Shown here: positions 1 through 64,000 of the stretch, piece after piece | Position numbering within the stretch: the stretch's first letter is position 1 | Layout of the letters: the number at the start of each line of letters is the position of its first letter | DNA from: Chlorokybus atmophyticus | Lineage: Eukaryota; Plantae; Mesostigma and Chlorokybus algae | Assembly: GCA_009103225.1 (NCBI GenBank) | Contig: RHPI01003578.1 | Location: 173,986 to 237,985 of the forward strand | Length of the DNA: 64,000 nucleotides | Reading direction: 5' to 3' | Translations under genes and position numbers: made by a program | Notes under the pieces: generated by a model | What the model was told of the DNA's origin: nothing | Database searches by the model: none | What the model saw: the letters and a program-made list of their open reading frames with translations, nothing else

Positions 1-1970
1 GTATGCGTAGTACTGCGTGCCCTTCTCGTCAAAGTCCTTTAGACGCACCTCGGTGTTGTACACCATCCACTTGGCCGGCACGATGATGTGTATCCCGATG
101 CTAAACACGTTTGGGTCATCCAGCAACGAAACCCAGTCCTGGAACCGCGCTCTCACTGTCGGCGCAGGCCTGATCAGAGATGTGCATATGAGTGTGTATA
201 ACAAAACTCAGTTTGCAAACACTTGTGCCACAAACACGCCATGCTTGTGCCGTATATACAACAAAAACTTTATGATGATAGCCAATGCACCACACAAGGT
301 GCTCACCGCATTATGAAGTGCAGGAAGCAGCTGAATGCTGTCTCTGCTTTCAACCCTTTCTCCCCAAGCAGCCGCGCCAAGGCTGGCTCTCTAAAAGCCA
401 TGCTCACTGCGCCGGAGTCCATCGTCATCACAGCAACATCCTCCTGCACCCAACCAACAATCGTTACACCAGACTCAAGCAACTTGAACGCAATGGAAGT
501 GCATTACACCCACCATAAGTCCGGTGGAAAGGTTGCCGAGGTGGCCTCCAAAAGCACCACCACAGTTCCAGTGTCTCCTTCTGATGTCACAACCGTGCCA
601 GTTGTACAGTCCCACGCGTGCGCTCTCATGCTCCCATGAGACGTTGCTTCCCCATTGGGGTTTGGTGGGGTTGGCAGGCATGTTGGGCATGCCCTCGTCC
701 TTTTCAGGCCGGAGGAACACCTTGCTGGTGTAACCCCAGTTGATGTGTGGTGAGTAGAATGCGCGCTCAGCACGTGGCCAGTCCAGAAGGAACGCGCGGT
801 TGGTCACGAGCGCAAACATGAACGCCGTGACCATGCCCGTGAGCCTGTCGGAAAAGCCCCCGCACTGATCATCCTGGCGGCAGCGGTACACCACATAACC
901 GTATGGATGCTTCTTGCGAGGAGTTGCACTTGTTGGTAGCGAGGCATTGGATGTGTTTAACAGCTCCAATTGCAGAAGCATGCGATGGTGGCCTGTGCTG
1001 CACTCAATCGCATACGCCATTGCTTTGCGATGCATCTCAGCATAAGATGACATCCACGAGCCGCAAACTTCCTCCTCCTCAGCCAGCTCTTCAGAGTTAA
1101 TCTTTAAGAGCATGGGTATCGGATCTGTTGAAGAATGTCATGTGCATTTGCTGCAAGTAGAACAACTGGGACTCGCACATAATAATACCTGCGGCAGTGA
1201 ATGCTTGCATGTGTGCGATGTCAAATGCTGCTGTGTGAAGCTTTGTGGGAGGCGGAGATAGTGTTGATTCACCCGGTTGCAGCTCTTTCAGCTCTGAACT
1301 GCATTAATGCAATAAGTCGTAAGTTTTACAAGACACGTAAGTCTGCACCTTCAGCCCAAAATGTAATAAAGTTTGCGAAAAACAGCTGCACTGGTACCTA
1401 TGTGACTCAACCGCAAATGCAGTGCGCAATGCCAGTAAACATTGTCCACACCCGCCATTAACTACAATCAGCCATGCCATACGCACTGACTAACATCATA
1501 TCGTCCATGTGCAAGTTCAAATGTAAGTAGACAAAGAGCATCCAAGCGAAGAATACTTGTACCTATCAATCTGGAGGTTTGGTTCACTTTGTTTGTACAA
1601 TGGGTATGTAAATGCCTTGTAGTTCGACATTGTTTGTACAAGGCAAGAAGTTGTACCGGTGGTGGTCTGGGAGGAGGCCGTCGGCGTCGGCCTGGGCGCG
1701 GAGGAGGTTGTCGGCTTCCCAGTCGTCGAGGAGGCGAGCGCGTGCGTCTGGCGTCAGCATGCGCAGCAGCTGGCTCTTCTGCCCCTGGGCCAAGGCGCAC
1801 ACCACCCTCCTGCTGTTGAACACGGCCGCCGCCCCAGCCGCCGACACAATGAGCAGCATCAACCATATCGCCCTGGTGCTCCCCACGCCGCCTATGCCCG
1901 CGCCTATGCCCCCGCCCACCCCCTGCTGCTGCGGCGGCGGCGGGCCGTGCCTGGGCCCCAAGCCCTGCAT
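1..1970 (-). CDS. Fucosyltransferase-like type II membrane glycosyltransferase (GT11/GT23/GT37-like), multi-exon, 3' end lies beyond the window start
   Basis: Likely ATG at 1970 followed by a hydrophobic anchor (AIWLMLLIVSAAGAAAVF). The 475-1113 exon has YRCRQDDQCGGFSDRLTGMVTAFMFALVTNRAFLLDWP (GGxxDRLxG motif). Downstream exons splice to AFSCFLHFIMR|PAPTVRARFQDWVSLLDDPNVFSIGIHI. The junction between exon 1 and the 1113 exon is not resolved. Confidence 0.7.
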
Positions 1971-3950
1971 GCTATGTACAATGCTGCCTCCTTGTTCTCT
2001 TCCTTCTTCTCTTACTCCAAGAACCAACAGGGCACAGCACACCGTCACAGCCCTCCTCAGCCGCCTCCGCCGGGGCGGCGTTGCCGTTGGCGCGTCACTG
2101 CGTGGCAAAACGCGTCGCAGCGTGCAGTTTGAAAGTTTGAATGATACTGAAAACTGCGAGAAAGTGTAGACCTGCTAGTTTTGCTTCAAGGTGTCGTCTG
2201 GGCGGCGGCGGTGACGGTGCGGAGAGAGAGAAGCTACGCAGCTTGCAGAAAGGTGAGGATTTGGGATGTCGCTGTTGCTGCTTGTGCAGCGGTGCGGACT
2301 TGTGCTGGCTGGACTCCAGGCCAACTCCAGGCAAAGCAAAAGCGCCGCTCAAGCTTACAGCTCAAGCATAAGCGCACGCGCGCGAACGGCGCGGGGGGGT
2401 AGGGGATAGGGGTGGAGTAACTTATACATGTGATAGAGGAAGGCAGGAAATGTAAGCACACGCACAAGCAAAGCACACAAGAAGTCTAGCATACACCAAA
2501 CACAACCATGGCTTGTACTCAGCTGGACCTCACTGCACTCCATCAGGCAGAAATGTTTGGGCCCATATGCAACGTGCTCCCCCCCCCCCCCCCCCCCCCC
2601 CCNACACACACAATGCTGCTACAAGGGCTAGTTGCTAACCACAGCCATTGTGCAAGTGACCACCATTACCACTGCCGTTTATGCATGCATGAATGCATGT
2701 CTGACAGGGGGGCGATATGTGTAGGGGTAGAGTAAAAGGTAGAGTAAGCCCGGTGGTCATACATGCAAGTGCGTGTGGTTAGTGTGAAAATGCATGTTTA
2801 TTACAGCCTCGCGCTTATGATGTACACACCATAACCACCATGCAGGATCTCAACTTCTCTACTCACGCACTCACTCAAAAAGCCCAAAAGCGCACACAAG
2901 TGCACTCTTGTACATCATGTACGCAATCACGTTCCCATCGCCGCACACACACAGGCATTCGCTAGCAGCATAGTGCCATAATCTTGGGTCGGGTGCTGTG
3001 GCCCTGTCTTGCCATGGTGGCGGTGGTGAAATAGGAGTTGGCGGCACTACTTGCATGCTTGCTGCTGTTGAGCGACTAGTGGCTTATTTGTCCGACCTTG
3101 CTGCAGACTAAGTGATATTGTTTATGTGTTGACAATCAGGGCCTAATCGGGTTGAGCGTACATATGGAGATGTGCAGCTATGATAGCTCATCGTTGAAGT
3201 ATAGCAAAAAGTGTTTTTTTTGGGTGATCGTATGCATTAGTATGCTTAGTAGTTTCTTATGGTTTTGATGCATGTGTACTATGTAAGCTATATATGCGAT
3301 TACTATTCTAATTCAAGCAAGTTGGCATGTGTGCAAGCGTGGTGCACATGCACGTACCAACATATATAAGCACATATGCTCACACATGTTGCACGGTTAT
3401 GCGCTTACACAACAGCACTTGAGACGTTATACAAATATTATTCGGGTCGAGGTTTATGTCTACAAAGTGGTAACAATAAAAATAAGTGGAAGCATATCAT
3501 ATCATATAATAACGAGGATAACATGATGTGATCCTCGTTATCATCACACTCAAAGTATTTAAAGGCCTTCTCTGCCATCTTATGCTCTTAACAGGGATTA
3601 TTCGGTACAACATAATTGGCTTCAATTGTTAAGAGCACGAATATGTTTATACCGCCGCTTTCTTAATCACATCATTAGCACCATGCCCGCATCACGTCGT
3701 ACTCATTGCGTGCATTACGCCATAAAATCCTGCGTCACATCCATCATGCACCCCCCCCCCCNTAACCTTGTCCAAGATAGCATATTTACCAAAACTAACG
3801 GGGACGTCATGAAAAGCACGCTGAAAAGTAGGTCGCGGACGCTCTGCGGTTGCCCGCGCGGACGCACCAACTTGTGCTCATATTTAAAATTTATTCGCAT
3901 ACATTGTGACAATTGACATGACGTGGTGATGTGCTACGGACGGTCGGAAC

Positions 3951-4170
3951 TGTCACAAGTTGATCTAACGGTCGATGCCTGGTAGTCGCCGTCTAGCCAA
4001 TGAGAGGCAGACGGGCCGCGCATTCCGCGCAACCCGGCAGTCGCGGGTGCTGCATGTCATGGCCACTGGCCTTGTGCGTGTGTTTGTGTGCCCTAATGCC
4101 GGCTGGCCGAACGATATTACTTAGTTAACTATGCTAACCAGTGTGTGCGCACATGGAACAACTTGTGACA
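3951..4170. mobile_element. LTR-like or MITE-like element with 12-bp terminal inverted repeats
   Basis: TGTCACAAGTTG (3951-3962) and CAACTTGTGACA (4159-4170) are perfect reverse complements giving TG...CA ends. No TSD (GGAAC vs TATTG). Confidence 0.45.
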
Positions 4171-4290
4171 TATTGAATATATCACCATATACACACCTTC
4201 TATTGTCCTGATTGCACCATATTATGACGAGACGGGCGCTTGGTGATGACGGCGGCGATTGAGGTGTACTTGTCGTGAACGGTGTGTCAT

Positions 4291-4958
4291 TGTAAGAAGG
4301 GGGGTGCTACCGCCCCCTTGATCCCCTACCCCAACACTACCACCACAGCCACGTCGCCGTCGCCGGCCTCGCCGCCGCCGCTGGCGGCCAGGGGATCGAA
4401 AGATCCCCTGGCTATATCGACCTAAGAGATAAGTCTCAAGTTGATATCGGTGTTACATAACATAACACCTTAATAGGGCCTAAAAAGGTCCTCATACGAC
4501 TCTAATGGCTGTGTTTATCCCATTGGGGACCTTATTTCTCATTAAATAAGGGCGGGGAAACGCATAGCGGTAGCACTCCGTTACATTCCCCCCCACTTAG
4601 GTTTTAATGTCATTGTGAAGGGGGTTGCTACCGCCCCCTTTACTTCCCTACCCCGCCACCACCACCACGGCCACGTCGCCGCCGCCGCCGCTGGCAGCCA
4701 GGGGATCGAAAGATCCCCTGGCTATGGCGGTCGCTGCGTTAGCAGCGCCGCCATGCGGCCGATATCGACTTGACTCATGTCTCCAGTCGATATCGATTTG
4801 AGACATGAGTCAAGTCGATATCGGTGTTACATAACATAACACCTTATCAGGGCCTATAAAGGCTCTAATACGACTCTAATGGCTGTGTTTGTCCCGTTGA
4901 AACCCTTATTTCTCATTAAATAAGGGCGGGAAACGCATAGCGGTAGCACTCCGTTACA
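4291..4958 (-). mobile_element. Two tandem LTR copies (4291-4585, 4614-4958), each preceded on the minus strand by a polypurine tract (TRIM/tandem-LTR-like)
   Basis: Both copies run TGT(A/G)A...CCGTTACA and are clearly homologous. Each is followed on + by TTCCCCCCCACTTAGG, which on - reads CCTAAGTGGGGGGGAA directly before TGTAACG. Only 28 bp separate the copies. Confidence 0.75.
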
Positions 4959-5017
4959 TTCCCCCCCACTTAGGTTTTTATGTCCTCATTGAAGGGTTAG
5001 CAAGGCCCCACCGTGAG

Positions 5018-5360
5018 CACTGAAAACACACGGAATTTTTCCCACGGACCAGCCCTGGTCCGCACGTACGGTACCAGGGCAAAATCGCCTGGGCTGCTTG
5101 GGGTCCGGACCAGGGTTGCCCGCCTTGGTCTGCACGCGGGGACCAGGGCTGGTCCAAACAGTACGTAATTGTCCCACGGTCCCCCAAAAAACCGAACCGA
5201 GGCTGGTCCCGATCAGAAACTGTTAGAGGTCGGACCGGTTATGGTCATGTGTAAGGACCATCAATGGTCCATGTTCATACAAGCATGCAAAGTAGCAGCC
5301 ATGGCTGGTGCGCATCTATACCGGTAGATAGTCGAACCAGGTGTGGTCCGGTTGGCAGTG
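5018..5360. repeat. Non-coding element rich in GGACC/GGTCC inverted motifs, bounded by CACTG...CAGTG
   Basis: About ten GGACC/GGTCC motifs, including GGACCAGCCCTGGTCC and its reverse complement GGACCAGGGCTGGTCC. Terminal match is only 5 bp and there is no TSD. Confidence 0.35.
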
Positions 5361-5499
5361 TTTATTGTGCGTTATGGCCGGCTGTAGCCGAACCAACTTT
5401 ATAAGCTGATCGGCAGCGGCTGAAATGCTTGAAATTAACTGTGCTCTGGTGGCTGACTGCGGTCAGCTGCAGCTGCAATTGAGCCGCAGCTGACCGCAG

Positions 5500-5656
5500 T
5501 TAGGCCGCCGCTCGTGGCCTGGCGGGCGGCCTGGTGCTCCATACCAAGAGCACCAGGCCACGCCGCTGGCCTGGTCATGCTGGTCTGGTGGCGACCAAGC
5601 CAGCATGGCCAGGCCAATTCAAGAGCACCAGGCCAGCGGCGTGGCCTGGTGCTCTT
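5500..5656. repeat. Cluster of GC-rich palindromes/hairpins
   Basis: AAGAGCACCAGGCCA-gcggcg-TGGCCTGGTGCTCTT is a perfect hairpin. A second AAGAGCACCAGGCCA copy and GGCCTGGTCATGCTGG...CCAGCATGGCCAGGCC lie just upstream. Confidence 0.7.
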
Positions 5657-6194
5657 AAATGTGGATTAGTAGAGTAGAGTTACAGAGCAGACATGCGTAC
5701 ATACATGATGGCTCTTCGTGATGGCTTTGTTTAATAAGCTACATAGTTATAAGCCTGTTATCAAGAATGCAAGGAAGTATGCCCAGCAACACTCGCTGCT
5801 CACAAGCCACAGCGCAGCAAACATGAACAGATGTTTGAACATTATTGCGTTGCATTAAGCATACATCTATCGCCACAGTGAAACACCCAACTACCACTGA
5901 AAATGCCAACTGAACTGGTACCTGCCTAGCTCAATAAGCATTCGCACACGCACACATGCATATAGTTGAACAGTCACGGACAAGTATTGCATCACAAGTT
6001 GGTACCTGTTGCATGGTGCAATGCCCGCTCCTCACTCCATGTTCTTGCTGCCACACCTTGGCTGCGAGGTCTGCACGTGCGTGCAACTATTAGTGCATGG
6101 GTGCCATTGTCGGCAATTGTTGATGTCTAGATCTGTGTGCGTGTGCGTGCAGAGAAGTAGGTGCTTGCAGGCACGTGCATGTATGCAGGCCCAC

Positions 6195-7861
6195 CTATAC
6201 AGCTGGCGCTTCCAGACAGCCGCCTATACTTTCAGATATTAATGATTGGATATACCTGCGCAGCCCTGGCCAGTGCGGCCATGAGCCAGCGATACCCAAT
6301 CGGCCAGCCTCATAGGCTGCACCGCATAGTGCAGCCTCATTTTCCAGCAGGTCAAAATAGTGGTAGACCACGTCTCTCTTCAAAGCACATCTCCTGGCCT
6401 TGTCCAATGCTTCAGCCTTGCGGGAGGCCAATCGCTTTCTTCTTTTGAGGCCTTGCCACCATTTCTTGCCAGTTATGCCCTTGGGATAAAGCTTGGCTCT
6501 TGCATCGCCTACCAATCTCTTCCCTGCTTCAATACATATCTCTGTTCAGGTGACTCCTCAGCCACACTTGTTGCGGGTGATCACAATCTATGCCAACCCC
6601 TCCTCCTCTTCGTCATTAAACAGAGTTGCAACACAAGCACCCCTGCGCGCACACCACTGCCTCAGCCATCATCAGCTATCACTAACACACTTAAGTCCAC
6701 TCACATGTATTTGTCTAGCAGGCTTGGGTTTGCGCAGAATCTGCGGATGGTGGTTCTGGGTATGCCAAGCTCGGGGAGTGCATCGGTGATGGTCATGCAG
6801 CCTTGGTTGACAGCTTAAACTGCTCTGTAAATGTCCTCCATGCGAAGCTCGTAGTTTCTGTAGCCTTTGTGTCGTTGTGAGCGCGCAGGGTTTTTGGCTT
6901 TTACACGTTTGCCCTGTATTGCAAAGGTCAGATGGCCACATGATGCAACAGGGTGGACTGAGCGGCAATGACGCGATGATAATAAAGCCAGGTTAATCAG
7001 CAAGCCACCCACTGTGCTGCCAGTGATGACCATGCGTAGCCAGTAGTTGTAGCTAGCAGCTGCAGTTGTAATTGTAGTGCAAGTGCACACTGTAATGCAC
7101 CAGCTTGCAGGCTTGTGTCGGACTCACTTGCACGCCTATTATATTGGAACTGCTGCTTCTCCCCATCGCCCACCTTCCACCTGTGGATGGCTTGCCTATC
7201 AGTCACAGCCTGTTGCAGCAACCACAACTACAACAGCGCTCTCACAATGCTGCTACCAAGCACACATTGCTGAGTATGCGCATTATAACCACTTGCATGC
7301 TCTCCCCCACCTCACCTCCAGTGAATGGCTTGCCTATCCTCACCCAGCACTTGTTGCAGCAACCACAACTCCCACAATGCACTTACAATGCTGCTACCAA
7401 GCACGAACAGCTTAGTATGCCTCCCCGGCGCTGTGTAGGCTATGCACAACTTAGTGACATAAATCAATATTTGTTACGCGTTAATGCATATATAGTGCAA
7501 CATGTAACTTTTACAAATGAGCTTCCATTAACATGACACTCAGGAAACAAGGTCTTCTTTGCCTTACAAACACGTAAACAAAACCGCGTCCTACTCACTA
7601 TGCATATGCAAAAGTTACTACAACTCAAAGTATAACCATAAGTTGAGGCTACCCAACCCCAACTGTATTAGGCCTTTGAAAATTCAGATTTGCCGCCACA
7701 GATGTCCGTTTGCCGTGAAATTGGCTCAAGTGTGCATTACACTTAGAGCTACCTAACTGCAAAGTTTGACCGCGATTGACCAAGGGGACAGGAAGACATC
7801 CGCCAAAAACCATGTATTGGCCAAATAAGGGCGAGTGGTCAAATCAGGCACCTCTACCCTA
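6195..7861 (-). pseudogene. Decayed pogo/Tc5 (Tc1-mariner superfamily) transposon: HTH_psq plus CENP-B-type HTH, with one pogo-like terminus
   Basis: Minus strand reads YRNYELRMEDIYRAV*AVNQGCMTITDALPELGIPRTTIRR (psq HTH, stop at 6815-6817), then TLFNDEEEE..IVITRNKCG*GVT*TEICIEAG..ITGKKWWQGLKRRKRLASRKAEALDKARRCALKRDVVYHYFDLLE (Tc5 HTH and linker). The right end reads TA-GGGTAGAGGTGCCTGATTTGACC on - (7836-7861). No DDE domain or left TIR found. Confidence 0.8.
7158..7420. repeat. ~145-bp diverged tandem duplication inside the pogo relic
   Basis: Two copies of ..GGATGGCTTGCCTATC..TGTTGCAGCAACCACAACT..ACAATGCTGCTACCAAGCAC.. Confidence 0.75.
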
Positions 7862-9692
7862 GTCAGTGAACCTAGTCAGTGAACCGCAACCGCTCAACTG
7901 AACTGCAACCGCTCAACTGGTACAACCTACTCTGCTAGGGTCTAGATTGGACATGCCTTGCGCCAGATTTGTGCCAAGCAAACGTACAGGCAACGAGAGG
8001 CGCCTGCTGCCACAAAACGCCACGGGCTAGGGTGTACGACTCAAACCGAATGTGCTCGACTGGTACATACATACGTACGAACAAACCTGGTGTACGGTGC
8101 ATGTTGCGCCACATCGGTCTTATATCACACTGCTAGTTGGTCGCTTGAGAGGACTTGGTTGGTTGTTCAAAACGGAAGGCCGCGTGCAGAGTGCACAACA
8201 TGATTATCATCATGACCTGAAACGGACATCCGTGCGCAGCCACTGTACCTAGTACAGTGGTTGTACACAGTAGCTGCCGTACGTATCCTACCCGGAAGCG
8301 GCCGGAAAGCCGGAGCTCCACACACGGCCTGCCAGTGCTGCGTCACACCTGCGCGAGTTACACCGCCAGAACCAATTCCGGTTATCATACAAATCTGAGA
8401 GCACACCAGTTTCATGAATCCACAACCAGGCCAATGATGTGACAGACCAGTAGCTAGTGCTGCTAAAAAAATCTCGTCAGAAGTGTCGGTCACAGAAGCA
8501 CCGGTCACAGGCTGTACCTCACAGCGCTGTCGCATGCATTCTGTCATCGTCAGCGGATTGAGTGATGGCTTGTCTTATGAATTGGCGGTCGAAACTCGAG
8601 TGTGCAAGTTGCGCAGCACAAGTTATTCTTTGCATGCGTTGCTTTGCACAACGCATCTAACCATTCATGCATTGTTGCGTCATAGCGGCAAAGGCCTTAC
8701 TAATGTGCCGCGCAAAACCCTTGCCGCGGTGCCCGTACCAAACCAGAGGTGTTTCGCGGAATTGCGTTGTGCTGACAGCAGCTTTGAGATTGGGATTGGT
8801 GGGGTGGGTGGCGGCGGCGGCGGCGGCAGGGGCGGCGGCGTGCGCAGTGGGACCACTGAAGGCTGAATCGCTGTACTGCCCCGTGCACTCTGTCGACGCT
8901 TTTTTGCCAACGCAAGGTGCGGGGTTCGGCGACGTAACGGTTTTGTGTGGTCATGGCCCATGCAGTTGTCCAAGCAGCTGCTGCCTGTGGGTTTGTGTTG
9001 AGCTGTGGTTGCAGCTTGTACCACCGTTCATGTTGGGCGCTGTCACATTCGTTACTACGTATAGTCTGCGTGGTCGCCCATGGCCGAGTATGGACAGTCG
9101 GTGCTGCTGTATGTGCGAAAGGCAAGTCTTGGTCTTAGACCTACAAGCTGGCAGCATAGGTTGTATGTTTGCAGTGTGTGCTTGCCCGTTGACACCTTAC
9201 GGTTGCGATGTTTAACATACACATTCAAACATTTCAAATATGCCGTATGTCATCCCTTTTTGCACTTGGATTGCATTGCAGCAACCTGTGCAACGGTTAC
9301 CCAGCGGTACCTGCATAGCGTTGACTTGCATGCAACTTCCATGTGTGACGAGGTCAGGGCTAGGGTTAGGTCAGTTCGTAGTAACGCAGCTTGGCCTGAG
9401 CACAGAGAGTTGTTCCAGGTGGAGAGCACAGTAACTGCAATGACTGCATGCTTGGTTGTCACATTAGTTTTCTTTGCTATAGCGGCTGGTCCATTACCTA
9501 AACTCAAGCATTGGAACAGCTGTTGCGGTGCATCTCATTAACCGTGCTTTGTCGCTGCCAGGCCCGGTAGACAAAGTCAGGTAGATGAAGCAAAACCGGT
9601 GGCGCCTTTCCACTGAAGGGGGGAGGCGCCATCAACAATGCTCTGTCCTATGCTACGTTAGCTGACGCAGTCCCGAACACGCCTGCCTTGCA

Positions 9693-12600
9693 ATGAACCC
9701 CGTTGCTAGGGCGGAAGCCACAGAAAGTGACCACCCTAGGTCCTCCGCCTCCCGCGAGCAAGCACCACCGCGTGAGCCTGCTTCAGAGCGCATTGTGTTC
9801 GACCGCAGTCTTACAGGTGCCAGCTGTCAACAGATCATGCACGTGTTGCGTTTACAGAGTGTCCGCATGCAGTGTTGAGCAACCATGGCTGTGCACAAGT
9901 GGTCATGACTGCCATGTTGACAGGTGTGATGGATGTGCTGATGGCGAGGGCACACCAGTCCCCTGATGTTCCTGCGCAAGATGCCTTGGCGTCGACCGCT
10001 AACCCTACATACAACTTCGGCAGCTCTCCTGGACTAGCCGGGTGGGGTTTTGGGACGCCGCCTGGGCTCGGGTTGGGAACTCCCATTGCTGGAACCATCT
10101 GGGATACCTCACCTGGGGCCTTTCTTATGCACCTCACACCTCCGGTTCCAAGGGTACATTGGCTGACCAGAGTTGCCTTTGGTCCTCACCCGCATTGTGC
10201 ATGGCAGTGTGCATGGCCTCATGGCTTCATCCATAACTCACCTGGGTGTTGAGCAGGCTGGTGAGGAGATTCCCAGCAACACAGCACATCTTGGCTTCCC
10301 AGCATCAGACGCAGGCGGGTGGCAACAGCCTGGCTTGCAAGCAGACCAGCTATGGAACAGCGCCAATGGAGGAAACCGGGACGATCAGGTATGACTAAAG
10401 TGCAAGACATGCCATGGCTAATACGGTCATGTACTTGGGCACCGCATTCACCTTGTATGTCTCCAGGGCGCTCCTCATGTGGTTGGTAGACCAGAAGCGC
10501 ACCGGCTGATGAGTGGCACCAACTCTGATGTCCCTGGGAAGTCGCAAGACTCGTCGGATGTGGACGAGCCATCATCTGAGGCCGAGGTCAAGCGACCTCG
10601 CTCGGGACATGAAGAGCCTGCAGCACAGGTGCATAGCTCATACGACACAAGTCTAATCCACTTCACTGGTCGCTGTTTAGTCTGGCATAACTTTGACCAG
10701 ATGTCGTCTGTGCGGCCTGATAAGCTTGTGATGATCAGGACAAAGAGAAGCCAGGAACCAGTGGAAGGTCACAAGAGTCCAAGGCAGGTAGGAAGCGGGA
10801 TGCACTCAAGCGAAGAGAGCAAAACCGAGAGGCATCGCGAAGGTGCACTACTGTTGCAGTGCTGCATTTGGTTGATCGGATGTTTATTGCGAGAGTGTGC
10901 AGAACCAATTATGTCACTTGCAATGTTGCTTTAGTGCATTCGTCCATGTGCTGGGCAAGCATAATAACGTGGCAACGTGGCAGGCACCGAGAACGTGGCA
11001 AGCAGCGGGATGAAGCTCTGCGAATAGTCACCTCGCAGGTCAAGTCGCTCCAGCTGCGTGTACAGGAGTTGCAGAAGGGCCAGCAGGTGTGTTTCTGTGT
11101 CATCCCCCTTTGACTCGTTTCTGTGTGTGTGAATTCACGGTCATGCACCGTGTAACCTACGTGTTGCGCTTGTTGTTCCAGGCTGTGGATCAAAGAGGTC
11201 TTGTGGATCATCACAGGCAACAGCAGGAGCGGAACCTCATTCGGTTGCGACAGTTGCTGCCACAGATGGGAGATGGGCAGGCGGACACAGCAAATTCAGA
11301 ATTGGCTTTGAGGACTGCCGTTGCAGCCTTCTTGCAGGTACACCTTGTCAGTCATCACTAACAGTGCCCTTTTTTGCGGTTTCACGGTGACTGCATCCGG
11401 CAGGCAAAGTGGGCGTCATGTAATATGTATCTGCATGTTGTCTGTGAGGCAGGGTTGATGGGGGAGGGGATTTGTTTTTGGGGTTGCGTTGGTGCGCGCC
11501 CCTGGGAGGGGTAATGCTGGGGAGGATTCTGCACACACACATCCTGAACCTAACATGTATGCAGGATGAAGATGGTTTCATTCAGCGATGGCAGGCTTTG
11601 AGGGCTACCAAACAGGCCCAGCGTTTGCAGACCCCTGAGCAATTGCAAGCTGCGCGTAACGCTGTGGATCCATTGATGATTGACCCCGAGGAGCTCCTCC
11701 GTCGCCATGCTGAGGGTAGCCACGGCGGTCCTGCAACCACAGAAGCCCCTCGACCGGCGTCGCGGGCGCCATCCAGGAGCAACGCCCAGCCATTGACGCC
11801 TGGTCGTGCCCCGCCTCCTGGTAAGCATGAGTGATGTCACATTTTTGGCAGACTTGCGATAAGCAAAATGCCAGTTATGACAGCAACTGGCGCTTACTGC
11901 AGGTTCAGAGGCTGCGAGGTGCAATGGAGCTGCATCAGCTCAAGATGAGCTCCCTCGTGAGCTTATGCCCAAGGTTGTTGGGCGTGGGGATAGTTGTGGG
12001 CATGTTGGCATGCAGGTTAGGGCTGTAATGAGTAAATCTTGCGCAGTTTCGAGCCATGGTGGACAGGGCTTTTGCAACGTTGCAGCGAGAGGACGCAAAC
12101 TGGAACATCAATCTGGGTTGGACGGAGGCGCTGCAAAGTTACCTGCAGATAACAGAAGAGCAAGCGCAACTTACTCTGCAAATTGAGAAGGTGTGCGCTA
12201 ACTCTGTTTCTGCGTAGCTTGTTGCGTTTTGAACACGTTGCAAGAGAACGGACAGGGATTGTGCCTGCTGACAATTGGCCTTTTGTTACTCAGGCTGGAG
12301 CATATGCCGTGCAGCCGCTCATTTGTGCTTCCTTCTCTCACTATGGGTGGAATGTCCCCTTTGTTGTTATGACGCTTCGCAACTTGGTGCGGTGTTTCCA
12401 CACCGTTCGCAGTTTGTTCCTGCAAGTAAGGCAATGATGATCCTGCTGAGCTGCATACATGGTCTTAACCTCTGGCTTTGTCTCTCTTAACATTCATGCT
12501 CGCAACGCCTGGCCTGAGTGCGTTGTGCGGGCAACTTGCAGAAGAAAAACCTGCTGTACGTCTTTAATGCCACATTGTGCTCAGGTGTCTGCAGGGAGGG

Positions 12601-13463
12601 GTAAAGTGGGAAGCATGTCCTTGGCCCTGCACATCCTGAATCGAGCGCGTCCCCAATGGTGGCCAGGTGCAGTTCACACTATGCACCAGTCCAGGAGTCC
12701 ACTTGTTGCTCATATTCGGTGGTCAGCAACATGTGGTTGTCAACCTCAGGTGCCATTTCTGCTAACGAGGAGATAGACGGCACGGGAGTCACTGGTGATG
12801 TGTACGCCGATCAAGAAGGGGATCCTGCTGTGTGGGCAACAGGCCTCGTAGAAACCTCAGAGCTGGTGAGTGTTTGGCTGCGCATGGCATTGCATCACGA
12901 CTGCTTGCACGGTAAATGAGTGCACGCAATTGGCTGCTCGCAGTACTTGAAGATGCGTTTGGGGCTCGTTGATCGCTTCCTGGAGATGGTGGCGGCTGGC
13001 AGCAAGGAAAGCTTTGCCTCTCTGGACAGCGAAATTGACCCTGAGCTTTCCAAATGGCTTGTGTATGGGCTGCTAGGGGACACCATGCGTCGGTTCTTCC
13101 AGTCATTAAGGTATGCAACAGCATGGAGAAGAAGTGTAATCCTTGCACTGGCACTCTAGCGCATTGTGCGTGCTCCACCAATCTGACTTCAGAATTAGTT
13201 TTGCACTTTCGAAAACAACACCCTGCAGTGCTTGATGTGGTTGTAAAGCATGCATGAACACAGGCTTGTTGTGCAGGCCGGTGCAGCAGGCGAAGATGAT
13301 CTTGCTGATGGCATCCCAGCATGGCGGCATATTTGCCGTGTGGGTGTTGCAGTTGTTAGGTTACCACCCTGGGGAGATTGTGCGCAACAGGGCAGGCAAA
13401 AACATGACCTTCGCAGATTGGTGGAACCTACGGGCCATCCTGGACGACTCGCAAAACTTGTAA
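9693..13463 (+). CDS. bZIP transcription factor with a long uncharacterised C-terminal region (multi-exon)
   Basis: Splicing AG|GTGCAC (~10844) to GGCAG|G (~10985) gives RKRDALKRREQNREASRR|HRERGKQRDEALRIVTSQVKSLQLRVQELQ, fitting N-x7-R-x9-L plus heptads. Further GT-AG-bounded exons continue to ..TFADWWNLRAILDDSQNL* at 13463. The start codon and some exon borders are tentative. Confidence 0.7.
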
Positions 13464-15131
13464 TGTGTATCGTGTACAGTGATCAGATCTAGTGCTCCAT
13501 GTACATCATCACCAACCCAGACCTCAGGGAGATCAGAATAAGTACATGGGTACCAGCAGTGGTCGTTTGGCCCAGCACCCGCAATCCCTGTGAACACACA
13601 AGTACTGGTAGGCTGCTCGGTGGTTTTGTCAGTGTTTGTTCGTATATAGCCTAGCGTCTGTGCATATATAGACCCTAAGGATTTTGTAACGAAGTTTGCA
13701 GTTTACAGTCAACTGTAAGTTGCAGTCAATAATCGTAGACAGCGTGATGTTAGTCACAATGGGTGATGGCGGCAGCAGTGTCAAGTTGTGACCTAATCCA
13801 CTTGCTGCTACCTGCATCTGTTGCCCGCCTGCGCACTGCAGTGCGTGCACTGGCCATTGTGGAGATGCGCTGCGGCCATGGCTGTCCTGCCGGGATGGGC
13901 AGCGGTGCCAGTAAGCCCTTCAACGATGGAGGCGGGAGCACTGGTGATGGGGTGAGGGAGGGTGAAACGTCATTAGAGGTGCTGGCGGACGTGGCAGCTG
14001 CAGGCCGGAAGTTGTGCACTGCAGTTGTGTGTGCGTCGCACGCATCCTCATGTGGTGTGGTGTGGTGCTAGCTAGCTAAACACCTGCTGAAACTTGTACC
14101 TTTTGTGCAAAGGACGTCCAGTAGTGTGGATGCAAGGACAATTACAAAACATGATGTTTGCTGTTGAGTACCTGGTACTAGCATTAGCATTAGCACCCGC
14201 CTAGCCATGTTTTGCAATTCCGACGATTCTCGTCATTGGTTGCATGGGGAGCAATGTGTTTGCCCGTGTCACCAGCGTCAAGCACATGGCTATAGGCTAG
14301 GCCACGCATGGAGCTGTCCATGCTGGTGGTCTTGAGCATACTACTGTTGAGACTCTTACATACGAAATCGCTGCCGCACGCTGCGCTTGCAGCTATCAAG
14401 TGTACCCCCCCCCATCCCTGCATTCCTGTAAAGGACGCATTCGTTTCAGTGCTCACATGCACTAGACCAGCCAAACGCATAGTAACACATCACTGCGCAT
14501 GAGATTGCAAATGGAAAAGCGATTGGCTTCCACAGCAACCCCAGACAAGTGACCCCTTGGGTGCCAAGCTCTCAACAAAAACGAAAACCACAAAACTTCA
14601 TACCTCTGTCGTGCAACTTCGTGAACATGCTGCAACACAGCAAGACACGTTTCCTGCGTTTTGGTACTGAGGTGCAGGTCTGNTGCTTACCATGCAACAT
14701 TACCCCACCCCCTGCCCTACCCCATCATGAGAGGCGCCCCCTACAGGGGTTGAGCATTATGGAGACATAATGGTTGGTTCCGGCACTATGGGGCAATGTG
14801 GGGCGATTAAATTGTCCTCAAGGGGCAATTCCCCACCTTCGTCCTAGGGGGGGGGGGAGGTCACATTGACAGATGCATTGGGAGCAGTGGCAAGGGGCGT
14901 TAGGGCCGGAAACAGGGAGGTGGCGGAAGGGGGAGTTGTGCAAGTTGGATGTTGCTCGTGTTGTTGCTGTAGTGCATGGCGTTTGGCAACACGCGCGTGC
15001 GCATGTCACGCACAACATGGGTGGGATAGTGGTATTTGTAGGCGATAGGGAGTAAGCTTAAGAGCGTGCTTTAACCCGACGATTGCAAAGATGCATAATC
15101 GCGCGCAGTGTGTTGTCGTGCATGCTAGTCG

Positions 15132-15634
15132 TGTCACGCCCAAAGGGCTAGCTTGAGCCAGTCTCGGATTCTTACTTATGTTATAATTGAGAACATTCTG
15201 TTGGTGTTGAGGACCTGAGGACTAAGTGAGGATTCCGATATGTTTATGGTGTGTAGTACTTGGCACGCTTGCTCTCGAGGTCCGTGCTTATGCACTTGGT
15301 GTACAAGGACATAGCAGCTACACAGGGCACTGTTTACCAACAAGAAGTGGACTGGGCAATATTAAGCGCAGTATCGCTGAGGCAACAAGTGTGCTGCCTA
15401 TGTGTATGTGTGCCCGAGGGTGGACAAGGCCAGCCTCGTGCAACTCAGTTAACAGATTAGCGCATAGGTGGCAAGGCCTTTTTGGCCTTGAACATCTTAA
15501 CAGCCAGGTTGGAGAGCTACTTTGTTGGGTGGGGTTATAGAAAGTTAAAAAAACCAAAGGGACTATTGCACGGTGTGTGCTTGCGCGGAAGTTTGTGACC
15601 CTCACCAGCAGGTGAGTGAGCGGTCAACATGACA
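15132..15634. mobile_element. Solo LTR (503 bp) with perfect 5-bp target-site duplication
   Basis: TGTCACGCCC...CAACATGACA flanked by AGTCG on both sides (15127-15131 and 15635-15639). Confidence 0.9.
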
Positions 15635-16554
15635 AGTCGTGTGATGTATGCTGCAAATACTATTTTCATTTATTTGTGTGCACATGCAATAAAAGCACAA
15701 GCAGCGGACATGGCTAGGCACGGGCAACAATCAATTATGTAGCTTAGCAACGCGCATGCAAGTGAGGCGAAAGACGGTAACTAGCAGCAAAGCAGACAAG
15801 CAGAGGTTGACTCAACCTCTACTTGTACGCTTGTGGGTCACATGCAACCACCTTAAGAGCAATGCCCTTGGTTGGGCCATAGGCGTGGTAGATAGTAGAC
15901 GACACAGCAGCGCAGAGGCAAAGTCAAGCACACTTATATGTTGATCAATCCCCCTTGGTGCTCTCATGGCTAACAAATGTGCCATTGCTGGAGCCGTTGC
16001 CCGTAAGTTGTGTTGTCTTTGTGTTAATGTAATGCGGAATTTGCTTACTTATTTACATACGTCCGACGTGTGTAGACAAGCAAGCAATTTAAATTGTCAA
16101 CATCAATAGGCAAGCTCTTTTAATCATTCAAATCATTAAGAGAGCTTATTGCAGAGTCTACGCAGACTCTATGTATTCAAGTGTGACTTGTATACGACAC
16201 CAACTTTGCTTTTCCAGTTAACTCAATAGTAATACACTTTGTTTGAGTGCACATGCTCATGATTAATATGGGGCACGCTCATACGGAGAAGGCGGAACTA
16301 CTTAATCAACCAGTTCCTATGCTTGGTAACTACCCCACACAATACAGTAGTTGCCAACTTTGAGTAGCTACGGGCCATGTTGATTACGCACGGGTTGATG
16401 TGGTTAAGGACAACAAGTGCATGCGGCAAACTCTTCATGTCGATGTCCATGCTTTGGACACAAAGAGCGTGCCATTGCAGCATAGTTGCAAGCATAATTA
16501 CTTATAAGTTGGTTGATTGTATTAAAGGGGAGAGGGGGGGGGGGGGGGGGGGGG

Positions 16555-16800
16555 NNNNNNNNNNNNNNNNNNNNNNNNNNNNNNNNNNNNNNNNNNNNNN
16601 NNNNNNNNNNNNNNNNNNNNNNNNNNNNNNNNNNNNNNNNNNNNNNNNNNNNNNNNNNNNNNNNNNNNNNNNNNNNNNNNNNNNNNNNNNNNNNNNNNNN
16701 NNNNNNNNNNNNNNNNNNNNNNNNNNNNNNNNNNNNNNNNNNNNNNNNNNNNNNNNNNNNNNNNNNNNNNNNNNNNNNNNNNNNNNNNNNNNNNNNNNNN
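16555..16800. other. Assembly gap flanked by poly-G
   Basis: N run. Confidence 0.99.
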
Positions 16801-19001
16801 GGGGGGACATGCTGCATATCAGCCTTGCTTAGTTTACTATTGTAATCGGCGTGCGCACACATGAATGTCGCATATACATAGCCAACACAAATTAAGCTAT
16901 GGATGTAATAGATTGCATGAATGCATAGGCATCTGAAGACGTTGCACATTACCAGTCAACAACATTATTGCCGCAGTCAACCGTTCATAACCCTCGATGT
17001 TGATCGAATTGGTATGATTTATACATTTTAAATCTTCAACTCCATCAACTTTAAGATTGCGTCAATCCCTAATGAGGGTATGGTCGTATCGTGGATGGCA
17101 GTATATAGCAAATTCCGGTTGTGCTATGTACGATCCAGCCGGCTTGCATTAACTATGCTACTCCCATCAGCATTTGCGCCAACACCATCATCAACACACG
17201 AATTCACACCCACAGCACATGCATATGGCAAGCAACACCGCCAATTACTCATTACTTATAGCCCAGGCATGTTGCATGTTGTGAGTGCTCATGTTGTGGG
17301 TGCCTTGCAAGACTTGTACACAGAGTCTAAGGTATACGGCATGCATGTGGTGTGCCATGTGCATGGTGCAGCGCAGTCAACTATAGCCATGTGCAGACAA
17401 CTAGGCCATGGCCTCAATCATACAACCACCCGGCTAAACTCCCTGACCTTTGATTAGCACACTACCCGGTAAGCTAGTAATACTGCCCATCAAAATCAGT
17501 CAGTCATGCATGCTTAAAGGTGTACATATTACCGGCCACAACAGCATGGTATCAGCGTCCACTCCACATTACGGCAAGGACGACCATTTTACTCCCCCCG
17601 CCGCTGCTCCAAACACCTGTACCGCCAACAACCACTGTTGCTGCGACAACTATTGTGCGCTTCAGGTGTTGTTAGCCATCGTACAGCATGCACACACATG
17701 TCATGCGCTGCCTCCATGATTGCAGCTTTGAGCTGGTGTTCTATGCACGGGCAGGCTATGCTACCAAGCAACCTGCTTCCCGTGTTGCCTTCCTCAAGAT
17801 GCTGGCTCCCTAAGCAATGGTTCGAATTGCTGGCAAAGTCGCAGCACTGCCATGCATGGCTGAACAGGGTGGGCACTAGTAGCAGCCTCCTAATCTCATC
17901 GCAAACTACGCATGCAGGCTACGACATGAGGGGAGCACGCGAGTGCCCTCATGCATTGTTCACCTATATCCTTGTTGTTGCTTGCTTGCTAATTGCTGGT
18001 TCATGCTTGCTTGCTGCCTGCGTGGTACTCATACTGATGGTGGGATACTTGGGTGTTCCTTTAACACCCCATTGTTGTATCTATTACTCATGTGTGCATC
18101 AGTCCCGTGTCAGCAACGGCAGGCATCCGCACGCGCAAAAACCATAAAGTCCGGAGTTAGCAATCTACAAGGACTGCCGGCCACAACGAACACTTGCCCC
18201 AAGGTAACTGTACAGATGATCGTATGCTAGACTAGTCACATGCAGAGTGTGAAAAAGCAACGGCACATCAATGCAACATGCAGGAATGGGCACATACCAT
18301 GCTTACACTTTGGACCAGCAGTTCACCACCGGGCTACCTACTCTACCTCACACGCTAAGCCCCTGCCTTAGTAGGCCAACCAGCATGCAAGGTGTCTCAC
18401 TGTGCCGCTTCTGTGTAGGTGAGGAGCACGCTCTTGTCCTTGCCTACTGCTACCAAAGCTGCTGAGGGGCCCAGCACGCTCTTGCTGTAACCCCTTGCTG
18501 GCTGCTGCCCTATTGCTTGATGCGCTAACGCTAAATGTATGTCTCACCTCCCTCCTACCACTGCTCCGACACTTGGCTGCTGCAGTATTGCATTTGTTGA
18601 TTGGTTTGCTTGCTGTGCTTGGCTATACTTTGCTTTGCTTGTCACCCACCAATTGCTTATGCAACATGTACACAAGGGGTATGCTGCTGTGCCAACCTGC
18701 ATGTGTTGGTGCATGAGTTGTGTGTGTGTGCACAACAAGCTGTGCATCCATTACTATACCTTGCTGTGTCAGGCTGGCAGGCTGATGGTACTTCTACGTC
18801 TACTCGTTGCAAGCCTCTAATCCACGGAAACGCTCCCAGCAGATTATCCGCAAGAAAGTGCAATGCTCGTTGCCACCGCCTGTTACCTTCCAATAGAGTG
18901 GGACATTCTTCAGCTCACCACTTATTGTCATATATGTACAGCGCATGATGCAAACGACCCTCTCCCCGCAACTGCCGCGAATGGAGGGTAACTGCTTGAT
19001 G

Positions 19002-20568
19002 TCAGCTGCCTGTCTGTGCTACCCCTGGAGTGTGTGCACTCATGGTGGTCTGCGGGAACTGCAATTCAACATGTTGAATCAAAACTCCAGTTGTGGTCCA
19101 CGAATCTGCTCGTACATGATTGCCATTTGTTGTAAACATGAAAGCGGCAGCAAACAGCATACAACATACCTTTCTCAATACACCAGCAATGATCCGATCC
19201 ACGCGCATTGTGTCGGCAGCGTTTATGGACTCTTGCTGCGATCAACAACGTACAGCACATCAAGGTGATATGATATGATGTCATGACAAGTAGCAACCCG
19301 CCAACAACTCACCTGGGACTCAACAGCTGTTGCTGTGGAAGGCTTGGCGGCCGAACTAGTGTCAACTTTGTCTGCTCAATTGCATTGATGTTATGGACCA
19401 TCCACGCGGTGTTTGAGCACCGACAACCAACAGTGTGTACGACACGCTAATTGTACAGGGTCTGCAAATTGTGTGTGTGCAAAATGATGCTGTGATGCTC
19501 ATGTGCATAGGTGCAACAGCCACTGAGAATCGCTAAGCGACAGCTAAATGTGTGCAGCCCACCTGGCTGATCCAATGTACTGCCTGCCAACTGGAACGCC
19601 ATGTCAATATGGTACAAGCAGCGCATCTGGCATGACATGTTTGGTCAATGAACACGACAGTGCGTGGGGCAAGTCATTGTGCGGCAAACATAAACAATTT
19701 GCAAATGTTAGAGTCACTGTACCATGCGGGCGGCCAGAACTCCATGCAGATGGGGAGCCTGGTAGATGTTGCCCTCAAGCACGTGGAAGGCTGCGTGCGG
19801 AGTCGCCTTTTGCGGAGAAACCCTCTGCTGCTTTTTTATGACGTACAGCACAGGCTCTTGCACGAAATCGACGATGTACTCGAGGCCCTGCATGTTCCTG
19901 TCAACATGCAGAACTTGTCATGCATGTCGTTTAGTACCAAGGCAAATATTGCCAGCGCATAACTAATAATTGAAGACTGTGACACAAAAACTACTGACAC
20001 AAGCCTATGGCATTCTCCGCGCCTTCATGCATCTTGATTCACAACTGCCTTTCCACGGTGGTTAACAAGCGAGAGCAGTGCAGGCTGCTTTGCAAGGCAG
20101 CCTGCACTGCATTGCACGCGTATCCACAGTTTGAGAGCTTGCAAGCTTGACTTACATTACAAAGTTGACTCGCCTAACTGACTGAGTCAAGCAAGGATTG
20201 GGGTTAAGGGGTCAAGCTGTGCGACACACACGCACATAGACATGCGCACGTACCTACACACCCAGCCAACGACAAAACTTACTGAAGTTGGGAGAAGTCA
20301 CCGCCCCGTTGCTTGAGCACTTCATTGTTGCTGCGCGTGTCATAGAATGGCGAGATCGCAAAGTAGTCCAGCACCGTTGCCGCATTCAAAGGGTAAGCCT
20401 AAAGAGCAAAGGAGGCAAGAGAAAATGTGCCCTCCTCTGTCCTGTCCTAGCCTCCGCAGCAGCCGCCCTCACCTGCAGCCATAGAGGGTCGCTGAAGCAC
20501 ACCCCCGTGAGGTCCGACGGCGGGCCCGCCTCCTCCGCCGCCCCGGCCGCCGCCATTGCCGCCTCCAT
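19002..20568 (-). CDS. MED6: Mediator of RNA polymerase II transcription subunit 6
   Basis: Spliced exons (20473-20568, 20283-20398, 19723-19897, 19563-19626 and three more) give DLTGVCFSDPLWLQ|AYPLNAATVLDYFAISPFYDTRSNNEVL..GLEYIVDFVQEPVLYVIKKQ..FHVLEGNIYQAPHLHGVLAARM..RVDRIIAGVLRK, matching plant Med6. Confidence 0.93.
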
Positions 20569-20791
20569 GCCAGTCTGCTTGGCTGCCAATTAACCAGAAC
20601 GTTAGTTACGTGGGTTTACATCCACCGCTTGCGCTTAACCACGCCGGTGGTCTAACCGTGGTTTCATCCTTCCTTTGAGCCACAAAGGCGAGTTAGCTTG
20701 ACGAGATAAGCTGGTTAGCTGACCAGGTTGAGGTACAGCAGTTAGCTGAACTTGAGAACAGGCGGCGCAGGCGGTGGCGGCGGCGTTCGCC
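20569..20791. promoter_or_regulatory. Short divergent intergenic region (probable bidirectional promoter) between MED6 and PNPase
   Basis: ATGs at 20568 (-) and 20792 (+) are 223 bp apart. Confidence 0.55.
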
Positions 20792-23700
20792 ATGGCGGTG
20801 ACGGTGGTGGCGTCGGCCACGGCGGCTGCGTCAGCTGTGACGGCTCCCATCTCAGCTGCAGCTTTGCGTCTAGCGCGGGGAGCCCGACCATCCCGCAGGC
20901 GCACCCCGCTGACCCCCGAATGGCGCCTCGCCAGGGAGCAGCTCGCCACTCACAGGTGAATCGTTGTGCCAGTTGCCTGCTTCATAAACAACTTACACCT
21001 TTTCACAGCCTTGTCTGCCTGTCGAGCCTTGTCCTTTTCCTTTGGCTGCGCCAGACTGCTGTGCACAGCTCTGGCTGTACACAAGCAGCTCTGCATTTTG
21101 CCAGTCTCTGGCTGCTTGGTTGCATGTTGACTGTGTGACTGTGTGACTTTACGTCAAGCACAGCTGCTTACAGAATTTACAGCTACCCTGCTTGCTGCTC
21201 GTTATATGAAAGACACTTGGTTCAAGTGAAAGCTCAACATGCTTTGTTGGATGGCAGTGGTTGTGAAGGCAGTAGCTGTAGCAGCAGTGGTGCTACTAGC
21301 ACCAGCAGTAGCAGGCAGAGGTTAGTGGCAGTAGCTTCAATTGTGGCGGGTGTTGATGATGCCGCAACTACTGCCGCCACAATGGGCGAGGAGGAGGCGC
21401 GCGGCCTCGCGTCCCCCACAGCCGCAGACATGTTCCCTGAGCTGGACAGGTTGGAACTGGAGGTGGCGGGCTCCAAGATAACCTTTGAGTCGGGGCGGGT
21501 GGGCCGACAGGCCAACGGGGCTGTCCTGGTTCAGCAAGGGGACACGGTGAGTAACTTGCACTTTAACAAGCTTTGCATGTGTCCGACCAACACAGCCTGA
21601 TTACGCAGCTCTCAGTTGAATGTGGCTGGTTGCGTGTGTGCATGCATATGTTCTACCATCCAGTGTTGGCTCCTGAGTGCCACCATCATTGCATGCGCAC
21701 TTGCACACAGCGGTGTTAGTGAGTAACAACCAGCAACAACCAACCCACAACAAGAATAAGGCTGTTGCCGCGCCAGCAGTCGTCATCTATGACTCATGCA
21801 TCGTAAAATGCATGAGTCATAGATGAGAGTTTGAGGCGCGGAGGTCTGGATCTTGTTGCTTGCATGCATGTGTGCATGTTGCAGCCAGCTTGAAGCAACA
21901 CAACGAACAGGTGCTGTACACAACTGCGTGTGCTGCGGCTGAGGACTCCGCTGGCAGCTCCGATGACTTCATGCCGCTTACTGTTCATTACCAAGAGCGC
22001 TACTCTGCCGCGGGACGCACAAGGTGATTGTTAATAGCATGCTTTGCTTGCGACATGCAAAGTTCTTGGGTTGCTAAATTGAATTTTAACCATTTGACAG
22101 TGGGGGTTTCCTGAAGCGCGAGTCAAGGCCAAGGGATCAGGAGGTGTTAGTAGCCCGTTTGATTGACCGGCCGCTACGCCCTCTGTTCCCCAAGGGTTAT
22201 GCACGTGAAGTGCAGATGCTCACATGGGTAAATGATGTTTGGCAGAAAGTTTCCCCCCGTGACAATGGCTTGACAGTATGTCATTTTTCAACAGGTGTTG
22301 AGTTACGATGGCGTAAATAGCACAGAGCCACTCGCAATATGCGCTAACAGTGCTGCATTGGTGCTGTCAGATATACCACTTACAAAGCCAATTGCAGGTA
22401 CTTGAAAGCGCACATGCTTGACTTCAGTTGTTTGCGCTCATCCGTGTTGACAGCTCAATGCAGTTATACATGAGATGGCACAACTTGAACAGCTCAATGC
22501 GCTGAAACTATGTGATGCAGGCGTTAGGGTAGGGCTGTTGCCAGAAATTGGGTTTGTAGTGAATCCCACCGTCGAGCAGATAGGGGACAGTCAATTAGAC
22601 TTAGTGATGGCGGGCACTAAGGACGCTGTCATGATGGTTGAAGGGTATTGCAACTTTCTCACCGAAGAACAGATGCTGGAGGTGAGCACCAGTTCAAGGT
22701 GCAATCGTACAACAGTTTTGCATTGTGTGCTCATATCATTGCTAGGCGGTGGAGCTCGGCCACAAGGCCATCGTGCACATCTGCAGTGAATTGGAAGCCT
22801 GGGGGTTGCGGAGAGGGAAGCCCAAGGCAGCTTGTGAACCCCGTCAGACGAATGTGGAGTTGATGGAGTTGCTTCGCAAGCACATTGGTGCAGACATGGA
22901 CGCTGCTGTAAGAGTTCGCAGCAAACAGGAACGACAGGTACGCATAGACATTAATGTGAGCAGCCAGGACTTTCGCCTAGTATGAGTACTTGTTGTATGT
23001 TTGCAAACTCTGGCCACCAGCTGCAAGCTGCTTGTCAGGTGGCAATGCAGGCAGTGCGAGACAAGGCTCTTGCTCTACTATCCGAGGAGGCCAAGGCCGT
23101 TGAGGTAGATAGCGATGCTACTAATGATGATATACCTGTTTACCCCGAGATGGAGGTTAAGCAAACGTTCAAACGGCTGCAGTCAGATATCATGCGCACC
23201 ATCATCATTAAGGTATGTTGTGGTGGTCTCCAGCATTACGTCCATCAATTGTTATTCAACCACGTGGCTTACAACAGGAAGGTCTACGATCTGACGGCCG
23301 TGGAGTTACAGACATAAGGCCCATAGCTACAGATGTTGGCTTGTTGCCGCGCGTGCACGGCTCTGCGCTTTTTACAAGAGGCGAAACCCAGGCCAGTCTG
23401 CAGTTTACGTTGGATTAGTGCTTTTGAAACAGCAGCTCTACATTATTTGTACTGCGTGATGAACATCAGCCTGCCCACATGTTTACATGCTGATGGTGGT
23501 TGCCTCAATAGGCTCTGGCAGTGGTGACCCTTGGAAGCGACTCGATGGGTCAGCGCACTGATAACCTCGACGGGCAGGATGTCTCCCGTTTCTACCTGCA
23601 GTACTTCTTCCCTCATAGCAGTGTGGGCGAAGTGGGTAGAGTTGGTGCACCTGGCAGGTTAGTATCCATGCGAGGGCCATAGGAACCCGTAGGGGGTCAC

Positions 23701-25388
23701 CACCCTAACAATGCTCTTGCAGGAGAGAGATCGGTCATGGCATGCTCGCAGAGCGTGCTCTGGCCCCTGCTTTGCCTGACAGAAGTGCATTCCCCTACAC
23801 AATGAGAGTGGAGTCGACAATCACAGAGTCCAATGGATCCTCCAGGTACTTTGATACTGCTCCGCTCTTTCAACATCTGTCAACTGCTACATGACGTCCT
23901 GGTCTGAGTTAGCGATGATTGACAGCATGGCATCAGTGTGTGGCGGCTGCATAGCGCTGTTGCACGCGGGAGTTCCTTTGACTACACCTGTCGCTGGCGT
24001 GGCCATGGGCCTTGTGTTGGATGAAAGGGCGCCAGGTGGAGCCGTTGTGCTTACGGATATTCTAGGCTCAGAGGATGCATTGGGCGATATGGACTTCAAG
24101 GTAGGCTTGACTTTTTGGTAATGTTGCTAGCAGTTGCGCATTGTTACATAACGCACGACCTGCACTTGTGGTATGGAACATGAATAAGAATGTATGTTCA
24201 GCCCACAATGCATGATTACTGGGTGTAGCTGGGCTAATCATTGTTTTTGCACTGCAGGTGGCTGGCGCAGAACATGGAATTACCGCATTCCAGATGGACA
24301 TCAAAGTGGAGGGCATTACGATCCCTGTCATGGCGCAAGCGCTCAGGCAGGCGCTGGATGGTCGTCGCCATATTCTTGGTAAGTCTCTTCTGAGTGCAAG
24401 CATGAGTATCCATAGTTTTGTGTTGAGTTTGCATGATGTGCAATGGGTGGTTGTGTGCATTGCAGGTGCGATGGCAAGGTGCTACCCCAGCATATCAGGG
24501 GAGCTATCTGCTTATGCGCCACGCATCATCACGATGCAGATCGACCCCTCCAAGGTGGCCACATTGATTGGGACGGGCGGCAAGCAGATTCGATCTATCA
24601 TCGAGCAGTGTGGCGTTGAAACAATTGATGTAGATCAGACCGGCTTCCTTCGCATTTGCGCTGCTGCCTCAGCCACTGGTGCTGCAGACAAAGCAGCGCT
24701 ATTTATTACAGGGCTTGTCTCCGAACCTGTTGTTGGCACAACCTATGAGTAAGCTCTTGCTGCCTCGTCCCTGAGTTGCTTATTGCAGTATGGATCCGTG
24801 CAACCTTGATTGTCATGTGTATCCATGCAGGGAGTGCAAGGTGACTGGTGTTGTGGCCTTTGGCGTGTTTGTGGAGATACTGCCTGGCCGCGAAGGCCTG
24901 GTGCATGTGAGCGAGCTTGACGTTAAGCGCACTGCTGATCCTGCTGAGTTGTTCAAGGAGGGGGACATCATGGACGCCTGCAAGCTGTTGGAGGTGATAT
25001 TCTTCTCTCTGCACTTGCAAGCAGATTGTCCCATTGCAATCCAGTTTGAAGCTCCTTCTTGATGTGCACCCTTGAAGCTTCACACAGGCAGAGCATGTAC
25101 ACCTGAAACCCATCACATATTTGTCTCACCCCATGTTTGCAGGTCAATGATAAGGGTCAACTGAAGCTCAGCAGGAAGGCTGCGTTGATCGATAAGGCAG
25201 GTCCAGGAGAGTCTGGATCACCATCATCGTCGCCGCCCTCATCACCTGCAACACCTGACGCGCGCGATGGTGCACCTCCAAGGTTAAGACGAGGACGCAA
25301 TGGCGGTAGCAGCGGGGGAAGTGGCGGTGCCCCAAGTCCGAGGACGGACAAGCCTGTACTTACTTTGAGGGCGGTCGAAAGGACGTAG
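20792..25388 (+). CDS. PNP: Polyribonucleotide nucleotidyltransferase (PNPase), probably plastid-targeted
   Basis: Ala/Arg/Ser-rich transit-like exon 1, then [99 protein letters not shown] ([13 protein letters not shown]) and S1 ([20 protein letters not shown]). Confidence 0.97.
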
Positions 25389-26726
25389 TAGACTGCAATT
25401 ACCCTGCTCGCGTTACTCGCTGTCAATAGTTCAATACTAGTTCAGACTATGCAGTATGTTGATGTATCACCCATTACCTTTGTAGCAAATGTGATTTTCC
25501 TTGGTGACTAGTCAAATTGCGAATTGGTGAGAGATGAGCTCGCACGCTGTTAAGTCTCGACTTGGGAACATTTCTGTCTCCAAGCTTCGCTGTATGTGAC
25601 GCTGTGCCCACACACACAAAGTCTAGTTGCACTGCATAGCCATTTCTAGTGGTGGCTTCGACCTGAGCAAACATGCACACTGTGCAGCTGCTTTTTGGCG
25701 ATGTGTTATATTACTCATGTCGCATAACCTACAGGTTGGTGCACGCCATCCTGCATTGGTTGTCAATGCTTGCTGCCGCTGTTGGTGCGAATGTGGTTGA
25801 TGCAGGTTCTGTTTGTATGTTGTGTACATGCTGTGGTTGCTTGTGATTCGGCCAGCCAATGTACAATGGTATGGTGTACAGTTGCTGCTGTTGCCCAAGT
25901 ACAAAAGCATAGGATAATCCTGCATGTTCATGCCGCTCACGATTGTGCACTGCACTGCTTGCTCGAGTGTTCTACAAATGCATTGCAACAATGCGTGCAC
26001 GCGAGATGCTTTTGCACATGTTCAACATGCTTTCCATGTGTGCTTTGATTGGATCCTGTTGTTGGGGTCAGCATTCCATGTTGATGGTGTGCACAATGCA
26101 CTGTTTCAAGGTGCCCCACGCGCAATGTTTGTAACACATTCTGACCAAAAATGATCAACAAACAAAACGCCGACCACATGCCAACAATTGAAATGCGTGG
26201 CTTGCTAGGTTAGTTGCATATTGTATGAGGCGAGAGCGGGCATGCCATGCCTGCAAATTGTGTATGTTAATGAAACCATGTATAGCACATACCCCCTTAT
26301 TTTTATCAAAGCTTTGAACCAAGCTTTAAACCGTTTTACGGGTTGTTTGCAGTTGAGAGCTCACAGCCCACCACTATCAACTTGGATGATGATGATGCTG
26401 AGGCCCAACCTCCGCACAATGTCCCTGCCGCGAATATAGTGCTCCAGTGTTACTTAATGTCATCTGCATATGCGACAATAACAATTGCAAATCGTCTCCG
26501 TGCTTAAAGGCTGAACACTAGGCACTGCAAGCCAAACCATGTCTTGTTGCTTGAAATGGACGTTTTGAAATAGATGGATACGGTCCATTAGCATAAGAAG
26601 GCATCACGACAGATTCACTGGTTTTTTATACTTGTTGTGCTGCAAGCACGGCAGTGCGCTGCCATGGTTTGGGGATTGGGGGTTGGGTTGGGTTGGGGGT
26701 TGGGGACGCCGCCCCCCCCCCCCCCC

Positions 26727-26839
26727 NNNNNNNNNNNNNNNNNNNNNNNNNNNNNNNNNNNNNNNNNNNNNNNNNNNNNNNNNNNNNNNNNNNNNNNNNN
26801 NNNNNNNNNNNNNNNNNNNNNNNNNNNNNNNNNNNNNNN
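26727..26839. other. Assembly gap flanked by poly-C
   Basis: N run. Confidence 0.99.
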
Positions 26840-27204
26840 CCCCCCCCCCCCCCCCCCGCCTTAAAATAATGAAACATAATTGGTAGATATCTAACAGATT
26901 GCTTTCTTTGCAGCATGCACATGTTGCTTATAGTTGTTGTTGGTTGCAACTAATGAACAAGCACGCAGGAGTTTACGTAAGCCAAGTGGTGGTATTGTCA
27001 ACTACAATTGTGTATGTCATGCAATACATGACATGTATATTACTATCTAACTTTGCACCACATGGTTTCACAAATCTTAACTAACATGTTTCCCCTTTGA
27101 AGTTTTCAGGATTCTAAAATGTTGTATATGCACCGATTGCCTTGAATTGTTTATGCTCGTACCGTGTGTATCATTGATATGGCTTCCAAGAATCGGCTCA
27201 TATT

Positions 27205-27263
27205 AAATGTACATGTCTGTTATTTGAACTTATCAAATGTACATGTCTGTTATTTGAACTTAT
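27205..27263. repeat. Perfect 29-bp direct repeat (period 30)
   Basis: AAATGTACATGTCTGTTATTTGAACTTAT twice. Confidence 0.9.
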
Positions 27264-27740
27264 ATCACAACAAATGCATGCAATGAACATGACAAGGCGC
27301 TCCATCCTTTGTGATGGCTCTGAGCGCCATTGTGCAGCACATTCCGCGTCTTGCTTGCATCCAGGCAGTTTAGCACCGTAGAGACACGTACATTACAACC
27401 CTCACTCTATGCTGACCGCAAATGTACATAGAGTTGTTATCACTATTCACAAGGCTTGTGTTACCTTATTAAAGTACTCAAGAAACTCAAGAAAATTGAT
27501 AATTACTTTTGGGTTGTAATGTACGTGTCTCTACGGTGTAGTATCTTGACCAATCTCGTTTGCACTTCAATCCTTCCATCAGAATTGTTCGCTGCTGCGT
27601 GCTCTATCGCCAAGTGCAAGAATGCTTACAGCGGAGGCAGTATCTTAGGTCCACGTGGCGCACTGGCAGTGGTTGGAAGCGATATATCCATAGCGCATGC
27701 ATGCGACAAGGCGGAGGCGGCGGGAACGGCGGCAGCGACA

Positions 27741-29508
27741 ATGGCGGTGACGATGACAAACAGTGCCGCGACGTCGTTGCTGCGAGGAGCAGCTGCCACG
27801 TCGCAATATGCCGCCGCCGCAGAGCAGCAACCTGCTAGGCCAGCGAGGGAGCGTCCCGCCGCCGCCGCCGCCGCCAGGTCGTCTTTCCTGGGGAAGGCGG
27901 CGGTGACTGGCAGCAGGTTAGCCGCGTCGTCGTGGTCGTCGTCATTGGCGAGGAGACGGACGACCGTGGTCGAGGCCTCCTCAGCCGCAGCCTCGTCGTC
28001 GTCCTCATCGCTGCTGGACGGCTTCCCCACCCTGCAGGACCTCCCCCTGGTGCCCTTCATTGATGCGGAGGGCAAGGTGGCCTCGCCGCCGGCGGCGGAG
28101 GGCGTGACGGCGGCGGCGTGGGTGTTCGCCGTTCACGACAAGAACAAGAAGGTTCAGTACATTGGCTTCTGCGGCGCCGATGCCCGCAATGCCCTCCGCA
28201 AGCTGCTCGCCCGCCGCCCCGCCCTCTGCTATTATTTCAAGAGCGCCCCCCTCACCGCCATCGACCAGAAAGCCCTTGTTGAAGCCAGAAACAAGTATGA
28301 CTACGTTGTCCCAACCCACAATGTACAACTGTGCCGCATGCATGCATGTATGCATGCATGCATGCGGCAACACGTCGTACACACAGCTACGTTCACCGTG
28401 GCAAACCTTGCAATGCCATCCATTGTTTACTCCCTTGCCTTTTGGTCTTGGTCTCTAGTAATAGAGCACATGGCGCTCTGTAGTTCACACTGGCAATGCA
28501 TTGTACTCTGGTTGTTGTGTGTGCATGCATTGTCTCGACTCCATCTGTTCACTGCACAGGGCCATCCAGAATTTTATAGCAATCAGTGCTTTTCCAGTGT
28601 TGTTCAGTTGTAATTAAATTGACTTGCAGTCGCTTCAAGGTCGAAGCCACTGCAAGTCAAGTTTAGGACACATGAAAAATTGTTCGCAGGCTTGCATTGT
28701 CTGCTCGGTGGCAAGTGGTGTTTGGTGCATGCAGCATGCAAACTTCCTGTTGTATTATTCGTGTCTCTGCAGGTGGGCTTCTGAGCTTGGGGTGTTGCCG
28801 AAGGGCAACACAGACCAGTCTGAGAGGAAGCAATGGGAGGCACCAGTGGATGCGGGGGCTGTATCAGAGAGGGGTAAGGCCGCAGCAGCAGCATCCACGG
28901 CGAAGCAGCTGTCGGATGCGCTGGCAGAGCGCGGGTACAAGGAGGCGGTGGTGTGGGACCCTGAGCTCCTAGCCAAGGGCCAGGTGGACATTCTCGCCAA
29001 CGTGGAAGAGGAGCGCTCGGATGAAGAGAAGGATGCGGCCGCTGCGCGCGTAGCTGAGGCAGTTGCGAAGCAGCGCCATGTCAACATAACCATTGGCGAG
29101 CGCAACATTGAGTATGACATCACGTACCAGCGCAAGTTCCCCACAAAGGGCGGGTGGATGATTGACCTGATGTTGTCCTACGACGGGTCCGACACAACTC
29201 ACCGAGTGATCTGCTCCAAGAACTCCGTTGAGCGCTACCAGACCTCCCCTGAGGAGATTATTGAAACAGCCTTCGCGCTGTTTATGGCCAAGCGTATGCC
29301 ACGCAAGACTGAGGGCCTCCTGGCCTCCGGCGTCTTCCCGGTGAACTACTTTACCATCAGCGAAGTCGAACAGTGGTTTGACGACTTCCCGAAAATGTTC
29401 AATGTCACGACTCCTGCGCGCGATAGGTGGGGCTTCAACCGCCTCCACACGTATGGCACGCAAGCGGAGGGGTCCCCTCTGCTGGGACCCGGCGCCAACT
29501 CTACATGA
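27741..29508 (+). CDS. Plastid-targeted GIY-YIG-like domain protein (cyanobacterial/GRXS16 N-domain-like) with an extra C-terminal domain; 2 exons (27741-28294, 28773-29508)
   Basis: Transit-like N-terminus, then FPTLQDLPLVPFIDAEGK..WVFAVHDKNKKVQYIG..LRKLLARRPALCYYFK..RNK|WASELGVLPKGN, matching the recalled cyanobacterial GIY-YIG family pattern. The splice junction is in frame. Confidence 0.75.
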
Positions 29509-30336
29509 GGGGTAGACTCTTGCCGTGCGCGCTGCCTTGCGCTGGATTTTCTTGTTGAGGTGCATAGGTTGATATTGTTTTGTAGCCGCGATATACTGCG
29601 TAGAATTTTGTGATGGGAAGTTGGCCTGAGTTGAAGGTCTGTTTTACAGTTGTCAAGTGTGCAGAATGTCACTGCATGCATGCATAAAAGCATTGCACAG
29701 CGACTAGCAGCAGATCCTGTGGACAGGGCAGAAGGGGCAATGGAGTTGCGTCGGCTGCGCGATGTGGCTCATGTGTTTTTATGCTGTTACACTACATGGT
29801 CATGGCAGTGACATATGACCCTGGCAGATAATTGCAGCCATCATTGCCTTTTGTGTAGGTGAGGCCGCTTTACCATTATTACTGTATGCTCCGACGCTGC
29901 TGAGGGGCCCAGCACGCTGCAAACAAGCTGGCTGCCAGCTCCTGCGCGACCACTCACCCGCTGTGCATGGTACAACCCATGCATCTGGTTTTGTGTACGA
30001 ATTGCTAGCAGAATCTAATGCGAGTTGATCGTGGTGCAAGTTATAACATGGTCTCTGCCTGAGCATGGCAATGGTAAGCTACGCCCTCCACCAACTTACA
30101 CCAAGGGTTATAGTGAGGACGCGTGCTATGTCTAAAGGATTTATATGCAAACACATGTTGCACAAGCGCACGCCTGCAGTCAGGTTTGCTCGCTGTGAAG
30201 CGTGCGCTGTTTGTGCCCATAGTCACTGTGTAACCGTCGAGCTGGCGACCCATTCAAAAAGCTCTTCCAACACAGTTCGCCTCGACCTTGATTGTGCCTC
30301 GTAATGCTCACATACAGGAAGTCATCGCCAATGGTC

Positions 30337-33300
30337 TCATAATTGTGCCTGCAGACATCGTGCAATCTCCAATATTGCTGCATGAGGAGTAGTAGGCAGG
30401 TGGTGAGCCAGGATGGCAGCAGTGCATGTATTGTGCTGTTTGGCAGCCGCAATGGCGAAGGCAGCTTCATGTGGAGAGGGCAGCTGGTAAAACACCAGGT
30501 AGGTGTAAAAAAGGGTACGTAGCATGGCCACGGGGACCTGTTTCCCTCCGCTTCCCAGCCTCGCGGACCGCAAGAACACTCTATCATCTGGTGCACAGCC
30601 GAGCGCGTAATAAGCACTCAGAACGCCAGCTGGCGAAGCGAAGCCCAGAGTCTTGTACACTTGCTTCATGCGCACAGCAACCGCGGCGATGAAGGTTGCA
30701 TCCACCAGAGGAGCTTTGGAAGTGTTGGTTTGGGAGAAGGTGATGGCGAGGGCTATGTTGCTGACATCAAGTGACGATAGATGCACAGCGTTGCCGGCTG
30801 ATGCATCCTCAAAGCGTTGAACGACAGATGCAAACTGCTGGTAGTATAGCGCTTTCCAAGGCCGCTGCGAAGTCATTGCTTCATGCAACAGCGCTGCGTG
30901 CAACGATGCGAACACATCACCGGGAGCTTCGATGGGTATCAGCACCGACTGCGTATCTGTCGTGACAACAGGCATGTCCACCTCCTGTGCGGCGCGCTCT
31001 CGTGCAAGTACCGCCGCAGAGTGTAGGCACAGTGAAGTTATGTCACCCTGGACCGCTGTTGGCTCGCTGCAAGGCCCATCAGGAGCGCCTGCTGGCCGGA
31101 AACCCTCTCTCAGGACTGCAATGCAGGAGGCAGCCTCAGGTAACAATCGCTTGATCTTCGACTTGACATATAACGGCTTGCTGCACAGGGCTACTTCACC
31201 ACCATTATACATCACTATATCCTGCGGCCATACTTGGGGACCCAGTACCCGCACTCTTGAAACCTGCCGTGCACATTACATGTTGGTTTGACCCAACAGT
31301 TGCGCAGCGACGCATGCAACTGTGACGGCTGATTTGCAACTTGCATGTATACCTGCAGGTGATCTGGAGCAGGGCATGGCGTTGTGCGAGATAGTATTAA
31401 CGTCTCTTCATGGCTTGCTTGCAAGCGTGGATGGGATGTGACAAGCTCCAAAGGCACATGCAATGCCTGTCCTGTGTCAACATCCCTGGCTTCCACGCAG
31501 CGGGCTTCTGTTGCAAGCGCATACAGGTGCCTAAAAGCCTGTGAGTGTGGCAATGCTGAGTACCAACGTACAGATCCATGTGTAAAGGTGAAGTGTAAAT
31601 GCAGATAGGGACCTGTAGGTGACTGCGGTTGCTGCTGCAGTTCTGAGGGAACCGTGGATACAATGCAATGACCAGGTATGCAATCGCCTCATTGCTGCGG
31701 GAAAAGGTCTTCGTCCCGCCGCCCATGAACAGAAACCCCAAAGCCATTGATGCGGCCATGTGACTGCCATAATTAGCTCCATTGGCCACGTTACCGGCAG
31801 AACCCTGCAAGCATGTCAACCAATAATCATGTGTGCATCTGAACGGCGACCCATGTAGCATTGCATGATACTACTGGCATGTATACCTGAGCTACACCAT
31901 CCAGTCTCTGCGCAACAAGCCTGAGCAGCTTGAGAGTTGTGAGGTCCCCACTGCCGGCCATGACCACGCCCAACGATAGCGCGACAATATTGATGCATGT
32001 TTCAACGGTCACTCGGTCAACCTGATATGTTATGGTAGTGTTGGCATGCACAAGGCCGCATCAGCCCCACGGCCTGCCTCGCCTGCGTGTTGTGGGACAC
32101 ATCCTCAGCACTCAACACGGCGCATGACTCACCTTACTAGCGGGCTGCCTCTGCTTCAAGAAGTACATAAAGTACTCACACAGTACATCACGCGCGGCTG
32201 CATCCGTCGTGCCAGCATACCGCAGGCCAATAGCAAAACACGCGCCTGTAGACATGCACTGTGAGCTTTTGTTTCTGTGCGCTGCTAGCACCAACGCAAC
32301 AGCATCAGTGTCCCCTGGCCCTATCTTGAAAGCAATTGTGACAACCAATGTTGTGCAAGGCAGCTGTTGCAGCAGGCGTAACAGATTGCATAAAGTACCT
32401 GCCAGGATGTTGGCATGGGCTTGTGCAATCGCCTCCACATCAATCGACTTGTCTCCAAGTGCATTCGCCTGCAACTGCTTGAGAGTGGCATGTATAAAGG
32501 TTGGCACTTGTGACTGCACCCACTGTTTGGTTGCTCGCACAGAATCCCACATCACAAGGGACCGCGCGATTATGCGCAACAGAATGAAATCAGGCCGCAC
32601 GTAGTCCAGCGCAAAGTGTGTTGCCGGTATTGCTATGCGCTCAGCCACAGCAGCGTCATTGGTCTTCATGAACATGAGTCCCAGAGCAAGCGTAGCGCCT
32701 GGGGAAGTCACATCCAAGTTCACCAAAGGGCTCTCCAGCACCTGTTGTAGATGCGTGGTGATGTTTACAGAGCCCACATCACTCGCACATATTTCAAGTG
32801 CACATCTGATGAGAGAACACTAGACAACATGTGCTAAGGCTATACCAGGCCTCCAGAGTCGTTCTGCTCATCACTTGGTCGAAGCGGCTGGCTCAAGCCT
32901 GGGAACAGATCTCCAAACCTGATGGTGTTATCATCACGTCCTGGGCGCTTGTGCTGCAGAGGGCATGATGTATGGCCTCAGAAGACAATTACGTTATGCA
33001 GGCAGGCAAACGTAACGGGCATGCAGATGCGCTTACCAGAGGTTCCGGCCCGCCAACCATGTAATGCCCCAGCCGCTCTTCTATCTTCATGTCGGCCAGG
33101 CCTATGGCATCACGGCCTTGGCCGAGTGTTGTGAGGCCCAGTGCCAGCCCTGCTGCCAAGGCATAGGACTCCAGGTCCGCTGAAACCTCCAGGCCAGGCT
33201 TTCGACTGCACATGAGGCAACAGGTATGACTTGACAGTGAGTCGCCAATAGTCAAAATTTGAGTTATGCGCTCATCAGACCGTAGATGTGCCTTATGAAT

Positions 33301-36300
33301 TGCGGCAGCAGTATACAAGGTCGTGCGTACCCGATTTCAGCAAGCATTATCTCTGTCATCAACCGATGCGCGGTTGCTTGGAATAGCAGCCCAACTGACA
33401 ACACTGCAGCTGTCTGCAATGGGGCGACGTGTAAGTATTTATGCAGCACACAGCCCAGCTTTGCACTACATCGTAAGCAAGCTTCGAGGAGTGCCGAAAG
33501 TGTTAATCCAGAGCCACTAACAAGCGACTTTGGCACCCAAATCCTATCGCCAGTCCTTGCATGTATACAAGCTGAACGTCACAACTCTTACCTGCACCAC
33601 AGGCGACAACTCAAGCTCAGGATAGCTGCTGGGGTGCCTGGCTGGTATGTGAAGAAACAGCATCTTTGCCGTTGCCGCATCCATGGTGCCACGCTTGGCT
33701 GCTGCCATGCCCAGTAGCACTCCAACTGTTGTAGCATCGTGCTCCTGTGTGGGTATAGGTGAGATTACCTACCTGACCAAACATGTGGCCATAATCCCCA
33801 AGCAATGGTGCATTCAGTTGCAAAAAAGTTGCAGGCTACCAGCGGCTTGCTAGCATATTTACGAAAGGACTTGCAAGAGCTGAACAGCAAACCTGCGACA
33901 GGTACTGATAGACATCCGTTGCTGCCAGGACCTTCAGGTGTCCACCCAGGCCGAGTGCCATCAGCAGGCCCGCATGAGCAAAAGATGCCTCTCGTGGCCT
34001 AAACGAGGCCCATAACAGCATCACCCCACATGATTGTACGTGTTTAAATGTGGAACGCTTTGGGTCGTGCACCGTCAACTACTTACCTGTTGTACACAAT
34101 CCATGTGCGCGTAATCTTGCCAGCTGCGCTGGCGGCGACCTGCATCCCGGCAGCAGCTCCGTTATGGAACTCAGGCCAGCTGGCAAGGTCCTGCATGCTA
34201 GCTGTCAATCCTCAGTTACAATAGCAGCAAGGTAGAACTCGCCAGCATGCAGCCATTGGCAACAGCTGCAACACAGACCCATTCACAACTTGTGAGGACA
34301 AGCCGCGCTTGGAAGCGGTTTACACGCATAAGACTCGCATGCAAGCAGCACCACAGCTATGGATTTGTCATCAATTTGTCATCATACAACATTGGTAAAC
34401 CTTAATGTCGATGCGCATCTTCCGAGCATACCGTTGCTGCCACAGAGGCCCCATGTGTATCAAGGTTGATGACAGCATTTTGTTGCTTGGGGAGTCGGCC
34501 AGACAGATTCAGCTTCGGCACCGTCAAAGCCTCAGTCAATAGCGGCTGCCAGGTGCCAAGTGTAAATGCTCCTCTACCCACCTGCAAGAAAGGTAGCAGT
34601 GGTTCAGACACCACATGTGCGGAGCTAACTGACAGTTGAATTGATGGCCCAACACCTTGAAGGTGCAAACATAACAATGTGACCACGTGACATCCTTGTG
34701 CATGGAACCGGCAACTTAACCTTGCTTGAACGCTGAAGCAATGGATGTTACAACATGACCCAAGCACTGATAACAAGGGACACTACAGCATTTTGGCATG
34801 TGTGTCCAGCAGATAAGGCAAGCAGTTGACTCACCGGCAAGGCAGTTGTACGAGCTGCCAACCGCCACAGTCGTGCCTGCTGCCTCGCAACAAGGTCAGG
34901 CCCGTCACTGGCTGCAGGATTTGCATCGGTGCAAACGGGCGCAGGCAGGCTGGACTGCAGCAATGCCCGAATATCTCGTACTCTCATGTCACGCCCGAAC
35001 TGATGTGCGTCCTTGCCAACGCAAACATGCTCCATGCCATTGGAGTCAACGTTGTCCTCACCACTTGGGTTTGTTGCTGAAGCATCACCTTCAAGACCAC
35101 GAACAACAACATCAGAAGCCACTCTGGATGCTTGCATCCCAGACTAACCAGCTTGCCTGCTTCATCAATGCGAGCAGTTGGGTGGCTGCCATCACCTGGC
35201 TGCCATCTGACGTCATATGATGGTGGTAGTGGTGCCCTGCTGCACCAGCTAAAGTAGCGATGGTTTCTTGACAAGTCTTCACGTCCAATGAACAGATACG
35301 CTTCAGGTGGCCAGTCTGCAGGTGGATGTTCGCGACAGTCTTCCAAGGCCTGACCAGTGATACACGCTCAGACTGTGTATGCTAGTGACGCACTTGTTAG
35401 ACCAAGTCATGCACAATTTGCTGGTCAATTGCCTGTCGCAATGGAAGAGATACGGCCCATGGCAGTCTGTCAAGCTTGGGCCAATCAAATCTGGCATCGC
35501 TCATGGCGAGCACCGCAGCCTCAGCACCCTTCAAACACAAGCATTGGTAGAAGGAAATCACATTGGCGGACAACTGCAGCTCTGCGTTGGACGGCATAAG
35601 CTTGGGAGGTTGCAAGTTGCTCCCATGCTGAGAGTGCTTATGTTGTACGCGTCCTTTGACAGCGTACAGCAAGGCACTCTGCAGGTACGACTGCAGGCAG
35701 GGTGGGGGTGGAAGCAACAGCCGTGGGCAAGCGGTATGCAGTTGAAGCAACGGGCTATGTTGCGGAGGTAATGCAGCTTCAGGCATTGACAGGCAGCGTT
35801 GGTAGTAGTCCACGTAGTGAGTGGCATTTGCAGCGGCTGTCAATGATGATAGAAGCTCTGCCATCGCAGGCAGGTGCCTGGCCAGAGCAAAAACTATGTC
35901 CCAGCACTTTGAAACAATGATGTCTCTCATAACCTTGCAACCCTATTGCAACCAAGATGTACCTGCTGTAGAGTATATCAAGCTGCATGTCTTCAAAGAG
36001 TGCATGCAAGGCGTTGATGACGGCTAGTATGCGCTCCTCCGCCACGGGCGCTGCGACCAGTGCACTGCTGGCTGTGCAAGGTTCCATGCTGAACGGTGCG
36101 CTTGATGCAGGAGGGATGGGCATACACTTGATGGTGTTGGAGAGCGCCAGCTGTCCATGCTGCTTACTGCTCATGAGCAACTCCCAAGGAGTCTGCTGTT
36201 GGCTGTCAAAATCCATTGGCCTCCTGCTTAATACATCTTGCGCGGGGCTATCTTGAAGTATGGACATTAAGATGGCGTGCAATGCGCTGACGTAAACATC

Positions 36301-39300
36301 GTCCTCTCTGCCTGCAATAAACTTGACATCAGAGAACTAGAGATGACGTCCAGCAACAAGTTGATGGACAGGGGCTGTGTTTTAATAGATTTATGCCTTA
36401 TTGGAACAACTTGCTTCACACTTGCATTGCGTCACTACCAGATTCACTTAGGAGCCATACCACAAGAGGACTGATCAGCGACAGGTAGCAGTTTCTGCAC
36501 GATATTAAGAATTGTTGTGGTTGGCAAACATGACACGAGCGCCGCTAGCACCCTCCGCACCAGCGGTGAGACGGGCACAATGCTTGCCAGGCTTACGCGG
36601 TGTACCTGTTTTAGTTCCAATACTCAGTTTACAGGTTGGTCTTCATCTTGGCTTCAATGACATAAGCAGCTGCTTATGCGTTGTCAGCGTAGACTTGTCA
36701 TGCACTGGACCCTGGATTACCTTGCCGTCCAGCATCACAACACTCACTCGACTTTGCAAAGCATCTCGCAGCCCAATAACTCGTGAAAGGCCTGCAGTAG
36801 CACTCACGGTGCAACAGAGTTAGCACCTGTTTAGCGCACACTCATCAACAAGGAATGGATCACAGCTACTGGCACTGACTCAAACATACCACAGGTCATC
36901 ACAAACTCAATGGGACAAGCATTGTGCTGTGAAGGCAGCATAGAAGCAGGGTGCACTCAAAGGCGATGCGTACAAACTATACAAAACGTCCATGCTGAAC
37001 CAGCTCATATATAAACACACTGGCCTGAACAACCGACAGGCACAACGTACCTGCCTGCTGTATGGTTAACCCAAAAAGCTTTGTAGCTCCAACCTGTTGG
37101 TACGACACATGTTTCAAACTGCAGCACCATGCAGTTGAGGCATTGTGATCAAGCCTACTTACATGCAACAGCAGTTGTCCAGCCGGATAGACAATCAGGA
37201 GATCTCGGGGGGCATGTCCACCATCATACATGAATCTGTCGGCCCTCAGCCAGTGTGCGACCAACTATTATTGCAAGTGCAGTTTGCGGTGATCATGCTA
37301 CAGCATGCCACAATATGACACGCGGCAAGGCATGCCAAAGTGTGCCTGTTGGAAATACACAACCTGAAAGCCAAGCACTGACATCACGACTCACGTTCTG
37401 GAAGCGATCACTGCGGCAGCATCCACAGCTTTAAGACTGAAAGCAGCTCCTGTTGCATCTGCCAGGACGTGATTGCCCTTGGTGCTGATGCGAACACCAT
37501 GCAGGATGCTATGAGTATCAACATAGCAGATGACTTCGTGTAGGTCCTCATCGTGCACCACCATCACCTGCAGCAGTGTGCGCAACATTGCCCAACATAG
37601 ACCCAACTTGCGAGAACATGTTTATATCAGACAATCAAGCATGTACCTTGCTTGTAGGCCCAGTGCCATAGTCTTTCGTCTCCTGCCATACTGGAAAGGC
37701 AATGGCCTCGCTCTGTTGCAGCTCCAAGACTGGGCCAACTGGTTTCTCAAAGTCACTGTGTTTACTTGCTGTGTGGAGTGACAGCCTCCAAAGAGCATGC
37801 CGTTGTAACCCTGTGCAACGTGCGTGTGTTAGTTGATAGGTTGTGCGTGTGGTCAAGACTGTTTATTACGTACTCACTTGAACTATGTGTCATGAACAGG
37901 GACATCCGCAAAGAGCTCCAAACAACCACTTCATTATTGTGTCCGGATATGTTGCCCTCGGGTAATCTGCCAGCTTCTTGTCTCATAATGACTGGCTGTT
38001 ACAAACGCAGAAATTGAGTGTGCCATGAGTGCAACCGTACGCACCACACTTCACGAGCTATCTGCCTTGGCATTACTGAAGCTTCTGGGTATCAACACCT
38101 GTAAGTCTTCCAAAGGATGTAACAGCACATACACTGCACCACTTGCACCAGCAGCCATACTGGTCAGAGATGGCAGTTTGGCATGCGCAGTCGAGTTCCC
38201 ATCCAAAGTTTGTTGCACAAGTAACCCTTGCTGCAGTGGGAACATGGCTTGAGGCATGAAAGGAACCGGCAAAGTGTGAAGAACACCTGACAGATGACAT
38301 GGTATAGTGGTTGCTTGACACAAAACACCAGTGCGCAGCGGTTTAATTCAAAACATGGCTGGTCATTGTACCATCCGGGCCATAGGTGGTGATGGCATCA
38401 GCATGCAACATGCACAAGTAGTTTGCAACACCGCCGCCATCAAAGGTTGCCCAAGTAGCCTGCGATGCAATGAGTGTTGTCAAGAGAAGCCCCGGATGGG
38501 GCACTCCGCATACCTAAGCATGCATTCAGACCAACTGCATGCCAGTTCAACCTGTAGCACTGTCGACGGTAGTTTGAATCGCATATGCACATGGCGATCG
38601 GCGCTCCATGTCACGCTGCACGGAAGCCGTAGAGTTGTATGACATTTGCATTGTTACCAGACATAGCAGCATTTGCGTGTGGCAAGGTCAAGGGTAGTAA
38701 GTGGGATGCAACGCATGTTGCGCATAATAAGTGAACCGTGCTTCTTCTGGTTGACACATAACGAGTACGTATGCAGTCACTACACTCAGTTGCCGTGTAC
38801 GTGTGCATGCAAGCACAGTACCACAGCAGTCTAGCTGCGAGGCTACAGATTGTCGTTGCAAGCAACCTAGCAGTGGCGACGATGACCGGCATTGCTTGAA
38901 GACTGTCGCTTCAAGCAATGCACTGGCATGCATGCCGCAAGTTGTATGGATGTCTGTGTACAATACCAACCTGCGCTCTCTGCCTCACTAAAACCTCAGT
39001 CGAAGAAGGTGAGGCTTTATACGTTGAGATAGGTATGCCTTAGCGTAGCTAACTTGCTTACCTGCTTGCGAGCAAGTAAAGCTCCTCTTCAGCAGGCTCA
39101 CAGGCTTGAGAAGAGTGCGAGGGTGTGTTGGAGTCTCTCGCCCTACTGAGAGACTCAAACAGCGTGTAGGTGCCTCCAGGCCCAGCTGAGACGGCGCCAT
39201 TGGGCTCAAATGCACCAAGGCTTCTCAACGCAATGGCAGGAACGTCGCCGCCGCTGCTACCCACCACGCCGCTGCTGTCCTCTACGTCGTCCTCCATCTC

Positions 39301-39372
39301 AACCTCCTCCATGTCGTCCTCGTTCATGCCCGCCTCGTCCTCCTCCATGCACAATTGCTTCAGCAACTGCAC
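30337..39372 (-). CDS. APC1: Anaphase-promoting complex subunit 1
   Basis: N-terminal ALRSLGAFEP..EEELYL. PC-repeat motifs HAGLLMALGLGGHL, YALAAGLALGLTTLGQG, VTSPGATLALGLMFMKTND, YGSHMAASMALGFLFMGGG..FSRSNEAIAYLVIALYPRFP, QAFRHLYALATEARC. The start may be 39372 or 39348. Confidence 0.95.
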
Positions 39373-39652
39373 ATGCTCCAGCCCATCCCCAGATCAGCAT
39401 GCTGCAACTCAAGCATAGCATTCGCTTAAACTCAGCTGTACAAGTGACCCGTCGTTCAGCCAAGCCACGCTCAAGCTAGCGCATTTGCTAAAGGTCCAGC
39501 TCACAAACGCAAGCGCACACTGAGCTTGTTGCAGAAGCTGAACGTTAAGCTCAAAGCATGAAGCCACAAAAACGCTCAGGTTTACTTTGTGCTGTGCGCA
39601 ATTGGTTTGTTTGTGGCGTCAGTGCGGCGGGCCGTTGACAGCTGTGGCGACG
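39373..39652. promoter_or_regulatory. Short divergent intergenic region (probable bidirectional promoter) between APC1 and the Canopy gene
   Basis: Head-to-head starts about 280 bp apart. Confidence 0.5.
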
Positions 39653-42029
<2,377 letters not shown>

Positions 42030-43194
42030 AGTACAATGGGACACCCATGGCTTGTGCAAGTTGCGTCCCCATTTATATTTGAGAGACATCCTAACATCTA
42101 CGGCATACTGCTACTACCACATTCAATTGCAAAGCTGGATGTTACGATGGTGTTGCCCGTTGTCCATGTTGGAAGCTTGGGGAAATCTAATGCTATACCC
42201 TATGGTATTGCTATAAGTGACCAACGGTCACTGACCATACCCTTGTGTCTGCATTCACATGTAACCACATGTAACAGCATGTGCTCTTGTGCATGGGGCA
42301 TGCATCCATCTTGTGTGACAATACAATATTCAATAAGTACTACACCGGTAGTCTTTGTGGAACTGCTGTACACGCAGAGATACAGGGCGAACCAGAGGCA
42401 GGCGGCGGCAAGGTCAGTGCTAACGGTAGCAGCAAGACGATTGTGGGTCCAATTGGTGTAGTTGTGTTTATGTGCTGGTGCTGGTGCTGCTGCTGCTGCT
42501 GCTGTGTTCGCCATGTTGACCTGCTGCAATTGCACTACTCACCCACACATGACACGCCAGTGAACCGAGTAACCAAGCATGCATAACATCTCTTTCTGGT
42601 GGCGCAACAAACACAGCCAAACGTCCACCCAACACCAGCCAGCAGCACAACCACAGACAAGCCAGGAGGTTGCTTGCTTGCAGAGGTTGATCACAACCAA
42701 TGGGCCATCCCTCCACCGTGGGAGAGTTTGTTGCAACAAGCAGAGCGTGGCAGCTGCAGGGAAGTCCACCTACCACAAGCACAACACCGAGACGGCAGCT
42801 CTCCTGCAAGCAAGCACCGTTAGCCTTATGTTGACTCCAGGTCACATGGCTGGCGCCAGCATTGCGCCTCCTAGTTACAATGGTATCCAAGGCATCTTGG
42901 GGTGGTGCTGCAACCGTCGCCACACGTCAAGTATATCAACACTCAGCCACGCAAGTATGCAACTCTGTGCTGACCATAGCTCAGTATATGCAAAGGAGGC
43001 AAACCATTGCACCGGCAATGTGTAGTGAAGCAATGCACTCAGCGTCACCAACTGTGACTCGCAGCAAACCATGGGCACAGGAAATCTTACCGTACAATAT
43101 TTATATTAAAGCACACCCGCGGCATGCCTTAGAAAGCCTGTACCAAACCAACGCAGCATATCGCCACGCAGCAGTGAGGTTACGCAAGCTAGTG

Positions 43195-46100
43195 CTATGA
43201 TCTAGATGTGTCATGACCCATGACAGAGCGATCCGCAATCTCACGCCGCACAGCAAGCTGCAGCGCAGCCAGAAACTCTTCGCAGGTGCAGGAATCCGCT
43301 TCCACAAGTGCCGCATGCGCCAGAAATGGGAGCTTACGCAGGGCTCGCCCACTGAACCCCTGTTAAAAGCACCAAACACAATCAAATATTAGCCCTACCT
43401 TTGCATGCAAGGACGACCAGATATAATACCAACAGCGCACGGTACCTCGCTAAGGTTGCTTGCGTCAAGAAGCAACTTTCCAAGCGCTAGCTCCTGTACC
43501 GTGACCCCATCTTCGAACGACTTGCTGTGCTGTGGTTGAGGTTGCATCATGGATAGCAAATCCGTATGGGGTGGCGGCATTGCCGTACGGCCCTGCTAAA
43601 AATTGAAGTCAACATAGGCATACAACAAGTGTGTTTGACAAAGACAGAATCAACCCTGTGAACCCGCTGTTGTGCTTGGCAGCATACCTCAGGTCCAGCT
43701 ATGATGTCGCACCGATGCAGCTCCTTGATAGCAGAATGAAAGATGGAGTATCGTGCTGCAGTTGTTGGCGGGCCGATGTAGGCCTTGATATCCGCGCGAT
43801 CAACAAACGCCAGATCTGCACCAGCACGAAACGTTGGTTCAATCCGACCATATGACATACTGTTGCACAAAGCCCTTACCGATCGCGTCTGTTATGTTGG
43901 ATGTGGTAAGAATCATGACATTTGGTCTTGATTTCAGTGCATCGACTTGCGTGAGAAGTGCATTCACAACCTGCAATGGCCACATGCTCAATCATTCAAG
44001 ACCCTGCAAAACTTGCTAGAGCATCATTGGTTCGTATGGCTGCACACATACCCTAATAGCATCGGATGGTTCTGCTCCTGATAGCGCAGCTTTGCGAGCG
44101 GCTGTCAAACTTTCAACCTCATCTGCGCAACGTAACCATTGAATTATCAGCACATGCATATTGTTGGGCAACACACTTGCAAATGAGTAGCAATCAAGTT
44201 AGCCTCCCTCATTGAAGTAAGTGTGACAGACCCACCAGTCAACTTATTATGCTGTTTATGCATGGTTTGCAAACAGACCGCAAGTAATGCTTGAACTGAC
44301 CTATCAATACAAACACGAGAGAGTCTTGCTCCTCCACCAGCTCGCCGATCTTCTGGAACAGCTTGGTTACTAGCTTGCCACTCTCGGAAAACCACTTGCT
44401 AAACAAGCTGTGGGCATTCACTTCGACCAGCTGAGCGGATGTGAACCTGGGAGGGGGACCACCACATGAGAGCCTTCTTGACTAATCACAATACCACAAC
44501 AATTGCACACAACACATCCACATGATCACAAAGACTTTACTCCTGTTCACTGTGATTGTTTGTTGAAGCTCTGACCTGTCACTGAAGCGTATGGCGAGCT
44601 TGTGCGCGATGCCTTTGCATAGTGAAGTCTTGCCTGTGCCAGGGGGCCCGTGCAGTAAAATAACCCTACAACACACAATGGTGTCTTGTTACTGTTATGT
44701 GTGTCATGTTTTGTCAACCTATATCAACAAAAAATGTACCTGTTCCAAGCCACCAACTGGTCGTTGACTTGCCGCTCCGCGAACAACAGCGCGCTAGCAG
44801 CGTACCGCAACAACCGGTGCTTGACTCCCGTATCAAAAATGAGACTGTTGAATGCAACCTGCCCTTGTCAGTGAGCAGCTGGCATGCGTATCAAGTCTAC
44901 AATGCATGTGGCTGTACCGTGATGCCTACTAGTCCAACACAACAACACACTTTCTATTTCACACGACCGAACCTTTCCCACAAGCCGTGGAATTCTCTTG
45001 AAGGAAGCTGAAACTCTTTGTATGTTGCAATGTCCTCCTCGCCTTCAACCTCTTCCGCCGCGCCTTCCTCGTTCAGCTGTGCGTGCAATACAGCTGGGAT
45101 GAGTATGATGGAATTGCACAGCGACACATTGTGATACTCACCTGATACACATGCACCATCAGCTTCAACTGCCAGAACAGCAGGGGACCCCTTTGCTGTA
45201 TTGACTCATCTGCCACAACACCGCTTTTCACTGAATGTTGATGTACATATCACCATCACATGCACGAATCATCACAAGGTCAAGAGAAGCCCGCGACTCA
45301 ACTTCTACGAAATCCGCATGCATGTACATGCATGTGAGTACATGTATGCATTACTGACAAAAGAACCTATGTACATAGCAACTACGTCATGAACAAGCAG
45401 AATGTATGGTAGAGGAGCCCCCTCCCTCTGTTGCCACATGCATGCACAGTTAGCCTCACGGTTGTCAGTACTGTAACCTAATAACAAATATGTAGCAGTG
45501 GAGAAAAACAATGCGACAGTATGCAAAGGTTGTACCTGTGTCGACAACTCTGATTGATTCAACATTGGCCTCAAGCAACGAGTCCTCCCCAGGGCTCAGT
45601 TCTACAGGACCATCCATGTAACTGACAGGGCGCTTCTCTAGTAGCCTGAGGCAAGAACATGTTTCACATTACTGCAATGTGCACCCGTAGAGTTATTAGT
45701 CAGGACGCACCTTTCGACAGCAAGCTTGATAGATTTATGTACAGCGCTGCTTGTCGGCTTCAAACATACTTCAACTGCACAAGCTCAATCAATCAGCTTC
45801 ACACTCGCATGTGGCAACAAGTTACTTGTGGCAGTGCATGCATGTCATATAGCAATTGACGATTGAGAAATGTTAGAAGGTTCTCTTCTGTCATGCTTGT
45901 GTCTAGACTCGCCTGTGACGGGCACTTTGCTGGGCAGCAGCTCGGTGGGTGTGTCGTACACAGGCTGTACAGCCTCGTTACTGTCATGCTCCATCGATAC
46001 CTGGGGCGAACCGCTCTGGCTGTCGTCCACTGAATGCTGCCCATTGGGTTTGAGGTTGACCTTGCTGCAGTGCCCCACACAAGTTGGCAGTTTCAGCTAA

Positions 46101-46302
46101 ATAGCTAGCACAAGAACATCAGAGAGATGCAACAGTGTTATCATAATCGCATGCATGCTGAATCATTGTGCCTAGCATGTTTGTCTACATTAGCTGACGT
46201 TGACACGCAAGCAATGCAGGTAATAGCTAGCAATGCAAGCGTCCGCCGATAGTAATGAGCGGACCTGCCATGCTTTGTGGCTGCCCGCCACAGCTTTGAC
46301 AT
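43195..46302 (-). CDS. PCH2: Pachytene checkpoint protein 2 / TRIP13 AAA+ ATPase
   Basis: [97 protein letters not shown] at 46302, stop at 43195. Confidence 0.96.
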
Positions 46303-46854
46303 GGCAACCGCGCCGAAGGTCGTCGCCGTCGTGCTTTGCAATGCGACCTGAGCAATAAGAACATGATGCATGCAAAGGGAGGAGCGACATTGGCATGCAG
46401 CATCAATGAAGGAGCACAGGGAAACGAGCGCAACTGTGCCATGCAGCAGTACATTAAATCCAAGGTGACTGACCAATTGGCTTCAAAGCCACTGGCAGTG
46501 TCAACACCCTTGCAGTGAGCTTCAGCAGCTTACGGAAGTCAACGGCGTCAGCAACGGACACAGCGAAGGAGACCCCGCCGCCGCCTCCGCTCTGCCTTAG
46601 GGTTTGTGGTTTGGGGACGCCAGCTGGCAGCTAGCCGGTCGCCCGCGCGAGCACCTCTTTGCGATAGAATTCTGCACACTTGGCCGAAACGTCCACGAGG
46701 CCAGCAGGACTCGTAGCCTACGACTCTCTCGTAGGCTACGACGTCGCCTGACTCAGGCTACCGTGCTACCGTAGCCAGGACATCCGTATACCTATACCCT
46801 ACGGTACAATCGTACAGCGTTCATCAAGTTGATGGCGTCAACTGGTACCATGCA

Positions 46855-47723
46855 TTGATACGGAGTCGTCTGACAGGCAAGCGTATTCATGTGGAACTGG
46901 CCCAGCCGACTAAGCCATGGTAGCAAAAGCACTACCTTGAGAGGCTAAGCACTACACTGTGTAATTTGCACAGTGTAGTGCTTATTTACGGCTGATAAAG
47001 TCTTATAGGCTTAGTCAGCTTGAGTAGGCACCACATTCAATTCGGCTCTAACCGCAATCTACTTGTGCACCACGCTTCCAACGAAACTACAGGGCTAACT
47101 CGCGTCCGGTTATGACCTGCCTCTGACCGGTCATGCCGCTGAGTTGTCCACGGCGACTTGCCCCTTTGCCGCGCGCAGAAGCAACTCTGCGCGCCCAGTT
47201 AATGGGTCCCTGCAGTTAAATGTTAACCAACCTGACCAGTTCTTCTGACCAGTCTGCCTTGCATCGACCGATGATACCGAAAATCTACCCACTCGCGCGC
47301 AAATCTACCCACTTGCGCCCGGTGCCCCGTACTTTTGAAATTTAGGCTCCGATTACCCATGTAATGCCGAGCTCAACCAACTACCGGTAGGTCATGGTAG
47401 CAAAAGTCGCTACCATGAGAGGTTGTATATTGCTCATTAATGCTTCAGAAGCCCTTCTCAACTTATCCCCCCCTACTAACCGGCATTACAAGAGAGTAGC
47501 GGGTAGTGTAAAGGCATGGCTACCACCCTGTGGTGGTAAGGAGGTACCGGCTTTGCAAGAGCTAATAGTGTGTGGGGTGCCTGCCTAAAACTGTTATAGG
47601 GGAATATCCCCATCTGCTCCCTTGTGTGGGTTGTTGCAGTTTGCACGGTGTGTTGAAAAGTTCAAGTGCTTGTGCGAAAGTTTGTGACTCTCACCAGCGG
47701 GTAAGTGAGAGATCAACGTGACA
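46855..47723. mobile_element. Cluster of LTR-like relics: structured segment 46855-47030, a 131-bp TG..CA element (47360-47490), a PPT-like tract and a 217-bp LTR (47507-47723)
   Basis: TGTAATGCCG/CGGCATTACA 10-bp TIR; AGAGAGTAGCGGGTAG before TGTAAAGG. The 47670-47723 end matches the 3' end of the 15132-15634 solo LTR (AAGTTTGTGACxCTCACCAGCxGGTxAGTGAG..TCAACxTGACA). Confidence 0.6.
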
Positions 47724-47952
47724 TAATTCGAGTGCAAAGAGTTTGAACCCCTTACTTAATTGTAATACTGATACTCTCCATACACTTCATTAAAAATCCA
47801 CAATGATATAGAACTTCAAATTAATGCCGTGAGTAAGATTCCGCGTCGCTACGCTTTACAACATGGCCCACAATTCTTTCCTATAACACACATGCAATAA
47901 ATGCTGTATACATGGATTTATGCTAATACGCACTGGCATATTGATGTATATA

Positions 47953-48290
47953 TGTAAGGAGAGGGGGTACTCCCTTCTCCCTTTAATCCCCTACCCCAAC
48001 ACCACCACCAGCCACGATGCCCACGACGCCGCCGCCAGGGGGAACTGCCGAAGCAGAAGATCTTCTGGCTATGGCGGTCGCTGCGTTAGCAGCGCCGCCA
48101 TGCGGCTGATATCGACATGAGACATGAGTCTCATGTCGATATCAGTGTTACAGATAAGTAACACTACATTAGGGCCTTAATATAAGTTAACGGCCTTAAT
48201 ATGGCTTAATAGGCTGTATAATCCCGTTGGGACCCTTATTCAATCCTAAATAACGGCGGGGAACCTCTATGGAGGTAGCACACCGTTACA
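47953..48290 (-). mobile_element. Solo LTR of the same family as 4291-4958
   Basis: TGTAAGG...CCGTTACA, sharing GGCTATGGCGGTCGCTGCGTTAGCAGCGCCGCCATGCGG and other blocks with the 4614-4958 copy. Near-TSD ATATA/ATGTA. Orientation inferred from the PPT of the other copies. Confidence 0.85.
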
Positions 48291-48354
48291 ATGTACATGT
48301 TCAATTGTTAAAACATGGTTATAAACATGTTATGCAAATATGCGGTGTTGTCGC

Positions 48355-48404
48355 GCGATGATTGAATAACGCCACAATGCATTGTGGCGCTATTCAATCG
48401 TCGC
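48355..48404. repeat. Near-perfect ~45-bp palindrome
   Basis: GATTGAATAACGCCACAATGCATTGTGGCGCTATTCAATC. Confidence 0.8.
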
Positions 48405-48937
48405 ACATATAGCCGCCAAGTACACTTCGTGCTTTTGTGGCCATATAATTCGATTATAATTTTTTATATATATCATAAGTCATCAGTGCGCTGTATTGTA
48501 TCATCGCCTTTGTAATAACAACCGCTCCTTCAACCAAATCTTGTACTTGTGAAATCTCATATGTGCTAGATATCAAGCGCGATACTATACAACTTTCACA
48601 GCGAAGTAACTGATTATATTTTAATATTGAAGTATAATGCAAAGTTTGAAGGAGAGAGGATGGTTGATGCAAAGATATTTGCCATACTGTAAACAATTGT
48701 GACAAGATGTGATGATTAATAATAGTTCTTCTCCATTGCATTTGTTCGTGTAACATGTTTCATACCGTATAACACATGTTACACTGGGCTTGAAACTCAA
48801 TAATGGTCATATCAACAATTGACGGTTTGATCGTTAATTGCTACACACTTGCAGTCCGCATCACTCACACTACGTCCAAATACATTGATGCCATGTATGT
48901 TTGTTGGAGAATTGCTTCAAACGACAGCCCCCCCCCC

Positions 48938-49404
48938 NNNNNNNNNNNNNNNNNNNNNNNNNNNNNNNNNNNNNNNNNNNNNNNNNNNNNNNNNNNNNNN
49001 NNNNNNNNNNNNNNNNNNNNNNNNNNNNNNNNNNNNNNNNNNNNNNNNNNNNNNNNNNNNNNNNNNNNNNNNNNNNNNNNNNNNNNNNNNNNNNNNNNNN
49101 NNNNNNNNNNNNNNNNNNNNNNNNNNNNNNNNNNNNNNNNNNNNNNNNNNNNNNNNNNNNNNNNNNNNNNNNNNNNNNNNNNNNNNNNNNNNNNNNNNNN
49201 NNNNNNNNNNNNNNNNNNNNNNNNNNNNNNNNNNNNNNNNNNNNNNNNNNNNNNNNNNNNNNNNNNNNNNNNNNNNNNNNNNNNNNNNNNNNNNNNNNNN
49301 NNNNNNNNNNNNNNNNNNNNNNNNNNNNNNNNNNNNNNNNNNNNNNNNNNNNNNNNNNNNNNNNNNNNNNNNNNNNNNNNNNNNNNNNNNNNNNNNNNNN
49401 NNNN
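48938..49404. other. Assembly gap between poly-C and (AG)n
   Basis: N run. Confidence 0.99.
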
Positions 49405-49416
49405 AGCAATGCTACA

Positions 49417-49470
<54 letters not shown>

Positions 49471-50086
49471 CCAGGGGGGCGGGGGAGGGCGGAGGATGCA
49501 AGCGTGAATGCAGTGTTGATATTGGTCAACCAGTACCTCCACAACATCACCCACCACAAGCACCGCAGCACCACAATCATTCATACGTAATCAAAACTAT
49601 GAGTACGTGAAACATTTTACTTAACATACCTCCGTGTGATGAATTGCCGCAATTCCCGCTAGCTTACGGTCCACTGCGAAAAGTTCTTGGCAATACAATA
49701 CTACCAAGCATAGAAACCATGACAAGCTGACATCAAAAGGCAGGCATATGACATTTGCGAGTGCTCACGATGCATATGTGAGCTGCACGCGGTCACACTC
49801 AGTCTGTCTCGAGCACCACAGCACACATGACATGGAGAACAACGTGGCACGTAGCCAACGAGCACAACTGTGGTTGACACCTTCAGTACTGCCAGCTCAA
49901 CTCTGGGCAAAGCAGACCGGCACTACCACCAAGTGTTGAGGTGTACATGATGTACACGCTTCACCATGGCAGTCTCAAAGCAATCAAGTCTGCAGCAAAG
50001 TTGTAGTGCTGTGGATGCACGACTAACAATGCTGAGGTTGTTTGTCAAACTAGGATTGTGTCAGTCACCAGTTGACTGAATGCAGT

Positions 50087-53000
50087 TCACTGCTCCAAAA
50101 TCTCATCCCGAAACTCCCGCAACCGCACAAGGCCTTCTTGGAAACTCTGCTCTGTACTTGAAATAACAAACCGACAGTAGCCTTTTATGCCGGTCCAGAC
50201 CTCGTTGTTGACCAACAAGCCCTTCTTGTAGTAAAGCACATCTGATATGTTCTCGCCGTCAATCTTGCACGACATTGGGCCCTCAAGCGTTGCAAATGAC
50301 ACCTCTTTGCCCATAAAGGCAGCTGGCTTTGCCACCAGAAACAGGCCACCTGGTGACCGCATACACAGCCATCAGTATGTAAGTATGCAGCAAGCAGCTC
50401 CTCAAGCTACAATTCACTGTGATTGACACAACAACACATGGATGGAGCCGCGCCATGCACATCACAGCAAAGCCAGCAACACTTGCCTTTGGGTTCGATT
50501 GGTTCCCACCCATACTCGCGGAGCGCCATGACCATGGTCTGAGTTCGCTCACGCAGTACCCTCCTTTGCTCACGCAATTCGTTGAGCAGTGTAGCGTTGC
50601 CAGAATGCAGGGTGGACAGCAAGCGCTTGACAGAGTGTCGCAGTGTGCGATGTGGCATGCTAACCATCTCATCACGAAGGTGGTCTGATAACCATGCATC
50701 CTGCATTCAACACCGAGGGCTGTAAGAGGTTGTAATGCTGTGCTGCTTCTACAATATTCCCAGACACACACCTAGCAAAATGCTAGTATGTTGCATGGGG
50801 GTACCTGGGTGGCAGCAAACCCGAAGCGCAGGCCGCCGGCAGCAAACTCTTTGGAGATGCCAGCAATGATGGCGAAGGGCATAGAAGGCGTCAGGACTTC
50901 GCTTAAATCCCAGCTGGAGGCACTGTCTTCAGCATGCAGCAGGCCAGCAAACTGTGCATCCAAGATTGTCAAGCGACCACCGGCCTCCCTGAAGGTCTTC
51001 ATCAAGTCCACCAACTCCTGCTGCGTGTACTCGGCACCCGTCGGGTTTACAATTGGCGCGTTGAGATACAGCCATGTGTGCGCTGCATCACACCACAAAC
51101 AACATCATCAGGTTGTCAGAAGAGAGAGCTTGAATTGCTCACACAGACTGCACAGTAGGCATCATGCAGCACTTATTCTCATTCACCTGCATTTGAACCC
51201 AGCTCAGACAGCAATGACTGAATTTCAGCAGCTGTGATCTTGTAGTCGTCGTCCTTGTTGGTTTTCACAGTGCGGACCTGCACACCAAAGAACTCCGCGG
51301 CTGCTTGGAAGCTGCAGTATGCGCCTTGCGGGTACAGCAGCACACCACCCTCTTGAGCACAAGCCGCCATCAGCCCAGCGTATAGCGGGGTCACGCCATG
51401 ACCGTAAACCAGCTGCAAGGGAGACTTGGAGGACTCCTGCCAATTACAATGTATCAATCACAAGCTTCCCGGCTAGTTGGACATGGAGTCAATGACACAA
51501 CCTCATCTCAACTGCATGACTACCATTATTCACCTTAAGGCCAAGTCGCTTTGCAAGCAGGGCTTTGACTTCCCCTCCAGGATCTGCATCTGTGTCTGAG
51601 AGGTTTTGCCGTGCAAAGCTCTCAAACAAGAACTGTCGCAAAGCGCTGGGTGCCGCAAACTCATTCTCGCCGTAGTCCATCCGCACTACCGGCCGGTGCT
51701 GCATGTTGGACACCGCGCTTGGTGATTGAACCGCGCGGGAGCTCACCTGTACGAGAAAAGTCATTGTTGATTTGCTGACCTTACAACACCTGCATAGCCC
51801 AAGCGCAACATAGAACAAAATCAACCGCACGCGCACGTTGCCATGCGAGACACAGCCTTGCCGACAATACTTGCAAATCGTCAGCAGTGTGCAGCACGCA
51901 CAGTGCCAAGCAACACTAACACAGCACTCACTAGTGCAGGGAATGCAAATGCTCGCTGGACACACGCTCTCAAGTTGATAAACCGCCCAGCTTCATTGTG
52001 TTCAGACTGCGGAGTGCGTAGGGAGGCTCTTGCCCGAGCAAGATTCTGGTCGGGAAACTGGAAGGACAACAGCTCGCCGATCAAGCATTCATAGTATCTT
52101 TGCTGGATGGACGGAGTACGGCAATACGTGAACTCTGCACTGTCCGCAAACACCTGCAACCATACACATGTTGTTACATACCATTTTGTACAGTCAGTAC
52201 CACCAGCAACTGCCTTCACTTAGCAGCTTACGTTGAGGAGGCTCCTGTTTTCCGATATCACAGCGCAGATTCTCAGGTCCCCGTACACCCTATTGTTGAC
52301 CAACCCGGCGAGAAGAGCACAATGTGGTGGCAGGGGATTCTCCGATAAATACTCCAAGACACCGTTAGTGGCAGGGGATGAAGATAGGTCAAGAGAATCT
52401 GATATGTCAAGAAACAGTCGGCAGCCAATCTCAGCGGAGACCTTGATCAGCTTTTCAAACGCAGAAGCTGAACGCATCTCGTGGTCTGCAAGCGCCGCAA
52501 CCACTACCTACACGCACAACAGATGTTGGCTGGTGTGACAGTACCTGTGCTGCTGATGCACGTGAACTGGAGTGCATCAGCCACGTGGCCAATACACACT
52601 CATGGCAATGTAAGCACATTGCATGACAAGACACAAAACAACGTGCTCACTGGCACTACTATTCTCTCATCTGTTGCACTGGTACTGTTGCAGACACGAC
52701 AGTACCACAAGATTCTCACCCTGGGCTTCAACGTCAGCATAAGCTTGCAGACTAGGTCACCCCTCCGAGGAATTTCAAGGACAACTGGCTCTTTGCCCTT
52801 TGACTCAAGATAGGGTGATGGCGGGCCCTGCAATGTCAAAAGGATATATTCAGCTCATCTACAGTACCTACATACTGTACTGTTTTGTGTACAACTGATG
52901 CCATATGTACCTGTCCCAACTGCTGGGGTACTGAACAAAGCCACCTTGACGGCACATTGTGTGTCAACTTCTTGTCCACAAACGACAGGCTGGGCCCGTA

Positions 53001-55504
53001 TGTGTCAAGAATGTTGCGCACGGCGATCCCACGTGAAGGTGTTATCACCACATTGTCTGGGCCCCATGGCACACCATAGTAAGCTTTCAAGAACTTGGCC
53101 AGCTTGCTTCGCACTGCACGTGTGCCAGCTGGATTGTCGTATGGGAAGGAAGGCAGCGCTGTCAAAGTGTTGGCAAGGTATGCCAGAAACGTGGTCTTTT
53201 CTTCGGCAACTGCTTTGTCAGTAAAGGAAAGGTCCAGGGCTGAGCGCGTTTCCGCATAATCAGGTTGCTGCAAGTACTTGAAGACTGTTTTTATGTGCTC
53301 GGGGAAGGGTAACGAAGCCTCGTACACCCAAAGTCCATGCGTGATTTCTCCACCCTGTCAGGTGAACTGGTTGTGGGCTATGTCAAACTTACCACTTCTA
53401 GTCATCAGAAGTGCAAACCTGCTTTGCGTAAGCCCATGCGGTTCTTGCAGATATGGGCTCCTCAGAGACATGGCCCATGAAGAACTCAAATCGGAACAGA
53501 CGCGATGAATGCTCAATTTCCACCAGAGTCTGCATCAGAAAAGTAAGACACATTGGTTGTCCACCATAAGGTGGTGTCCAATGACGCAATGTTGCGTAGT
53601 TTATGCCTCGATTGTCCAATGTCAGCAGTGTAAACACCAACCTGTATATCTGTATCTGCCGCTTGTTGCACACGTGTTCCCCACAATCTCGACACATTGT
53701 ACCCTCGCCGTTGAAACATGCGCTCCAGCACGGCTTTCCCAGGCCGCCCACCAAGGTTCATGACGACAGATCCCAGTGGTCTAAGAACCTGCACACACTC
53801 TGTTAGCCAATAGGCACAGCACAATGCCAGTCAACTCAGCTTAATGTTGCGCATGTCCACAACACACTATCATGTGCTGTTGTGTGTTGAGTGTGTGGTG
53901 GTGGTGGGTGGGGAGGGGGCGGGGGGAGGGGGGAGATGGTAAAAGGCCCTAGTACCAGGTTGGTTATTGCAACTTAGTACATCTAATACATCTGCTGTGT
54001 GGCACAACATGGATATCAGGGAATGGCTGCTCTTGAATTCAGTTAGTAATATACCTGGATAGATTCTTCCAGAGCACGAGCAATAAGCCCAAGACCAAAC
54101 TGGTCTTCAACATAACCCTGCCGTTCGCAGTAGTTGCCCAGATTTGCAAGAACCTCTTCACTTGTCCACTCGGAAACAAGCCGAAGCGTCTCCTCTGGAT
54201 CTGGGCTAAGAACCTGACCAGCCAGAATTGACTTTGAGCTTTCTCAAAACGATACAACGTACGTAAGCAGCTTGACCAGTGCCAGCAACATGCAGCACTG
54301 TCAACATGCCAGTAGAGCTTGTACCTGTGGGATGCAACCAACGACGCGGTCCAATGCAATGTGGTTGTCTGTAACATACCCAAGCAGATCTGATTCGTGA
54401 AACTCCACTCTATCTATTACGCTAAGTCCATCATCATCCTGCAGCACCTCGCCTGCAGACATAGCAGCACAGTGAACCGCATGCAAAAGAGTTGGCTTGG
54501 GAAGGGGGGGGGGGGAGGAGGGGCGAAAGAGAGAAAGAGAATGGTGTTGTTCAAACAAGTAGTCCTAAGTTTGCCAAGGGGCTAGCACACTCTCCAACAT
54601 GCAATGGGCCACTACCATGCAGCTACGAGAGCAACAACAACAACAACCGGGGTACTGCACGGTCATGTCGATACCTTCGTCGCTAAGGCCGTTCAGATAC
54701 AGGTTAATGCGGGCACACCTGATTGCCCTAGGATTGATGTCCAATCCGTACACCTGCATGCAACATACGCAGTCAACATAGACATCACAGTCCGAGTTTC
54801 AACTGTACAGTTGTATAACAGTGCACCATCACTCGCACATTGCACACATGAAAGTGCAGCACCTTACGCGGCTTGGACCTCTTCGCAAGTGCTATTGACA
54901 CCCAGCCATTGCCGCAACCAAGCTCACAGACATCGCGACTGCGGAAAAATGCCTCTGGAAACCGTGCCAGACCTTCAAAGAAGGTAAACGACCACCTGGT
55001 TGCAACCGGTATGTTGACTTCTGAAAGTCTTGACGTGGCTCATGTGCCAGCTATACCATTGCGCTTACACGCATGCAGTACCACTTACCTTTCAGGGGTG
55101 AATATGCCTGGCAGCTCCAGCAGCTGCAGCGTCTGCGGTTTGTCTTCGGTTTCCTCATGGCGTGCAACGGTCAAGTCGTGCATTTTGAAATAAAAAGTGG
55201 ACATGCATTCTTCAGTTGAATAGCTTTCAGAAACATGTCTCCTCAGCTGCGTCAAGAACTTGCGTGCCGCAACACGCGTCTCCGGATTGTCCAGATGCTG
55301 AAATCGCACATAGACGTACATTCACAAATCAATCAAGTTAACTGCTGTGCTCTACAACTACCGCATGCTGAAGTGCAAGCAGTGAAGTGATCAGTCAAAA
55401 TCACCCAGCTGCCAAACCTGTAAGACCAGCTTGAACTGCGCATATGAATTGGTTGCTGAGACACGACACTCCGCGAGGAGGCTGTCCAGCTTGAGCTCCT
55501 CCAT
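50087..55504 (-). CDS. MMT: Methionine S-methyltransferase (SAM-MTase plus PLP-aminotransferase-like domain)
   Basis: LLELPGIFTPE, YGLDINPRAIRCARINLYLN, DRVEFHESDLLGY..VVGCIPQ, GFVEDQFGLGLIARA, NLGGRPG, QAADTDI, FEFFMG..ISARTAWAY, GCRLFLDISD, ELLSFQ, FESFARQN, VNPTG, VNNEVWTGIKGYCRF: collinear with plant MMT. An additional upstream exon is possible. Confidence 0.96.
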
Positions 55505-56136
55505 GACAGCAACGTCAAGCAGCACCTGCTGATGGTGACCTTACCAGAGGATTATCTCCAGCTTACACACGCACCCAAGAGCTTCCTTAACAGCTGCTGA
55601 TCTTTCAGTCGCATGCCAATGACGCTGACGACGGCGTCCAAGTCATCGCCCACGTGGCGATGGCCATGCCTGCCTAGCAACAAGCATGCTACTGCATAAG
55701 CGGCGCTGCTTATCACTGCAGTCCATTGCAGTATATCTTTTCTTCAATACTTTCCGTATTTGGTCGTTGCCTACCACGGTTAGCGCCGCACAGCCATTTC
55801 GCGGTTAGTGCGGGGCTTAGCAGTCCGGCTGGTTGGTTGTCTAGTTGAAATGCATTGTGCCACAGCAAGCTACTAAGGTTAAGGGCGGCAGTCTGACTGG
55901 GCGATGACGCCGGGATGACACGAGCGTCTCTCCATGGACGCAGGACGCACTCAGTCCGCTGACGAAGATGGCTTACATCGACCGTCGGTCAACAGAAAGG
56001 TTATCCAGTTCTTGCGTTCATTTTTCATCGCATTAAAACAATCAACATGAAATGCACAGTGGAGACTTCACTGCGCTACCGGTACATCACAACTTAAGCG
56101 GTATACAAGGAGAGAATGAGGACGCGAAGGCCCGTT

Positions 56137-56170
56137 TAGGGTAAGTGTCCCATAGTTCGGACACCTAATT
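56137..56170 (+). mobile_element. Isolated pogo-like terminus
   Basis: TA-GGGTAAGTGTCCCATAGTTCGGACACC, with TTCGGAC/GTCCGAA motifs recurring at ~56354, ~56527 and ~57258. It shares the TA-GGGTA start with the 7861 end. No partner TIR found. Confidence 0.4.
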
Positions 56171-59100
56171 AAGGATAGCTTTTAAGCTATGATGCCTATA
56201 TGCAATGTAGGGTTGTGATGGCTTGCTGTCAAGCTTGTCGTGTCTACTGTCTGACACACTTGACGGCATATTTTTAGCGTATCTACTACTCTTACAGCAG
56301 TCAGTGAAGTGGAGAGGTGTCTCTGAGTGGTCTCAAAAGGCTGATGGCCTAAGTTCGGACGGCTGAAAATGGCTGCTTTTCAGCCTGTTCTGGCGGTTTG
56401 CCGGCCTCTGACCGCCCTGAGTCTGTGTTGACGTGCTTTGCTGGCCATTTGAAGCCTGTGACGTGCCTTTCAACCTCGCCGCCATCGCCGCAGCGGTTGG
56501 TGGCGAGGTTGTTGTTGTTGTTGGCTGTCCGAATTTAGGCGTTGTGGTAGGCGCCCGCTACGTTGTTGCCTTCATAGCCGTCTTGTGGGGTCGAAGCGCT
56601 CGGCCCGCCAGTCCCGCCGCCACCATGGTGTGTCCTGCTGTCTCTGCTTGCGCCTGGGGTTGTCTGAAACCCTCAACCTGCCGTTGCCTGTGCCTTGCAT
56701 GCACTCTGTGTGTGTGTGTGTGAAGCGTGTTTGTGTTGGTCATTGTGGTGATTGTCTTGTTGTGTGTGTCGTTGTGGTGGTTGTTTGTGTTGGTCTTCTT
56801 CTGTGGTCTTCGGCTTCGGCTGTTGTCTCGTAGGGTGCATGCAAGGTCTTGCTGTTGTTGTGTTGGCCTTTTGTTGTTGTGTTGATGGTGGGTTTGTAAA
56901 GCTGCTGTTGACTGTGACTGTGCAGTGCAGTGCAGGTGTGCTAGCCACTGTGCTAGCCAGGCAGTCCTAACTGGAGTGCTGTGATGCCCTGGCCCAGGTG
57001 ACCCCTGTACATAGCCACTCTGGTAATGTACATCCCCACCCTCGTCATATTCTGTCCAATGCATGCATGCTGCATTGCCAATTGTCTGTTTGCTAGACTG
57101 CACATTGGTCACATTCAGGGTGTGCATTGCATTCATGTGCCTTTGTGCATTGCTTTCACAACACAGCAGGTGCATTCACATTATGGTTGTGCATTGCACT
57201 CATTGTGCATAGGCAAAGCACAAGTAGTGCATGGCAGCTATGTACATGGCAGTGTATGTCCGAATCCAATAGAACTAGCGGAGACCTCTAGCTGCCTGCT
57301 TGAGGTGAAGCAAGGTTCGGGCTGGAGTTGTGTTAGCAATTGCAGCATCAACCACTGCATTGGCCTGCTGCATGTGTCTGGCTGTTGGGGACATGGACAG
57401 ATATCGCGCGGGCTGCGGGCTGCATGTGGGGCTTGGCTGTGGTGTGAGGTTGCGCAGAGGGTCCCTTAGGTAGACTGCATCTTGGGCCTGCGACGCCAAG
57501 TCGATGATGCAAGGCCTCGCCTAAGTGGGCGCGGACGCGGTCGGACACTTTATTCGGCCGCCTCCCACTTAACTCGCGGACCTCGCAAACACCAGCAGCC
57601 AGGCCCCGAAATTTTCGGGGGGCTGGCCGGCCGCTTCCTGTCGACGCAGGGGCTGTCGGCGCCGCCTCTGACAGCCGCCGACAGCGCGTTCGCCGTCATG
57701 CGCCTGCGGTAGCGAACGCGGAAGCTTTTGGCTCGAGCCCAAGCTTCCGTACTCAGCTCCGTTGGCACCACGGCTGAGGCGGCCTCCAGGAGGAGCTGGA
57801 GCACGGTGATGGGACGGCGGCGGCGGCCGCCGCGGCCACTACCACCGACGCCGTTTGGTGGGGCGGCGGTCTTGTCATATGAGTTATCATGCGTTGCGGT
57901 AGTCGTAGCAAGTGCGCTGCTAGTATTAGTGGTAGGTAGAGCACCCTTTTTACGCCCTCTCGCCATGCATGAGTTATTACGGCCACCACTTTCAAGGTAC
58001 ATTGCGGTATCTTATCATCCTCTTCCTCTGCCTCTTCCTCTGCCTCTTCCTCATACGCAATTATACCCTTGTCTCTTACACACTCATGCGCACACACAAC
58101 AACTACCATGGCACACTCGCATGATATCATACTCACAGTCAGTCTCTTATCTTTATATCACACACGCATACAATGTCACTCACGTTTCATCCCTCACACA
58201 CTCAGTCACACATTTGGTCACTCCCCAATGCATTCGCACTCACAGTTAGTAACTCTCAAACGAACGCATTCACACACCCACACGCAGTCAATCACTCATG
58301 CACTTGGTCTCACACTCAATCACTCAATCACACAAGCACACTCCCACTCAGGGACACATGTAAGCACGCACGCAGTCACTCGCACGCTCAGGCATACACT
58401 TGCGCACACGCACACGTACGCCTACCCACCCACCCACACATATATTCACACAAATTTAGCGTACAGTCATGGTCACAACCACGCACGCACAATGAACGTT
58501 ACAAGACGTAACGTGCATAAAGTTGTAATGTTGCTGATGCATATTTACTCATAAAGACTTTGATGAGATCATTGCGGATAAGGCTGCTTCGCGACGCGAC
58601 TTGACGTCCAAGTCATATGTAAGTCATCGCAAAATATAAATGGTTTCTTGCAAATTACCCCAAGACTGGCAGCTCACGCGAGACACCAACACCCAACGAC
58701 CTTACGGGTGACGCTGGGTTGGCATTAGCAACTAAATACTTGCGATGGGTCGCTCACAACGTGCCAGGGCTTGACTATTCGCGCAAGCTTATGGCATGGG
58801 TAAACACTCGTATTTTGTTTAATTGAACGAGCAATGTGTGCAGCTATGGTATGAATTGTAATAATATTATTGCGTTGCAGACGGAGAGCACCTTTTATGG
58901 CATGCATGCCGCCCTGCAAGTGCGCTACCAAATTTCACAAGTGCGATTGCAAGGGATGAGCATCGTCGACAAGAGTAAAGACAACCTAAAGCTATTATCA
59001 TTGCGACCTTATGCTACCGTCCACCAGACAGCAAAGGAGAACATCAAACGTCGACATGAACGGGCTGCGCGTGTTGACCTACGCAAAAATGTAAGCAATG

Positions 59101-59599
59101 CTACATTTACACAGGAGCAATGGTACACTTTCACTGATAACCTTGTGACGCGACACTGCTAAAGCAACGCATGACTTTTTGATAACAACATGGTTATAAG
59201 CATGCATTTTAGCGCTCCGACGAAGGGCGCTACACATATTTGAGCTGTCTATGCCCTTCAAAACGCGTGAAGAATATTGGTACTTCCTGATGTTTTTGTT
59301 ATTTCCATGTTGCCTTTATGTTTAATTATGTGAGCTATTGTGTTACTCATGCAATCAAGCAGGACCATCACCATACATGGTTTCTAGCCATTATGTCCGG
59401 CAATAAAACCTTGAATAATTCACAAACGATGTTTGCTGGCTTCATTTGTGCACGTGACCCGTTGGTGTCCGCAAGGTGCCTTGGCAAGGCATCTTGCGCA
59501 GCGGTTTACCGCCAACGCGAAGCCGTTCCCTGAGCCTCGACGCACCGAAGACTGGAACCTCACCGCGCTTTGGCCCGCCAATAAGGTGACATTTTACAC

Positions 59600-60385
59600 G
59601 CGCAACACATTAACCGCAATAATGCACATACACACGCACGTACTCGCACTCACACATATGCTCACGCACGCACCCACACACGCTGACACTCGTATAGCAT
59701 CAATTAAACACACGCATGCACACGCAGATGCACAAATCCGGTGCTGTGTGTGATTGAGTTACACACACGCACGCGAGCACTCACGCATACTCACGCACAC
59801 ATGTACACACACGCCAGCGCGCACTAAAACATGCACACAAATACAGCATCAGTCACAACATTGGTCTCTCACACGCGCACGCGCACACGTACGCACACTC
59901 ATATAGCATCACTGACACGCGCACGCCCGCACGCACAGCATTAATCACATGAGTATGCATAGCGTCAGTCACACACATGCACGCATAAGCAGCATCAGTT
60001 TCAAGCATACACGCACAACACCAGTCTCACATTAAACAACACTACAGTTACACATCTCTCACACAGCATAGGTCTCTCACACGCGCACGCACGCACAAGC
60101 ATCAGTCTCACACGCACGCACACACGCAGCATTAATCACATGCATAGCATTAGTCATACACATGCACGCATGCACGCACAGCATCAGCCTCTTACACACA
60201 TGCACATGAGTACGCATAGCATCAGTCACACACATGCAGGCATGCACGCTTAAGCAGCATCAGTCACAAGCACACACGCACAACACCAGTCTCACACTCA
60301 ACAACATAACCGTCACACATCTCTCACACAATATAGGTCTATCACATGCGCACGCGCGCACAAGCATCAGTTTCACACGCACGGA
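59600..60385. repeat. CA-rich minisatellite with a ~260-bp internal duplication, inside an intron of the recombinase relic
   Basis: Recurrent GCATCAGTC(T/A)CACAC motif; blocks ~59950-60120 and ~60205-60380 are homologous. Confidence 0.8.
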
Positions 60386-60979
60386 TATTATCACACGCTG
60401 ATGTGCAACTCACTCGTTCATGGCCGACATGTGCAGAGCACGAAAAACCTGTCATACGAGCAACATGCAGAGGCTTGCAAGAACTTCGACTCCTACTTGC
60501 ATCTTACTATCCAACTTGCCTTGACAGTACACGTATGTCATCGTATCTATCCGATGATGAAAATATGCTATGAACTATGAAAATACTATTACAAATACTA
60601 TACATTAAAGAGTTCAGTGCTTACATGATGTAATTAAGGAATTGCATTTACATATCGTGTGTGTACACACTTCATTGAAGTTGTGCTAGACGCGGCGGTT
60701 GTAGTAAGGTATTTGGACTTTGGAATGATTGCATACGTTGCAGGTTGTCGTCATTGATAGCATACAGTGCAATGCATTGTCATATTACGAATCGTATCAA
60801 AATTAATTTTGTTCTCAAATACAAAAAACTAATATAAAATACCCGTATTTATGTCACGTCGTATTCATAATCGTATTTCATATCGTGCAACTACGATCCG
60901 ACTTTAGGAAAGTAATGCATGCACTTTGAGTCGCAGGGGCTCAGTTTATGGATGCTGAAGGCATAGACAAGAAGGTGAC

Positions 60980-60982
<3 letters not shown>

Positions 60983-61066
<84 letters not shown>

Positions 61067-61790
61067 NNNNNNNNNNNNNNNNNNNNNNNNNNNNNNNNNN
61101 NNNNNNNNNNNNNNNNNNNNNNNNNNNNNNNNNNNNNNNNNNNNNNNNNNNNNNNNNNNNNNNNNNNNNNNNNNNNNNNNNNNNNNNNNNNNNNNNNNNN
61201 NNNNNNNNNNNNNNNNNNNNNNNNNNNNNNNNNNNNNNNNNNNNNNNNNNNNNNNNNNNNNNNNNNNNNNNNNNNNNNNNNNNNNNNNNNNNNNNNNNNN
61301 NNNNNNNNNNNNNNNNNNNNNNNNNNNNNNNNNNNNNNNNNNNNNNNNNNNNNNNNNNNNNNNNNNNNNNNNNNNNNNNNNNNNNNNNNNNNNNNNNNNN
61401 NNNNNNNNNNNNNNNNNNNNNNNNNNNNNNNNNNNNNNNNNNNNNNNNNNNNNNNNNNNNNNNNNNNNNNNNNNNNNNNNNNNNNNNNNNNNNNNNNNNN
61501 NNNNNNNNNNNNNNNNNNNNNNNNNNNNNNNNNNNNNNNNNNNNNNNNNNNNNNNNNNNNNNNNNNNNNNNNNNNNNNNNNNNNNNNNNNNNNNNNNNNN
61601 NNNNNNNNNNNNNNNNNNNNNNNNNNNNNNNNNNNNNNNNNNNNNNNNNNNNNNNNNNNNNNNNNNNNNNNNNNNNNNNNNNNNNNNNNNNNNNNNNNNN
61701 NNNNNNNNNNNNNNNNNNNNNNNNNNNNNNNNNNNNNNNNNNNNNNNNNNNNNNNNNNNNNNNNNNNNNTCTCTCTCTCTCTCTCTCTCC
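60983..61790. repeat. (CT)n microsatellite with an internal assembly gap (N 61067-61770)
   Basis: Direct observation. Confidence 0.97.
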
Positions 61791-62509
61791 CTCTGTCCCT
61801 CTCTCCCTCTCTCGCTCTCCCTCGCTTTCTCGCGCGCGCGCGTGCGCGCACGTGCATTTATGCATGCCATGGCAGGTGATAGCGCATATGGGCAATTGGA
61901 ATTGGGACGTTATGGACAAGAGCTGCCTCGAGTTTTTTAAAACCAAAAGGGCTGCTAGCAGCTGGTGGATGGCCAGGAGCTGCACAAAAGGATTTCAGCA
62001 TGTTCCGAAGCGCGCGTTTCATGATGGTTGTATCCGAGGATCGAATCGAGGTCAGTGCTTCCGTTCTTGCGGACATTGCAAAGAGCAGCAACCACCATTG
62101 TAATTTCGGAGCAGGCGTCCATACGCAGCTTGCCCAAGGTCCGTCATTACCTTACGACAATCCTTGTGCAGGACGCTGCAGCATGGTACAACCCGTTAAT
62201 CGGCACGTCATGACCGCCATGCCATCATCAGTGTCAACATGCAGGATCATGTGTTTGTAGCGTTCGAAACTATGCATGGTTACCATTGTGGTAACCATCC
62301 TTGTATGTGACATACAGCGACTTGCCACAAGCAGTTGCAACAATCGCGTTACAGTGACGTTTGGCAATTCGCAACACAGCTGCTAATGGACTTCAGAGTG
62401 CCAGCACCTTATGTATCAAGTTCATCTACCCCTAAAATAGCATTCTACTAGCTCAAGTTATCAATTGGCACAAGGCAGCTAAGGGGTCTAAGTTTTGCGT
62501 ATTAACTTC

Positions 62510-63905
62510 CCATGCATGTGGGTCAATCAAGCTGTGTACTTAAGGGGTCTTAAAGGTTCTACGTTAGTTTTTTGCACTTTAGGTACTCTTCCACCATAAT
62601 ACATGACATCTAGCCATTCAAATGCATGTGCCTCAAGTGGGTGACTTGAAACCAAGTGCCCAAACATTGTCCTGCAAATCGTGGGTTAATTCTTTACACC
62701 TTGGTCGCTAACCATACCACTCTCTCACCATATTACATGTCATCTTGCCACTCACTTGCAGGTGCCTGAGGGTGGGTGAGTCAATCTGAGTGCCATACAG
62801 GTGTTCTAAAGGTTTTAAGATAGTTTTTTGCGCCGTAAGTGCTCTTTTACCAAACTACACATCATCTTGCCACTCACTTGCATATGCGTGAGGTGGGAGT
62901 CAAGGTGAGTGCCTACAATGTGTTCTAGGCTCAATCTCAATTCTTTGCGCTTCAGGTACTCTCTTAACATGTTACATGTCATCCTGCCACTCACTTGCAT
63001 GTGCCTGAGGGTAGGTGAGTCAAGGAAAGGGCCTGAAAGGTGTTTTGCAGGTTGCAGGTTAGTGCTTTGCATTAATAATACTCTTCCACCATATTACATG
63101 TTATGTTGCCACTTGCATCATGATGTGCCAAAAGGTGGGTGAGTCAAGCTGAGTGCGTGAAAGGTGTCTTGCAAAATTTGTGTCGATTCGTTGCACTTTT
63201 ACTACTCTTCCACCATATCACATGTCATCTTACCACTCTGCTACATGTGCCTGAGGGTGGGTGAGTCAAGCTGAGTGCTAGAGTGGTGGCCTGAAGGTTT
63301 CAACATAATGTTTTGCACTTCGGGTACTCTTCCACGATGGTTCATGTTATCCTGCCACTCACCTGCATGTGCCCGAGGGTGGGTGAGTAAAGCTGGGTGT
63401 CTGCGAGGTGTCCTGAAGCTTCTAGGTCAGGTTACAATACTTCGGTTACTCTTCCACCATAATATTAATCATCGTGCCACTCCCTTGCAAGTGCCTGAGG
63501 GTGGGTGGGTGAGTGAAGGCAAGTGCCCGAGGTGTCCTAACGTAACTGGGTTGGTTTCTTATATTTTAAGCAGTCTTCTACCATATTATATGTTATCCTG
63601 CCACTTACTTGCAAGTGCATGAGGGTGGGTAAGTCAAGGCGAGTGCCTAAGAGGTGTCGTAAAGGGTTGGGTTTTTGTACTTCAAGTAATCTACCAACAT
63701 ATTATATGTTATCCTGCTTATCTAGCTGCATGTGTGCCTGAGGGTGGGTGAGTCAAGGCGAGTGCTTGAGAGGTGTCCTGAAGGTTCCGAGTTTGGTTTT
63801 TGCACTTCAGGCTACCAGTAGTACTCTTCCACCATATCACATGTTATTCTACTCACCTGCATGTGCAGGAGGGTGGGTAAGTTAAGCTAAGTGTCTGCGA
63901 GGTGT
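62510..63905. repeat. Diverged tandem satellite, about 11-12 units of ~120-125 bp
   Basis: Recurring TACTCTTCCACCATATTACATGTTATCCTGCCACTCACTTGCATGTGCCTGAGGGTGGGTGAGTCAAG; GTGCCTGAGGGTGGGTGAG-like cores near 62762, 63001, 63247, 63370, 63492, 63735. Confidence 0.9.
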
Positions 63906-64000
63906 ACATATTGTCGTGCCTGTCATGGTCGAGGGCAACCTTGTCTCGCACAGGCTGCAGAGGAGTGCTAGTGCTGCACGCATGCTAGTGCCGTGCACTG

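What the first reader, a model, noticed from the sequence alone, without database searches (positions are those of the whole stretch)
58557..62213. Hidden, intron-split Crypton-type tyrosine recombinase not visible in the ORF track
Seen: six GT-AG-bounded segments which, after correcting single-base frameshifts (e.g. CGCAAAATAT ~58625, GTTTCTA ~59380, CGTTGG ~59460), read as one collinear protein. Residues fall in the order of the YR catalytic set: R (RSDE, 59213), K (GNKT, 59405), H-x-x-R (HAL*, H 60918, TGA 60927), W (GNW, 61897) and the nucleophile position (MDKSCL, TGC at 61924 where Tyr is expected). Established: CPxGALA..RF..PFP, SY, THxxR.GA, GxW..M..YL and LQDAA are hallmarks of the NDC10-II/CryptonF YR domain, and Cryptons can carry introns and lack TIRs. 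Inference: a dead copy of a green-algal Crypton lineage, or a once-domesticated YR gene; intact relatives may exist elsewhere in this genome. One splice phase (60532 to 60908) does not match without another lesion.
Basis: partly seen in the sequence, partly recalled or inferred. Interest (0 to 1): 0.8.

Follow-up and report, generated by a model that had tools for sequence, protein, structure and literature searches.

The report
Dead Crypton-type recombinase gene remnant
This stretch is the broken, intron-split remnant of a tyrosine-recombinase gene of the kind carried by Crypton "jumping genes"; it is real but dead, and such elements are already known in green algae, so it is an ordinary find.

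Summary
All its coordinates check out: Arg 59213, Lys 59405, His 60918, TGA 60927, Trp 61897, TGC 61924, and the frameshift sites. Seven + strand exons with six GT..AG introns read as one collinear protein.

Exon-by-exon searches were blank (Pfam, PDB, 1.84 billion representatives, Atlas). One exon did fetch a metagenome contig whose 1178-aa ORF passes Pfam's NDC10_II cut-off. Searching the whole window with that protein, and with a 72%-identical relative, puts the four best hits inside the finding. They lie on the + strand and in collinear order. A spliced-alignment score of 130 compares with at most 53 in 53 control chunks. It still beats every control when the exon used for fetching is masked.

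The pieces also line up by eye with the CryptonF rows printed in Kojima & Jurka 2011.

The assembly gap lies in a (CT)n intron. The exons on both sides are in phase, and they match adjacent residues of the comparator. So no coding sequence is expected to be missing.

The gene is dead. It has at least five frameshifts, one splice-phase clash, a stop at the second catalytic Arg and Cys at the nucleophile Tyr. No start codon and no GCR1_C tail were found.

This scan has already noted Crypton copies elsewhere in this genome. CryptonF is active in Chlamydomonas. Verdict: new member of a known kind, low interest.

The parts
58556..58799 (+). Exon 1, N-terminal part. It carries a 1-nt frameshift in the A-run at about 58626-58630. 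No in-frame start codon is evident upstream.
   Evidence: Positions 58698-58769 match comparator residues 230-253 of the L001 ORF (46% over 24 aa, tblastn E 0.026 in the whole window; HMMER E 0.023). The donor is tgg|GTAAAC.
58881..59090 (+). Exon 2 (70 codons, open, phase 0 at both ends). It would form the N-terminal core-binding-type region. Homology is not shown.
   Evidence: GT..AG borders and phase agree with exons 1 and 3. No relative among 1.84 billion representatives. No supported match to the comparators.
59213..59279 (+). Exon 3. It begins with the first catalytic Arg codon (CGC 59213-15, RSDE) and ends with one base of a split codon.
   Evidence: The motif corresponds to LLR-GE.RR of CryptonF rows and to R-G-D-D of the comparators. 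There is no statistical support.
59360..59585 (+). Exon 4. It reads GPSP (59362-73), the Lys codon 59405-07 (G-N-K-T), and CPQGALARHLAQRF..PFPEP..W. Two 1-nt frameshifts lie at about 59381-86 and 59456-62.
   Evidence: Positions 59469-59573 are 43% identical over 35 aa to the NDC10_II-positive ORF of L001. HMMER E 4e-4. The split codon G|CA restores phase with exon 3 and gives GPSP as in both comparators.
59586..60436 (+). Intron 4 (851 nt), filled with CA-rich degenerate tandem repeats of 33-38 nt.
   Evidence: aag|GTGACA ... GTGCAG|agc. Phase is 0 on both sides.
60437..60532 (+). Exon 5 (LSYEQ...). It ends in phase 0, which clashes with exon 6. It is about 6 codons longer than CryptonF rows between LSY and K-x-T-H.
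   Evidence: The spacing from Trp of exon 4 to LSY is 15 residues, as in the CryF1_CI row. The match to the comparators is weak.
60908..60974 (+). Exon 6. It reads K-V-M-H-A-L-stop-V-A-G-A-Q-F-M-D-A-E-G. His is at 60918-20. TGA at 60927-29 sits where the second catalytic Arg belongs.
   Evidence: it aligns with H-A-F-R-R-G-G-A-K-Y-L-D of L001 and with T-H-A-G-R..G-A..A-E..G of CryptonF rows. Alone the hit is weak (E 5.6 in the whole window), but it lies in the right place in the chain.
60975..61875 (+). Intron 6. It holds (CT)43 at 60980-61066, the assembly gap at 61067-61769, and a CT-rich run at 61770-61831.
   Evidence: The donor is GT at 60975-76 and the acceptor is GGCAG|gtg. Both flanking exons are in phase 0. 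Comparator residues 385|386 are contiguous across the junction.
61876..62213 (+). Exon 7. It holds Trp 61897-99 (G-N-W-N) and Cys codon TGC 61924-26 at the nucleophile Tyr position (K-S-C-L against R-S-Y-L). The reading continues with LAAGGWPG, PFL and LVQDA (62163-77). Frameshifts lie at 61933-38 (T6 run) and about 62045-65. A stop is at 62211-13.
   Evidence: Positions 61919-62074 and 62061-62177 match comparator residues 546-597 and 593-634 (E 0.12 each in the whole window). HMMER E 0.058.

Best explanation
This is a pseudogene: the decayed remnant of a Crypton-type (CryptonF / NDC10_II-like) tyrosine-recombinase gene with seven exons on the + strand. It is most likely a dead copy of a Crypton DNA transposon of this alga. 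The ancestral protein would have cut and rejoined DNA through the usual Arg-Lys-His-Arg-Trp-Tyr site. It would have recombined a short motif at the element's end with a like motif at the target. This copy cannot do that. The second catalytic Arg codon is TGA and the nucleophile Tyr is Cys. At least five frameshifts and one splice-phase clash break the frame. No start codon or C-terminal DNA-binding part is found. Shown here: homology, exon layout, the lesions, and continuity across the gap. Inferred: that it was once part of a mobile Crypton, and the mechanism of the ancestor.
For: (1) One exon piece fetched metagenome contig L001. Its 1178-aa ORF scores 31.4 bits on Pfam NDC10_II against a cut-off of 26.3. 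Its relative P0001 scores 36.9 bits over residues 227-496. (2) tblastn of the L001 core against the whole window: the four best hits (E 0.003, 0.026, 0.12, 0.12) all lie in 58698-62177, on the + strand, in the same order as in the protein. The next hit elsewhere has E 2.3. P0001 gives a similar chain, though one of its four best hits lies elsewhere (43343-43179, - strand, E 0.17). (3) A HMMER profile of the two proteins against 2742 stop-to-stop pieces gives as top three 59415-59750 (4e-4), 58623-58823 (0.023) and 61883-62257 (0.058). The next is 1.8. (4) A spliced alignment scores 130 (L001) and 116 (P0001). The 53 control chunks give means of 42.3 and 42.7 and maxima of 53 and 57. With the fetching exon masked the scores are still 83 and 73. 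(5) The window pieces match, block by block and with the same spacing, the CryptonF rows of Kojima & Jurka 2011, Additional file 3. (6) The L001 core sits next to NDC10_II, DUF3435, DUF3504 and Phage_integrase clusters in the Atlas. (7) The lesions are read directly from the sequence.
Against: No window piece hits NDC10_II, GCR1_C or Phage_integrase in Pfam. Exon 2 has no relative among 1.84 billion representatives. Exons 2, 3 and the start of exon 4 are not supported by the comparators. The strongest hit (exon 4) was selected for, since the comparator was fetched with it. No element ends, no GCR1_C domain and no second copy in the window were found. So 'transposon copy' is inference. Some of the frameshifts sit in base runs and could be assembly errors.
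Confidence: 0.85

Rival explanations
1. It is a formerly domesticated Crypton-derived host gene, like Ndc10/Gcr1 in yeasts or the DUF3504 genes in animals. On this view it lost the catalytic Arg and Tyr while still serving as a DNA-binding protein, and decayed only later.
For: The two residues lost here, the second Arg and the Tyr, are the ones lost in domesticated Crypton genes (Kojima & Jurka 2011). The gene is intron-rich like a host gene. No element ends or second copy are seen in the window.
Against: The Arg is replaced by a stop, not by another residue. At least five frameshifts and a phase clash show no selection on the frame. Earlier notes of this scan, not checked here, describe intron-rich Crypton copies elsewhere in the same genome. 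So introns do not argue for a host gene.
Confidence: 0.07
2. It is a live gene that only looks broken, because the frameshifts are assembly errors in base runs next to a poorly assembled repeat and gap.
For: Three of the five frameshifts lie in or beside short runs of one base (A4 at about 58626, T3 at about 59383, T6 at 61933-38). The locus has an assembly gap and microsatellites.
Against: The TGA at the catalytic Arg and the Cys at the Tyr are substitutions, not indels. No start codon is evident. The exon 5 to exon 6 phase clash and the missing C-terminal part remain.
Confidence: 0.04
3. It is a chance resemblance: motifs picked from three frames of repeat-rich DNA with no real homology.
For: Exon-by-exon searches in Pfam, PDB, the Atlas and the large protein libraries are all blank.
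Against: The best hits of an independent NDC10_II protein in the whole window cluster here, collinear and on one strand. The chain score exceeds all 53 controls even with the fetching exon masked. Intron phases agree at five of six junctions.
Confidence: 0.04

Closest known systems
CryptonF elements of fungi and oomycetes (Goodwin et al. 2003; Kojima & Jurka 2011, PMC3212892)
   Same: The order and spacing of the conserved blocks are the same. The blocks are R-G-E, G-K-T, C-x-x-x-A-L-A..L..R-[FW], P-F, W, L-S-Y, K-x-T-H-x-x-R..G-A, I...G-x-W-N, Y-L, L-A-G-[FW], P-[FW]-[LV] and L-Q-D. His to Trp is 26 residues and Trp to Tyr is 9, as in the ascomycete rows.
   Different: This copy is split by six introns and is broken. 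No GCR1_C DNA-binding tail and no 6-bp terminal direct repeats could be found. The host is an alga, not a fungus or oomycete.
CryptonF-1_cRei of Chlamydomonas reinhardtii (Lopez-Cortegano et al. 2023, PMC9977147)
   Same: It is a CryptonF-type element in the green lineage. It shows that such elements live and move in green algae.
   Different: That element is active and has a defined end motif (CACCG) and target (CAYCG). Here there is only a dead gene remnant with no known ends. No sequence comparison with it could be made here.
Metagenome proteins L001 ORF (1178 aa) and P0001 (900 aa), both Pfam NDC10_II
   Same: These are the closest sequences found. They are 43-46% identical over exons 1 and 4, share the 8-residue string PQGALARH, and match collinearly over five or six blocks.
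   Different: They are intron-less, uninterrupted ORFs on contigs of about 75% G+C from unknown organisms. The L001 ORF keeps Arg, Lys, His-x-x-Arg, Trp and Tyr; P0001 has Cys at the His+3 position with Arg one residue later. The middle part, exons 2-3, does not match them.
Ndc10/Cbf2 and other Crypton-derived host genes (Gcr1; animal DUF3504 genes)
   Same: They share the protein fold family (NDC10_II) and the loss of the catalytic Tyr and second Arg.
   Different: Those are intact, conserved, expressed genes. This locus has stops and frameshifts and no open frame.

Membership tests
Crypton-type tyrosine recombinase (Pfam NDC10_II, PF16787) | Direct significant match of the sequence to the NDC10_II profile | tested here: not met
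   Pfam was run on 10 and then 37 stop-to-stop pieces of 58521-62596. There was no NDC10_II hit even at E up to 10. The pieces are short (20-45 in-frame residues). The joined, repaired protein was not searched, by rule.
Crypton-type tyrosine recombinase (Pfam NDC10_II, PF16787) | Collinear homology to proteins that do pass the NDC10_II cut-off | tested here: met
   The L001 ORF scores 31.4 bits and P0001 36.9 bits, against a cut-off of 26.3. The window matches fall inside their NDC10_II span. tblastn, HMMER and the spliced-alignment controls are.
Tyrosine recombinase (active enzyme) | Complete catalytic set Arg, Lys, His-x-x-Arg, His/Trp, Tyr in one open frame | tested here: not met
   Arg 59213, Lys 59405, His 60918 and Trp 61897 are present. 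The second Arg is TGA (60927) and the Tyr is Cys (61924). At least five frameshifts break the frame.
CryptonF group | C-terminal GCR1_C DNA-binding domain | tested here: not met
   No GCR1_C hit in any + strand piece up to 62596. From 62719 onward the DNA is a 122-bp tandem repeat. The window ends at 64000. The nearest comparators also show no GCR1_C hit.
Crypton transposon | No terminal inverted or long terminal repeats; short (5-6 bp) direct repeat or target motif at the ends | not testable with these tools
   The ends of the element cannot be placed from one decayed copy. No other copy or empty site is on hand.
Crypton transposon | Several related copies in the genome | not testable with these tools
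   Only this window can be read, and it holds no second copy. Earlier notes of this scan report other copies in the same genome, but I could not check them.
Domesticated Crypton-derived gene | Intact open frame kept by selection | tested here: not met
   An in-frame TGA, at least five frameshifts, a phase clash and no start codon.

The most novel reading that the evidence does not exclude
The remnant may represent a separate, intron-rich Crypton lineage of streptophyte algae. Its nearest detectable kin would be intron-less genes of uncultured, very G+C-rich organisms rather than fungal or Chlamydomonas Cryptons. That would hint at an old green-lineage clade or a transfer between distant hosts. 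Alternatively, it was once a domesticated DNA-binding gene that lost Arg and Tyr before it decayed.
Probability: 0.1. Interest if true: 0.4.

Novelty: new member of a known kind. Interest (0 to 1): 0.15.

Why it matters
It matters little by itself. It adds one dead copy to a transposon family that this scan has already met in the same genome, and that is known to be active in another green alga. It has three modest uses. It marks an unannotated repeat-derived pseudogene for masking. It shows that the assembly gap sits in a (CT)n intron and hides no coding sequence. Together with intact copies, it can also help to date Crypton activity in this alga.

Tried and rejected
Searches that came back blank:
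- Pfam on single exon pieces: nothing.
- phmmer of exon 2 against 1.84 billion representatives: no hit. In hindsight exon 4 would have been the better use of the single job.
- The search for homologous proteins on the exon 4 piece, alone and as a region of the longer open stretch: no candidates. The length filter shuts out full-length spliced proteins.
- PDB sequence search with exon 4, exon 7 and the L001 core: chance hits only, no Ndc10.
- Atlas on exon 4: nothing.
- A short degenerate DNA pattern on viral contigs: nothing.
- A scan of prokaryotic genome contigs with the comparator alignment: nothing.
Full report
WHAT IS THERE

The stretch 58556-62213 lies in eukaryotic DNA of about 50% G+C. 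An APC1 gene sits on the minus strand at about 30-36 kb.

I read seven exons on the + strand:
- 58556-58799
- 58881-59090
- 59213-59279
- 59360-59585
- 60437-60532
- 60908-60974
- 61876-62213

Six introns separate them, and all begin with GT and end with AG. Five of the six junctions agree in phase. One of these is a split codon (G|CA) between exons 3 and 4, which produces the string GPSP.

THE GAP

The N run at 61067-61769 is flanked by (CT)43 on its left and a CT-rich run on its right. It lies inside intron 6 (60975-61875). Three observations bear on it:
- Exon 6 ends in phase 0 and exon 7 starts in phase 0.
- In the comparator P0001, residues 367-385 align to exon 6 and residues 386-393 to the start of exon 7, with no residue left over.
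- The spacings His-to-Trp (26) and Trp-to-Tyr position (9) equal those in the ascomycete CryptonF rows of Kojima & Jurka 2011.

So no coding sequence is expected to be hidden in the gap. Its true length remains unknown.

EXON-BY-EXON SEARCHES

All searches used single pieces by reference, and all were blank:
- Pfam on 10 and then 37 pieces
- phmmer of exon 2 against 1.84 billion representatives
- two word-based searches with exon 4
- PDB
- the Atlas

The window holds no second copy. I left that step out.

COMPARATORS

A reference-based metagenome scan with the exon 4 piece found one contig, L001. It is 4.6 kb and about 75% G+C. Its 1178-aa ORF passes Pfam's NDC10_II cut-off at 31.4 bits against 26.3.

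A search with that ORF found P0001. It is 900 aa, 72% identical to the L001 ORF, and scores 36.9 bits on NDC10_II over residues 227-496. In the Atlas the L001 core sits next to clusters carrying NDC10_II, DUF3435, DUF3504 and Phage_integrase. These are the eukaryotic Crypton-type recombinases and their kin.

TESTS OF HOMOLOGY

tblastn of the L001 core (481 aa) against the whole window, all six frames, gave these four best hits:

| Window position | E-value |
|---|---|
| 59469-59573 | 0.003 |
| 58698-58769 | 0.026 |
| 61919-62074 | 0.12 |
| 62061-62177 | 0.12 |

All four are on the + strand and in the order of the protein. The next hit elsewhere has E 2.3. P0001 gives a similar picture, though one of its four best hits lies elsewhere (43343-43179, - strand, E 0.17). 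Exon 6 (60918-60974) also matches at the right place, but weakly.

A HMMER profile of the two proteins was run against all 2742 stop-to-stop pieces of the window. It ranks 59415-59750 (4e-4), 58623-58823 (0.023) and 61883-62257 (0.058) first. The next piece has E 1.8.

I also wrote a spliced protein-to-DNA alignment. At a jump penalty of 25 the scores are:

| Query | This region | 53 control chunks (mean, maximum) | Region with the fetching exon masked |
|---|---|---|---|
| L001 core | 130 | 42.3, 53 | 83 |
| P0001 core | 116 | 42.7, 57 | 73 |

The control chunks come from both strands of the window. The comparator was fetched through exon 4, so that hit is not independent. With that exon masked, the region still beats every control.

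The middle part, exons 2, 3 and the first third of exon 4, is not supported by these two proteins. It rests on intron phases and on the motifs RSDE, GPSP and G-N-K-T.

COMPARISON WITH PUBLISHED CRYPTONS

Additional file 3 of Kojima & Jurka 2011 prints CryptonF proteins. By eye, the window pieces follow them block by block:

| CryptonF block | Window reading |
|---|---|
| LLR-GE | RSDE |
| GKT-NQ | GNKTLNN |
| C...ALA.YLF.RW, then P.F and W | CPQGALARHLAQRF, PFPEP, W |
| LSY | LSY, at the same distance (15) from that Trp |
| KKTHAGR..GA..AE..G | KVMHAL-stop-VAGAQFMDAEG |
| I...GRW-N.D....C-YL | IAHMGNWNWDVMDKSCL |
| LAGF | LAAGGW |
| LQD | VQDA |

This comparison could not be scored with a tool, because the published rows cannot be typed in.

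STATE OF THE GENE

The gene is dead. The lesions are:
- Frameshifts at about 58626-30, 59381-86, 59456-62, 61933-38 and 62045-65.
- A phase clash at the exon 5 to exon 6 junction.
- TGA where the second catalytic Arg belongs. Both L001 and the fungal rows have H-x-x-R there.
- Cys where the nucleophile Tyr belongs (K-S-C-L against R-S-Y-L).
- No evident start codon.
- No GCR1_C domain.

Downstream, a 122-bp tandem repeat begins at 62719. Some frameshifts lie in base runs and could be assembly errors. The stop and the Cys are substitutions and cannot be explained that way.

INTERPRETATION

This is the remnant of a Crypton-type tyrosine-recombinase gene, most likely a dead transposon copy. That it was mobile is inferred, because no ends and no other copy can be seen from this window.

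Earlier notes of this scan report several Crypton copies, some intact and transcribed, on other DNA of the same genome, which they call Chlorokybus. I could not check those notes. CryptonF elements are described and active in the green alga Chlamydomonas (PMC9977147). No paper in the library mentions Crypton together with Chlorokybus.

The rival readings are a decayed domesticated gene, a live gene spoiled by assembly errors, and chance. All three are unlikely, for the reasons given under their entries.

VERDICT

This is a new member of a known kind and of low interest.

Noticed in passing
window 62719-63900 (to near the window end): A tandem repeat of about 122-124 bp, with at least 5.8 copies at 70-75% match, starts about 500 bp downstream of the remnant. 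It may have replaced, or may border, the 3' part of the element.
   Followed up: partly
window 59600-60400 and 58000-58480: There are CA-rich, degenerate tandem repeats (units of 33-38 nt, CACGCACGC-like) inside intron 4, and similar CA-rich DNA just upstream of exon 1. They create long false open frames rich in Thr and His.
   Followed up: partly
window 30337-36336, minus strand: Pieces of an anaphase-promoting complex subunit 1 (APC1) gene are present. PC_rep scores 35 bits at 32115-32819, and there is a weak APC1_C hit at 30340-31275. This is an ordinary host gene.
   Followed up: partly
window 478-1137, minus strand: There is a weak xyloglucan fucosyltransferase (XG_FTase) hit of 19 bits, below the cut-off. 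If real, it fits a streptophyte host.
   Followed up: no
window 58556-62213: Observed/expected CpG is about 1.0 in the exons and the whole remnant, against 0.68 for the whole window. So the remnant shows no CpG depletion.
   Followed up: partly
L001:346-3879 and L002:10001-12703: Two metagenome contigs (L001 about 75% G+C) carry uninterrupted ORFs of 1178 and 900 aa with an NDC10_II domain; L001 keeps an apparently complete catalytic set, while P0001 has Cys at the His+3 position. They share the 8-residue string PQGALARH with the window. The organisms are unknown, and the neighbouring genes have no Pfam match.
   Followed up: partly
window 48001-50000 and 16001-18000: There are two low-G+C islands (0.34 and 0.41) in a window that is otherwise about 0.50-0.55. 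The window also holds about 830 N letters outside the gap of this finding.
   Followed up: no
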